Positions 1 through 52,996 of a DNA stretch of 52,996 nt are shown here, piece by piece; position 1 is the stretch's first letter; each line of letters begins with the position of its first letter. This DNA is from Phycisphaerae bacterium (lineage in GTDB: Bacteria; Planctomycetota; Phycisphaerae; UBA1845; Fen-1342). The notes below the pieces were generated by a model. That model was given only the letters and a program-made list of their open reading frames with translations, was not told where the DNA came from and searched no databases. Location: positions 1 through 52,996 of the forward strand of contig CAXXWX010000022.1 in the NCBI GenBank assembly GCA_963675745.2. Reading direction: 5' to 3'. A program made the translations under genes and the position numbers.

Positions 1-1
1 A

Positions 2-1801
2 TGCATCGTCACCGTCGCGGACGACACCGCTCCGACGCTCGGCGCGCTCGGCGGGCCCTATAGCGTTACCGGCGACCAGGCCGGCAGCGGCGCGGTGCCG
101 GACTTCCAGGCCACTGTGCTGGCCGCCGCAGCCGACAATTGCGACGACAGTCTGGCATACAGCCAGAACCCGGCCGCCGGCACCCTGCTGGCAATCGGCG
201 TCCACAACGTTGCGGTGAGCGTCACCGACGACGCCGGCAATGTCGGGCCGGGCACCGTGCAACTCGAGGTTCTCGATCCCAACGCCGGGGAAGGCGGCTT
301 TACGACGGCGGTCATCGTGCACCGGGGCAGCGAACAGGTCATCGCCGGTCCGGAAGTGGATGCGTCCTTCGGCACCGTAACACCCGCCGGCTACACGCCA
401 ACGCGGAGCAAAGCCGTGGCCATCAGCGGTGACGGCCTGAAAGTCTGGTTCAGCCTCTACGACGAGTTCCCCAATGTCGAGGGTGATCCACAGACACAGC
501 TCTGGTCGGTGAATATCGACGGCTCCGGCGGACAGCGCTCAACGCTGCCAAGCGAGAATCTGAGCTATGGTCTCCCGCTGGAAACCAATATCGATGGCAG
601 CGTGTGCTACGCAGACAACGGCGCGGCCAAGAAAATGTACCGCGCCACCCCCGGACAGGCCGCCACCACCGCGTTCACCTACTGGACCGAAGCCGGCGGC
701 TGGGTCTACGGCGACATCCGCGGCGAGTTCAAGATCACCGACGACGCAACGAAGATGATCTACCGGAGCTATGTGAACACGCGGATTTACGGCGTCGACG
801 TATCCACGGGCGTCGGGACGCCGGTGGTCGTCGCCACGGGCGCCGGGCTGGAGTACGAAGGCATCGGCTCCCGAGGCTTCCCTTCGAACATCGACCTGGC
901 CGGCGATGGGTCGCGATGGATCTTCACCGCCAACTACTGGAAAAACGAGTGGGGCGCTAACCGAGACGCCGTCTGGATCGGCAGCGGCTTTGATGCGGGC
1001 GCCACACTGACCATGAAGACCGTGCCCGCTCCGGCGGAGCTCGCGCGCGAGGTGAGCATCACCGATGATGGCGACACGATCGGGTACACGATTGAGGAGG
1101 AGTACCTCAACGCCCCAACGCCGTTCATGGTCCAGGCGACGGATGGCAACACACGCCAGGAGATCGGCGACGGCCGTACGTCGGTGACGGGCCAGCTATC
1201 TGACAACGGGAACCGCGTGTACTACCGCACCTCGCGAGCCTACGGCCCCGGCAGCGGCAACAGTGTTTTGGTGGACGTGGCTACGGGCCGCCGCCTGCCC
1301 GCCGGCACGGGGCTGTTCGACGATGCGCCCGGTGTGGATAGCGGCAACATCCGCATGAGCGATGATGGACAGACGTTCGTGGCCGGCTCCAGCAAGGGCG
1401 TTTGGACGCTCCGTGACGGTGTCGACGGGCTGACCGGCTTCCCGTCGATCGACAGCATCGCGTATCGGTTCAACGAGGACTGCACGATGACGATTCGCGT
1501 TGCCGTCACCGCGCCGCGCGGCGTACACAACATCTACGTGACGCCTCATATCGAAGGTGAGCCACCGACGAGCGTGGTTGCCGCCGATGTGAATCCGACG
1601 TTCTCATTCCGCTGGGGAAGCTTCGATTTCGAGGAGCTCGAAGACGAGACCGGCGTCTGGGAGCGAACCGTCGCGTTGACCAATGGTGATGATGGGGCGT
1701 GTGCGCAGGACTTGCTCACGTCTGACTTCGTCTTCCGCGTCGTGCTGCTCGATGCGAATGAGACGATGGCCATCTTCCAGGACTTCACGGTGCCCGATTA
1801 A
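2..1801 (+). CDS. 5'-truncated exported protein: HYR-like Ig domain followed by TolB/WD40-like beta-propeller repeats
   Basis: Frame is open from base 2 (CIVTVADDTAPTL...), so the start lies upstream of the window. DTAP...DNCD...SQNPAAGT...V.VTDDAGN is a HYR-like motif. Repeats such as AISGDG, ITDDA, LAGDG, ITDDG, LSDNG and MSDDG are typical propeller blades. Confidence 0.7.
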   Translation, partial: CIVTVADDTAPTLGALGGPYSVTGDQAGSGAVPDFQATVLAAAADNCDDSLAYSQNPAAGTLLAIGVHNVAVSVTDDAGNVGPGTVQLEVLDPNAGEGGFTTAVIVHRGSEQVIAGPEVDASFGTVTPAGYTPTRSKAVAISGDGLKVWFSLYDEFPNVEGDPQTQLWSVNIDGSGGQRSTLPSENLSYGLPLETNIDGSVCYADNGAAKKMYRATPGQAATTAFTYWTEAGGWVYGDIRGEFKITDDATKMIYRSYVNTRIYGVDVSTGVGTPVVVATGAGLEYEGIGSRGFPSNIDLAGDGSRWIFTANYWKNEWGANRDAVWIGSGFDAGATLTMKTVPAPAELAREVSITDDGDTIGYTIEEEYLNAPTPFMVQATDGNTRQEIGDGRTSVTGQLSDNGNRVYYRTSRAYGPGSGNSVLVDVATGRRLPAGTGLFDDAPGVDSGNIRMSDDGQTFVAGSSKGVWTLRDGVDGLTGFPSIDSIAYRFNEDCTMTIRVAVTAPRGVHNIYVTPHIEGEPPTSVVAADVNPTFSFRWGSFDFEELEDETGVWERTVALTNGDDGACAQDLLTSDFVFRVVLLDANETMAIFQDFTVPD

Positions 1802-1834
1802 GCAGCCGTACACGGCACCGCGAGCGATGCCATT

Positions 1835-1890
1835 CAGTACCCCAAGCGTGAGCGATCGGCGAAAATCCGACGCTGGCGCTTGGGGTACTG
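1835..1890. terminator. Hairpin between convergent genes (bidirectional terminator or REP)
   Basis: Perfect 14-bp inverted repeat CAGTACCCCAAGCG (1835-1848) / CGCTTGGGGTACTG (1877-1890). Confidence 0.55.
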
Positions 1891-1908
1891 TGTAGTGCCT
1901 GCGGCGAC

Positions 1909-2391
1909 CTAAGCTTCACACCCGCACGATTCTGCCCACTGCGACGGAATATCAAACCCCGCCAGCGCCACATCGAATAACCAGTGCAGAAACACCTGCC
2001 AGGGACGGCTGAACCAGTCACACGTACCGTCGATGAGCTCGCCCGACGCCGGCCCGACAATGTCAGGCGTCCCCGCCATGGAGCCTTCATCATCACCAAT
2101 AAGGCAGCCGGCCTCGTCGTAGCAGCACTGACTGCCGTACTCATCGCCGTAACCACGATAGCACGAGTCGGCCCCGACGTGCGTCACCAGCGGGGCCACT
2201 GTGTCACGACACCAGCCGTCCGCCGCTGTCCACCCCGGCGCGCTCAGTGGGCAACCCTGCGCGTTGGCCACTTCCGGGCATGACGCCGACGGCTCGACGT
2301 AATACAGCCCGCCGTCAGGCGTCACGAACGGACATCCCCCCAGAACGCCACACAGGCATGCACTGGCGAGGAGCGCCGTTGGTCTTGTCAT
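1909..2391 (-). CDS. Cys-rich lipoprotein with AMOP-like domain
   Basis: Lipobox VLGG-C at about residue 20. Motif HVGADSCYR...GSQCCYDEAGCLI...AGTPD...H...DV resembles AMOP domains. Confidence 0.65.
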   Translation of the reverse strand: MTRPTALLASACLCGVLGGCPFVTPDGGLYYVEPSASCPEVANAQGCPLSAPGWTAADGWCRDTVAPLVTHVGADSCYRGYGDEYGSQCCYDEAGCLIGDDEGSMAGTPDIVGPASGELIDGTCDWFSRPWQVFLHWLFDVALAGFDIPSQWAESCGCEA

Positions 2392-2487
2392 GAGTCATCC
2401 CGTCGAACAGCGGCGACTGCCGCCGCTGGCATTTAGTTGTCCAACGATCAGGGTTATATCGCGGGGGCGTTTGGGGCTCAAATGGCG

Positions 2488-2594
2488 AAGTCAGAGGTCA
2501 GAGGTCAGAGGTCAGAAGCCAGAAACGCGCTACCGAGTGCAAAACGGGTTTCGAGCGCGAGTATCTGCATTCTGCCTTCTGCATTCCGCATTCT
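2488..2594. repeat. Heptamer tandem repeats (GTCAGAG)n and (TTCTGCA)n-like
   Basis: gtcagaggtcagaggtcagaggtcagaagccaga followed by tctgcattctgccttctgcattccgcattct. Confidence 0.75.
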
Positions 2595-2611
2595 CCCCTT
2601 ATCTTTCCCCC

Positions 2612-3316
2612 ATGACACAAACCGAGCTTAGTTCGGCGGGGTATGAGCTTGACGACGCCGAGTACGCGCTCCTGGGGCGCTTTGTTGACGCGCTGCTTGC
2701 CGAGAACGCGCGTGTCAATCTGACCGGCACGCGTGAGCCGCGCGCTCTGTGGGGACAACATATCTGCGACAGTCTGGCGCTGCTGAGACCGTTGGAGGAG
2801 GCCAGGCCGCAAAGCCTGCTTGATGTGGGCACGGGCGGTGGCTTGCCGGGCATCGCGATCGCCTGTGTTTGCCCGGGGCTGCGCGTGACATTGCTGGATG
2901 CGACCCGGAAGAAACTGGATGCGCTGGATCGGATTATTCGTGAGTTGGCCCTGGATGATGTGAAGACGCTTTGGGGCCGCGCCGAGACGCTCGCACACGA
3001 TGCGGCGTACCGTGAGAGCTTTGACGCCGTCACAGTGCGCGCGGTTGGCGATTTGCGTGTGTGTATCGAGTATGCCGCCGGCTTCATCAGGCCGGGCGGG
3101 CAGGCGTGGTTTTATCGCGGCACGCAGTCGGTCGAGGCGGACGTGGCGCGCGGCGAGCGCGCCGCCGGCCGCTGCCGCATGTCGCACGTGTCCACCTGGC
3201 TCTACGACCTGCCGGCCCCCCACGGCACACGAGCATTGGCGGTGTACGTTAAGGACAACCCCCTGCCGACGAGCCTCCCCCGCGCCGCGGGCACGCCAAA
3301 GCTAAAGCCGCTGTGA
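2612..3316 (+). CDS. rsmG: 16S rRNA (guanine527-N7)-methyltransferase RsmG/GidB
   Basis: N..VNLTG, HICDSL, LLDVGTGGGLPGI, GRAE and R..G.PK.KPL motifs. Start reassigned to ATG 2612 because the upstream extension runs through tandem repeats. Confidence 0.95.
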   Translation: MTQTELSSAGYELDDAEYALLGRFVDALLAENARVNLTGTREPRALWGQHICDSLALLRPLEEARPQSLLDVGTGGGLPGIAIACVCPGLRVTLLDATRKKLDALDRIIRELALDDVKTLWGRAETLAHDAAYRESFDAVTVRAVGDLRVCIEYAAGFIRPGGQAWFYRGTQSVEADVARGERAAGRCRMSHVSTWLYDLPAPHGTRALAVYVKDNPLPTSLPRAAGTPKLKPL

Positions 3317-3323
3317 GTGGCGA

Positions 3324-3470
3324 GGAACAGGGAACGGGGAACGGGGAACAGGGAACAAAAACGGAAGGGCCGGTCGCCCCACCCTTTATCCAACAACCCG
3401 TGTTCCAGCCCCCGTTCCCTGTTCCCTGTTCCCCGTTCCCCGTTCCCCGTTCCCTGTTCCCCGTTCCCTG
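3324..3470. repeat. Inverted pair of heptamer arrays (GGGAAC[A/G])n ... ([C/T]GTTCCC)n
   Basis: ggaacagggaacggggaacggggaacagggaac (~3324-3357) and its reverse-complement array (~3412-3470). Confidence 0.85.
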
Positions 3471-3489
3471 AATCTCTTATAACTCCCCC

Positions 3490-4239
3490 ATGCTCGACCG
3501 CATCCGCATCGTGCTGTACCACCCGACCGGACCGACCAACGTCGGTGCGGTCAGCCGAGCGATGGCGAACATGGGCCTCGCCGAGCTAGTGCTGGTCGCG
3601 CCTAAAAACCCCACCGACCATGAACAGTCAATCGCCTACGCCAGCCACGGCCTGCACGTCCTGCAACGGGCCCGGACCGTCGACACGCTCGAAGAATCCC
3701 TCAACGACTGCGTCAAGACCTACGCCACGTCGTCAAAGCTCGGCCTCTACCGCAGGCAAGCCGCCATCGTCCCCCACGAGGCGGCCCGCGAGGCACTCGC
3801 GCAGGCACGCACCGGCCCGGTCGCAATAGCCTTCGGCCCCGAGAGCTTCGGATTCCGCAACCGCGAACTCCTGCTTTTTGACCGGATTATCACGATTCCG
3901 GCGGATGACGAATACCCCGTGCTGAATCTGGCGGCGGCGGTGACGATCGTCTGCTACGAGGTGCGCAAGGCGTGGCACGGCCTGCGTGATGAATCCCTGC
4001 TGCCGCGTGCGATTGACCATGAACCGGCGCCGGACCAGCGCAAGCAGATCCTGTTCGCCAAGCTCTTCGATGCGCTCGATAATATCGGCTTCTTCTCGGA
4101 TCAGAGTCCGGATAAGCTGAAATACGCCATCCGCCACCTGTTCGGACGCTTTGAGATGACCGTCCACGAGGCGGATGTGATGATTGGAATGGCTCAGCAG
4201 ATTCGCTGGTACGCCGACCACCATCGCAAGCTCACGTGA
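3490..4239 (+). CDS. trmJ: SPOUT RNA methyltransferase, TrmJ/LasT family
   Basis: NVGAVSRAMANMG, FGPE..G, ITIP..YPVLNLAAAVTIVCYE and a TrmJ-type C-terminal helical domain. Confidence 0.85.
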   Translation: MLDRIRIVLYHPTGPTNVGAVSRAMANMGLAELVLVAPKNPTDHEQSIAYASHGLHVLQRARTVDTLEESLNDCVKTYATSSKLGLYRRQAAIVPHEAAREALAQARTGPVAIAFGPESFGFRNRELLLFDRIITIPADDEYPVLNLAAAVTIVCYEVRKAWHGLRDESLLPRAIDHEPAPDQRKQILFAKLFDALDNIGFFSDQSPDKLKYAIRHLFGRFEMTVHEADVMIGMAQQIRWYADHHRKLT

Positions 4240-4519
4240 GCCCGGCGGGTGCTGATATTCCGCCGCGCCACCGCGGCGCACAATCCCGTTTTTTCGCCAG
4301 AGCCCCGTAAATACTCGTTGAATTCTCAAAAAGTGTTCTTGGCGCGAGGCCGCGCTCCCTTAAAATGGAGGTCGTCTTGAGGAGGACGATGCTTCAGCTT
4401 TGAGATACTGGAGGCCGCACGAGATGCGCCTGTTCTGGCGTACAGGTTGGCGGTCATCGAACGGGTTCAGTCGGTGCTGGCCTGTTGTCTTAAGGATCAA
4501 GTCTCGGAGGAGGATTGCA

Positions 4520-5416
4520 ATGAGGAAGGTAGTTTGTTTTGCCGCGATAGCGGCATTGACATCGGTCGCCTTCGGGCAGGTCGCGATCAACGAGGTCGAC
4601 TACAACGGCCCCGGCACAGACATGACCGAGTGGATCGAGTTGACTGGAGCGGCCGGCACTGATCTGACTGGTTGGACGATCAAGCTGTACAACCAGGGCG
4701 CAGAGTACGCAGCCTACCCACTCACCGGCAGCATCCCGAATGACTTCAGCAGCCCGTGGGGCGGCGACGGTGGCTTTTACGTGATGGGCATTTTCGACGC
4801 CACCACTGCGGCCGTGTTTGGAGCGCCGGACTACACCCCCGCCGGTTGGGTTTCGGACGAAATCCAGAACGGCCCGAATGACTCGATCGTGCTCTTCAAC
4901 AATCTGGGCGCGGTCGTCGACGAGTGGGAGTATGACAGCGACACACCCGGCTCGAACTCCATCCTGGGATTCAGCCAGGCGTTCGGCGACTACGATGGTG
5001 CCGGTACGGCCGGTGACATCACGACTTACCAGTCGCTAGGCCGGCTGGGCTACAGCTATGACGAGCCCATCTTCGTCTTTGACGATCCGCAGGCTCAGCT
5101 CGGCGTCGTGAGCTGGAACTACACGTTCGATCACGACCTCAACATCGCCTACAGCGGCACCGGCCCGGCCTGGACTTCGCCGGCCTACACCGGCGCGGCG
5201 TTCACCACCGTCGGCCCGTACACGGAAGCCGCCACCGGCGAGATTCAGTACAGCGGCACCTCGGCCTACGGTGCGAACCGTGGCCTGACCCCCGGCACGT
5301 TTAACAACGCGTACTACGGCGCGGGTGGCCAGGATCCGTACACGATCAACATCGTTCCCGAGCCGGCTTCGCTGCTTCTGCTCGCGTTGGGCGCGCTCGC
5401 ACTGCGTCGCCGCTAG
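4520..5416 (+). CDS. PEP-CTERM protein with N-terminal lamin-tail-like domain
   Basis: GGAGGAGG RBS; signal peptide; INEVDY.G...EWIEL.G..G.DL.GW (LTD motif); C-terminal VPEPASLLLLALGALALRRR. Confidence 0.85.
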   Translation: MRKVVCFAAIAALTSVAFGQVAINEVDYNGPGTDMTEWIELTGAAGTDLTGWTIKLYNQGAEYAAYPLTGSIPNDFSSPWGGDGGFYVMGIFDATTAAVFGAPDYTPAGWVSDEIQNGPNDSIVLFNNLGAVVDEWEYDSDTPGSNSILGFSQAFGDYDGAGTAGDITTYQSLGRLGYSYDEPIFVFDDPQAQLGVVSWNYTFDHDLNIAYSGTGPAWTSPAYTGAAFTTVGPYTEAATGEIQYSGTSAYGANRGLTPGTFNNAYYGAGGQDPYTINIVPEPASLLLLALGALALRRR

Positions 5417-5495
5417 TTTGTGCAGTAATCTAATATGCGCGGCAATGCCCGCGCGGTGCAAATAAACGCCCTAGAGGCACTTGGAGGAGAATAAG

Positions 5496-6194
5496 ATGTA
5501 CAAAGTACTTGTTTCAATCGCTGTCTTGGCGATGGCCACAACGGCCATTGGCCAGACAACCCTGCTAATCGAAGATTTCGAAGACATCGTGGTCGAATAC
5601 ACCACCTCCACGCCGGAGTTCTCGGACGGAGCGGGTGACTTCTGGTTCAACACCTCTGGTCCGCTCACCCATGGTACGTTCGTCGAGTACTTCGGCGCCG
5701 ATGGTGGCATCTTCAACGGCATGGACCTCGATGGCGAAGGCGCCACGCTGCCGCTCGTGATGGACTTCAGCGGCATCGACATCGCCGGCTTCACCGGTCT
5801 GGTGTTCGGCATTGATCTCGCCGAAGATGACGACGGGACCAATGAGGACTGGGACCTGCCCGACTACGTCCACGTCGACTACCAGATCGACGGCGGCGGC
5901 TATCAGAATCTGCTGTGGGTCGAGTCGATTCCGAATGAGACCATTTACAACGCAGTTCCGGGCATTGACGTGGACTTCGATGGCACTGGCGACGGCCCGG
6001 CCATTACCAGCACGTTTGCTCCGTTCAGTGCGGCCATTGGCGGCACCGGCAGCACGCTGGACCTCCGCATCACCTGGCAGCTTGACTCAGGTGACGAGGA
6101 TCTGGCCATTGATAACGTTCAGATCACCGGTGTGCCCGAGCCGGCCAGCCTGCTTCTGCTTGGTCTGGGCTTCCTGGCGATCCGTCGCCGCTAA
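5496..6194 (+). CDS. PEP-CTERM protein (acidic beta-sandwich)
   Basis: GGAGGAG RBS, signal peptide, C-terminal VPEPASLLLLGLGFLAIRRR. Confidence 0.85.
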   Translation: MYKVLVSIAVLAMATTAIGQTTLLIEDFEDIVVEYTTSTPEFSDGAGDFWFNTSGPLTHGTFVEYFGADGGIFNGMDLDGEGATLPLVMDFSGIDIAGFTGLVFGIDLAEDDDGTNEDWDLPDYVHVDYQIDGGGYQNLLWVESIPNETIYNAVPGIDVDFDGTGDGPAITSTFAPFSAAIGGTGSTLDLRITWQLDSGDEDLAIDNVQITGVPEPASLLLLGLGFLAIRRR

Positions 6195-6226
6195 GCTGTA
6201 GCAGCGAAAGCAACACTCGTAACACC

Positions 6227-6265
6227 CGCCGGGTGGGCAGCCGCCGTTGTCCGCCCGGCGTTTTT
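6227..6265 (+). terminator. Rho-independent terminator
   Basis: CGCCGGGTGGGCAGC-cgcc-GTTGTCCGCCCGGCG followed by TTTTT. Confidence 0.75.
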
Positions 6266-6349
6266 GCGCGCGGGCGCAATCGCGCGAACGCTCTGGGCCG
6301 TGGCGGCTCGCGGCGCGGACCGATGACGCGAATGGGCGGTTTCGGTGTG

Positions 6350-6409
6350 CGACGGCCTGCGAGGCGCAGGCCGCTACATTTGCGGGTGCCCCATGGCTTG
6401 CCGTGGGGG
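6350..6409. repeat. REP-like palindromes (family A plus a GGGTG-type copy)
   Basis: CGACGGCCTGCGAGGCGCAGGCCGCTAC recurs at 31321, 40092 and 40126. It is followed by GGGTGCCCCATGGCTTGCCGTGGGG. Confidence 0.7.
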
Positions 6410-6439
6410 AACGACGAATGCCTTGGTGTGTCGTGCCTG

Positions 6440-6868
6440 TCAGTCCCCGCCCAGCTCCGCTTCGAGCAGCTTCTTGACCTTGTCGCAATCATCGCTGTTA
6501 TCGAATGCCAGCGTTGTAACCTGTCGATCGCCCAGGGCCAGCGCTGAGAATCCGCGCAGGCTCACGTTCGCGTCCGAAGCCACCTTGGCAATGCGCGCCC
6601 CGAGCCCGCGCATGTCAGGCCCTTCGATACGCACGGCCCGGAAGCTGTGGTCACGGGCCAGGCCGGCCTGCTGTGCAATCTCTATCTCTTCGAGCGTGCG
6701 CAACGGCGACACAAACAACAGCCCGCCGCCAATCGCCTGACGCCGGCTGATGATCAGCTCCAGGCTGAGCCCGCCCTCGCTCAGGGCTTGCAGTTTTTCG
6801 GCCAATGCGCCGGTGCGATCATCGAGCGCACCGACCCAAACGTGTTCCTTGGTGATTCGGTAAGACAT
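6440..6868 (-). CDS. ACT-domain protein (tandem ACT)
   Basis: DDRTGALAEKL..L...G and GPD.RGLGARI...A..NVSL are two ACT-like loops. ATG 6868 has a GGGGAG RBS. Confidence 0.75.
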   Translation of the reverse strand: MSYRITKEHVWVGALDDRTGALAEKLQALSEGGLSLELIISRRQAIGGGLLFVSPLRTLEEIEIAQQAGLARDHSFRAVRIEGPDMRGLGARIAKVASDANVSLRGFSALALGDRQVTTLAFDNSDDCDKVKKLLEAELGGD

Positions 6869-6983
6869 CGTTTCGTCTCCCCAATTCATCTCGCCGGCAA
6901 CGGTTAGCCTCTTCACCACGCAATGTACCGAGTGTCGCGCCGCACGGCAAACTGCCCCATCACCGCCCGCCCGGGAGGCACCG

Positions 6984-8171
6984 TCAACGGCTGATGAATA
7001 GGTCCATCAGACCGTGTGCCGGATCAACCATCCAGCCGCCGGCCCGCGCATCTTTCTCATTGAACGGCCGTCGCTCGACCGGCTTGATGTCGTGGCCGGC
7101 ATAGCAGAACGGCGGCGGCTCGGCCGAATGTGCCGTCGTCGCCACGGGTGTCGGGTGATCCGGAGCAACCAGCACACGCCACGCATCATCCTCACGCAGC
7201 CGGTCAAGCACAGGCCCGACCACGAGATCATCCGTGCGCTCGAGGGCTGTAATCTTCTCGCCGGCGTCGCCAAGATGGCCCGCTTCGTCCGGCGCCTCCA
7301 CGTGTACGATCACCAGGTCATAGTCATCCAGGGCCCGCACCGCCGCCGTGCCCTTGCCGACGTAGTCCGTGTCAATATAGCCCGTGGCACCCGGAACCTC
7401 TATCAGTTCCATCCCCATGGACAGCGCCAGCCCGCGAATGATGTCCACTCCGGTGATGACCGCGGCGCGAACGCCGAATCGTTCGCGAAATGGCGGAACC
7501 GGCTTTGGACGTCCCTGGCCCCACAGCCAGATATCACTCACCGGCACGCGCCCCGCCGCCCGCCGCGCTTCGTTGATCGGATGGTCCCGCAGCATATCCG
7601 CCGCGGTGTCCATTATCGCACGCACGCGATCCTGCCCCTGCCCCGCCGGCAGGTGATCGGCGACCGGTTCACCCGGAATGTCGTGCGGCGGCGCGCAGCG
7701 CAGCTCATAGTCCGCCGCCGCACCGAGGATCAACAGATTGCGATATGACACGCCCGCGTGGAAGCGGCACTTGTCGCCGGCGAACAGCGTGTTCAAATCG
7801 GCGATCAGACGCTCGGCCTCATCCTGCGCTATATGGTCGGCCGTGAAATCGTTCATGCACCCATCCGCAATCGTAACGAAGTTGCAGCGGAAGATAATCT
7901 CGTCAGGACCGGCGCTCAGCCCGCGCGCCACGGCCTCAATCGGCGCGCGGCCCGTGTAGTATTCGTGCGGGTCATAGCCCAGCAACGCCATCGTGGCCAC
8001 GTCAGTGCCCGGCGTAAACCCAGCGGGCACGGTGAGCGCTCTGCCCAGGCGTCCGTTGCGCGCCACCCAGTCCATGTGCGGGATATTCGCCGCTTCCAGC
8101 GGTGTGCGCCCGCCAAGTTGCGGCAAAGGCTCGTCCGCGGCGCCGTCGGGGAGGATGATCGCGTACTTCAT
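6984..8171 (-). CDS. apgM: Cofactor-independent phosphoglycerate mutase (ApgM; family also proposed as homoserine kinase-like)
   Basis: MKY.IILPDG.AD, PGTDV, FRCN, GVSYR, IWLWGQG, HVEAPDEAGH, APDHPTP. Confidence 0.9.
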   Translation of the reverse strand: MKYAIILPDGAADEPLPQLGGRTPLEAANIPHMDWVARNGRLGRALTVPAGFTPGTDVATMALLGYDPHEYYTGRAPIEAVARGLSAGPDEIIFRCNFVTIADGCMNDFTADHIAQDEAERLIADLNTLFAGDKCRFHAGVSYRNLLILGAAADYELRCAPPHDIPGEPVADHLPAGQGQDRVRAIMDTAADMLRDHPINEARRAAGRVPVSDIWLWGQGRPKPVPPFRERFGVRAAVITGVDIIRGLALSMGMELIEVPGATGYIDTDYVGKGTAAVRALDDYDLVIVHVEAPDEAGHLGDAGEKITALERTDDLVVGPVLDRLREDDAWRVLVAPDHPTPVATTAHSAEPPPFCYAGHDIKPVERRPFNEKDARAGGWMVDPAHGLMDLFISR

Positions 8172-8223
8172 TGAGACTTCCTGTATTTGACCCGCATGCT
8201 CATGCGGTAGTTAAGCCCAACCG

Positions 8224-8247
8224 CACCGGTTGAAAACCGGTACCACA
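8224..8247. repeat. REP-like hairpin (same family as the IS4 target)
   Basis: CACCGGTTGAAAACCGGTACCACA; its reverse complement differs by 1 nt from the reconstructed empty IS site at 48420. Confidence 0.7.
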
Positions 8248-8265
8248 TCGGTCCCGCAGTAGGCT

Positions 8266-9729
8266 CTAGCCTTTCACAACGCCGACGGGGCGCAGGCGCG
8301 CCACGCGCCTGCTGATACCGGCATCGTGCAACACGTCGACAACTTGCACGACATCCTTATAAGCGGCCGGCTGTTCTTCGTTAAGACCGGCGCGGCTCTT
8401 GGAACGCACAAACACGCCGCGATCGAGCAACTCCCGGTGAATCGACCGGCCCTTGGCCGCCTTGTTGGCGGCGGTGCGCGACATCAAGCGCCCCGCGCCG
8501 TGGCAGGCGCTGCCGAAAGTCTCGCTCATCGCTCCGGGCGTGCCTACCAGGATGTAACTGTAACGCCCCATATCGCCGGGGACGAGCACGGGTTGCCCCA
8601 CCTGGCGATAGGCCGCCGGCACGTCTTCATGCCCGGCTGGAAAGGCGCGCGTGGCCCCCTTGCGGTGTACGCACAAAGAGCGCTCCACACCATCCACGTC
8701 AAAGCGTTCAATCTTCGCGATGTTGTGGGCCACGTCATAGACCAACCGCATTCCGAGTTGGTCGGCGGATCGGCTCAGGGCTTTCTCGAACGCGCGGCGA
8801 ACGAGGTGAGTCATGATCTGCCGATTGGCCCAGGCGTAGTTCGCCGCGGCGCGCATCGCGCCCAGATAACGTTGCCCCTCATCCGAGTGCACCGGCGCGC
8901 AGACGAGCTGCCGATCGGGCAGTTCGATGCCGTACTTCTTCGGCACGTCGCGCAGAGCCTTGAGTGCATCGTCGCACACCTGGTAACCGAGGCCGCGCGA
9001 ACCGGAGTGGATCATCACGCACACCTGCCCGACGGCGAGCCCGAAGGCCCCGGCGGCCTCTTCGTCCTCGATTTTCTCGATAACCTGGACCTCCAGGAAG
9101 TGGTTGCCGGCCCCGAGCGACCCGCACTGAGTCTCCCCGCGCTCGAACGCGCGCTCCGACACGAAACCCGGCCGGGCGTTCTCAAGGCATCCGTGGGCCT
9201 CGGTAACCTCGATGTCTTCGGGCCTGCCATAGCCGCGCTCAACAACGTACCGCGCGCCGCGTTCGAGCAACTGGCCCAACTCGGGCTTCTTGAACCGGCT
9301 CGCCCCACCGCTGCCAACGCCGCACGGCACCGTGTCAAACAGCGCATCAACCAGCGCGGGCACGCACCCCTTTACATCAGCGTAGTCGATATCGGAGCGT
9401 ACCAGGCGCACGCCGCAGTTGATGTCGTAGCCGACGCCGCCCGGGCTGATCACGCCGCCCTCGGCCGGATCGGTGGCCGCAACGCCGCCGATGGCGAAGC
9501 CATAACCCCAGTGAATGTCGGGCATGGCGAGCGAAGCACTGACAATGCCAGGCAAACACGCGACGTTGGCAACTTGCTCCGGAGCGTTGTCCTGGCGAAT
9601 CTTGTCGATGAGCGCGGCGTTTGCATAGATGATGCCGTCCACGCGCATGTCAGCCCGGTGCGCTTTGGGAATGCGCCAGCGATTCTCGTCAAGGCGTTCG
9701 AGCGGGCCGTCGTAGCCGCGTTTGCCCAT
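8266..9729 (-). CDS. rtcB: RNA 3'-phosphate/5'-OH ligase RtcB (archaeal/eukaryote-like long form)
   Basis: MPDIHWGYGF.IGGV, GVGYDINCG, G.GNHFLE, HSGSRG, YDVAHN, HRKGAT, HGAGR, AYKD. Confidence 0.97.
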   Translation of the reverse strand: MGKRGYDGPLERLDENRWRIPKAHRADMRVDGIIYANAALIDKIRQDNAPEQVANVACLPGIVSASLAMPDIHWGYGFAIGGVAATDPAEGGVISPGGVGYDINCGVRLVRSDIDYADVKGCVPALVDALFDTVPCGVGSGGASRFKKPELGQLLERGARYVVERGYGRPEDIEVTEAHGCLENARPGFVSERAFERGETQCGSLGAGNHFLEVQVIEKIEDEEAAGAFGLAVGQVCVMIHSGSRGLGYQVCDDALKALRDVPKKYGIELPDRQLVCAPVHSDEGQRYLGAMRAAANYAWANRQIMTHLVRRAFEKALSRSADQLGMRLVYDVAHNIAKIERFDVDGVERSLCVHRKGATRAFPAGHEDVPAAYRQVGQPVLVPGDMGRYSYILVGTPGAMSETFGSACHGAGRLMSRTAANKAAKGRSIHRELLDRGVFVRSKSRAGLNEEQPAAYKDVVQVVDVLHDAGISRRVARLRPVGVVKG

Positions 9730-9816
9730 GGTGTTTGCAGCTCCTTGAGAGCGATCAGCGGTCAGCTCGTGGGATCGACGTCCGGTCAGTCATCCGTGTT
9801 CCGCGCGCTGGTTTGA

Positions 9817-10236
9817 TCATATATCTACTATAAACGTGGCCTCGTAGCCGTTCTGTACCTGGCGAATGTCCAGTTCATGATACGTGATCGCCTTCACTTC
9901 GCGCTGCAGCGCGCTGGCATCACGATCCACATCACATAGCCCGGCCCGCACGCTCAGATGACGGTCATCGAATTGCACGTCGCCGATCCGGCCCACGATC
10001 CGGCCCTGCGTTTCGAAACAGTGCAGCAACTCGGTGAGATAGTCGTGCAGCAGATACGGCGGGTCGTCGCCGGCAAACTCGAAGCCGACCTGACGTTCAC
10101 CGCCACACGCCACAATCTCGCCGATGCACGAATAAAAGCCGCGCGTGGCGGGCTCAACCAGCGCGACCAGCGACGGCGCCCAAACGCGCGTCCCCAAATC
10201 CGCCGTATGCTCAAAATGTTCAAACCCAGCATCCAT
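9817..10236 (-). CDS. Archease (RtcB activator)
   Basis: FEHFEHTAD N-terminus, EVKAITYH motif and C-terminal IVDI; lies immediately upstream of rtcB. Confidence 0.93.
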   Translation of the reverse strand: MDAGFEHFEHTADLGTRVWAPSLVALVEPATRGFYSCIGEIVACGGERQVGFEFAGDDPPYLLHDYLTELLHCFETQGRIVGRIGDVQFDDRHLSVRAGLCDVDRDASALQREVKAITYHELDIRQVQNGYEATFIVDI

Positions 10237-10390
10237 ATCACGTAGAGTACGTCCACAGTGTAGGGTAGGTCGAGCCCGGCGCGACCTGCCCTACCTCCGC
10301 CACTCCGGTTGCTGACGTCCGGCGCGTCCTGCATAATCCACGTGGCAGCGGTTGGTGCATGTCTTTGTCCGCGGCATAAGTGAGGGCGCA

Positions 10391-12049
10391 ATGTCGGATG
10401 TCAATCTCCCGGTCGTGATCGGCGCGTTCGTCGTATATACGCTGGCGATTGTGCTCATCGGGCTCTGGTCCGCCCGTTTTGCCCGGCGCAGCGATGAAGA
10501 CTACTTTCTGGCCGGCCGCTCGCTCAACGCGTGGGTCGCGGCCCTGTCGGCGTCAGCGTCGAGCGAATCCGGTTGGGTGACCCTGGGACTGGTTGGCTGG
10601 GCCTTTACGGAGGGTGTCAAGGCGTACTGGATCATCCCCGGATGCCTGGCTGGTTTTGCATTCAACTGGTTCTTTATCGCCGGCCGAATGAGCGATCGCG
10701 CGCGAACGCTAAACGCCCTGACACTGCCGGATTTCTTCTCCTTCAACTTTCGCGAACGCCTCCCGCTGTTGCGCACGCTCTCGGTGATCGTGATCCTGGT
10801 CGCCATGTTCCTTTACGTGTCGGCCCAGTTCGCGGCCGCCGGCAAGGCCTTTGGTGTGATCATCGACCACGTGGCCGGTACGGCGCCACAGGCCGTCGAA
10901 ACGGCTGAGGCGACGGCGACTCCCCAGACGCCGGCCAGCCCGCTGGCCGTATTCACTAACCCCGGCCGCCTCATCCCAACCGAGTGGGGCGGCTACCAGT
11001 ACGGCGTGCTGATGGGCGGGCTGATCGTCCTGCTGTACACGACCACCGGCGGATTCAGGGCCGTCTGCTGGACCGATTTTCTTCAGGCGTTGCTGATGGT
11101 CGGGACGCTCGTGGTCTTCCCGATCTACCTCTTCATGCACGAGGGCGGGTGGGAATTCATCGCACAACACCTTGGCACCGGCGGCGGAGAGCTGCTCGAA
11201 TTCTGCCCCCGAGTGGGTATTTTCGCGTTCATCGGCTTCATCTTCGGAAGCGGCGCGCTCGGAATCAACTTCGGCTATCCCGGCCAACCGCATGTGCTTG
11301 TGCGCTTCATGGCACTCAAGGATCGCCGAGCGGCGATTGTCGGCGGGATTGTCGCAATCGTCTGGGGCGCGCTGGTGTATTGGGGCGCGGTGACGGTCGG
11401 TCTCTTTGCCCGAGCCATGGCCGAAGCCGGCGCCGACTGGGCCACACCCATGGTGGAGAACAAGGAGATCTACGGCGAACTCGGGTTGGTGTTGGCGTCG
11501 TTGCACATGCTGCGACCGCTCATGTCCGGGCTGGTGCTCGCCGCGGTGTTGGCCGCCATCTGCTCGACCGCGGACAGCCAGATTGTCGTTGCGGCCAGTT
11601 CAGTGGCGAATGACCTTTATGCCCGGGTGGTTCGTCGCGCCCGTGGCGCATCGCACATGCTGGTAAACCGCCTGACTGTTGTATCGCTGGGTGTGCTGGC
11701 CGCCGTGTCGGTGCTGAACCAGGAAGTGCGCGTCTATGTGTACGTGCTCACTTACGGCTGGGCGGTGCTTGGCGCGTCGTTTGGCCCGCAGGTGATTCTG
11801 GCACTGCTTTGGAAACGCGCGTCATACCTGGGCTGCCTCGCCGGCATGATGGTCGGCTTCGGCATCGCCCTGTACTGGCCCACGCTTTACTCCAAGGAAA
11901 TCCAGCAAGCCACCGGCGTACACATCTACAACCTGACGATCGCCTTCATCGCGGCCCTGGTCGTAAACGTAATCGTCAGCCTCCTGACATTCCGAAACAC
12001 CGAGCGGACAACAGACAACACACCAAGCGAACCAGCGACAAGCGCGTAA
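10391..12049 (+). CDS. putP: Sodium/proline symporter (SSS family)
   Basis: DYFLAGRSL, LSA.AS..SGW, GGFRAV.WTD..Q, FGYPGQPH...RFM, AA..STADSQ, W..LGASFGP; many TM helices. Confidence 0.9.
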   Translation: MSDVNLPVVIGAFVVYTLAIVLIGLWSARFARRSDEDYFLAGRSLNAWVAALSASASSESGWVTLGLVGWAFTEGVKAYWIIPGCLAGFAFNWFFIAGRMSDRARTLNALTLPDFFSFNFRERLPLLRTLSVIVILVAMFLYVSAQFAAAGKAFGVIIDHVAGTAPQAVETAEATATPQTPASPLAVFTNPGRLIPTEWGGYQYGVLMGGLIVLLYTTTGGFRAVCWTDFLQALLMVGTLVVFPIYLFMHEGGWEFIAQHLGTGGGELLEFCPRVGIFAFIGFIFGSGALGINFGYPGQPHVLVRFMALKDRRAAIVGGIVAIVWGALVYWGAVTVGLFARAMAEAGADWATPMVENKEIYGELGLVLASLHMLRPLMSGLVLAAVLAAICSTADSQIVVAASSVANDLYARVVRRARGASHMLVNRLTVVSLGVLAAVSVLNQEVRVYVYVLTYGWAVLGASFGPQVILALLWKRASYLGCLAGMMVGFGIALYWPTLYSKEIQQATGVHIYNLTIAFIAALVVNVIVSLLTFRNTERTTDNTPSEPATSA

Positions 12050-12076
12050 CCAAAGCTCCGTGCGCGCGCCCAGTCA

Positions 12077-12150
12077 CCTGGTTGCCTAGTTGCCTGGTTG
12101 CCTTGCCGCCTCGTGGCCTTGTGGCCTTGTGGCCTTGTGGCCTCCTCCCC
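12077..12150 (+). repeat. Octamer tandem repeats (GCCTnGTT / GCCTTGTG)
   Basis: cctggttgcctagttgcctggttgccttgccgcctcgtggccttgtggccttgtggccttgtggcctcc. Confidence 0.8.
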
Positions 12151-12163
12151 GCCCACATCACCC

Positions 12164-12192
12164 TTGACCCCAAGGCGCCAACTTGTTAGCCT
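12164..12192 (+). promoter_or_regulatory. Sigma70-type promoter of the B12 cassette
   Basis: TTGACC-17 bp-TAGCCT with TG at the extended -10, directly before the riboswitch. Confidence 0.55.
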
Positions 12193-12199
12193 GCGCACA

Positions 12200-12421
12200 T
12201 CGGTTGCTGGTGTTCGCGCACTCGTGGTGTGCGGAAGAATAGGGAATCCGGTGAGAATCCGGAGCGGCCCCGCCGCTGTGACCGGGAACGAACGCTGCCT
12301 GGTTAGTCATTGGCCCGCCTTGGCGGGCTGAGAAGACGCAGCTAGTAGGCCGCTGAGCCGCCTCGCGCGAGATGGTGTGCTCGGCAACGCCCGGAAGTCA
12401 GAAGACCTGCCAGTCAGACCA
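12200..12421 (+). promoter_or_regulatory. Cobalamin (B12) riboswitch
   Basis: GGTG...AATAGGGAATCCGGTGAGAATCCGGAGCGGCCCCGCCGCTGTGA, GTCATTGG...CTGAGAAGAC, and B12 box GGAAGTCAGAAGACCTGCC. Confidence 0.93.
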
Positions 12422-12679
12422 TACATCGGAATGCCTTCGAGGGAAGGTCGGTGTTTACGTACACTCACTTCGGTAAAGCCTGCGGGCTTCCCATGCTACA
12501 AGTGAATTCGCCTGCCCACGCGGCATGCACTGTGCGCTTGACAACCGTAACCCTCGGACGTGCAGCGCTGCGCCGTCTATTGCCGGCGCGCGCCCTCGAC
12601 TGTCGAATGGCCCTTGGAGGAGCGGCCGCGGCGGCTGAGGTTCTTGGGAAGGAAGCTGCTTTCGAGGAGGAGGTTGCAA

Positions 12680-13729
12680 GTGAGAGGATTGAGGCTACTG
12701 GTTGTGGGGGTGACTGCCTGGAGCGCCATGGGCACCACCGTCGCGCAGCTTGATTTCACACCGGCCCCGGGTTTCGTCGCAAACGAAGTCTGGTCCGGCA
12801 GCGGCGTCGCACACTTCGCTATCGAGGGTGGTGCTCTCTACATCTACGGGGCCGAGGCCATTGGCGGCGGGCAGTTCCAGAACGTGGTGAGACTCTTCGA
12901 TGGCGCCGCGACGACCGAGATCGCCCGTTCACCGGCGTACGCGCAAGACACGTATTTCCCCGACGCAATCGCCGTGGCAAACGGCGAGGTCTACTGGACG
13001 CACGCCACCAGCTACCCCACCGGCAGTCATGCCAATCTCTGCAAGACGACTTTCGACGGCCTGAGCTGGACGACCACCGAGATCATCGATGAGTCGGCCA
13101 GTATCGGCGTGTACGGCTTGTGCACAAACGGGCAGCGCGTGTTCGGCACGGGTCTCAGCGCCGCGAACGTCAACGTCAGCTTCTATCTCGACGAGACCGA
13201 CGGCTACAACGTCTTCGCCGAGTTGCCGGCCGACGCCAGCGGTGGTTGCGGATTCGACCCCGAAGGAGATTTCTTCGCCGGTGCGTGGAGTGTCGGCGGA
13301 GACTACGACAACCACATGTACCGTTACTCCGCGCAGCAGGTGTCTGAGCGCCTCACCGGAATACAGCCGGGGCCTTACACGTCGGCTGACGCGATTGCTG
13401 ATTTTCTTGTCAGCGGCAACGGTTCGCCGGTCATGGAGAGCGACGGGACCAGCCTGTTCGGGACGCAGTACAACTCAACCTGGACCGGACTCGATCCATA
13501 CACGTACGACCTCCAGACCGGAATAACGACGTCGCTCGGCACCCTGTCAGGCGCAGCCACAAACGTGGTGACTGACATGTACGCCCGCGACGGAAGCGTT
13601 TATTTCCTGGGAAAGAACGACTGGGGTACTGGTAGTGAAGCAGTGATTTATACGATGGTGCCGGAACCGTCTTCATTATACCTACTGGCCGTGGGCCTGT
13701 GCCTGCTGCCGTACCGGCGCCTGATATAG
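12680..13729 (+). CDS. PEP-CTERM protein, probable beta-propeller, first gene under the B12 riboswitch
   Basis: GAGGAGGAGG RBS before GTG, signal peptide, beta-rich repeats, C-terminal VPEPSSLYLLAVGLCLL..RR. Confidence 0.8.
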   Translation: MRGLRLLVVGVTAWSAMGTTVAQLDFTPAPGFVANEVWSGSGVAHFAIEGGALYIYGAEAIGGGQFQNVVRLFDGAATTEIARSPAYAQDTYFPDAIAVANGEVYWTHATSYPTGSHANLCKTTFDGLSWTTTEIIDESASIGVYGLCTNGQRVFGTGLSAANVNVSFYLDETDGYNVFAELPADASGGCGFDPEGDFFAGAWSVGGDYDNHMYRYSAQQVSERLTGIQPGPYTSADAIADFLVSGNGSPVMESDGTSLFGTQYNSTWTGLDPYTYDLQTGITTSLGTLSGAATNVVTDMYARDGSVYFLGKNDWGTGSEAVIYTMVPEPSSLYLLAVGLCLLPYRRLI

Positions 13730-13752
13730 GTGCGTTCCGGATGGGATGGAAG

Positions 13753-13798
13753 GGCGGGGAGCGCGGCCCGCAGGGTGATCGCGCTTCCCGCCGCTTTC
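13753..13798 (+). terminator. Intra-operon stem-loop (possible attenuator or stabiliser)
   Basis: GGCGGGGAGCGCG...CGCGCTTCCCGCC followed by GCTTTC. Confidence 0.4.
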
Positions 13799-13903
13799 AA
13801 GCGTTGGTGGGAGCATCCCCATACATGTAGCGCCGGCAGTCCATCGGCGTGAGATCCATCCGGGGCCGGCGGGGTATTTGTACCACGCGTAATGGAAGGC
13901 GTG

Positions 13904-15019
13904 ATGTATAGACAATCTGTACCGATTATCTGTTTTGCACTGGCTCTGGTCGCCGCACGATCGGCGCGCGCTGAGCAACCGTACGCTACAACCGTGATCG
14001 ATTTCCAACCGGCGCCCGGCCAGTTCGTAAACGATCCCCTGTTCAACGACCCGGCCGCCGCCATCGGCTGGCCGATCGGCATGGATCCCAACATCCCCAG
14101 CAACGAATCCCTGGTTTCACTCGGCGGGTTCGGCGGCTCGCTCACGCTGGCGTTCGATCACACCGTCCTCGACGACCCCGCCAATCCGTTCGGGCTCGAT
14201 GCGATCGTCTACAGCAACGCCCTGTGGGTCAGCGGCAACCCAAACCGTAAGTGGGCCGAGTGCGGCGTGATCGAGATCAGCCGCGACACAAATGCAAACG
14301 AGCTCGCCGATGATCCCTGGTACCTGATCCCCGGTTCGCACATCCACTTCGAGCCGAGCCAGTATGAATGGCAAACCTGGGATGACAACGTGCTCGACCC
14401 GAATTACCCGCCGCTGGACGAAAGCTGGATCCCACCCGGCCAATCCGGGACGTGGACCACCGAGGGCTACCACCTGCCGCCCGCGATTTTCGACGCCATC
14501 ATTGTCGAGAATCCGAACGGGCCGGAGGCCGAGACCGAGGCGATCTTCGGCTACGCCGACTTCTCGCCGACGGTCGGACTGCCGATACTGGCGGCGCCTA
14601 ACGGTTTCTACACACGACCGGACAACCCGTACAAGGTCGGCATAACACCAGGCGCTGGCGGCGGTGACGGATTCGACATCGCCTGGGCGGTTGACGCCAC
14701 GACCTGGCAGCCGGCCAATCTCGATGGGTTCGATTTCATTCGCATAACCGTCGGCGTAAACTTCGTCTCGTTCAATCCACCGTTGGGTGAGCTCTCAACA
14801 GAGATTGACGCGGTGACCGACGTCGCCGAAGGTCAGTTCGGCGATGTCGCCAACGACGGCGACATCGATGGCGACGACTTCGCGCAGATGCGCGAGTGCT
14901 TTGGCGGCGTGGGCGAGCTGATTCCGCCCAGCCCATGCCGGGTGATGGATTTTGATCAGGACCAGGATCTTGACCTGGCCGACTGGTATGGGTTCCAGTC
15001 GGCATTCACAGGGCCGTGA
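13904..15019 (+). CDS. Secreted BtuH-like cell-surface-protein domain plus C-terminal dockerin-like EF-hand pair
   Basis: Signal peptide; PAPGQFVN, VSLGGFGG..T.AFDH, DD.WY, GYAD, FDI.WAVD, DFIRI..GV and GE.STEI motifs, as I recall them from Bacteroidota B12-locus surface proteins; tail GDVANDGDIDGDDF...DFDQDQDLDLADW. Confidence 0.65.
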   Translation: MYRQSVPIICFALALVAARSARAEQPYATTVIDFQPAPGQFVNDPLFNDPAAAIGWPIGMDPNIPSNESLVSLGGFGGSLTLAFDHTVLDDPANPFGLDAIVYSNALWVSGNPNRKWAECGVIEISRDTNANELADDPWYLIPGSHIHFEPSQYEWQTWDDNVLDPNYPPLDESWIPPGQSGTWTTEGYHLPPAIFDAIIVENPNGPEAETEAIFGYADFSPTVGLPILAAPNGFYTRPDNPYKVGITPGAGGGDGFDIAWAVDATTWQPANLDGFDFIRITVGVNFVSFNPPLGELSTEIDAVTDVAEGQFGDVANDGDIDGDDFAQMRECFGGVGELIPPSPCRVMDFDQDQDLDLADWYGFQSAFTGP

Positions 15020-15029
15020 CGGAACGCAG

Positions 15030-15860
15030 ATGCCCAGGTTCTCGACAAGCCGCCACATCCGCGCCTCAGCCGTCCGCGGCTTTACGCTGGTCGAGCTGCT
15101 CGTGGTTGTCGCGATCATCGCGCTGCTGCTGGCGGTGCTGCTACCCGGCCTGAGCGGCGCCAGAGCGCAAGCGCGTGCCGTGGTATGCGCCTCGAACATT
15201 CGGCAACTCGCCATCGCCAACACCGCCTACACCGCAGATAACGAGGGCCGCTTCTGCCCGGGAGCCGCCGGCATCCGTGTCCGCAATCTACACCGCTGGC
15301 ACGGTATACGCGCGAGCAAGTCCCAACCGTTCGACCCACTGCGCGGTCCGCTCGTCGGTTACGTGTCGGGCCAGGTCGCCGTGCGAGCATGCCCCGGCTT
15401 CCGCCGGAAAGTCACCGGACGGACCGGCGCGTTCGAGAGCGGCTGTGGTGGGTACGGATACAACCAGGCATATGTCGGACGCGTGATGCGGCCGCGCCGA
15501 AACGGATCGTGGGAGATTCTCACGGACCTTTACGGCGTGATGTCCGAGCGTGTCACCCGGCCCGCGCAAACACTGATGTTCGCCGACACGGCGTTCGCGT
15601 CGATCGCTGACGGCGTAATCGAGTACAGCTTCGCCGAGCCGCGCTTTCACCCGCAATACATTCACTTCAATGCCCGCATGGACCCGTCGATCCACTTTCG
15701 TCACAGCGGCCGAAGCAACACCGCCTGGTGTGACGGGCACGTCGACAACCGCAGCCGCACGTACACCTGGAAGAGCGGTGTATACGTCGGCGATCCCGAG
15801 GTATGGCGGATCGGCTGGTTTGGCGCGGACGACGACAACAGCCTGTTCGACCTGAACTGA
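15030..15860 (+). CDS. Prepilin-type N-terminal cleavage/methylation protein with H-X9-DG motif (DUF1559-like PVC family)
   Basis: G|FTLVELLVVVAIIALLLAVLLPGL, C.SN.RQ, YGYN and FRHSGRSNTAWCDGHV. Confidence 0.9.
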   Translation: MPRFSTSRHIRASAVRGFTLVELLVVVAIIALLLAVLLPGLSGARAQARAVVCASNIRQLAIANTAYTADNEGRFCPGAAGIRVRNLHRWHGIRASKSQPFDPLRGPLVGYVSGQVAVRACPGFRRKVTGRTGAFESGCGGYGYNQAYVGRVMRPRRNGSWEILTDLYGVMSERVTRPAQTLMFADTAFASIADGVIEYSFAEPRFHPQYIHFNARMDPSIHFRHSGRSNTAWCDGHVDNRSRTYTWKSGVYVGDPEVWRIGWFGADDDNSLFDLN

Positions 15861-16109
15861 GCTGGCGCTCGGCCCGCAGCCGGCGGGCGGCCCTGCCGTT
15901 TCGCACGTGCCCTACCCCCGATAAACACCGGCCGCACGCGCGATAACCATTTCCCACCGGATATTCACACCACAAACAACCTGTATCGATTGTCGCATCA
16001 CGCCGATCAATTGAACGCTTAAACAAGCGAGGTGTCGATTCAGGTCCGCGCGCACAGCCCCGTGTGTCGGCTCGCGATGGTCCGAGTACCCGAGCAGGAG
16101 TGAACCAGC

Positions 16110-16817
16110 ATGAGCCGCTTGATTATCGCCGCAGTCGTGGCATTCATCGTGATAAGCCTGGTGAGCGTCACACCCGCGAATGCCGGGCCAATAGTGATGG
16201 TCCGCGACGAGGCCGGCGGATCGGGGTATTATCGAACCGGCACAACCAGCCGGCTGCACGCGACATTGGATGGCAGCAGTTTCACATCTCTCTATTCAGG
16301 CACATTCGCGTTCGAGGCGGACTACGGCGCTGGCTGGACACCTCTGACAACCTACTGCATCGACCCCTATCAACCCGTTCGATTCGCCAATTTCCCCCAA
16401 GACAGGGCCGGCTGGCCCTATGACCTGGTCGCACTGGACGCGCTCGACGGCATCACCACGCCGGAACGCGACCAGCTTGAGTTGCTCTGGGAAAACGCGC
16501 TGGCCAGCTCTTTGACCGACCGCGTGCACGCGGCGGCCTTTCAGGTGATCATCTGGGAGCTGAAGATCGACGACGCACTCGACCTGGCCAGCGGGGACTT
16601 CCGCCTGGATACCTCGCGGCAATATGAAGCCGACGTCGCCAGCGTCGCCCAACCCTGGATCGACGAGCTAGCCGCCCCATCGACCTGGACGAAACGCGCG
16701 CCACTGTGGGGCCTGTACAGCGAGGCGTCGCAGGATTTCATCACGCCCATTCCCGAACCGGCAACGCTGTTACTGCTGATCGGCGGCACGTTCCTCCTGC
16801 TGTTCCTGCCCCGGTAG
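16110..16817 (+). CDS. PEP-CTERM protein with thioester-domain-like motifs
   Basis: AGGAG RBS, signal peptide, TYCIDP, AAFQVIIWE, late SQD motif, IPEPATLLLL tail. Confidence 0.8.
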   Translation: MSRLIIAAVVAFIVISLVSVTPANAGPIVMVRDEAGGSGYYRTGTTSRLHATLDGSSFTSLYSGTFAFEADYGAGWTPLTTYCIDPYQPVRFANFPQDRAGWPYDLVALDALDGITTPERDQLELLWENALASSLTDRVHAAAFQVIIWELKIDDALDLASGDFRLDTSRQYEADVASVAQPWIDELAAPSTWTKRAPLWGLYSEASQDFITPIPEPATLLLLIGGTFLLLFLPR

Positions 16818-17040
16818 CGTCACGTCAGGGTCGCACACGACTGGTTCACGCCGTGCGCGCGTCGGGCGAACACGGTCAGCCGCCCTGCCCAGACAGCTCT
16901 GGCACGCTCGCGCTCTTGGCGCCGGTTTCCGCTGGCGCTGCCTGCTCATGCCGCACACCGATTGCGTTGACACCGCCAACGACCACACAGATAATCGCCG
17001 CAGAGGTGTCCACTGGGTCGCAGAAAGCAGCAGATCGCCA

Positions 17041-17880
17041 ATGGCCAGCGAATGGCAAATAAAGAGAGAGATCTGCGACATTGGTCGACGACTCTATAAC
17101 CGGGGGTTCGCCGCCGGCAACGACGGCAACATCTCGCATCGCCTGCCGGACGATGTCATCGTCTGTACTCCCACACAGATCTGCAAAGGATTCATGAAAG
17201 AGGACGATCTGGCCACGGTCAATCTCGAAGGTAGACAGCTTTCGGGCAAGCGGCCGCGCACCAGCGAGGTGCTGTTGCATCTTGAAATCTACAAGGCGGA
17301 CCCGTCGATCAGATCGGTCGTACACTGCCACCCGCCCCACGCCACGGCCTTTGGCGTCGCGCGGGTTGACATTCCGTCGTGCGTATTGCCCGAGGTCGAA
17401 ATCTCCCTCGGTTTGGTGCCGCGCGCGGATTACGAAACACCCGGCGGCCCCTCGCTCGCGGACACCGTCCGCCCGTTCATCGGCAAGGCCAACACCGTCG
17501 TGCTCAGCAACCACGGGACGGTGAGCTGGGGCCCGAGCGTCGAGCGTGCCTACTGGTATACCGAAATCCTCGATGCTTACTGCCGCGTGCTGCTGCTGGC
17601 CAAGCAGATCGGCAACGTCGAGCGTCTGTCCGAGGAGAAGGTGGGCGAGTTGCTCGACTTGCGCGAACAGCTCGGGGCCGGCGTGGACCCGAGGCGCAGC
17701 AGCGCCTCTCCACTGTGCGTCAACACCGAGTTCGCCCGCGGCCAGGGCGCGCAGGAATGCGGAAACCAGGCGCCGGCGCAGCCTGCTGCTAACGAGGCGA
17801 CACCGTCCGAGCGCACAGAGTTCATCCAGGCCGTAACTAAGCGCGTGGTAGCCGCATTACAACGCCAACAGGACGGCTGA
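17041..17880 (+). CDS. Class II aldolase/adducin family protein (PVM-microcompartment type) with C-terminal encapsulation peptide
   Basis: GNDGNIS, RTSE..LH, VVHCHPPHAT, LSNHG; low-complexity linker then EFIQAVTKRVVAAL. Confidence 0.88.
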   Translation: MASEWQIKREICDIGRRLYNRGFAAGNDGNISHRLPDDVIVCTPTQICKGFMKEDDLATVNLEGRQLSGKRPRTSEVLLHLEIYKADPSIRSVVHCHPPHATAFGVARVDIPSCVLPEVEISLGLVPRADYETPGGPSLADTVRPFIGKANTVVLSNHGTVSWGPSVERAYWYTEILDAYCRVLLLAKQIGNVERLSEEKVGELLDLREQLGAGVDPRRSSASPLCVNTEFARGQGAQECGNQAPAQPAANEATPSERTEFIQAVTKRVVAALQRQQDG

Positions 17881-18109
17881 CCGCTCTACCACCACCCGCG
17901 TCCCTCCATCACCCCCCACAACCTGGCAGAATCCACCCCTGACCGGCCACAGAAAATGGCTACACGTGTCAAAGCGCCGGGTCAGGTGTCTACCTGATGT
18001 CGAACGGATCGCACCGCGAACCAACGGAGGAGATAGCGTGGGACCTTGAAGCCCCGGAATTAGTGCAGACACGGCCAACTGGATCAAGTGCGCATAGGGA
18101 GGCACAATC

Positions 18110-20779
18110 ATGCAACGAAACACGCAAACCATCTGGCTCAGACTCGCCTGTGCGGCAGTATTGCTCGCAGGCAGCGCGTCGGTATTGGCCGACCCGTACT
18201 TTTCTCTAGATTCGCTCGATGACTGGAACCAGGCCATGAGCGAGCACATCGTCCCGCTGGAACCCACACAGTGGGACCAGTACATGGACGAGTGGATGAT
18301 GTACACCGAAGAGGGTGATCCTTACCCCTCGACGCTGTTCCAACCGGCACAGCTTTACACGTACGATGAAGGCGGCCCGTTCGAGGCGCCGGGGCTGGTC
18401 ATGGCCTGGGGGCCTGATCCTGTTCCCGGTGACCAGTTCGCCAGCGCCTGGGTCTACGACTACGGCCCCGACCCCAACCTCGCGAACGCCATCATCACCG
18501 TCGCCGTTTTGCCGCCGAGCTGGGGTGGCAGCGGCATCACCCAGATTTCGTTCGGCATCCAGGACATCAACGGCAACACGCGCTCGTGGTACTGGAACGT
18601 CGGCCCCGGTCAGACCATTCCGTGGGACGTCAGCACGTACATCGTGATTGACTGCTCGCAGACCGGCGCCGCGGCGGCCACACCGGTCGCCGACGGTTAC
18701 ATGAACAACCCGGCGTTCAATATCGCCAACGCCCAGCTCTTCATCGCCGACGAGAATGGATCCGTCGTCGATCAGATCCCAGTCCCGCCGCCCGGCGGGC
18801 CGCCCTCGGGGCTCTGGAACTACTGGCACAACCTGACCGTCGAGCCGAAGCTTGGCGAGACCAAGTGGGAGCAGTATCCCTCGTTCAATCCCGATCCGAA
18901 TCAGCCCTTCCCCGATTGCTTCTGGGGTTGGGATGAATACTCGGAGTACCTGCTGGGCCCGATCGCCGCGGACGACTTCCTTTGCCAGACGCCTCTCCCG
19001 ATCACCGACATTCACTGGTGGGGCTCGTACCCCGGTTGGTGGCAGTGGGAGCCGCCTCAGAACGCCCCGCAGACGTTCCACATCGGCATCTGGACGGACG
19101 TGGCACTCAATGACCCCGGCAACATGTTCCCGTATAGCCACCCCGGCCGGCTGATCAAGGAGTGGTGGGTGGCGCGCTCGGCGCTCAATGAGCATGTCGT
19201 CGGCTGCGACTACCACCCGATGATGTTGCTCAACCCGGAGACGACTTTCCGCTATGACTTCCTGATTCCGCAGAGTGACTGGTTCTACCAGGAGGACGGC
19301 GTCAATGTGTACTGGCTGAGCATCGCGCCGGTCAACGCCGCTGGCGCGGACTTCTATCCGTGGGGTTGGCTTACACGCCAGCCGGTCTGGAACGACGCCG
19401 CGATTCGTATAAACCAGCCGCAGGCTCCGGTCATCGGTAGTGTGTTCCAGTATGGCGACCCAATCATGATCGGTGCCGAGGAGGCGTGGGATCTTGCCTT
19501 CGTCCTGACGACCACGTTTGAAGAGCCCGAGCCCTACCTGATCGAGTTCTCGCTCGACATCGGTTCTGACACCGAGATGAGCGATCCGCAGCGCGACGGC
19601 GACGAAGGCTTCGATCCGGGCGACGTCTACTGGTGGCAGGGCGCGCCGGTCAATTACCCCGGTCGCGACGGCTTCAAGGATGACACGTTCATCTTCAGCG
19701 GCTTTGACCCGTGGCCGGACCCGCCCGATCCCAACTACACCACGGCCGCTCCGGTCGGCTACGGTACGCCGCAGGATTACTACGAGTGGTTCGACCTCGA
19801 CGGCCATGATCAGATCGAGCTTGACCTTACCGAGATCGTGCCCCTCGAGGAGCCGCTGACGCATCCGATCAGTTCGATGGTATCGCAGTGCATCTACGAC
19901 CCGTACCACCTGCTCATTTCGTTCGACGATGACATGCGTCCCGGTTACATCACGGGCGATGTACCGGTGGCCGCCCCATCGCCGGCCGGTGTCAGCAGCT
20001 ACGGCTCGACCGCTACGGTAGACGAGGTGATCGCAATCGACCTGATGCCCGCGGCCACGTTGCCTTTGCCGATCGCGGCCGTCATGCCGTTTGCCGACGA
20101 GGTCACCGTACACGGCAGCCTCGCGCCGAACCCGGATACGGGCGACGACAAGGACGACGATGACGTCGATTCTCTCGACATCGTCCCTGATCGGCAGCTC
20201 TGCCCGAACTGGTACTTCAGCCCCGACCATGAGGCCAACCTCACGCTGGATCCCGGCGCGATCTACCTGGCCACTGCCGCCGGTCCGGTCAAGGTCATCG
20301 ACGAGATCCACTATGGCCTGCCCGATGACGTCGACATCGATGCCTTCGAGTTTGTCTACCTGACCGATCCGTCCGGGCTGTACGGGCTGGGCGTGATCTT
20401 CAGTGTTGACGAAGACGACCCGGTCACGCCGGGTGACGAGTCAGGCGGCCTTCCGCCGGACATGCTCTTCGGCTCGCTGCTGATGGGCACGTTCTTCCAG
20501 GTGAGCGATCCCCTGGGCGACGACATCGACGCCGTCACCTGCTGGAGAGACACGCTGATCGAGGGGCCGCCTTGCCTCGATCCGGGTGACTCGAACTGCG
20601 ACGGGCTCGTCAACAATGGCGACATCGATCCGTTCGTGGTCGCGGTCTCGGCTGGTCAAGCCGCCTGGGAGGCGCTGCCGACGTCGACCTGTGACTTCTT
20701 CTGTGCCAATGACGTCAACAACGATGGCTTGGTGAACAACGGCGACATTGATCCGTTCGTCGCACTACTCTCCAAGTAA
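18110..20779 (+). CDS. Large acidic secreted multidomain protein with C-terminal dockerin-like repeat
   Basis: GGGAGG RBS, signal peptide; KWEQ.P...ADDFLC...ITDIHWWGSY domain; repeated FS.D / D[IVL]D[AGS] motifs; GDSNCDGLVNNGDIDPFV and DVNNDGLVNNGDIDPFV. Confidence 0.85.
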   Translation: MQRNTQTIWLRLACAAVLLAGSASVLADPYFSLDSLDDWNQAMSEHIVPLEPTQWDQYMDEWMMYTEEGDPYPSTLFQPAQLYTYDEGGPFEAPGLVMAWGPDPVPGDQFASAWVYDYGPDPNLANAIITVAVLPPSWGGSGITQISFGIQDINGNTRSWYWNVGPGQTIPWDVSTYIVIDCSQTGAAAATPVADGYMNNPAFNIANAQLFIADENGSVVDQIPVPPPGGPPSGLWNYWHNLTVEPKLGETKWEQYPSFNPDPNQPFPDCFWGWDEYSEYLLGPIAADDFLCQTPLPITDIHWWGSYPGWWQWEPPQNAPQTFHIGIWTDVALNDPGNMFPYSHPGRLIKEWWVARSALNEHVVGCDYHPMMLLNPETTFRYDFLIPQSDWFYQEDGVNVYWLSIAPVNAAGADFYPWGWLTRQPVWNDAAIRINQPQAPVIGSVFQYGDPIMIGAEEAWDLAFVLTTTFEEPEPYLIEFSLDIGSDTEMSDPQRDGDEGFDPGDVYWWQGAPVNYPGRDGFKDDTFIFSGFDPWPDPPDPNYTTAAPVGYGTPQDYYEWFDLDGHDQIELDLTEIVPLEEPLTHPISSMVSQCIYDPYHLLISFDDDMRPGYITGDVPVAAPSPAGVSSYGSTATVDEVIAIDLMPAATLPLPIAAVMPFADEVTVHGSLAPNPDTGDDKDDDDVDSLDIVPDRQLCPNWYFSPDHEANLTLDPGAIYLATAAGPVKVIDEIHYGLPDDVDIDAFEFVYLTDPSGLYGLGVIFSVDEDDPVTPGDESGGLPPDMLFGSLLMGTFFQVSDPLGDDIDAVTCWRDTLIEGPPCLDPGDSNCDGLVNNGDIDPFVVAVSAGQAAWEALPTSTCDFFCANDVNNDGLVNNGDIDPFVALLSK

Positions 20780-20804
20780 TGGACCCTGGCTGACTCCTCA
20801 CGCC

Positions 20805-20841
20805 GGCGGGCCGCTCACTATGGGCGGCCCGCCATCTTTTT
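20805..20841 (+). terminator. Rho-independent terminator
   Basis: GGCGGGCCGCTCA-cta-TGGGCGGCCCGCC followed by ATCTTTTT. Confidence 0.8.
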
Positions 20842-20870
20842 GCGCAACGCACCGCAGGGAAGTGCCGAAC

Positions 20871-20970
20871 AGCTATCAGCCGTCAGCCATCAGCGGTCAG
20901 CTTGCAGCGAGCGTGGCCAGTACGTTCGTTGCTGTCCGTAGCTGATCGCTGATGGCTGAACGCTGATCGC
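20871..20970. repeat. Inverted pair of heptamer arrays (nnTCAGC)n ... (GCTGAnn)n
   Basis: agctatcagccgtcagccatcagcggtcagc and gctgatcgctgatggctgaacgctgatcgc, between convergent genes. Confidence 0.75.
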
Positions 20971-20976
20971 CATTCG

Positions 20977-22260
20977 CTATTTCCCCACCACCCGCAGCGG
21001 CGCCGGACAGCGGATCATTCGCAGCGACGACCACGCCACTGGCGGCGCATCAAGCGCGCTTCTGAGCCAGTCCTTCAGCACATGGGCATAGATGCGTTCC
21101 TGGCAGGCCAGGTTGAACTCCACCAGGTGCAACGCCTGTTTTACGGCCGCGAGATCGAGCGTGTGTCGTCGCTCTGCGCCGGCCAGTGCCCGCGCGTACA
21201 TCACCACGGCCCCGATGTCGAGGATGTGCTGGTGCATGCCGGCCATGATCGGGAGCTGAGTGCCCGCCGGGTTCTGCTGCCAGATGCGCGACGTGATGTA
21301 GCGGCACAGCAGTGCGGTGCCCGCATCGTCGAGCTGCGAATCGGCCGCGCACGAGACCACTTCGTCGAACCTCACATTGCGCTTAAGCAGCCGGCTGGCG
21401 TATCCGCCACGCAACGTCGTCAGTGAAATGAGCTTGGGGATGAGGGTCAAGCGACGCAGGAAGCTCATGCCGCGCTCGTGCGCCTGCTCCACCGGCAACG
21501 TGTCCTTGAACAGCGTGATCGCGAACAGGAACCGGCTCGGCATCGGTGCCGCGGCGGCCGACTCAAACGGCTCCAGGGCAGGTATGTCCAGATCGTCGGT
21601 GAGCGTTCCATTCGCCAGCGCCCTGGTTAACTCGTCGTCCGGCATCTCCACAACACGCCGTAGCGTGGCGAGCGTCTGGACAAAACGTGCGGTGATTGAG
21701 CCCGGGCGCGATGCATCGAAGAACCGGCGTAGCTCGCTCATCAGCCTCGTGGCATCGTCGCGCGCCAGCGACCTGTCCAGCGTCAGCGCCACGGGCTTCT
21801 CCGGCTCGACAGGCCGCTTCGAGACCGGCGCGCATCGTTGCACCATTTCGGCCTGGTCGCACAGGCGCGCCCCGCTGCCCGCCTGCACCGCCGGACACCC
21901 ATAGTTGACCGACACGTAGTCGGCGTCGGCCGCCCGGCTGGGGATCAGCGGAAACTGCCCGCACATGACCGGCTTGGCTTCGGGGCCGAGCTTTTTGTGG
22001 ATACGGCACAGGTTGTCGGCGTCGAGGAACACGCAGCGGAAATCGGCGCGTTTCGCGAGCACCAGCGTCTTCCCGTTGCCGCGCTTGACCGAACGATAGA
22101 GCGACGCGCCGGCCATCTCGGGCCAATCGGCCGCCCAATCAACCGAGTCCACAACCGCCGCCTTATCGGGCTCGATAACCACATCCCACGGCTGGCTGCA
22201 GCACGAGCCGCAACTGCCGCACTCGAAGTTGAGGGTAGGATCGATAATCTGTCGGCGCAT
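20977..22260 (-). CDS. YkgJ/CxxCxxCC family Fe-S/Zn cluster protein (FliB-like length)
   Basis: FECGSCGSCC, CVFL....C.IH...G...KP.MCGQFP, CP; AGGAG RBS before ATG 22260. Confidence 0.8.
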   Translation of the reverse strand: MRRQIIDPTLNFECGSCGSCCSQPWDVVIEPDKAAVVDSVDWAADWPEMAGASLYRSVKRGNGKTLVLAKRADFRCVFLDADNLCRIHKKLGPEAKPVMCGQFPLIPSRAADADYVSVNYGCPAVQAGSGARLCDQAEMVQRCAPVSKRPVEPEKPVALTLDRSLARDDATRLMSELRRFFDASRPGSITARFVQTLATLRRVVEMPDDELTRALANGTLTDDLDIPALEPFESAAAAPMPSRFLFAITLFKDTLPVEQAHERGMSFLRRLTLIPKLISLTTLRGGYASRLLKRNVRFDEVVSCAADSQLDDAGTALLCRYITSRIWQQNPAGTQLPIMAGMHQHILDIGAVVMYARALAGAERRHTLDLAAVKQALHLVEFNLACQERIYAHVLKDWLRSALDAPPVAWSSLRMIRCPAPLRVVGK

Positions 22261-22430
22261 GCGCAGTCTCCTGCTCAATCGTCAGGTTTGTGGCATGCGT
22301 GGTATCGGAGTGCCGGCGCGCGGCCTTGACCAACGATTGCCATCCGGGCGCCGGTTCGGTTACGATTGCCGCGACACGACGGTCGCGGGAGCGCATCTCG
22401 GCGGGGCGCACTTGCTCAAAGGGGATGATC

Positions 22431-23606
22431 ATGCTGGTCGCGGTCTGCCCACAATGCCGAAAGAAACTCAAGATTCCAGATAACCTAGCCGGCCAGCAGG
22501 GACGATGCCCCGCCTGCAATGCGCTGTTTCAGATTCCGCCGCGCGTGACGAGCGACGCCGCGGCACCGGCACCATCCGACGCAACCACAGATGACCCACC
22601 ATCGCAGCCCCCTGCCGTACCGCCAACCCTGTCAGAACACGCCCCGTTAGTGCCGGCGTCGATTCGTGCCGATGCCGGGGCCGCGGTAACGCGCGCCTTG
22701 GGAAGTCTCGCCATGGCACTTAGCGCCCGAAAACTCGTGTTCTTTATTGTGGCGTCGATCATCTGGGCCATCGTCACCGGCGTGATGATGACCCTGGCAT
22801 TCGAACTGACGAAGCGCTCCGACAACGCGCGGAGCATCGTCAGCCTGCTCGTGCTCGCATTGGCCGCCGCCCTGATGGGCGTTGTCGCCGGCGGCGTCGT
22901 TCATCTTGTACATGCGCAGCGCGAAGGCAGGCCGGCGGGCATCGGCAGCGCGTTTCTGCATTGCATTCGCCGCTTTGTCCCGCTTTTCCTCGGCATGCTC
23001 GCCCTGTTTGCCGCGATTGTGGCGGTTTTTGGGCTGGTCAGTTGGGTCGTCTTCACGCTGGACGAGAGCTCGGGCATCGGCGCCCTGCTGATGGCCCTGC
23101 TATATCTGCCACAATGGGCGCTGAATCTCACGCTGCTTATGGGCATCCTGGTCAGCGTATTGATGCCCTGCATCGTGGTGGTCGACCAATCCGGCCCGCT
23201 GAAGGCTCTGGCGCGCATGGCCCAGTTGTTACGCACGCGCCTGGTCGATGTGATCATCCATTTCGCGATCACGCTCGTCCTGGCCTGGCTGGTCATCGGC
23301 CTGCTCGGCTTGCTCGTCGCGTCCGTGACGTTCGTCACCTCCTTTTCAAACGGCGGCGGAACGTTGCGGGAGATGATCGAGCAGTTGCAGCTCGGGTCAC
23401 AACAGGCCGACAGCTTTGAAGCTTTCCTGGCGGCGGCGGAAAAACAGAAGAGCGACAGCGCCAGAAACGCGGCGGTCGGCCTCCGCGCGTTCTTTGTGCT
23501 CCTGCTCCTGCTGATCGTGCTGGCCTATCCGGCGGTGTATGGAATCGCCAGCTTCACGGACTTTTACCGTGCCATCCGCGGCACAATCCCGCGCGCGGGT
23601 CCCTGA
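22431..23606 (+). CDS. Membrane protein with N-terminal planctomycete-type zinc ribbon
   Basis: CPQCRKKLKIPDNLAGQQGRCPAC, Pro/Ala linker, about 6 TM helices. Confidence 0.8.
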   Translation: MLVAVCPQCRKKLKIPDNLAGQQGRCPACNALFQIPPRVTSDAAAPAPSDATTDDPPSQPPAVPPTLSEHAPLVPASIRADAGAAVTRALGSLAMALSARKLVFFIVASIIWAIVTGVMMTLAFELTKRSDNARSIVSLLVLALAAALMGVVAGGVVHLVHAQREGRPAGIGSAFLHCIRRFVPLFLGMLALFAAIVAVFGLVSWVVFTLDESSGIGALLMALLYLPQWALNLTLLMGILVSVLMPCIVVVDQSGPLKALARMAQLLRTRLVDVIIHFAITLVLAWLVIGLLGLLVASVTFVTSFSNGGGTLREMIEQLQLGSQQADSFEAFLAAAEKQKSDSARNAAVGLRAFFVLLLLLIVLAYPAVYGIASFTDFYRAIRGTIPRAGP

Positions 23607-23682
23607 TCAGCGAGCAGCGGCCGCACGCGCGCCATCGAGCCGCCGCGCCTCACCCGTCAACGTACCGGCATACCGTAGCGGC

Positions 23683-23796
23683 AAACCGTAGCGGCCGACC
23701 CCCGAGTCGGCCGTGCGAAGCTGGGCGTGTGCCACGGCTCTGTGAGCCGTGCTGTGCGACGGCAAGAAACGCACGGCTCACAGAGCCGTGGTACAC
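23683..23796. repeat. REP cluster (families B and C)
   Basis: GTAGCGGCCGACCCCCGAGTCGGCCG (also 42915) and an inverted doublet GTGCCACGGCTCTGTGAGCCGTGC / GCACGGCTCACAGAGCCGTGGTAC (also 43046). Confidence 0.8.
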
Positions 23797-23831
23797 AGCA
23801 GCCGGTTCGACGGGTTGGCGTATTGGGAATA

Positions 23832-24185
23832 TCAGGACGCCTCCAGGTCCGATCGGCGATATTCGGTGCCGCACTCCGGGCAACGGCCTTCGCCGGGCAA
23901 ACCGGTTAATTCGTAGCCACACTCGTGGCAATAGGGCCGATTGCTGGGGATGGCGAGGTCGGTGATCCAGCGGCCGCCGAAGAAGAGATACAGGCCGACG
24001 ACCAGGCCGATGCCTTGTTGAAACATCCCGGACAACTGGTAGGACATGTACACGCTGCCGAAGTCGCCGGTCATCACGGTGTACCCGACGGCTATACAGG
24101 TGCCGGTCGCCCAACCTATGCTACTGCCGATCAGAAGCAAGCCGATCAGCTTCACACCCAATCGAAACGCCGTCTTGTATTTCAT
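23832..24185 (-). CDS. Small membrane protein with C-terminal CxxCGYxLxGL...CPECG zinc ribbon
   Basis: Two TM helices then CHECGYELTGLPGEGRCPECG; ATGA overlap with the upstream gene. Confidence 0.8.
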   Translation of the reverse strand: MKYKTAFRLGVKLIGLLLIGSSIGWATGTCIAVGYTVMTGDFGSVYMSYQLSGMFQQGIGLVVGLYLFFGGRWITDLAIPSNRPYCHECGYELTGLPGEGRCPECGTEYRRSDLEAS

Positions 24186-24562
24186 GCCTGCTCCTCGCGC
24201 TCAGGCGGTTCAAAGCGATAGGCATCGCCGCACTCAGGACAGCGGCCCTCGTCGGGCAGGCCGCGGAGCGAGTAGCCGCAAGTCAGGCACGTGCGGTCTC
24301 TGGCGCGAGCGAGCAAGTTCACCAACCAGCGTGGTCCCGTCAGTAGATACAGTCCCGCTCCCAACTGGATTGCCACCGGAACGACGGCCGCCACGACATC
24401 AGCGAGCAACGATGGTTCCGGCTGTCCAACCCAGCGAGCCTGATACGCGGATCGGCCCCAAAACACCCACGCGAGCGATTGCGCCAGACCCGGCAACGCG
24501 ATGACGATGGCTGCCAGGCCGACGACCCTGAGCATGAAACGCAGCGCCGCCTTCTCGTTCAT
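24182..24562 (-). CDS. Paralogous small membrane protein with zinc ribbon
   Basis: Two TM helices then CLTCGYSLRGLPDEGRCPECG; ATGA overlaps at both ends. Confidence 0.8.
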   Translation of the reverse strand: MNEKAALRFMLRVVGLAAIVIALPGLAQSLAWVFWGRSAYQARWVGQPEPSLLADVVAAVVPVAIQLGAGLYLLTGPRWLVNLLARARDRTCLTCGYSLRGLPDEGRCPECGDAYRFEPPEREEQA

Positions 24563-25182
24563 TGCTTGCTCCCGCTATGCGCCCTCGGATCGCGGCACAG
24601 GACTAGCGCAAGTTGATTCGACCACAGGAAGGACGGCACACAGAATAGCGCCGCCAGCGCCAATTGAAATAGCGGATAGAGCAACCACTGGCTGCCAGAC
24701 GAGCTCGTGGGCAGGTCAGTTAGCACGAACGTAGAACCGTCTGCTGCCACCCTTGCGAGCGTCATGGCGGTGATCAGAATCGCCGCCCCGCGCAACGTCA
24801 CCGCGAGTGCCGCCGCCTCACACCACACCAACCGGCCGTGGCACGCGTTGCTCTTAAGGTCGCCGCCGCAATTGACGCACGGTCCTACGGACGCTTGGTC
24901 CCAGCCACACAAGGCACAGACGCGACCACCGAAGGGGACAGTCCACCGTGCGATCATGCGACGACACAGGATGAGCCCGAAGGCAAGGCCGAAGTGAACA
25001 ATCGCTGGCAGCAGGGCGAGGCGCGCTTCGACAGAGTAAGCTGGGTGCGGCGCCAATCGACCCGTGAGCCAGAATCCCGCGATGGCCGGAAACGCGATTT
25101 GGGCAGCACCGGCTGCTGCCATCACGAGGCAATACACAGCCAACGCCTTCACTGCCGCCAACATCAGTGTGTGTGGGTGCAT
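24559..25182 (-). CDS. Divergent paralogue: TM-TM-zinc ribbon-TM-TM
   Basis: CALCGWDQASVGPCVNCG between two TM pairs; GGGGGA RBS before ATG 25182. Confidence 0.65.
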   Translation of the reverse strand: MHPHTLMLAAVKALAVYCLVMAAAGAAQIAFPAIAGFWLTGRLAPHPAYSVEARLALLPAIVHFGLAFGLILCRRMIARWTVPFGGRVCALCGWDQASVGPCVNCGGDLKSNACHGRLVWCEAAALAVTLRGAAILITAMTLARVAADGSTFVLTDLPTSSSGSQWLLYPLFQLALAALFCVPSFLWSNQLALVLCRDPRAHSGSKQ

Positions 25183-25208
25183 CGCATCCCCCAACTCACT
25201 CTGAGATC

Positions 25209-27149
25209 CTACTTCCCAAGCGCCTCCCCCAACCCGGGCACACCCTCAGCCCCAGTTTTCACCTCAAGACTCGCCCCCTCGAAATCCCCGCCTGCTTCCT
25301 CATACCGTCCACCCAGGTGCTTCGCCAGAAACGCCTCGGCGATGGCGTTGAAGGACATTGTGTTTTCCGGCCGGGCGAAGCCGTGGCCTTCGTCGGGGTA
25401 GAGGACGTATGTCACCGGGATGTTCTTTTCCCGCATCGCCGTCACGATCTGGTCGCTCTCGGCCTGCTTCACACGCGGGTCGTTGGCGCCTTGTCCGATC
25501 AACAGCGGCCGCGCGATCCGGTCCACCTGCGACAGCGGCGAGCGCGACGTCAGAAAGGCCTTGCCCTCGTCCGTGCGATGATCGCCCACGCGCGTCGTGA
25601 ACAGATCGAGCATCGGCTTCCAATAGTCGGGGATCGATTCGAGCAGCGTCACCAGGTTCGACACGCCGACGATATCAACGCCGCACGCGAAGACGTCGGG
25701 CGTAAACGTCAGGCCGACGAGCACCGCATAGCCGCCATAGCTGCCGCCCATGATGGCGACCTTGTCGCGCTGGGCGATGCCGGTCTCGACCGCCCAGTTC
25801 ACGGCGTCGAGCAGATCGTCGTGCATCTTGGCCCCCCACTCCTTGTTCGCCGCATTGATAAACGACTTGCCCAGCCCGGTCGAACCGCGGAAATTCACGC
25901 TCAGCACGGCGTAGCCACGATTGGCCAGCCACTGATGCTCGGCGTTATAGCCCCACTCGTCGCGATACCACGGCCCGCCGTGCACCAGCAGCACCATCGG
26001 CAGCGGCTCGGCCGGCTTGCCACCCTTGTCGAGGTGCGGCGGCAGCGACAGGTAGTTCACCAGTTTCATGCCGTCGCGTGACGAGATGATGACCGGGTGC
26101 ATCTTTGCCAGCGTGGCACTTTCCAGCGCGCTGCGATTCGTGAAGAGGAACCTCACAGCGTCCGCCGTTCGATCGTAGTGGTAATAGCTGATCGGCCCAT
26201 CGTCGCGGATATACGCCACGATCCAGTGCTTGTCATCGAGCGAGCGATCTACGACCTCCATATCGCCGTCGCACACGCCGCCGAGCTTGTCCAGATCACC
26301 GGCGACACTCTCGTCGAGCACAAGCCAGCACTTGCGGTCATAGGTCACCGCGGCGGCCTGCATGTGGCGCTCGGTGGGATGACGCATGTAATCGCTGATG
26401 TCGGCCTGCGCGTCCTCCAGCAGCAACCGCCTCTCGCCGGATTCGAGATCGATCTGCACCAGCGCCGCCGTGTCGCGCTCGCGACTGTCGAGCATGTACA
26501 GCGTTTTGCCGAGCTTGTCGAAACCGGCCGGGCCGGTGGTCAGCGTATCGTCGGCATCGACGTGTATGTACGGCTCCCAGGCGTCTCCGGCGCGCTTGAG
26601 GAAATCAGCGCTGCCGTCGGGCTGCATGGCCATGCCGATGCGCAGGTTGTAGTCCTCGTCCAGGTTAAAGCCGACAAGCCCCTCGTTCTCATAGATCAAC
26701 GTGCGCTCGCCCGTGCGGATATTCACGCGGTAAAGGTCGTGGAGCTCAGGCTTGCGATCGTTCAGACTGATGATGATCTCGTCGGGGAAGCGCGGACTCA
26801 CTTCCTCGATACGCGCCTGGACACCTTCGAATGGCGTCAGGTCCCGGGTCTCACCGCTATCCAGGTCAACGACGTAAACGCGCCAGTTCTCGTCGCCGGC
26901 CCGATCCTGCAAGTAGACAACGTGCGCGTTGGTCTGGGCCCAGAAATAGTGGCGGATGCCGCGAAACTTGTCGTCGGTCACCGGCTTGGCCGACGCCGGG
27001 TCATCAAGCGGCCCGACCCAGACGTTGAGCACGCCCCTCACGTCGGCCAGAAACGCCAATCGCCGCCCATCAGGGCTAACCCGCGGCGACGCTTTGTCAG
27101 GATTACCGAAAAGGACCTTCCGCGAAATGAGCTCCGGGGTGGCGGTCAT
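25209..27149 (-). CDS. S9 family peptidase (dipeptidyl aminopeptidase/acylaminoacyl peptidase)
   Basis: VHGGP, NFRGSTG, GGSYGGY, GANDPRV, DEGHGF; N-terminal propeller. Confidence 0.95.
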   Translation of the reverse strand: MTATPELISRKVLFGNPDKASPRVSPDGRRLAFLADVRGVLNVWVGPLDDPASAKPVTDDKFRGIRHYFWAQTNAHVVYLQDRAGDENWRVYVVDLDSGETRDLTPFEGVQARIEEVSPRFPDEIIISLNDRKPELHDLYRVNIRTGERTLIYENEGLVGFNLDEDYNLRIGMAMQPDGSADFLKRAGDAWEPYIHVDADDTLTTGPAGFDKLGKTLYMLDSRERDTAALVQIDLESGERRLLLEDAQADISDYMRHPTERHMQAAAVTYDRKCWLVLDESVAGDLDKLGGVCDGDMEVVDRSLDDKHWIVAYIRDDGPISYYHYDRTADAVRFLFTNRSALESATLAKMHPVIISSRDGMKLVNYLSLPPHLDKGGKPAEPLPMVLLVHGGPWYRDEWGYNAEHQWLANRGYAVLSVNFRGSTGLGKSFINAANKEWGAKMHDDLLDAVNWAVETGIAQRDKVAIMGGSYGGYAVLVGLTFTPDVFACGVDIVGVSNLVTLLESIPDYWKPMLDLFTTRVGDHRTDEGKAFLTSRSPLSQVDRIARPLLIGQGANDPRVKQAESDQIVTAMREKNIPVTYVLYPDEGHGFARPENTMSFNAIAEAFLAKHLGGRYEEAGGDFEGASLEVKTGAEGVPGLGEALGK

Positions 27150-27300
27150 GGATATCCTCTGGGATTTGTGGAATAGACCAATGCGGCGCAAGCGACGCGC
27201 CCGCCGCGCCGTGCGTAGGTATTAGAACGCCCCGGCCGGATGATGCAACCGGCGTTAGACTTGGTGCGCGTGACGTGAGCGCGCCTGGATTTGCGCACAG

Positions 27301-27340
27301 GGAGACCCCGCGACGTTCGGGTGAACGCCTCGGGGCCTCC
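27301..27340. terminator. Stem-loop downstream of PEP-CTERM gene
   Basis: GGAGACCCCG...CGTTC-gggt-GAACG...CGGGGCCTCC. Confidence 0.45.
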
Positions 27341-27366
27341 TGATTCTTAGCCCTCGCAGCCTCTTT

Positions 27367-28122
27367 CTAGAAGCGTCTGATGATCAACGCAAACGCGCCC
27401 AGGGCGAGGCAGAGTAGTGATGCCGGCTCCGGTGCGACGCCGGTTTCACCCGAGTACGCCGCGTGAATCTGGTAGTCGACGTCGGTGGCCGGGTCGTATA
27501 GCGACGGAACCCAACCATCCGGGGCTCCGAAGAAGTCCAGATCACCACGCATGGCGCCGGGCAGGCCGATCAGGTTATTGCGCTCAGCCACTGTCCCGCC
27601 CACGATGACGCCGACGCCATCGAGCTTGTATGCGGGTGCGTCGGCGTAGCCATACAAGGCCACGTCCACCAACTCGATCGCCCACAGCAGCTCCGGCGTG
27701 CCCATCGCGCCGATCGTTCCGTAAATCATCAGATCGGGACCGGCGTCATTGCCGCCCGTGCCGACCAGACTCACGTCCAGCGTGCCGACGGGGCCGATGT
27801 AGGGCGCATCCTCACTGATGAAATCGACGTCCAGCACGAAATCGCCGCCGAACCCTACCTCGCCAAAGACCGGCTCCACGGGCGGCTCGGGCCACGCGGG
27901 CCAGTAGGCAACGACCTCGCTATCGGTCGGATCTGCCGTGAAGGTCAGCGTATCGGCCGCAGCCCCGTTAGTGGCATACTCCTCCATTTCCGGCGTGCCG
28001 TTGTAGGCGCCAAATGCAAAATCGTGCCCGTTGATTGTCGGGATCAGGGGGGCGGCGAGAGTCATGCTCACGACACCGCCCCCTAGCAGGACTGCTGTCA
28101 GAATCCTATAAACTGATGGCAT
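27367..28122 (-). CDS. PEP-CTERM protein
   Basis: GAGGTGG RBS, signal peptide, C-terminal APEPASLLCLALGAFALIIRRF. Confidence 0.8.
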   Translation of the reverse strand: MPSVYRILTAVLLGGGVVSMTLAAPLIPTINGHDFAFGAYNGTPEMEEYATNGAAADTLTFTADPTDSEVVAYWPAWPEPPVEPVFGEVGFGGDFVLDVDFISEDAPYIGPVGTLDVSLVGTGGNDAGPDLMIYGTIGAMGTPELLWAIELVDVALYGYADAPAYKLDGVGVIVGGTVAERNNLIGLPGAMRGDLDFFGAPDGWVPSLYDPATDVDYQIHAAYSGETGVAPEPASLLCLALGAFALIIRRF

Positions 28123-28435
28123 TTTCCACCTCTCCTGGCCTTGGCCAGATACGCTCAGCCCAGACGCTGAGCCCCGCGCGCACGGACGAGTCTCGTTCGC
28201 GCGCAATCGTTGATATCCGCGCACTTAGCCGCTTGTGTTACAAACCACCTGAGTGCGGGGCAGTAGTCGCCGCGCACTTGCCTCACTAACTCGTAGGCAC
28301 CCTCCAGTGGCGAAGTCAAAACGATTGGTGATAAAAGCCAGATTTGTGTGCAGACCGCGGACGGAGGAGCCAAACGCGGGCGGAAATTGCCGCGTTACGC
28401 GCGGCTACAGGCCATCTGACAGGACGCTGCTCCGC

Positions 28436-28538
28436 CTGCCACGAATGTCATATTGGCAGGTTATCACGCCCCCACACAGCCAGTAACCTCTTTCTTCATA
28501 ATGACTTACGCCGCCGCCGCCATGGTACGCATCGTGCA
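28436..28538 (+). promoter_or_regulatory. Putative sigma54 promoter of clpB with upstream activator repeats and IHF-like site
   Basis: TGGTACGCATCGTGCA (28523-28538; GG-N10-GC); GTAACCTCTT...ATAATGACTTAC (28483-28509); TGCCA/TGTCA/TGGCA repeats (28437-28458). Confidence 0.6.
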
Positions 28539-28588
28539 GGATCACACTTGGGCCGAGTTTCCGCCCAGAAAGTTGAGGTATTAACTGC

Positions 28589-31270
28589 ATGACGATGGAC
28601 AAACTCACGATCAAGGCCGCCGAGGCACTTCAGGCAGCTCACCAGGACGCGCAGACGCGCGGCAATCCGGAAGTGACGCCGCTGCACCTGCTGGCCGCGC
28701 TTATCGGCCTTGGCGATCGCAACACCGATGGCAACGGTGGAATTGTCGTACCGATACTGGAGAAGTCCGGTAGCCAGGTTGGGCAGATCCGTGACATCGC
28801 CACATCCGAACTCGCGCGCCTGCCACAGCAGAGCGGCGGCTCGTTGGCAACCAGCCGGGAATTGGCCGAGGTGCTCGCCACGGCGCAGCGCGAAGCGGAC
28901 CGGATGAAGGATCAGTACATCTCGACCGAGCATCTGCTGCTGGCGTTGTCGGCGGTGAAGAGCGACGCGCGACGGATACTCGAGCTCAGTGCCGCCCGGC
29001 GCGACGACATCCTCGCCGCGCTCAAGGAAGTGCGCGGCAATCAGAGCGTAACCACGCAAAACCCGGAAGACACCTACCAGGCCCTCCAGCGTTACGGACG
29101 CGACCTCGTCGAGGAAGCACGTCGCGGCAAGCTCGACCCGGTCATCGGCCGCGACGAAGAGATCCGCCGCTGTATGCAGGTCCTCGCACGCCGCACCAAG
29201 AACAACCCGGTGCTCGTGGGTGAAGCCGGCGTCGGTAAGACCGCAATTGTCGAAGGACTCGCACAGCGCATCCTGGCCGGCGACGTGCCAACCGCGCTCG
29301 CCGACAAGAAGGTCGTCGCGCTGGACATGGGCGCTCTGATCGCCGGCGCCAAATACCGCGGCGAGTTCGAGGAACGACTAAAGGCTGTCGTGAAGGCCGT
29401 GCAAGACTCCAATGGCCAGGTGATTCTCTTCATTGATGAGCTGCACACGGTGGTCGGCGCCGGCAAGACCGAGGGATCGCCCGACGCCGGCAACCTGCTC
29501 AAACCCGCGCTGGCCCGCGGCGAGCTGCGCTGCATCGGAGCCACGACGCTCGAGGAATACCGACAGCACGTCGAGAAAGACAAGGCCCTCGAACGCCGGT
29601 TTCAGACGGTCTACATCGGCGAGCCGACGGTTGAGGATACCATCGCCATTCTGCGCGGACTCAAACCCCGTTATGACGCGCACCATGGCGTGCGAATTCA
29701 GGACGCGGCGCTGGTGGCGGCCGCAACGCTGTCGCGGCGTTACATCCCCGACCGCAAGCTGCCGGACAAGGCCATTGACCTGGTGGATGAAGCTGCCTCG
29801 CGCTTGCGCATCGAGAATGACTCGTTGCCGGCCGAGCTGGATGAACTGCGCCGCCGCACCGTGCAGCTCGAAATAGAGCGTGAAGCGCTGAAGATGGAGA
29901 AAGATGCCGCCAGCGCCAAACATCTTGCGAGTGTTGAGAAAACGCTGGCCGAGCTGAAAGAGGAAGATACGCGGCTTACGGCCCAGTGGGAAAGCGAAAG
30001 GACCGCAATCGAAGCCATCAAGTCGCTCCGCACGCGCATTGACGAACAGCAACACGCGCTGGAAGAGGCCCAGCGACGCGGCGAATTGGAAGTCGCCGCG
30101 CGAATCCGCTATGCCGAAATCCCCGAGCTCGAGCAGAAGCTGAGCGAGCGTGAGCGGCGGTTGGGTGAGCTGCACGAGCGCGGCGTGGGATTGTTGCGCG
30201 AGGAAGTGACCGCCGAGGAGATCGCGGACGTGGTGAGCAAGTGGACGGGGGTGCCGGTGTCGCGCTTGCTCGAGGGCGAGAAGGAGAAGCTGATCCAGAT
30301 GGAAGCCCGGCTGCACGAGCGCGTGATCGGGCAGGACGAAGCGGTTAGCGCCGTTTCCGACGCTGTCCGGCGCAGCCGCGCCGGCCTCGGTGATCCGAGT
30401 CGGCCGATCGGCAGCTTCCTGTTTCTTGGTCCGACCGGCGTCGGCAAGACTGAGCTGTGCAAAGCGCTCGCGGAGTTTCTCTTCGATGACGAAGCGGCGT
30501 TTGTCCGTGTTGACATGAGCGAGTTCATGGAGCAACACAGCGTTGCCCGCCTGATCGGCGCCCCGCCCGGGTATATCGGTTTTGAGGAAGGCGGGCGGCT
30601 CACCGAGGCCATCCATCGCCGCCCATACTGCGTCGTTCTGCTTGACGAGATAGAGAAGGCGCACCCGGACGTCTTCAACGTTCTGCTTCAGGTGCTCGAC
30701 GATGGGCGCTTGACGGATGGGCACGGTCGCACCGTGGACTTCCGCAACACGTTGATCGCAATGACGAGCAACATCGGCAGTCAACACATCGTGGCCATGT
30801 CGGAAAACGCCCGCGCGCGCGCAACCGCCGACAGCGAGTCAGCAGATGAGAGCAGCGACCCGGTCCTCGATGTCGAGATCGAAATGAAGATCAGGGAGGA
30901 GCTGAAACGCAGCTTCCGCCCGGAGTTTCTCAACCGTGTGGATGAGACAATCATCTTCCACCGCCTGACGCGCGACAATCTGCGCGACATCGCGGAATTG
31001 CAGGTCAGGGCACTGCGCCAACGCCTCGCGGATCGCGGCATGACGCTCACGCTCACCGACGCCGCCAAGGACCTGCTCGCGGCCGAAGGCTACGACCCGA
31101 CTTACGGAGCGCGACCGCTGAAGCGCCTGATCCAACGCCAGATCGAGAACCCGCTTGCCCGGCGTATGCTCGCCGGCGAGTTCAGCGAAGGGGACGAGGT
31201 GCGCGTGGACGTGAGCGGCGATGGGTTGACGTTTGAGAACAGCAAGCGCCCGACCGCGAAAAGCGAGTAA
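28589..31270 (+). CDS. clpB: ATP-dependent chaperone ClpB
   Basis: Clp N-domain, [17 protein letters not shown], coiled-coil middle domain, [16 protein letters not shown]. Confidence 0.98.
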
Positions 31271-31320
31271 CTCCGCCTGTGCGCATCGCGGCCGCGACCG
31301 GCGTCCCCCGCGGCCGCGGA

Positions 31321-31400
31321 GTAACGGCCTGCGCCTCGCAGGCCGTCGGCCAGAAGCCGCCTTGCCGAATACGACGGCCGGCGCCCCGCCGGCCGCCGAA
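31321..31400. repeat. REP family A copies between convergent clpB and cdsA
   Basis: GTAACGGCCTGCGCCTCGCAGGCCGTCG and GACGGCCGGCGCCCCGCCGGCCGCCGA. Confidence 0.75.
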
Positions 31401-31475
31401 GGTTGAAAATCCCGCGACGCGTCAACGGCATGCGCGGCACCAGCCACTACGCCACTTGCACGCGCCGCCGGGTGT

Positions 31476-32447
31476 TCACCACGTGGACAAATCCAGCGCC
31501 GGGACCAGGCGCGTCCAGAAGAACCAGGCGGGTGGTGCGGCGAGCAGTGGCGAGTCAAAGACGTCCAACACTCCACCGAGGCCCGGCAAAGCGGCCCCCG
31601 AGTCCTTGACCGCCGCGTCACGCTTCAACAGCGACGCGGCCAGATCGCCGGCCACAGAGTAGATCGCCATCACGAATCCAAAGACGATCAGCCCCCAGGG
31701 GTAGGCCAGTGGGCCGGGGCGCAGGATGTGAAATCCCATCCATTCCAGTAGGCTGCCGATGAGCAGCGCGCACAAAATCGCCACGCAGATGCCGCCGACA
31801 AACCCCTCCCACGTCTTCTTTGGGCTGAGCCAGGGGATCATCTTGTGGCGTCCGAACCACATGCCGGCGAAGAGCGCTCCCGTGTCGTTCATCTTGACGA
31901 CAAACAATGAGAGAATCACGAGCGCGATGCCCGTGGAACCGCCGATCTCCATGCGCAGCTTTGGTATGAACCCCGCCATGCCACCCGCATAGAAGGTTAT
32001 GAAGAAAGTTGTGGCGAGATTGCCCATCGCGCCGCGCGTGCCGACCCACGACCCCTGCAGCAGGAACGCCGTGCCCACCGCGCAAGCGATCCACAGCATG
32101 CCCCACCCTTCGTCGCCAAGGCCAAAAGCCGGGTCCGCGTTGAATGCGATGAACGGACCGATGACCAGGCCGGCCCCGAACACCTGGGCCAGCCCGGCAA
32201 ACGGCTGGTAGTCCTGGGCGCGCGCGAAGTGGACAAGCTCGCGCGTCGTCAGCACGGTCAGCACAAACGCCGTCGCCGTACACAGCGCCCCGTTCATCAG
32301 CCAGCGGGCCGGATTGCCGTCAAGGAACCAGACACGCCAGTCGGGCGGCGTGAGCGTGGACAGAAACCCGTCCAGGACGAGCACGGCGAGGATAAATCCC
32401 GCCAGCGGAAGCCCGATTAGCAGTCGCTTGCCAACCACGTGCGCCAC
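31476..32447 (-). CDS. cdsA: Phosphatidate cytidylyltransferase
   Basis: NDTGA..G..FG.HK...LSPKKTWEG, GDL..S.LKR...VKDSG..LPG.GGVLD..DS. Confidence 0.95.
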   Translation of the reverse strand: MAHVVGKRLLIGLPLAGFILAVLVLDGFLSTLTPPDWRVWFLDGNPARWLMNGALCTATAFVLTVLTTRELVHFARAQDYQPFAGLAQVFGAGLVIGPFIAFNADPAFGLGDEGWGMLWIACAVGTAFLLQGSWVGTRGAMGNLATTFFITFYAGGMAGFIPKLRMEIGGSTGIALVILSLFVVKMNDTGALFAGMWFGRHKMIPWLSPKKTWEGFVGGICVAILCALLIGSLLEWMGFHILRPGPLAYPWGLIVFGFVMAIYSVAGDLAASLLKRDAAVKDSGAALPGLGGVLDVFDSPLLAAPPAWFFWTRLVPALDLSTW

Positions 32448-32467
32448 GTCCTCCCTGCCGCCGTCAA

Positions 32468-33247
32468 TCAGCCCGACGACTGATCGTCACCAATCTCAGG
32501 CACATCCCCATAGCGCCGCTCTCGCCGCGCGAACGCCCGCAACGCATCGTCCAGGTGCGGCGGGCGGAAGTCGGGCCACAACACAGGCATGGCGTGAAAC
32601 TCCGCATAACTCGCCTGCCACAACAGGAAGTTGCTCAAACGCATCTCACCCGCGGTGCGAATCACCAGGTCCGGATCGTCCAGGCCCGCGGTATACAGAG
32701 CGCCCGAGATATGCTCCTCATCGATGTCCTCGGGACGCAGCTTACCGTCAACAGCCTGCTGCGCCAGCTTGCGCGTGGCGTCAACGATCTCTGTGCGGGC
32801 GCCGTAGTTCAGAGCGAGGGCCAGCGTGAGCCCCGTGTTACCCGCGCTCAGACGCGTGGTTTCATCCAGCTTGGCCAGCACATCGTCCGGCAGGCCCGCG
32901 CGCCGCCCGATTTGAACCAGCCGGACGTTGTTGTCCATGATCTCGTCGCGCTCTTTCACGAGGTGATACGCATAAAGCGTCATCAGGGCGTCAACCTCCT
33001 CACGAGGCCGCTTCCAGTTTTCGGAGCTGAAGCTGTAAAGCGTGAGCTGGCGCAGGCCCAGGCGACCGCAGTGCGTGATCGTCTCGCGTACGGCCACGAC
33101 GCCGGCCTTGTGACCCTCGGCGCGGATCAGGCCGCGTTCCGCGGCCCAGCGGCCGTTGCCGTCCATGATGATGGCCACGTGTTTGGGCATGGCCTCGGCG
33201 GCGATACCGAGGTGGATGGCTGGATCAAGAGCTGTTGCGCGCGGCAT
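32468..33247 (-). CDS. uppS: Undecaprenyl diphosphate synthase (isoprenyl transferase)
   Basis: HVAIIMDGNGRWA, FSSENWKRP, LNYG.R.E, IRTAGEMRLSNFLLWQ. Confidence 0.97.
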   Translation of the reverse strand: MPRATALDPAIHLGIAAEAMPKHVAIIMDGNGRWAAERGLIRAEGHKAGVVAVRETITHCGRLGLRQLTLYSFSSENWKRPREEVDALMTLYAYHLVKERDEIMDNNVRLVQIGRRAGLPDDVLAKLDETTRLSAGNTGLTLALALNYGARTEIVDATRKLAQQAVDGKLRPEDIDEEHISGALYTAGLDDPDLVIRTAGEMRLSNFLLWQASYAEFHAMPVLWPDFRPPHLDDALRAFARRERRYGDVPEIGDDQSSG

Positions 33248-33256
33248 GTTCGGCCT

Positions 33257-34561
33257 CTACTCAGTGACGATGATGGTCTGTTCACGCCGTGGACCGACGC
33301 CGACGATGCCCACCGGCGCGCCGACGCGTTGGGCGAGTGCATTCAGATACACTTGCGCGGCGGCCGGCAAGTCACCAATCGAACGGCAACCGCCGATGTC
33401 ACCCTCCCAGCCCGCAAAGGTCTCGTAGACGGGATCGACCTGTTCCAATTCGGAGGCGTCCGCCGGGAAGCTGCTCAGCGTCTGGTCGGCGGCGCGGTAG
33501 CCGACACACATCTTGAGTTCACCCATGCCCGACAGCGTGTCAAGATGTGCGACCGCCAGGTGCGTTACGCCGGACATCTGCGCGGCATAGCGGGCGGCCA
33601 CGCAATCGAACCAGCCGCAGCGACGCGGGCGTCCGGTGGTGGTGCCGTATTCGTTGCCGCGCTCGCGAATCATCTCGCCGATGGTTCCGGGCTGTTCCGT
33701 GGGCAGCGGCCCGTCCCCGACACGGGTGGCATATGCTTTGACGATTCCTACCACGGACTTGACGATATTGGGTGGCACACCGGCCCCGCTGCCGATGCCG
33801 CCGGCCCCCGAGTTGGCGCTGGTAACATACGGGTATGTGCCGTGGTCAACATCGAGCATGCACCCCTGGGCACCCTCGAACAACAGTCTGCGGCCGGCGG
33901 CGATCTGCTCGGCCAGGAACTCCGTCGTATCACAGACATAGGGCCGGAGTTGTTCGCCGAATTGGAGATATTCAACCGCCATTGCATCGGCGGCAATGTG
34001 TGTCCGCTCGTCGTACAGCGCCGCGAAATAGGCATCCTTGTGCGCCACGACTGCGGCGAGCTGCTGGCGAAAACGCGCCGGCCGATATAGATCGCACACA
34101 CGAAGCCCATAACGCCGCGTGACCTTGTCCGCGTAGCAGGGTCCGATGCCGCGCGCCGTCGTACCCAGCTTGTGCGCGCCGTCCGCGGCCCGTTCGGCGA
34201 GCACGTCTTCCCGGCGGTGGTACGGAAATACCAGGTGGGCGCGCGTGCTGATCTTCAGTCGATCATCGACGGAGATGCCGCGTTCGCGCAGGTTGTGAAT
34301 CTCGCCCAGCAATACGGCCGGATCAATCACCGTTCCCGGTCCCAGCACGCACGTGGCGTTGTCGCGAATTATGCCGCTGGGAATCTGGTGCAGCGCGAAA
34401 CGTTCGTCATTGACCACGATGGTATGCCCGGCGTTGGCGCCGCCGCTGTAGCGCACGACGACATCATGGTGCTCCATGAGCACATCGACGACCTTGCCCT
34501 TACCCTCGTCGCCCCACTGCAATCCGACGACACACGTCGGTGCCAGTTGATCCAGCATCAT
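33257..34561 (-). CDS. purA: Adenylosuccinate synthetase
   Basis: GLQWGDEGKGK, GGANAGHT, EGAQG.MLDVDHGTYPYVTS, EYGTTTGRPRRCGW. Confidence 0.98.
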   Translation of the reverse strand: MMLDQLAPTCVVGLQWGDEGKGKVVDVLMEHHDVVVRYSGGANAGHTIVVNDERFALHQIPSGIIRDNATCVLGPGTVIDPAVLLGEIHNLRERGISVDDRLKISTRAHLVFPYHRREDVLAERAADGAHKLGTTARGIGPCYADKVTRRYGLRVCDLYRPARFRQQLAAVVAHKDAYFAALYDERTHIAADAMAVEYLQFGEQLRPYVCDTTEFLAEQIAAGRRLLFEGAQGCMLDVDHGTYPYVTSANSGAGGIGSGAGVPPNIVKSVVGIVKAYATRVGDGPLPTEQPGTIGEMIRERGNEYGTTTGRPRRCGWFDCVAARYAAQMSGVTHLAVAHLDTLSGMGELKMCVGYRAADQTLSSFPADASELEQVDPVYETFAGWEGDIGGCRSIGDLPAAAQVYLNALAQRVGAPVGIVGVGPRREQTIIVTE

Positions 34562-34734
34562 GTAGCCGATCTCTCTAAAAAGTGTCGACGGGCGTACGCA
34601 CCGAACCCGCAAAAGCCTGGCCGCGGCGGCCTTGTCTGTCTTTTTAGCGTCTGCCGCGAACCGTGGCAAATAGACGCCGGTGTGGCCGTCCTGGGTGGGT
34701 GCGTGACACGAACGGCGGATTCGTCGCGGTGGCC

Positions 34735-34917
34735 GTCCCGCAGGGACAGGATGAACATAGCCCAGTACGAAGTGCTGGGGTCATCGTGGCCACCGACGGA
34801 GGCAGTCCCGTCAGGGACGACTGAAGGTTCAGTCGTCCCTGACGGGACTGGATTGTTCGCGCCGGCAACCGATCCCAGCACTGCGTGCTGGGCTATATTC
34901 AGATGCCCCTGCGGGGC
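34735..34917. repeat. 183-bp composite palindromic element (REPIN/MITE-like)
   Basis: Perfect 23-bp arms CAGTCCCGTCAGGGACGACTGAA-gg-TTCAGTCGTCCCTGACGGGACTG (34803-34850), with mirrored AGCCCAG.AC..AGTGCTGGG units and terminal GTCCCGCAGGGAC / GCCCCTGCGGGGC. Confidence 0.85.
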
Positions 34918-35070
34918 AGACCACGCGGCAGGATCGGGCGGTTGCGCCGCCGATGCTGTCACCGGCCCGGCGTGGGTGGAGAATGCGGCGTCCCGATCGA
35001 AGTGCCTGTACTACGGGTAGTCGGATGGGCCGGGGGACCAACTCTGGTGGGCACAGCCCCTGAGACCTGA

Positions 35071-36762
35071 TTAATCCCTCAACGTCAAACGTACGCCGCG
35101 GCGGACGCCGTAGTTCTCGATGTGCTCACGCAGGCACTGGTTCAGCCTGGCCTGGTATTCAATGGCCCCCTCGCCGCAGAGCCCGGGATCATCTTCAACC
35201 GCGATCATGCCGTGAGAGTCGGTGGTAGCCGACCTCCCCGTGCGAAGATGGATCACGGTCGTCTGGTCCGCGTCTGCCAGCCCGGCGGCCGAAAGGTAGT
35301 TGACAATGTGCCGCAGGCCGGCCGCCGTGTCGAACTGCCATGTCACACGCAGATCGGCAAGGTAGCGGCGCGCCCATGATGTGCGCTCGCGCAGCTCCCG
35401 AGCGATGTGCTTCATGAAGATGATCATCGGCTCGGGCGGCAACCCGTCGTGGGCCTCGACCTGGTCAATCCGTCCCGTTCGAATCATCAACTGCCGGCGT
35501 GGGGGATCGAGCCCGGGCGCCGCAACGGAGAGCCCCAGGCGGGCGGTCCCGGCGTCCGCCGGCAACCATCGTACGGCCTGTAGCTCGGCGAACCGCCGTG
35601 GAAGGTCAGAAATATCGCGCAACAGCACGGCATCCTGGTCCCAACGATTCCAGTATTCGACGGCATCATCAAGCGGTGCTCCGAGCATCATGCGCAGCAC
35701 GTGTCGCGCCAGGCCGGGAGCTAGCATATCAACAGCGCCATCAGTGAGCATCCACGGAAGATCCGTTGCCAGCAGTTCGCCACGATCCACCGGCCGGGCC
35801 GCCAGCAGAACATCGCCGCAGTGCTTCACAAACGGTGTTTCGCTGGCCAGCAGCGTCGCGAAACCAACCTCATCGGCGTAACGCTTCCAGGCGCGATTGG
35901 CGACCAGCACGCGCGTGCTGAACGCTCCCGACGCGCACACCACTCCATACGGAAACACGTCCTGAAGCGCGAAGCCGCGCGTCGGCACGTCGGCGTACTC
36001 CACGCGGGCCGACATGATCTCGTGCTCGGATGTGTGCGTCCGGACCTGGACCCGGGCGACATCCGCCGCACTCGCCAGCCGCGCCACGGTTTCCAGATCG
36101 GCAATCAGCCACGACCGGGCGGCTATCCGTTCGATGTCGCCGAGAGAGAGATTGAGTTTGCTGACCCACTCGGGCGCCAGCACGCACGCCGTACCGCGCG
36201 CTGCGCTCACCAGCCCGGCAAGTGTCCGCGGCGCGCGTTGGATCTCGACATTCATACCGTCAAGCAAATCTGTCAACGGCTCCAGCGACGGCGGCAGCAA
36301 CACACGCTCTAGTGGAAACGGCGGCTGATATACGCTCCAGCGAGGAACGTTTGCAAGCGGGTGGCACTTCGGGTCGCGTTCGGCCACCGGATGCAATTCC
36401 AACGCGGCCAGAACCGCGCTCGCGTCGGCCAATCGCAATCGGAGACTCGTTACGTTCTCCGGGGTCTTGAGCCAGCCCAATAGGTCAATCCGCGACCGGC
36501 CGGCGACTGGAGCGTGCAAAGTGACGCAGCGCCGCTCGACCACGGCATCATCGGCCAGGTAGTCCACCTCGACACTGGCGGCGCGGCAGTCCGCCAGTTC
36601 CGCGCGCGGGCGTCCGCGCAGCGCGTACCACTGCTCGCGCCGGCACCGTACGGCGCGCGAGACGAGCACGCCGGAATCGGTCCAGTGCCAGCCGCGCCAA
36701 CCGCGCGTCCCCGCACGTAATCCACCGTCGGGTCCGGTTACCTGCGTTGCGTTTTGCTTCAT
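35071..36762 (-). CDS. Hypothetical protein (C-terminus may be a degenerate M14 carboxypeptidase fold)
   Basis: 563-codon ORF filling the gap between elements; no intact catalytic motif recognised. Confidence 0.65.
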   Translation of the reverse strand: MKQNATQVTGPDGGLRAGTRGWRGWHWTDSGVLVSRAVRCRREQWYALRGRPRAELADCRAASVEVDYLADDAVVERRCVTLHAPVAGRSRIDLLGWLKTPENVTSLRLRLADASAVLAALELHPVAERDPKCHPLANVPRWSVYQPPFPLERVLLPPSLEPLTDLLDGMNVEIQRAPRTLAGLVSAARGTACVLAPEWVSKLNLSLGDIERIAARSWLIADLETVARLASAADVARVQVRTHTSEHEIMSARVEYADVPTRGFALQDVFPYGVVCASGAFSTRVLVANRAWKRYADEVGFATLLASETPFVKHCGDVLLAARPVDRGELLATDLPWMLTDGAVDMLAPGLARHVLRMMLGAPLDDAVEYWNRWDQDAVLLRDISDLPRRFAELQAVRWLPADAGTARLGLSVAAPGLDPPRRQLMIRTGRIDQVEAHDGLPPEPMIIFMKHIARELRERTSWARRYLADLRVTWQFDTAAGLRHIVNYLSAAGLADADQTTVIHLRTGRSATTDSHGMIAVEDDPGLCGEGAIEYQARLNQCLREHIENYGVRRGVRLTLRD

Positions 36763-37162
36763 GAAGGCTCGATTCGATGTCAAGAAAGTCGTAGCGCGAA
36801 CTGACCGCGTCGGCTATTATGTGCCGCAAATCGCCGGCGCCAACGGGCGCATCGTCTGATCACCGGGTCGAGAGCGCGCTATCCCGTGGGGACAAACATG
36901 CCAGCACAACACGCGTGCAGTCGTCGCCGATTGTGTTGCACGCTCATCAGTCCCGTAAGATTGCGTGTTGTTGTTGACTCGCGGTGAATCTAGGTCCTAG
37001 AGTAATCGTGGGGATAGCTATCGGGGCAACGACCTCCACCCCATTTGATCGTCATTGGTGCAGCGCAAGCGACTGTGAGTCCGGTGTCCGGCAGTGCCGG
37101 ATTGGGGCGAAGTGTGCTCATGCGGATCAGGCGCGCTTGGACAATTCAACAGGAGATGGAAA

Positions 37163-37888
37163 ATGCGATCACTATTGGGCGTTATGGTGTCGGCCGCGCT
37201 GGTGCTTCCGGCGTCAGCGGCAATGCTGTATGACAATGGGCCGTTCGTCACCGGTATCGGCGACGGCGCGGGAGGCGCCGATACGAGCACCGTCGAAGAC
37301 GGCTACTCGGCGCGCGGCTATATCGCGAACAACGTGGCCGAAGGCAACGGCCCCTACTATATCCGCGATGATTTCGAAGTTACTCATCCGGACGGCTGGC
37401 AGCTTGACAACGCCGAGCTCTTCGCGTTTCAAACCAACAGCAGCCTGGTTTCCACGATCACCGACGCGTACGTCACGCTGTTCGACACCGTTGGCAACGT
37501 GGTCTGGGGAGACTGGAATACGTCGCTTCCGATCCTCGCCAACGAGTGGACCGGCGCCTACCGCGTAACCACCGACCCGTTGGCAACCAATCGGCCGATC
37601 ATGCGCGTCGCAGTAGACCTGAGCGCTGCGCCGTTGTTGCCGCAAGGACACTACTGGCTCGGCTTCTCCATGTGCGGTTCACTGCTGTCCGGGCCGTGGG
37701 CTGTTCCGAAGACACCCCATGACACGACCGACAACGCCGAGACCTGGTCCGGCGCCAGCGGCACCTGGACGCAGATCGGCGCGCCAGATCTGGTGCAGGA
37801 TTTCCCGCTGAAGCTGCACGGCACGCCCGAGCCCGCGTCGCTGGGGCTGATGCTGATCGCTGCGCTGGGGCTGATGCGCCGCCGCTAG
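37163..37888 (+). CDS. PEP-CTERM protein
   Basis: AGGAG RBS, signal peptide, LYDNGP...DDF...G.YWL domain, TPEPASLGLMLIAALGLMRRR. Confidence 0.85.
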   Translation: MRSLLGVMVSAALVLPASAAMLYDNGPFVTGIGDGAGGADTSTVEDGYSARGYIANNVAEGNGPYYIRDDFEVTHPDGWQLDNAELFAFQTNSSLVSTITDAYVTLFDTVGNVVWGDWNTSLPILANEWTGAYRVTTDPLATNRPIMRVAVDLSAAPLLPQGHYWLGFSMCGSLLSGPWAVPKTPHDTTDNAETWSGASGTWTQIGAPDLVQDFPLKLHGTPEPASLGLMLIAALGLMRRR

Positions 37889-38176
37889 GACGTTTCACCG
37901 AAATGCGTAGCGGCGTCCCCCACGTCAGCCGCGCTTCCGGGAAGGATGCTGGCCCTCAGACAACGGTCGACTAGCGCGGCGAACGCTGTGGGCAAACGCG
38001 ATTCGCTCTGGTTCACCCTGAGCCAAGACGGCGCCGCGACGCGGTGACGCAGTCAATCCAGCCCAGTACGAAGTGCTGGCCTGGAATCAAGTGCCTCTGA
38101 TGGAGCAAGCCACGCGGCGAGTCCGGGCGATTACGGCGACGATTCTCTCCCGGACCGAGCAACCCCCGGCGTGTCG

Positions 38177-38797
38177 TCAAACCGCGCGTGGTTCCATCGC
38201 CGAATCTGAGTTCTTCGATACACACGAGTCTTGCAGCCCCGCCTCAACGGCTTCAATAAACGCCGTGCGTTCGGCCTCTGACGAGAGAATCTTGTCCACG
38301 TCGAGGGCCTGAGGCGATGGTTGAATCTTGACTCTGACGATGTACTCGTCGCGCTCCTCCGTCACGCGTCGGTCAACGCGCTCGATCGCTCTGATCTCGT
38401 CCCAGGCAATCAGCCGTTGGATATCGGCGTTCCTTACGAACACGCCGGCAGGTGAGACCGCCGCGCAACAGCCCTTTCGCACGATCGAGCGGATGTGCAG
38501 AAATGAGTAAACCGTGCTAAACAGAGCTACGGCAAGGAGCAGAACATCCCAGGCATCCGGGAACGCACCCCACGACCAATTTCCGACCAGATTAACGCTC
38601 AACATGACGACAATCACGGCGCTGACAGCCATCATCGCGCCGTGTCCTTTCCACCGGCGAGCCGGTCGCCAGACAAGGGTCTTTTTGTCGTAGGCGAAGC
38701 CACACTCAGGACACCGATGGGTATCTGGAAGTCCCCGCAAGTCATAGGAGCACACCGGACAGCAAGCTGGGCGAAGCACGGCCATGGTGCGCAGCAT
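38177..38797 (-). CDS. Membrane protein with N-terminal zinc ribbon and PH-like C-terminal part
   Basis: CPVCSYDLRGLPDTHRCPECG, two TM helices, then S..GV......I.WDEI..I (bacterial PH-like pattern). Confidence 0.7.
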   Translation of the reverse strand: MLRTMAVLRPACCPVCSYDLRGLPDTHRCPECGFAYDKKTLVWRPARRWKGHGAMMAVSAVIVVMLSVNLVGNWSWGAFPDAWDVLLLAVALFSTVYSFLHIRSIVRKGCCAAVSPAGVFVRNADIQRLIAWDEIRAIERVDRRVTEERDEYIVRVKIQPSPQALDVDKILSSEAERTAFIEAVEAGLQDSCVSKNSDSAMEPRAV

Positions 38798-39039
38798 ACC
38801 CGATCATCTCGGCCACACGGTATCCTCCGGGGCCCGCTGCGCACGCCCCTGGCAGCCGTGGGCAACCAACCATCAAGCCCTGAAAGGCGACACAATCGCG
38901 CGGCGTAAGTGCGACGCGGACCGCGTCACCGCAGCGTGCCGCGTGCGGCCAGGTCGCGTTTTCCTCCGCAACACCTTGGACCCGCGGCCCCTGAGGCCAT
39001 ATCTTGCCCTGGGCCCTCGAGGCCTTTGGAAGGAAACGC

Positions 39040-39954
39040 GTGAATCAGCATCCGCCGGAAACCCCTGAGACCGCGCCAGGCAACGAGCAGCCGGCTTTCG
39101 CGCGGCCTGCGCGCATCCCGGCCCGTATGCCCGTCGCCACGCCGCCCAGGCCCCCGGTGCGGACCATGTTGCGCGCCCCCTCGCCACTCACGCTGCCCAC
39201 CATGCGGCGAGGCGATGCCCTGCTCGATCTGGCGGTTATTCTGCTGGCGGCACTGGCCTATCCGCTCGGGATGTCTCTGGCCGCCACGCTGTTGCTCGAT
39301 ATTGACGAGTTCGGGCTGGGCGCTGATGAGACCGCGTTCCTTGTCGCGCAAAAGTGGCTCGAATGCCTGATCATCGTTGGAATCGCGGCCTACTTGTGCC
39401 TGCGACACGGGCTGCCACGTTCGTCATTCGGATTCGTGCCGGCGCGCTGGTGGAAAGAGCTGCTGTGGGCGATCGCCGCACTGGCTGGCGCCTACGCCGT
39501 GCTCATCCTGGGCGTAATCCTGCTGACGCCGGTGGTGCTGCTGTTCCCATCTCTCGCCGAGGCTTCGCAACAACAGCAGGAGCAGTTCGTGGAGATCATG
39601 CCGACCGACAACAACGCCATTGCGGCGTTTCTGTTGCTGGCCGTGGCCATTCACGAGGAAGTGCTGTTCCGCGGGCTGTTGCTGACCTACCTACGGCGCC
39701 TGCTGGGGAGCTGGGTGGCGGCCATCGCGCTGTCGTCGATGCTCTTCGGTCTGCTGCACTTCACGCAAGGGCCGCTGGTATTCGTGCCGATCACGCTGCT
39801 GGGCTGTGCGTTTTCCATCACATTCGTGCTTTCGCGCAGCCTTCTTCCGGTCATCGTCGCCCACTTCTTCTTCAACCTGATTCAGTTCCAGCTCTTCCGC
39901 CTGTTGCCGCACATTCAACAGTGGCTCGAGCAGCACGGCCAGATGGTCGAGTAG
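39040..39954 (+). CDS. CPBP/Abi (CAAX) family intramembrane glutamic protease
   Basis: EEVLFRG, FGLLH, H.FFN motifs; multiple TM helices. Confidence 0.9.
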   Translation: MNQHPPETPETAPGNEQPAFARPARIPARMPVATPPRPPVRTMLRAPSPLTLPTMRRGDALLDLAVILLAALAYPLGMSLAATLLLDIDEFGLGADETAFLVAQKWLECLIIVGIAAYLCLRHGLPRSSFGFVPARWWKELLWAIAALAGAYAVLILGVILLTPVVLLFPSLAEASQQQQEQFVEIMPTDNNAIAAFLLLAVAIHEEVLFRGLLLTYLRRLLGSWVAAIALSSMLFGLLHFTQGPLVFVPITLLGCAFSITFVLSRSLLPVIVAHFFFNLIQFQLFRLLPHIQQWLEQHGQMVE

Positions 39955-40036
39955 CCGACAACCACCCGCGGACGCAGCGCTCCAAGCTGCCGGGCTTGCG
40001 ATCCGAGTTTTGAACATCTCACGGCGGCGCGGCGCA

Positions 40037-40154
40037 CCATGTAACGGCCGGCGCCTCGCCGGCCGCCGAGCGCGGAAGCACGCTCGACGTTCGACGGCCT
40101 GCGAGGCGCAGGCGTCCGCGGTATTCGACGGCCTGCGGGGCGCAGGCCGTTACA
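40037..40154. repeat. REP family A cluster (three copies)
   Basis: 33-bp exact match 40037-40069 to 43098-43130, plus two inverted copies. Confidence 0.8.
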
Positions 40155-40215
40155 GTGCCGTTTGCGAAAACCGCCCAGCCTGCCGCTGTCGCTATAGGTG
40201 TCTCGAGTATCGCGC

Positions 40216-40731
40216 TCAGAGGCCGAGCCAATGGCGCATCAGCAGGAACAGAATGACGCCGAGGACGCTGATGAGCAACACGCGCCCCAGCACCTCCGTG
40301 GTCGCTCCTGGCGCTCGGCGGCTCGGCGGCGGTAGGTCGATCGCGGTGTCGCCGAACTGCACCTGGGCAATCAGCAGGTGCGCGTGGAAGTCCGAAAAGC
40401 CCAGCCGGCGCGCCTGCTCGATGATCTCCTGACGGCGCGAATATCGCAGCAACCCATCCTCGAGCGAAGCCGCGATCAGACGGCGCATGCGGGTCAGCGC
40501 ATCACGCGTGCCCGCTTGCCCATCCATGTAACGCCGCTGCGCGTCCGGATCGACCAGGGTCTGGTAGGCGATGTGTAATTCGTCAAGTTGGCGGCGCGAT
40601 TCGTAGTGTGTCGCCGGTTGGTGCAACGCGGCCAGCAGCCGCGCGCGCTGCTTTTCAAAGCGGCGCTGGACGGTGTCCGGCTTGTAGATGCCGGGCGTCA
40701 ATCCCAGGATGGCGAAACAATCGCGGGCCAT
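40216..40731 (-). CDS. Degenerate J-domain-like protein with C-terminal membrane anchor
   Basis: D.FAILGL...AYQTL.DP..RRY J-like ends but no HPD; C-terminal TM helix. Confidence 0.65.
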   Translation of the reverse strand: MARDCFAILGLTPGIYKPDTVQRRFEKQRARLLAALHQPATHYESRRQLDELHIAYQTLVDPDAQRRYMDGQAGTRDALTRMRRLIAASLEDGLLRYSRRQEIIEQARRLGFSDFHAHLLIAQVQFGDTAIDLPPPSRRAPGATTEVLGRVLLISVLGVILFLLMRHWLGL

Positions 40732-40950
40732 TGATTCCTCTCACCCAACGATAGCGTCCAGGCAACGCCAAAAGCAACGACGCTTCCGTCGCACCGCCAA
40801 CGTGATTTTACCGTGTAAGGACCGCATAACCGCGGAACTCTACGCACGCGCGGCGGCGCGATGTGTTATCGCACGTTGCGGCAACCGCGACGCGCGCAAA
40901 AACCGCCCGCCGCCACAATTCCACGCCCACCACCCCCCATCCACCTCCCC

Positions 40951-41028
40951 GCCTCCTTGCCTAGCTGCCTGGTTGCCTCGCTGCCTAGTTGCCTGGTTGC
41001 CTTGCTGCCTGGTTGCCTCCTCCCCCCC
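40951..41028 (+). repeat. Octamer tandem repeats (GCCTnGyT)
   Basis: ttgcctagctgcctggttgcctcgctgcctagttgcctggttgccttgctgcctggttgcctcctccccccc. Confidence 0.8.
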
Positions 41029-41029
41029 G

Positions 41030-41057
41030 TTGCCCGCTTCCGATTTCCCGCTATAGT
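41030..41057 (+). promoter_or_regulatory. Sigma70-type promoter of tRNA-Cys
   Basis: TTGCCC-16 bp-TATAGT, about 30 nt upstream of the tRNA. Confidence 0.55.
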
Positions 41058-41087
41058 AATGTGGTGCTCGACGCGTATGAGCGCGCC

Positions 41088-41161
41088 GGCGGCGTACCCA
41101 AGTGGACTAAGGGGACGGATTGCAAATCCGTTATGCGCGGGTTCGAATCCCGCCGCCGCCT
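41088..41161 (+). tRNA. tRNA-Cys(GCA), CCA not encoded
   Basis: Acceptor GGCGGCG/CGCCGCC with U discriminator, anticodon arm ACGGA-TTGCAAA-TCCGT, T arm GCGGG-TTCGAAT-CCCGC. Confidence 0.97.
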
Positions 41162-41295
41162 TTCGCCAATCCCCCCCGTGAAACCGAGTCGAATCCGCTC
41201 TCGCTGTCGCGATCCGCAGTTGGCATCGGGCCACGCGCAGGTGGAGCTTGCGCGCGGCGGGCGGTTGGCGTATACTGGCCGCCGTGGAGCAGGCT

Positions 41296-41496
41296 ATGCA
41301 GATCCAGATCAACGGTCAGCCGAAGCAACTGGAGCAGCCGCTGACCGTCAGTGAGTTGCTGAATACGCTCGAACTGACGCCGCAGCGCGTCGCCGTCGAG
41401 GTTAACGAAAACCTGGTCAAGCGCGCGTGCTTCGACCAGACGAGTCTTGCCGATGGCGACCGCGTCGAGATTGTGACACTGGTTGGAGGTGGATGA
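41296..41496 (+). CDS. thiS: Sulfur carrier protein ThiS
   Basis: M.I.INGQ...VAVEVN...[14 protein letters not shown]-terminus; adjacent to thiG. Confidence 0.95.
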
Positions 41497-42335
41497 TGGA
41501 CATTCCGCCGCTGAAAATCGCGGATTTCATGATCAAATCACGGCTGTTTGTGGGCACGGGCAAATATCTGCGCGACGGCCAGCCGGACTATGAGCTGATG
41601 CGCGACGCGCTGGACGCCTCGGGTGCACAGGTGGTCACCGTCGCCGTTCGGCGTGAGCGTCTGTTCGACAAGCAAGGGCGCAACCTGCTCGACTTCCTGG
41701 ATACCAGGCGTTACACGATTCTGCCGAACACCGCCGGCTGCTTCAGCGCGGATGACGCGGTGCGGGCCGCCCGATTGGGGCGTGAACTGCTCGAAGGAAT
41801 CGAGAATCCCGGGGCGCGCTGGGTGAAACTGGAAGTGCTCGGCGACCGCAAGACGCTGCTGCCTGACCCGATCGAGACGCTCAAAGCCGCCGAGACACTC
41901 ATCGGCGAGGGCCTGATTGTCCTGGCGTACGCCAATGACGATCCGATCCTGTGCCAGAGGCTCAAGGCGGCCGGCTGCGCCAGCGTTATGCCGTTGGGCT
42001 CGCCGATCGGTTGCGGCCAGGGCATTCTCAACGCCAACAACATCCGCATCATCCTGGAACAGCTCAAGGCCGACGACCCGCAGTTCCCGGTGATTGTGGA
42101 TGCCGGCGTGGGGACGGCGTCGGATGTGGCGATCGCGATGGAACTCGGCGCCGACGGCGTGCTGCTCAACACCGGGATCGCCGGCGCGCGCGACGCCGTC
42201 ATGATGGCCCACGCCATGCGGCACGCGCTCGATGCTGGCTACCACGCATTCCGCGCCGGCCGCATTCAGCGCAAGCTGTACGCCAGCGCGTCGTCACCAC
42301 TCGAGGGCCTGATCGCCGCCACGACGGCCAGGTAA
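41493..42335 (+). CDS. thiG: Thiazole synthase ThiG
   Basis: [48 protein letters not shown] overlap with thiS. Confidence 0.97.
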
Positions 42336-42359
42336 CGCGTCTTCCCGGAGGGTCCGCGG

Positions 42360-42890
42360 ATGGACTCAACAGGCGAGGAAGTTCTCAGCGAGAAGCTGGC
42401 CGTCACCGACGAAGGGCAGCCCCTGTGCCCGGTCGACCGGCTGCCCACGCGCCGGCGGAACAAGATCTGCATCGCCATCATCGCGTTCGGCCTGCTCAAC
42501 TTCGTGGTCTACACGCTCAGCTATGCGATTCTCGGCGGCGATGCCCACAACGGACAGCGAATGATGGTCGAACGCGCCGATGGAACCCTCGAGGCGGCGT
42601 TTTTTGTCCGGGGTCATTTCATCCGCACGCTTTCAGGCCACGAGCGCGAGGTCAGCGCGCCGGTCTGGATCTACAGCTACCTGCACTCGATCCTCGTCCC
42701 GCTGACGTCCGCGGCGATGATCATCAGCATGCTGGTGCTGGCGCGGCCGCACATCATCGCCACCATGCGCAACGGGTGGATCAGCGGGCGCACGTTCATC
42801 GTGGCGTTCGGGACCGTGGTGATTCTGGTAAGCCTGTCCGTCACGGTGATCTTCACGGCGGATTTCATCATCCAATTAACCGCAATATAG
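42360..42890 (+). CDS. Hypothetical membrane protein (about 3 TM)
   Basis: GGAGG RBS, three hydrophobic stretches, co-directional with thiG. Confidence 0.7.
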   Translation: MDSTGEEVLSEKLAVTDEGQPLCPVDRLPTRRRNKICIAIIAFGLLNFVVYTLSYAILGGDAHNGQRMMVERADGTLEAAFFVRGHFIRTLSGHEREVSAPVWIYSYLHSILVPLTSAAMIISMLVLARPHIIATMRNGWISGRTFIVAFGTVVILVSLSVTVIFTADFIIQLTAI

Positions 42891-42914
42891 CGCAAGAACC
42901 AACGACCAAACGCA

Positions 42915-43260
42915 AAACCGTAGCGTCCGACCCCCGAGTCGGACGTTCACGCTGGTGCGCGATCCGTGACACTGGTGCGAGATTCCCATCTCGCGCCCAC
43001 CCCCGCGGGAATCCCTTCCCGCAAGTCCGCCGCGCGCTGGTACAAGCACGGCTCACAGAGCCGTGGCACGCGCCGCCGTGTTACGGCCGGACCACCGCCA
43101 TGTAACGGCCGGCGCCTCGCCGGCCGCCGAACATCGAAAACGCCCCCTCGCGCCGACGGCCTGCGAGGCGGGTGCCACGCCGACGGCCGTTCGCGTCGGC
43201 GTGCCCGCTGGTGCGAGATGCGCTCAACGGCCGGTTTCGCTGGGCTCGACATGCCCTACC
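42915..43260. repeat. Mosaic REP cluster (families B, C, A, GGGTG-type, GTAG-type)
   Basis: At least five hairpin types, each also present elsewhere in the window. Confidence 0.75.
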
Positions 43261-43342
43261 CACTGCCACGGGCATCCCCTCCCGCGAAGCCGCCGCTCAC
43301 GGATAACCGACCCAGCCCCCATCGCAATTCACTATTCTCCAT

Positions 43343-45646
43343 TCACCGTCGCCGCGGAATCCGAATCACGCGCCCCTCCAACTCCGGCGGCACGCGCACC
43401 TCCCGCCCGGCGTCGATGTAGACCCGGACCTTCGGCAACCCGCGCAGCGGCGTCAGGTCCGTCACGCCCGTCTGATTCAGCCAGAGCTCCTGCAACCCGG
43501 TCAGCCCCGCCAGCGGCGTCAGGTCCGTCACGCCCGTCTGACTCAGGCGGAGCCCCTGCAACCCTGTCAGCCCGGCCAGCGGCGTCAGGTCCGTCACGCC
43601 CGTCTGATTCAGCCAGAGCCACTGCAACGCCGTCAGCCCCGCCAGCGGCGTCAGGTCCGTCACGCCCGTCTGATTCAGCCAGAGCTCCTGCAACCCGGTT
43701 AACCCCGCCAACGGCGTCAGGTCCGTCACGCCCGTCTGATTCAGGTAGAGCCGCTGCAACGCCGTCAGCCCCGACAGCGGCGTCAGGTCTGCGACTTCCA
43801 CATTACCACTCAGATCGAGCGCCGCCAACTGCTGCACATCCGCTTCGGTCAGCTCCGCAAGGGGCTTGTCGAGCTGACGGGCAACGGCTACCGCCAGCGC
43901 GTGCGGCCAGTCGCCGGGCGGTATCGGGCCGCCTCGCGGCGTGACGCCGCCCTTCCCCTCACCGCCTTCATCCGCCGGTGGAGGACGCCGAGGACTCGCC
44001 GCCTTGTCGGAAGCGGGAGGAGTGACGGCACACGCAGCGGCCACGTCGTGGCTGAACGGAATGTGCATCAGCTCCCAGAGGTGCTTGTCCGCCAGGAGTT
44101 GTTTCACCGGCTCCTTGGCGCGCAGCTCAGCGTACTCCTTCGTTTCAGGTGCCGCGGCTTCAGCCCCGCTGGTGGAGTCCGCTTGTTTGAAGTAACGCTC
44201 CTTCCGCGCAGACGCCTCGTCCTGCTGAAGTACGTTCACGCCGACGGCGTCGTCGGATTGCGCGTCGCGAGTGGTGGCATCACACCCGTCCTGCTCCCAC
44301 GGCTTGAAGTCCGGGTACTTCCGGACGAACTCCGACCAGGAAACGAAGAACTCCTGCACATCATCGCGCAGCAGCAGGTCTTCGCGCTCCAGCCCGCGCC
44401 ACAGGAACCGTTGCACCAGGAAGATCTGCGCCCCCTGCGCGAAACGCAACGCGCGGCGTTGCTCCGCGTTGCCCTTTGCCTTTGGATCGAGCTTGTCATT
44501 CTCCGCCGCCGCCCACGCCCGCAGCAGGACGCTGTTAAGCATGCGCTTGATCTCGCGCGGGTTGTCGCGGCCGAGGACGGCGATCTTCGACTCGATGATC
44601 TCACGGTTCCGGCCATCGACGTCGGGCGACGAGGCATCCAGCAGCCTGCCCCACTTGTACTCCGATGCCTTGTCCAACTCCCCAATCTGCGCCGTTAGAA
44701 ACTCGCGCGCCTCAGCCTGCGTTGGCGGTATGTCGACCTGCACCTGGAACATCTTCCCCAGGTACTCACGGCTCTTCTCCTCGCTGACACCGTATTTGGC
44801 GTGCTCAGTGCGCACCACCGCTTCTAGCACGGCACGGTCGAGCCCGACGACGAACACCAAACCAGGGATGTTCAAGTAGAGCTTCAGCGCTTCGAGCACC
44901 TGAAGGGACACGGCCGGCAGACATCGGTCGAGGTCGTCGATCAGCAAGGCCAGCCGCCGCGGCGTGCCGCGCTTGACCGTCTGCGGAAAGAACTCCTCAA
45001 CCCAGGTCTTCAGCGCCCCCTCGAACTCGTTGAGATAGGGTGTGTGCGGCTTGCGAACCTTGCGCAGCTCGTCGAGCACCGCCGTGAATGCTTCGCCGCT
45101 GATTTCCCCACCAACACTGGCCGTGTTCTTGTCGCCGAGGTTGGCTTTGATCTTGATCCGCGCCAGCGCTGCGAGGAACGGCCGGCCGACATATGCACCA
45201 AACTGCCGCGCGGCGCGTTCGATGTACTGGAGCTTGGTCTCCGGCTTGGGCCGGCCGACCTCCAGACACGCCAGAATGACCTCGGCGATAAGGCCGCGCC
45301 AGACGTCCTCACGCGTCTGGTATTTCCACGGGTCGAACCACACTGTCTCGATCGCGGCGTGCCCCTCGCGCTTCTTCTCGTCTTGTTGGCTCCACTGCCG
45401 CAACCGGTCGCTAAGCCAGCGCATCGCCGAGCTTTTGCCTGTACCCCAGCCGCCAAAGACCGCCACGGCGATCGGTGTTTGCGTACTCTTGTTGCGCAGA
45501 ATGTCGAACACCGCGGCCAGCTTGGGCGGGAGGTCGAGCCGATCATCCTCGCGCCGGTCGCCGTGCAGGATCGCGTGATCCGCAAGAATCGTCATCTCCG
45601 GCGGTTTCAGCGGCGACCATTTCCGCGTATCGGAATCCGTTGGCAT
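43343..45646 (-). CDS. KAP-family P-loop NTPase with C-terminal internalin-like leucine-rich repeats
   Basis: Walker A GGWGTGKS, FDPWKY, Walker B LLIDDLDRC, EYL.KMFQ, NPREIKR.LN; 22-aa LRRs LTPLAGLTGLQELWLNQTGVTD. Confidence 0.9.
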   Translation of the reverse strand: MPTDSDTRKWSPLKPPEMTILADHAILHGDRREDDRLDLPPKLAAVFDILRNKSTQTPIAVAVFGGWGTGKSSAMRWLSDRLRQWSQQDEKKREGHAAIETVWFDPWKYQTREDVWRGLIAEVILACLEVGRPKPETKLQYIERAARQFGAYVGRPFLAALARIKIKANLGDKNTASVGGEISGEAFTAVLDELRKVRKPHTPYLNEFEGALKTWVEEFFPQTVKRGTPRRLALLIDDLDRCLPAVSLQVLEALKLYLNIPGLVFVVGLDRAVLEAVVRTEHAKYGVSEEKSREYLGKMFQVQVDIPPTQAEAREFLTAQIGELDKASEYKWGRLLDASSPDVDGRNREIIESKIAVLGRDNPREIKRMLNSVLLRAWAAAENDKLDPKAKGNAEQRRALRFAQGAQIFLVQRFLWRGLEREDLLLRDDVQEFFVSWSEFVRKYPDFKPWEQDGCDATTRDAQSDDAVGVNVLQQDEASARKERYFKQADSTSGAEAAAPETKEYAELRAKEPVKQLLADKHLWELMHIPFSHDVAAACAVTPPASDKAASPRRPPPADEGGEGKGGVTPRGGPIPPGDWPHALAVAVARQLDKPLAELTEADVQQLAALDLSGNVEVADLTPLSGLTALQRLYLNQTGVTDLTPLAGLTGLQELWLNQTGVTDLTPLAGLTALQWLWLNQTGVTDLTPLAGLTGLQGLRLSQTGVTDLTPLAGLTGLQELWLNQTGVTDLTPLRGLPKVRVYIDAGREVRVPPELEGRVIRIPRRR
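43445..43789 (-). repeat. 66-bp coding tandem repeat (5 full units + partial) encoding LRRs
   Basis: Units start at 43445, 43511, 43577, 43643, 43709 and 43775. Confidence 0.95.
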
Positions 45647-45972
45647 GATCAACCCCGCTTGCAGCATTGCCCGCACGCCGACGCGAACGGCCGTCGGCGT
45701 GGCACCCAGGCACCCTCGATGTGCGATCGGGTCCACCCCGGGCACTCGTGCTGGTATCCTACCGGGCCTGTCGTCGCGCGGCAAAGCGTGGACGCCTTCG
45801 GCGGCAGGTTTCGCTGCGCTCGACCTACCCTATTACCCCACTCGACCCGCCTTACGTCCATGGGTGGCGTGCCGACGGCTGCTTGCGTCGGCATGCGACC
45901 ATCCCCCGAGTTGACATCCCAGCGCCGGCGTGCTTTGCTAGACGGCTCCACGTCAACGAAAGGAGCATACCG

Positions 45973-47091
45973 ATGATCGACCCGCGTTGGACCAGGCTCG
46001 CCGAGACGCTTGTCAGCTATTCCTGCGGCGTCAAGCCGGGCGAGAAAATCCTGTTTGAGATGATCGACATCCCGCACGAGTTCTCGTGCGAGTGTGTGCG
46101 TGTGGCCCATGCCGCCGGCGCGCGGCCGCTGGTGCTGCTCAAGAGCAAGCTGATCGATCGGGCGCTGATGCTGGCCGGCTCGCAGGAGCAGTGGGATCTC
46201 GCCGCCGACGTTGAAAAGCTGCGGATGGAGAACGTGCAGTGTTATGTCGGCGTGCGCGGGACCAACAACGTCTCGGAGTCGTCCGACGTGCCCGCCGACA
46301 AGCAGAAGCTCTACGAATCAACGGTCTGGAAGCGCGTACACGCCGATGTGCGCGTCAAGCACACGCGCTGGGTCGTGCTGCGCTGGCCCAACCCCAGCAT
46401 GGCCCAGCTCGCGCAGATGTCGACGCCGGCGTTTGAGGACTTTTACTTCGACGTCTGCACGATGGACTATGCCAAGATGGCCGCCGCGCTGGAGCCGCTC
46501 AAAGCGCGCATGCAGCGCACCGACAAGGTCCGCCTGCTCGGTCCCGGCGACACCGACCTCACCTTTTCGATCAAGGGCATCCCCGCCGTCCCCTGTGCCG
46601 GGCATCTGAACATCCCCGACGGCGAAATCTTCACCGCGCCCGTGCGCGACAGCGTCAACGGCGTTATCCACTACAACACGCCCAACCTCCAGCGCGGCAT
46701 CACGCACGAGAACATCCGCTTTGTCTGCATAGCCGGCAAGATCGTCGAGGCCACCAGCTCCAGCAACGAGAAGATCAACGAATTGCTCGACACCGACGAG
46801 GGCGCACGCTATTTCGGCGAGTTCGCCATCGGCGTAAACCCCTACATCAACCACCCGATGAAAGACGCGCTTTTCGACGAGAAGATCGCCGGCAGCATTC
46901 ACCTGACCCCCGGCCGCTGCTATGACGAGGCCCCCAACGGCAACGACAGCGAACTGCACTGGGACATCACGCTGATCCAGACGCCCGAGTATGGCGGCGG
47001 TAAAATCTACTTCGATGATGAGCTGGTGCGTGAAGACGGGCTGTTTATCGTCGACGACCTGAAAGCGCTGAATCCGGACCAACTGAAATAG
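45973..47091 (+). CDS. M29 family aminopeptidase (AmpS/aminopeptidase T-like)
   Basis: AGGAG RBS; NIPDGEIFTAP, GEFAIG.N, LFDEKIAGSIHL..G..Y, N.S.LHWD. Confidence 0.92.
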   Translation: MIDPRWTRLAETLVSYSCGVKPGEKILFEMIDIPHEFSCECVRVAHAAGARPLVLLKSKLIDRALMLAGSQEQWDLAADVEKLRMENVQCYVGVRGTNNVSESSDVPADKQKLYESTVWKRVHADVRVKHTRWVVLRWPNPSMAQLAQMSTPAFEDFYFDVCTMDYAKMAAALEPLKARMQRTDKVRLLGPGDTDLTFSIKGIPAVPCAGHLNIPDGEIFTAPVRDSVNGVIHYNTPNLQRGITHENIRFVCIAGKIVEATSSSNEKINELLDTDEGARYFGEFAIGVNPYINHPMKDALFDEKIAGSIHLTPGRCYDEAPNGNDSELHWDITLIQTPEYGGGKIYFDDELVREDGLFIVDDLKALNPDQLK

Positions 47092-47180
47092 AGGGGCCAT
47101 ACATAGCCGGGTGGCACAGGCGTCTCGCCAGTGGCGACCTCCGGCGAGACGCCTCTACCGCCGCCCTTCTGAGAGATGTC

Positions 47181-47846
47181 ATGTCAACACGAACGATCAA
47201 CCTCACCGACGAGATTGTGGACTATCTCATCAACGTCACTGTGCGCGAGCCGGAATTGCTCGCGCGGCTGCGCGCCGAGACGGCCGAACACCCCGATGGG
47301 CAAATGCAGATCTCAGCGGAGCAGGGGCAGTTCATGCGCCTGCTGATCGAGATCACCGGTGCCTATCGCGCGATCGAGATTGGCACGTTTACCGGCTATA
47401 GCGCGCTGTGTGTCGCCCTGGCGCTGCCGCCGGAGGGCGAGCTGATCGCCTGCGACGTCAGCGAAGAGTACACGGCGATCGCCCGGCGTTACTGGCAGGA
47501 AGCCGGCGTGGCCGACAAGATCGACCTGCGCATCGCCCCGGCGCTCGAGACAATCGACGCGCTGCTGGCCGAGGGTCAGGCCGAGTCGTTCGATTTCGCG
47601 TTTATCGACGCGGACAAGACCAACGGCGACAACTACTACGAGCGGTGTTTAAAGCTGCTGCGCACCGGTGGTCTGGTGGCGATCGATAACGCCCTGTCCG
47701 CCGGTCGGGTCGTGAAGCCCACCGACGCCGAGAGCCCGGTCCCCGGCATGATGGACGCGCTCAACCGCAAGATCAGCACCGACGACCGCGTCACGTCGAG
47801 CCTGGTGCCGATCGGCGATGGGCTGATGATTGCGCGGAAGAGGTAG
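47181..47846 (+). CDS. Class I SAM-dependent O-methyltransferase (caffeoyl-CoA OMT-like)
   Basis: MQIS.EQG, IEIGTFTGYS, FDFAFIDADK, DNAL, PIGDGL. Confidence 0.92.
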   Translation: MSTRTINLTDEIVDYLINVTVREPELLARLRAETAEHPDGQMQISAEQGQFMRLLIEITGAYRAIEIGTFTGYSALCVALALPPEGELIACDVSEEYTAIARRYWQEAGVADKIDLRIAPALETIDALLAEGQAESFDFAFIDADKTNGDNYYERCLKLLRTGGLVAIDNALSAGRVVKPTDAESPVPGMMDALNRKISTDDRVTSSLVPIGDGLMIARKR

Positions 47847-47849
47847 GGA

Positions 47850-48113
47850 GAGGGCAGAGGCCAAAGGCCAGAGGCCAGTGGGCAGTGGGCAGTGGGCAGT
47901 GGGCAGAGGTTAGAGGTTAGAAGGCAACGAGGCAACGAGGCAAAAGGGCAGATGGGGTGGCACAGGCGTCTCGCCTGTGGTTGAAGACGCTGGCTTCGAG
48001 GGGCAGTTGTCAGTTCTCAGCAATCAGGCCTTGTGGGACCGGCCTCCGGCCGGTCAGTGGCTGTTGTTTCTTGTCCTGAAAACTGAACACTGAACACTGA
48101 ACACTGAAAACTA
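47850..48113. repeat. Tandem hepta/octamer arrays with embedded REPs
   Basis: (GGGCAGT)n, (GGTTAGA)n, (GGCAACGA)n, (CTGAACA)n; GGGTGGCACAGGCGTCTCGCC (also 47109); GTGGGACCGGCCTCCGGCCGGTC. Confidence 0.75.
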
Positions 48114-48239
48114 ATTCCGCTTGTGACGCACCTCCTCATTCAATAGCATGGCTTATACGCCTCTGCTCCCAGCGGGCACCGAGGCAGGGCCACAATGCCA
48201 GATGGGGGCCGGGGATCGTAAGCCAGCCGAGGGCGGCAT

Positions 48240-48400
48240 ATGGGGACAGTGCGGCTTCAGACTCTACCTGTGCTTGGCACCGCCGCGGCCTGTGCAGGGG
48301 GTCTCCGCGCAGCAGAACCGCACGTACCCAGCCAATACGCAACAATCCAGGCGGCCATCGGCGCCGCCGACCCAAACACCGGCGACGAGGTCGTCACCAA
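48240..48400 (+). pseudogene. Truncated 5' end of a secreted pectin-lyase-fold protein
   Basis: HVPSQYATIQAAI.AA...GDEVV is the usual start of such domains; the frame runs into the MITE and stops at 48473. Confidence 0.55.
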
Positions 48401-48438
48401 GAAGCTATGCCAAAACTCCTGTGGTACCGGTTTGCAAC

Positions 48439-49949
48439 CAATGGTGTCCGGGAGTTTGCCGGACATCGGGTAATACCTAACATTGTCCGTACTTGCGCCC
48501 GGGGCGCGTTTCTGCTCTACTGTGGCGCATGGCCCACAAGGACACGCAACGCGAACGGACGGTGACGCCGATTCCTCGGCGGCCCGACCAGCTTGACGGT
48601 CGGCGGCTCTTCCGCCAGATCGACGAGCACCTGCGCCATCTCCACAGCTTGCCGGCCCACGGCAACCGCACCTTCTTCTACGACCAACTCGTGGTCGCCC
48701 ACCTGCTGGCCTTCTTCAACCCCGTGCTGCACAGCCTCCGCCGTATCGAAGACGCCTTCGACCTGCCCAGCGTGCGACGCCTCTTCGGTATCCACGCCGC
48801 CGCCAAAAGCACCGTCGCCGACGCCCAACGCCTCTTCGATCCGCAACGGTTGCAGCCGATTTTCGAGGACCTCAAGCACCGCGCCAACATCCAGCCGCAC
48901 GACGCCCGCCTCGACCAACTCACCCGGGAACTGATCGCCGTCGACGGCACGTTCTTCAACGTCGCCAGCCGCATCCCCTGGGCCCTCTACAACCGCAAGT
49001 CCGCCGGCGACGCGCCCAAGAAGACCGGCCGCCGCGGAAAGACCACCCGCGGCAACGTGCGCGCCCACGTGCATTTCGACATCCTGCGCGGCGTGCCGGA
49101 GCACTTCACGCTCACCGGCGGAACGGCTTCGGAAGGCGGGCAACTGCAAACCAGTCTGCGGCCCGAACACTGTTACGTGCTCGACCGCGGCTTTCAGTCT
49201 TACCACCTGCTGGGCGACATCATTCAGGCCGACAGCGATTTCGTGGTGCGGCTGCGGAAGAGCGCCCGCTGCGAAGTGCTTGAGCCGCGCGGGCTGACCG
49301 CCGCCGACCTGGCCGCCGGCGTGCAGAGCGACACGCTGGTGCGAGTCGGCTGGCGGACCGAGCGCACGGCGGAGTTGCCGCCCTTGCGGCGGGTGGCGGT
49401 GAGTGTGGCCGACAAGGACGAACCGCTGGTGCTGTTGACCAGTTGCGTAGACCTGCCGGCGGAGCTGATCGCGTTGATCTACAAGCATCGCTGGCAGGTT
49501 GAGCTGTTTTTCCGCTGGTTGAAGTGCATGGCGCACCTGGAGCACTTTTATTCCGAGTCGCCGCAGGGCATGACGCTGCAGCTTTACGTGACGCTGATCG
49601 CGACGTTGCTGATCGCGCTGGAGACCGGGGCGCGTCCGAGCGTGTATGACTTTTCGTTGATGAGCATGGTGATGAACGGCATGGCCCCGCTGGAAGAGGC
49701 CCTGGCCGTGGCGGCCAAACGCCGCACCGAGCGCGAGCGTGCCGCCCGGCGGCGACGTGAAAAGGCGGCGCAAAAAAGCAGCGACTAGGCCCCCGCGCCG
49801 GTCCGCGCTCGGACCAGCGCGGCCCGGTGTATGCGCCCCAGGCGCTCGCCGCGGCGCTACGCCACGTCGTCGCCCCTTCCATGTTCGCGTCAATCTCACC
49901 ACAATGCACTCAATCTACGCGCCCAGAAAGCAGGTCCCGGACACCATTG
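48439..49949 (+). mobile_element. Complete IS4-family insertion sequence (1511 bp)
   Basis: Perfect 15-bp TIR CAATGGTGTCCGGGA (48439-48453) / TCCCGGACACCATTG (49935-49949); 9-bp TSD GTTTGCAAC at 48430-48438 and 49950-49958. Confidence 0.93.
48529..49788 (+). CDS. IS4-family DDE transposase
   Basis: IAVDGT, VLDRGF, FVVRL and the YREK signature YKHRWQVELFFRWLK. Confidence 0.95.
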   Translation: MAHKDTQRERTVTPIPRRPDQLDGRRLFRQIDEHLRHLHSLPAHGNRTFFYDQLVVAHLLAFFNPVLHSLRRIEDAFDLPSVRRLFGIHAAAKSTVADAQRLFDPQRLQPIFEDLKHRANIQPHDARLDQLTRELIAVDGTFFNVASRIPWALYNRKSAGDAPKKTGRRGKTTRGNVRAHVHFDILRGVPEHFTLTGGTASEGGQLQTSLRPEHCYVLDRGFQSYHLLGDIIQADSDFVVRLRKSARCEVLEPRGLTAADLAAGVQSDTLVRVGWRTERTAELPPLRRVAVSVADKDEPLVLLTSCVDLPAELIALIYKHRWQVELFFRWLKCMAHLEHFYSESPQGMTLQLYVTLIATLLIALETGARPSVYDFSLMSMVMNGMAPLEEALAVAAKRRTERERAARRRREKAAQKSSD

Positions 49950-50045
49950 GTTTGCAACCGGTGAATCCTACTGGTTACAGACCAGTGCCACAGTTTTGGG
50001 ATAGCCTCAAGTCCGCCACACACATCTCGACACGGGAGGTTCAGA

Positions 50046-52941
50046 ATGTCCACATCACGATCTCTAGTTATCGGTCTTATTGCTGCGTTAACCGCCGCCC
50101 CGGCGGTACTCCAAGCACAGACGCCTATGGGTACGGCGTTCACTTACCAGGGGCAGCTCAAGAAACTCGGCCAGCCCGTGGACGCCACGGCCGACTTTGA
50201 GTTCTCGCTGTGGAGGGACGCGAGCAGCACGGACCCGAACGAGCAGGTGGGCTCCACCGTCACGGTCAGCAATGAGACCGTCGATGACGGGCTATTCACG
50301 GTCCGACTCGACTTCGGCGGGCAGGCCTTCGACGGCGGTGCACGCTGGTTGCAGATTGCGGTGCGAAGCCCACATGACCCGAATAACGTGGGATCGTACA
50401 CGACGCTCAGCCCACGGCAGGAACTGACTCCCGCGCCGCATGCGCTGCATGCCCGGAGTATTCCCTCTTTCACCCGGGCAGAACTAGACCTTATGGCTCC
50501 AGGGATTCCGTCCCGCCTAGCTCGAATGACGGATGATGTCCGGGGCATCTGGATGGACCAAGGCAACCGGTGGTTTCCGACTAGCGGCGGCATCGTGAAC
50601 ACGGAGGAGTTCGACGGGGATGATATCGGGGCACGATTCAATGCCGCGATGGCCGCCTTGCCGCCCGAAGGCGGTATCATAGTAATACCGCCCGGCACAT
50701 ACGAAACATCGACTGAACTCCTCATCGACTCCAAATACCCTGCGGACGACAAGAACCAGATTGCTGTGTTTGCCTACGGTGCCGAAATCAGGACGACTGG
50801 AGCGATCTCCGGCATCAAGATAACAGGTGGCGACGGCGCGGGCCCACGTAGCATATATGGTCTGAAGATACAACATTCAGACAACAGCGAGGCGAAGTAC
50901 GGTATAAACATCGAGCAAGGATGGAACATACGTTTGTACGATCCCACCGTCATTGCCGGCGGCGTGGATCCCAACTATGCAGCGATTCGGATCGCCAATG
51001 GCGACCCCGCCAACGACAAAACCGGATCGTACTGGACCAAAGTAGTGAATCCGTGGATTCGAGAGTTTTCTATCCGCGACCCGAACGACCCGAACGACGT
51101 TCCTGACCCGGTTCCCATTGGCGTTCTTTTGGAGGGAAACTCAAACAGAACGAATATCATCGGCGGTGGCATTAAAGGCTGCATCACCTGCATTGAGATT
51201 CGCAACGACGAACCGCACGCCTTGATGGCCAACGGGAATGTGATTGACGGCGTAAGTCTGGAACACTTCACAACCGGGATATACACGCACGGACCGGCGC
51301 TAACGAGACTGGCAGGGCTGCGCATCATCAATAATACCTTCGAAGCTGGCACGGAGTTACTCAGAATCGAGGGCTTCGACGCTGACGATTCTAGGCCGGT
51401 GTTTCTTGCAGGCAACTATGTGCAGAACGTTTCAACATACGTAGTTAAGCCAGAGGACTTCAAAATCACGTCGTTGGACTTTGATGCTCCATGGGGCTCA
51501 GTAGGTGTGCCACAACTCGCCCGTGGAATCCGCTTTGAGCTACGCTCGGATGCAACGGAAAGCGCAATTACTCTCGATGGTGCTGCCAATGAGATCAACT
51601 CCACGGGTGATCTGGATCTCCAGACTGATGGGACTAGCCGGATTCACGTGGACAGTGCGACGGGCAACATTGGAATCGGTGCAACCGACCCGGGGCAGAC
51701 GTTGGACGTCGCGGGGATGGTGCAAATGACCGGCTTCTCGATGCCCGCAGGGGCGTCGCCTGGCTATGTACTGACCTCCGACGCCAGCGGCGGCGGAACG
51801 TGGGCCCCGGCGCCGGGGGTGAGCGGGTGGAGCGTAAACGGGAATGGCGGCACAATTCCGGGTACGAACTTCGTGGGGACGACCGACAGCCAGGCGCTTG
51901 AGTTGCGCGTCAACAGCGAGCGCGCCCTGCGGCTTGAACCCGACGGTACGAGCCCCAACGTTATTGGGGGCCATGGGGACAATAACGTGGCGGGTGGAGT
52001 CTATGGCGCCACTATCGCTGGCGGAGGCCAGATTGGCTCTGAGAACCGTGTGATCGAGTTCTTTGGCACGGTCGGTGGCGGGCAGGGGCAACATTGTAAG
52101 TGGTGCAAATGCTACGGTTTCCGGAGGGATAGAGAACATCTCCAGCAACTTCTACGCCACTGTTGGTGGCGGCGTGACCAACACAGCCAGCGGAAATGCT
52201 TCGACTGTCGCTGGGGGTTCACACAATACGGCCAGCGGCTACAAAGCCGCAGTCGCGGGAGGCATGTGGAACAACGCCGCTGGTGAGTACGCAGCCATCC
52301 CCGGGGGGTATGAAAACGAGGCTGGCGGTGCGTACAGTTTTGCCGCAGGGTATGGAGCGAGGGTCCGCGATCCAAACGAGGTTGGCGGCGGCGACTTAGA
52401 TGGAGACGAAGGAACATTCGTCTGGGCCGACTCCAGCAGCACGAGTTTTGAATCCACCGGTCCGAATCAGTTCCTGATCCGTGCCGCGGGGGGCGTCGGG
52501 ATAGGTACAACCGCCCCATCGCATCCGCTAGAGGTCGGCACGGATCCGAACAACGGCAACGGTGCACACGTGACGGCAGGTGGCGTGTGGACGAACGGGT
52601 CGGACCGCAACTCAAAGCGGGGATTCGAACCGGTGAACGCAAGACAGATCCTCGAAAAGGTCGTGCAGCTGCCGGTGACGCAATGGCAGTACAAGGGCGA
52701 GCCCGACAGGGTCCGGCATATTGGCCCGACAGCTCAGGACTTCTACGCCGCCTTCCAACTCGGCAACAGCGACAAACACATTGGGACGATCGACACTGAC
52801 GGTGTCGCCCTGGCCGCCATTCAGGGCTTATACGTGGTCGTGCAGGAGAAGGACGCGGAGATCGCGGAGCTGAGGGCCCGGCTGGAACGGTTGGAGGGCT
52901 TGCTAACGAATGGCGTCTCGACGGAAGGAGGTGCCCGATGA
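50046..52941 (+). CDS. Secreted tailspike-like protein: TAFTYQG N-domain, pectin-lyase-like beta-helix, Gly-rich repeats and peptidase S74 chaperone; frameshift near 52080
   Basis: GGGAGG RBS and signal peptide. The first frame ends ...FGTVGGG; the next frame continues GRGNIVSGANATVSGG...SDRNSK..F......IL.KV..LPV..W.YK...HIGP.AQDF plus a coiled coil. Confidence 0.8.
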
Positions 52942-52996
52942 GCGGCGTTGCACGCCCTTGTTGTGGGTTCCTGGTGTTATTGCTGATCGGCGTCAC
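52938..52996 (+). CDS. 3'-truncated exported protein, translationally coupled to the S74 gene
   Basis: GGAGG RBS, ATGA overlap, MSGVARPCCGFLVLLLIGV signal-like start. Confidence 0.55.
   Translation, partial: MSGVARPCCGFLVLLLIGV

Follow-up and report, generated by a model that had tools for sequence, protein, structure and literature searches.

We found that a cobalamin (B12) riboswitch and one prepilin subfamily, together with a partner gene whose identity follows the pilin clade, form a conserved unit in an order of planctomycetes, and that the pilin likely helps B12 through the outer membrane along a route not yet described. Outer-membrane B12 uptake in diderm bacteria is assigned to the TonB-dependent receptor BtuB, a task that the pilin is predicted to take over here. 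This order shows no sign of B12 synthesis and mostly no TonB receptor, and the pilin-like gene stands behind what is usually a single B12 riboswitch. In the reading that we favor, to which we give a probability of roughly 55%, B12 is captured by binders at the surface and then brought by the pilin to BtuFCD by way of a pilus/secretin machine. Should the pilin indeed move B12, a new nutrient import route would be established, and a large, so far unexplained family of prepilins, expanded in these bacteria, would gain its first substrate. Such a pilin-based B12 system was not found in the literature searched.

A cobalamin riboswitch precedes three genes for exported proteins

The window, that is, the whole 52,996-nucleotide stretch of DNA analyzed, contains the following features:

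12164..12192, + strand: sigma-70-type promoter-like site (TTGACC-N17-TAGCCT, TG before the −10 box), read from sequence, with putative promoter function
12191..12429, + strand: cobalamin riboswitch aptamer RF00174 (98.9 bits, E 1.4e-23)
12433..12448, + strand: small hairpin directly 3′ of the aptamer, from folding
12680..13729, + strand: gene 1, with signal peptide, predicted six-bladed beta-propeller and PEP-CTERM tail (349 aa); variable slot 1
13747..13799, + strand: strong G+C hairpin 3′ of gene 1, without a clear U-tract (−41.3 kcal/mol, z −3.9)
13904..15019, + strand: gene 2, with signal peptide, BtuH-type B12-binding domain and dockerin-like tail (371 aa); slot 2
15030..15860, + strand: gene 3, prepilin (G|FTLVE) with H-X9-DG head (276 aa); constant core, of a subfamily tied to cobalamin riboswitches

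The original prediction described a promoter, a B12 riboswitch and three co-directional genes for exported proteins, the last two 10 bp apart. All of this was confirmed by the sequence, in which 10 nt separate genes 2 and 3, by the RF00174 match and by protein database entries with identical starts for the three genes (P0001, P0028 and P0148). The claim that BtuB, BtuCDF, ECF and cob genes are missing also held for the window, where none of these families was matched in the 35 ORFs scanned. The upstream sodium:solute symporter was ruled out as a cassette member, as was the downstream PEP-CTERM gene at 16110-16817; from one locus to another the genes 3′ of the pilin show no relationship, and a metallophosphoesterase gene is the most frequent among them.

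A scan with the Rfam cobalamin model, which the original prediction had proposed, matched RF00174 over the full model (1-189) at a score far above the gathering score of 31.5, and this match supports the putative control of the cassette by B12. In the host genome RF00174 was found at this locus only, plus a 98.7% identical duplicate on C2. The hairpin behind the aptamer, which we take to be P13-like, opens a leader of about 230 nt that runs to the start codon and in which a terminator scan listed no U-tract terminator. While the promoter-like site is absent from the list of a strict promoter scan, the pattern TTGAC-N16-18-TAnnnT is found just 5′ of the riboswitch at 31 of 60 loci, including the one in the window, compared to 0 of 59 control stretches further upstream.

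The hairpin behind gene 1 could terminate transcription, counting against the favored reading. Similar hairpins follow 22 of 40 slot-1 PEP-CTERM genes and are absent after most pilin genes (seen after 8 of 48). Because 30 of the 53 PEP-CTERM genes of the host genome carry one, the hairpin was ruled out as a cassette-specific signal. Apparent gaps of only 0-2 nt separating the first two genes in relatives were dismissed as a first-start artefact, with hairpins seen there.

The riboswitch and the prepilin subfamily are conserved together

Across 61 genomes of the order, the same 57 carry both the riboswitch and the pilin subfamily and the same 4 lack both; pilins were counted by profile searches, automatic gene calls having missed some of them. 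The pilin lies at most 6 kb downstream in 53 of 56 riboswitch-bearing relatives and behind 55 of 64 riboswitch matches in relatives, a count that is partly circular, as 45 of these pilins built the profile. In a reverse test on 80 loci of one pilin clade (clade-A alignment), which partially overlap the relatives sampled earlier and are not independent of them, a riboswitch lay upstream in 52 of the 55 loci with at least 4.4 kb of upstream sequence, BtuH lay upstream in 67 of 70, and a TonB receptor was found in 0 of 80. Slots 5′ of the pilin alternate among BtuH, BtuJ/DUF4465 and propeller domains, with the family of gene 1 present in 7 of the 80 loci and a related propeller family occupying its slot in 40 of 61. 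Conservation of a triad behind B12 riboswitches, as first proposed, thus holds for the riboswitch-pilin pair and not for the exact triad.

Among 80 riboswitch loci sampled phylum-wide, the pilin is present in 14, a TonB receptor in at least 21, and both in none. Genomes with the pilin carry any TonB receptor in 4 of 19 cases, compared to 91 of 121 other genomes (P = 9e-6, Fisher test, descriptive only since kin are not independent). As points against the favored reading, G153 combines a pilin cassette with a riboswitch-led BtuB at a separate locus, a TonB receptor led by a riboswitch lies on a 2 kb contig of G003, and pilins without a riboswitch occur in G155, G130, G054, L228, L240 and L287. 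The pilin stands alongside BtuF, C and D in three loci (L128, L129 and L155) and alongside BtuF in L132.

This co-location would suit a pilin that concentrates B12 for BtuF, with unspecific passage through the outer membrane, a role with an archaeal precedent in the bindosome (PMC2910488) and one that recalls the Pfam name of DUF1559, 'SBP_bac_10'. We nonetheless consider it improbable, as it leaves unexplained both the locus-level exclusion with BtuB and the coupling to surface-type partners, and the pilin retains its full pilin-like helix and E5.

Genomes of the order probably need B12 and mostly show no TonB receptor

CbiD was found in 0 of the 61 genomes of the order, and the host genome gave no matches to CobU/T/S/Q, CbiK or BtuR alongside 13 matches to B12-binding domains, 12 of them over the cut-off. 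Neither TIGR01779 nor PF00593 matched a TonB receptor in 41 of the 61 genomes, among them 35 of the 53 relatives with a linked cassette; the genomes are incomplete and could hold divergent receptors missed by these models. A FecCD/BtuC permease is present in 54 of 61. The host genome (91% complete) has a single TonB receptor. As to whether btuB exists elsewhere, a check suggested with the original prediction, no riboswitch-led TonB-dependent receptor lies at the cassette locus, and the one receptor elsewhere has no riboswitch match nearby. Also elsewhere in the host genome are BtuF, BtuD-like and BtuC-like genes, 5 secretins, 5 PilT matches over the cut-off and a prepilin peptidase; none of the secretin and PilT genes is linked to the cassette.

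The original prediction left open whether the cassette replaces or feeds the TonB route. Replacement fits these data better than feeding, with the pilin at BtuB's place and most genomes without a TonB-receptor match. It is quite unlikely that the cassette is instead a surface program for B12 starvation, hoarding B12 or attaching cells to B12 producers with no part in membrane passage. Pilins are known as adhesins, all three products carry predicted export signals, and BtuJ1 is described as an extracellular reservoir; such a program, however, would leave B12-requiring genomes without an import route and would not explain why the pilin sits beside BtuF/C/D and is missing from BtuB loci.

Gene 2 is a BtuH homologue and gene 1 a predicted surface propeller

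The prediction that the cassette encodes a homologue of a B12 binder was borne out for gene 2, which by its sequence is a homologue of BtuH and a member of its domain family. It aligns with the C-terminal domain of BtuH2 (7BIZ) at E 1.7e-14 over residues 29-308 and with 8BLW_B at E 2e-14, with profile matches at E 2.9e-19 and 2.5e-29. BtuH is a proven B12-binder family (PMC8941943), and PVC members of DUF4465 bind B12 (PMC13398666). Gene 2 retains the Na/Ca site of BtuH2 for the nucleotide-loop phosphate (N399, E406, D522, S582, E584) and Q333/F334, the equivalents being N105, E119, S298, E300, Q40, F41 and D219, kept in 120, 120, 120, 119, 116, 94 and 109 of 120 homologues; D219 was placed by eye on a GYxD motif, not by the aligner, and the others by reading the 7BIZ alignment. 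Of the corrin-contact residues compared (Y475, H476, Y510, W511, W577 and F401), Y475/H476 align with Y189/H190, where the His position is R in 70 of 120 homologues, F401 is L in gene 2 and F in 54 of 120, and Tyr510, Trp511 and Trp577 have no clear counterpart, W577 aligning to P; these differences count against the favored reading.

On reading the sequence, we saw no lipobox cysteine after the signal region of gene 2. Its dockerin tail gave no Pfam match in a PF00404 test on its own sequence, and dockerin Pfam matches are present in its homologues. Because the tail profile matches 192 ORFs of the genome while cohesin gives a single marginal match, the tail may be a lineage sorting tag.

Gene 1 is predicted to be a beta-propeller with confidence (AF2 pLDDT 89.8), its six blades counted from the strand list of the predicted structure. 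The top fold matches are generic propellers (EupfF: Z 21.7, rmsd 3.6, 269 aligned), BtuG and BtuK are not among the matches listed, and nothing in the PDB fell under E 0.3 by sequence. We disfavor an identity as BtuG/BtuK, neither having been specifically matched when gene 1 was compared by fold, by sequence profile and by Atlas features. Gene 1 is related to other riboswitch-led propellers. Its tail scores below the Pfam PEP-CTERM cut-off (17 vs 20.7); VPEP at 327-330 is invariant in 27 homologues, and the motif, membrane helix and basic tail mark gene 1 as a putative PEP-CTERM/exosortase substrate in a genome with 3 exosortase matches. PMC12530212, where PEP-CTERM genes follow c-di-GMP riboswitches, proved irrelevant as a precedent. 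Candidates for new B12-binding families also emerge from the cassette loci, namely short BtuH-like domains, a PQQ-type propeller and two propeller families related to each other.

Gene 3 is a dedicated prepilin with a predicted partner

Gene 3 has the attributes of a type IV pilin or pseudopilin, with a class III signal (G|F, E5), a long N-terminal helix and a pilin-like core. Its N-methylation motif is recognized, with TIGR02532 and TIGR04294 above their cut-offs and PF07596 (DUF1559) below (18.4 vs 23.3). The best fold match of the head is the type IV pilin PilA4, at a modest Z of 5.7 (rmsd 3.1, 121 residues). Fold comparison found no known B12-binding fold in the head, Foldseek returned nothing at E ≤ 0.001 and a profile search of the PDB nothing under E 0.1, and its Atlas neighbors are unnamed clusters, most commonly from Verrucomicrobiota. 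With a profile of 31 pilins (<35% identical), gene 3 scores 80.9 bits and the next of the roughly 30 paralogues in the genome 29.5; by this sequence measure it is a dedicated paralogue among the genome's prepilins.

Several observations tie the pilin to its neighbors. Pilin clades follow the type of the upstream gene across host families, in a quick tree where the node uniting two clades is flagged for long branches. Of 30 prepilin paralogues, 10 have a dockerin-tail gene no further than 1.5 kb away (about 10% expected) and 6 have a PEP-CTERM gene nearby (about 2.5% expected). A predicted complex of genes 2 and 3 scored 0.42, compared to 0.01 for the best control, with runs agreeing in at least 75% of contacts and partner pLDDT of at least 82. 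The mark for this score was attained by 116 of 157 solved pairs and by 2 of 215 mismatched ones, and those attaining it at 0.60 or less comprised only 18 solved pairs and both mismatches, such that the modeling hints at a complex.

All three observations would also suit a pilin that serves as a cargo adaptor for export or display, bringing its dockerin-tailed partner to a pilus or type II secretion machine and so to the surface, with B12 crossing the outer membrane by another route. We regard this as unlikely, although the least so of the alternatives. In eight loci (L065, L119, L128, L132, L136, L149, L280 and G110:C6) the pilin comes first behind the riboswitch without an upstream surface partner, in three it accompanies BtuF/C/D, and the loci share no further conserved outer-membrane gene.

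A proposed route for B12

Under the favored reading of pilin-borne import, B12 shortage would lead to expression of the three genes behind the riboswitch, B12 presumably acting as the repressor. The propeller and the BtuH-domain protein would be exported and, judging from homology, bind corrinoids on the cell surface; the hairpin behind gene 1 probably leads to an excess of its product. The BtuH protein may then dock on the pilin head, as the modeled complex hints. Processed by prepilin peptidase, the pilin would join a type IV pilus or pseudopilus as a minor subunit, and when that fiber retracts, B12 would pass with it through a secretin and reach the periplasm. From there, the BtuF-BtuC-BtuD-type genes encoded elsewhere in the genome would take it across the inner membrane.

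Comparison with known systems

The Btu relay of Bacteroides thetaiotaomicron passes from BtuJ, BtuH, BtuK and BtuG to BtuB and on to BtuFCD (PMC13616437, PMC8941943). The cassette resembles it in cobalamin-riboswitch control, surface-binder domains (BtuH and DUF4465/BtuJ), beta-propellers and BtuFCD-type inner-membrane genes. However, the relay has BtuB while the cassette loci do not, its binders are lipoproteins while those of the cassette end in PEP-CTERM or dockerin-like tails, and BtuG/BtuK are seven-bladed B12 propellers while gene 1 is predicted to be six-bladed. The constant gene of the cassette, moreover, is a prepilin.

ComP of Neisseria is a substrate-binding minor pilin in type IV pilus DNA uptake. 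It shares the pilin fold, ComP structures 5HZ7 and 2NBA being among the fold matches of the pilin head, and the capture, retraction and secretin passage that we propose for the cassette. The cassette differs in having a small cofactor as its putative substrate, a larger head (~200 aa) and a partner binder encoded adjacent. The Sulfolobus bindosome, with its Bas machine, likewise takes up nutrients via proteins that carry class III (prepilin) signal peptides, together with an assembly machine of the pilus type (PMC2910488); it is archaeal, without an outer membrane or a riboswitch, and works with sugar-binding ABC proteins.

The literature searched gave no function for the DUF1559/H-X9-DG prepilins (PF07596, TIGR04294, TIGR02532). 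Gene 3 shares their N-methylation and H-X9-DG motifs with its paralogues in the genome, and differs as the one subfamily tied to B12 riboswitches. We tentatively suggest that these prepilins may be substrate-specific receptors of a pilus-driven, TonB-independent import in planctomycetes and their kin, with this subfamily handling B12 and the ~30 paralogues found in each genome, which frequently neighbor PEP-CTERM or dockerin-tail proteins, handling other nutrients, much like TonB receptors and their SusD-type partners in Bacteroidota.

Architecture of the riboswitch-led cassette

The cassette in the window consists of a cobalamin riboswitch and three exported-protein genes, hereafter genes 1 to 3:

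5' of the riboswitch, plus strand: promoter-like site TTGACC-N17-TAGCCT, by sequence reading
12191-12429, plus strand: cobalamin riboswitch, Rfam RF00174, 98.9 bits
12680-13729, plus strand: gene 1, PEP-CTERM beta-propeller
13747-13799: strong stem (hairpin) after gene 1
13904-15019, plus strand: gene 2, BtuH-type domain with dockerin-like tail
15030-15860, plus strand: gene 3, prepilin with H-X9-DG motif

The promoter, riboswitch and three co-directional genes of the original prediction were all recovered: the Rfam covariance scan of the window identified the riboswitch, genes 2 and 3 lie 10 nt apart, and promoter-like sites were found 5' of the riboswitch at 31 of 60 loci compared with 0 of 59 control stretches. 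The hairpin after the aptamer is P13-like. Homologues carry the names Phycisphaerae or Planctomycetota, which probably places the host in this class. The host genome (91% complete) contains only one other RF00174 match, at the end of contig C2, where the stretch recurs at 98.7% identity; this second match is explained by a 13 kb duplication (window 1-13047 and G000:C2:106318-119373), probably a strain variant within the bin.

The window further carries an archease adjoining an RtcB ligase, an RNA-repair pair (8266-10236, minus strand); another PEP-CTERM gene (16110-16817) and an exported DUF7901 protein of 889 aa with a dockerin-like tail (18110-20779), neither conserved with the cassette; an Acido-Lenti-1 RNA motif just over threshold (34874-34918, 39.1 bits); a tRNA (41088-41161); a KAP-family NTPase with leucine-rich repeats (43346-45784, minus strand; internal DNA repeats at 43436-43789); and a DDE transposase element (48426-49963) with at least four further genomic copies at >99% identity. 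Elsewhere in the genome, other prepilin paralogues cluster with PEP-CTERM and dockerin-tail genes without a cobalamin riboswitch at G000:C3:202442-206221, C15:41177-46999, C23:69651-71863, C24:6439-14731 and C26:34390-43418.

Riboswitch and pilin recur together

The cassette is real and widely conserved. We surveyed 61 genomes from the host's family and order, the host genome among them. RF00174 occurred in 57, mostly as a single copy, and the gene-3 pilin subfamily occurred in the same 57; G001, G016, G025 and G029 had neither. The 56 riboswitch-bearing relatives gave 64 riboswitch matches, of which 55, from 53 genomes, were followed by the pilin within 6 kb, a linkage that is partly circular because 45 of those pilins built the search profile; several of the remaining nine matches lie near contig ends. 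In the reverse direction, a search with the pilin as sole query gave 80 loci, all of one clade and in part shared with the relatives. Where at least 4.4 kb of upstream sequence was available (55 loci), 52 had a riboswitch; where at least 1.3 kb was (70 loci), 67 had a long BtuH gene. None of the 80 contained a TonB receptor. The riboswitch search here used a purpose-built nhmmer model, which found nothing in nine Rfam-negative loci and 3/3 matches in two positive loci.

Across the phylum (140 genomes), we sampled 80 riboswitch loci from about 165 matches, roughly one per genome. Pilins occurred in 14 of these loci and TonB receptors in at least 21, with no locus containing both among the genes called. 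Seventeen of 20 strong pilin matches outside the own genome lay behind a riboswitch; the contig ends upstream of the G073 pilin, and G155 and G130, of one genus, carry a pilin without a riboswitch. Four of the 19 pilin-positive genomes contained a TonB receptor of any kind, versus 91 of 121 others, counts in which kin are not independent, and G153 holds a pilin cassette and a BtuB-type system at separate loci.

Other riboswitch-led loci were diverse. OprB-family porin genes (cluster c17) follow the riboswitch at L123, L143 and L181 of other planctomycetes, possibly another non-TonB route. Pilin-less loci with the families c5 (L106, L111, L121, L134), c6 (L116, L126, L145) and c11 (L127, L131, L144, L169) encode seven-bladed-type propellers, IPT/TIG proteins and a family of gene-1 relatives (hhalign 81%). 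DUF6580 and a diphthamide-synthase-like ATPase recur at L049, L119, L132, L136 and L168, and one or the other accompanies the pilin at L119, L132 and L136. At L176 (G130:C1, riboswitch 972665-972853) a DUF1559 prepilin from another subfamily (PF07596, 197 bits) stands behind the riboswitch, and at L113 (G186) a B12-independent class I ribonucleotide reductase pair does so, a known kind of riboswitch regulation. One pilin of the subfamily that has no riboswitch (L307:3739-9174, G054) lies a few genes from a putative B12-dependent mutase pair, by motif reading.

Upstream partners vary around the pilin

We compared 60 of the relatives' 64 riboswitch loci, then two more. The usual order was a PEP-CTERM protein (slot 1), a mostly dockerin-like-tailed protein (slot 2), the pilin, and unrelated genes. 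Amongst 61 loci of the gene-3 pilin clade with riboswitch and BtuH, slot 1 was occupied in 40 by a family related to gene 1 (hhalign 97%), in 11 by a DUF4465/BtuJ cluster, in 7 by the gene-1 family itself and in 1 by a singleton, and was empty in 2. The unit that recurs is riboswitch plus pilin; of the triad originally proposed, the gene-1 family occupies slot 1 in 7 of 61 loci. PVC DUF4465 proteins, including that of Mucisphaera calidilacus, co-purify with B12 (PMC13398666).

A quick tree built from the heads of 47 pilins resolved four clades (SH-aLRT 94-99), each spanning at least three host families. The upstream gene was a long BtuH in the first (14/15), a PQQ-type propeller in the second (16/21), a shorter BtuH-related protein in the third (7/7) and another family in the fourth (4/4), a pattern that could also arise from co-inheritance of neighbours.

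Gene 1 is predicted to fold as a beta-propeller (pLDDT 89.8) with six blades, by the strand list of the predicted structure, and a PEP-CTERM tail; its fold matches are generic propellers. The stem behind it is of a kind that marks PEP-CTERM 3' ends generally, since comparable stems follow 22 of 40 slot-1 PEP-CTERM genes (2 of 40 in-gene controls) and strong G+C hairpins (z < -2) lie within 100 nt 3' of 30 of 53 PEP-CTERM genes in the own genome; 8 of 48 pilin genes are followed by one. In the relatives inspected, most of these stems have no U-tract. Such hairpins are possibly a general mRNA-end signal, and the stem at 13747-13799 may stabilise the message or partly terminate the transcript. 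Because the gene-1-type stem is absent from some other loci and no gene stands between riboswitch and pilin in eight, the pilin is likely under B12 control across loci at large, and may be so in the window copy.

Gene 2 resembles a B12 binder and is predicted to contact the pilin

Gene 2 shares homology with the BtuH2 B12-binding domain (7BIZ, E 1.7e-14). Residues were mapped by reading the 7BIZ alignment against those named in PMC13616437, where the BtuH2 metal site holds the nucleotide-loop phosphate. N105, E119, S298 and E300 align with this site, D219 is a further counterpart matched by motif, by eye, and Q40/F41 correspond to BtuH2 Q333/F334. Across 120 homologues, conservation was 120 for N105, E119 and S298, 119 for E300, 116 for Q40, 109 for D219 and 94 for F41. 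The aromatic corrin contacts named there, Y510, W511 and W577, had no clear counterpart in this alignment. The dockerin-like tail is shared by 192 ORFs of the genome, in which a cohesin scan returned one marginal match.

Gene 3 combines a prepilin cleavage motif, the H-X9-DG motif and a pilin-like core resembling PilA4 (Z 5.7, rmsd 3.1, 121 aligned). In a non-circular test, which agrees with the riboswitch linkage, a profile of 31 pilins, each <35% identical to gene 3, scored it at 80.9 bits versus 29.5 for the next of about 30 paralogues. The predicted gene 2-gene 3 complex scored 0.42 versus 0.01 for the best control; at least 75% of contacts agreed between runs, and partner pLDDT was at least 82. 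Among benchmark pairs, 116 of 157 solved ones and 2 of 215 mismatched ones attained this mark, but at scores up to 0.60 just 18 of the solved pairs did so, together with both mismatches; we therefore regard the predicted complex as weakly supported. Such contact would also be expected were the pilin an export adaptor, recruiting its partner binder to a secretion or pilus machine while B12 crosses the outer membrane otherwise, an explanation we consider unlikely.

B12 demand, a missing receptor and a candidate uptake route

The own genome has 13 B12-binding-domain matches and a PduO-type adenosyltransferase, with no match to CbiD, CobU, CobT, CobS, CobQ, CbiK or BtuR; CbiD was found in 0 of the 61 family and order genomes. 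BtuF adjoins an ABC ATPase on contig C6, and a FecCD permease, present in 54 of 61 genomes, lies on contig C15. TonB-receptor matches by either of two models occurred in 20 of 61 genomes, so that none was found in 35 of 53 relatives carrying the linked cassette. The sole riboswitch-led receptor among the first 60 loci was in G003, on a 2 kb contig. In the own genome a single TonB receptor was found, and no riboswitch match lies nearby.

The pilin accompanies BtuF, BtuC and BtuD at L128, L129 and L155, and BtuF at L132. A periplasmic anchor, concentrating B12 for BtuF after unspecific outer-membrane passage, would fit this company and has an archaeal precedent in the bindosome (PMC2910488), but is somewhat less probable again than the adaptor; a surface programme of B12 hoarding or adhesion, playing no part in membrane passage, seems improbable. 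The reading we favor, at a probability of roughly 55%, is one of uptake: B12 would repress the cassette via the riboswitch, genes 1 and 2 would capture B12 at the surface, gene 2 would dock on the pilin, and pilus retraction would carry B12 through a secretin for handover to BtuF-C-D. Candidate machinery in the own genome comprises five secretins, five PilT matches over cut-off, a prepilin peptidase and exosortases.

Based on the B12 case and the neighbourhoods of its paralogues, we tentatively suggest that the H-X9-DG prepilin family may form a general import system, although we would put this below even odds. Ten of 30 prepilin paralogues lie near dockerin-tail genes (about 10% expected) and six near PEP-CTERM genes (about 2.5% expected).

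Comparison with known systems

Our literature search, which mostly excluded subscription papers, found no published counterpart of this arrangement and nothing that connects prepilins with B12 uptake or with cobalamin riboswitches; the PEP-CTERM genes of PMC12530212 follow c-di-GMP riboswitches and have no bearing here, and the terms pilin, pilus, Planctomyc and Verrucomicrob are absent from the available text of PMC13616437.

Competence pili serve in DNA uptake. The capture parts of the cassette resemble those of the Bacteroides Btu relay (PMC8941943, PMC13616437), which ends in BtuB and BtuFCD; where that relay has BtuB, however, the constant gene of the cassette is a pilin.
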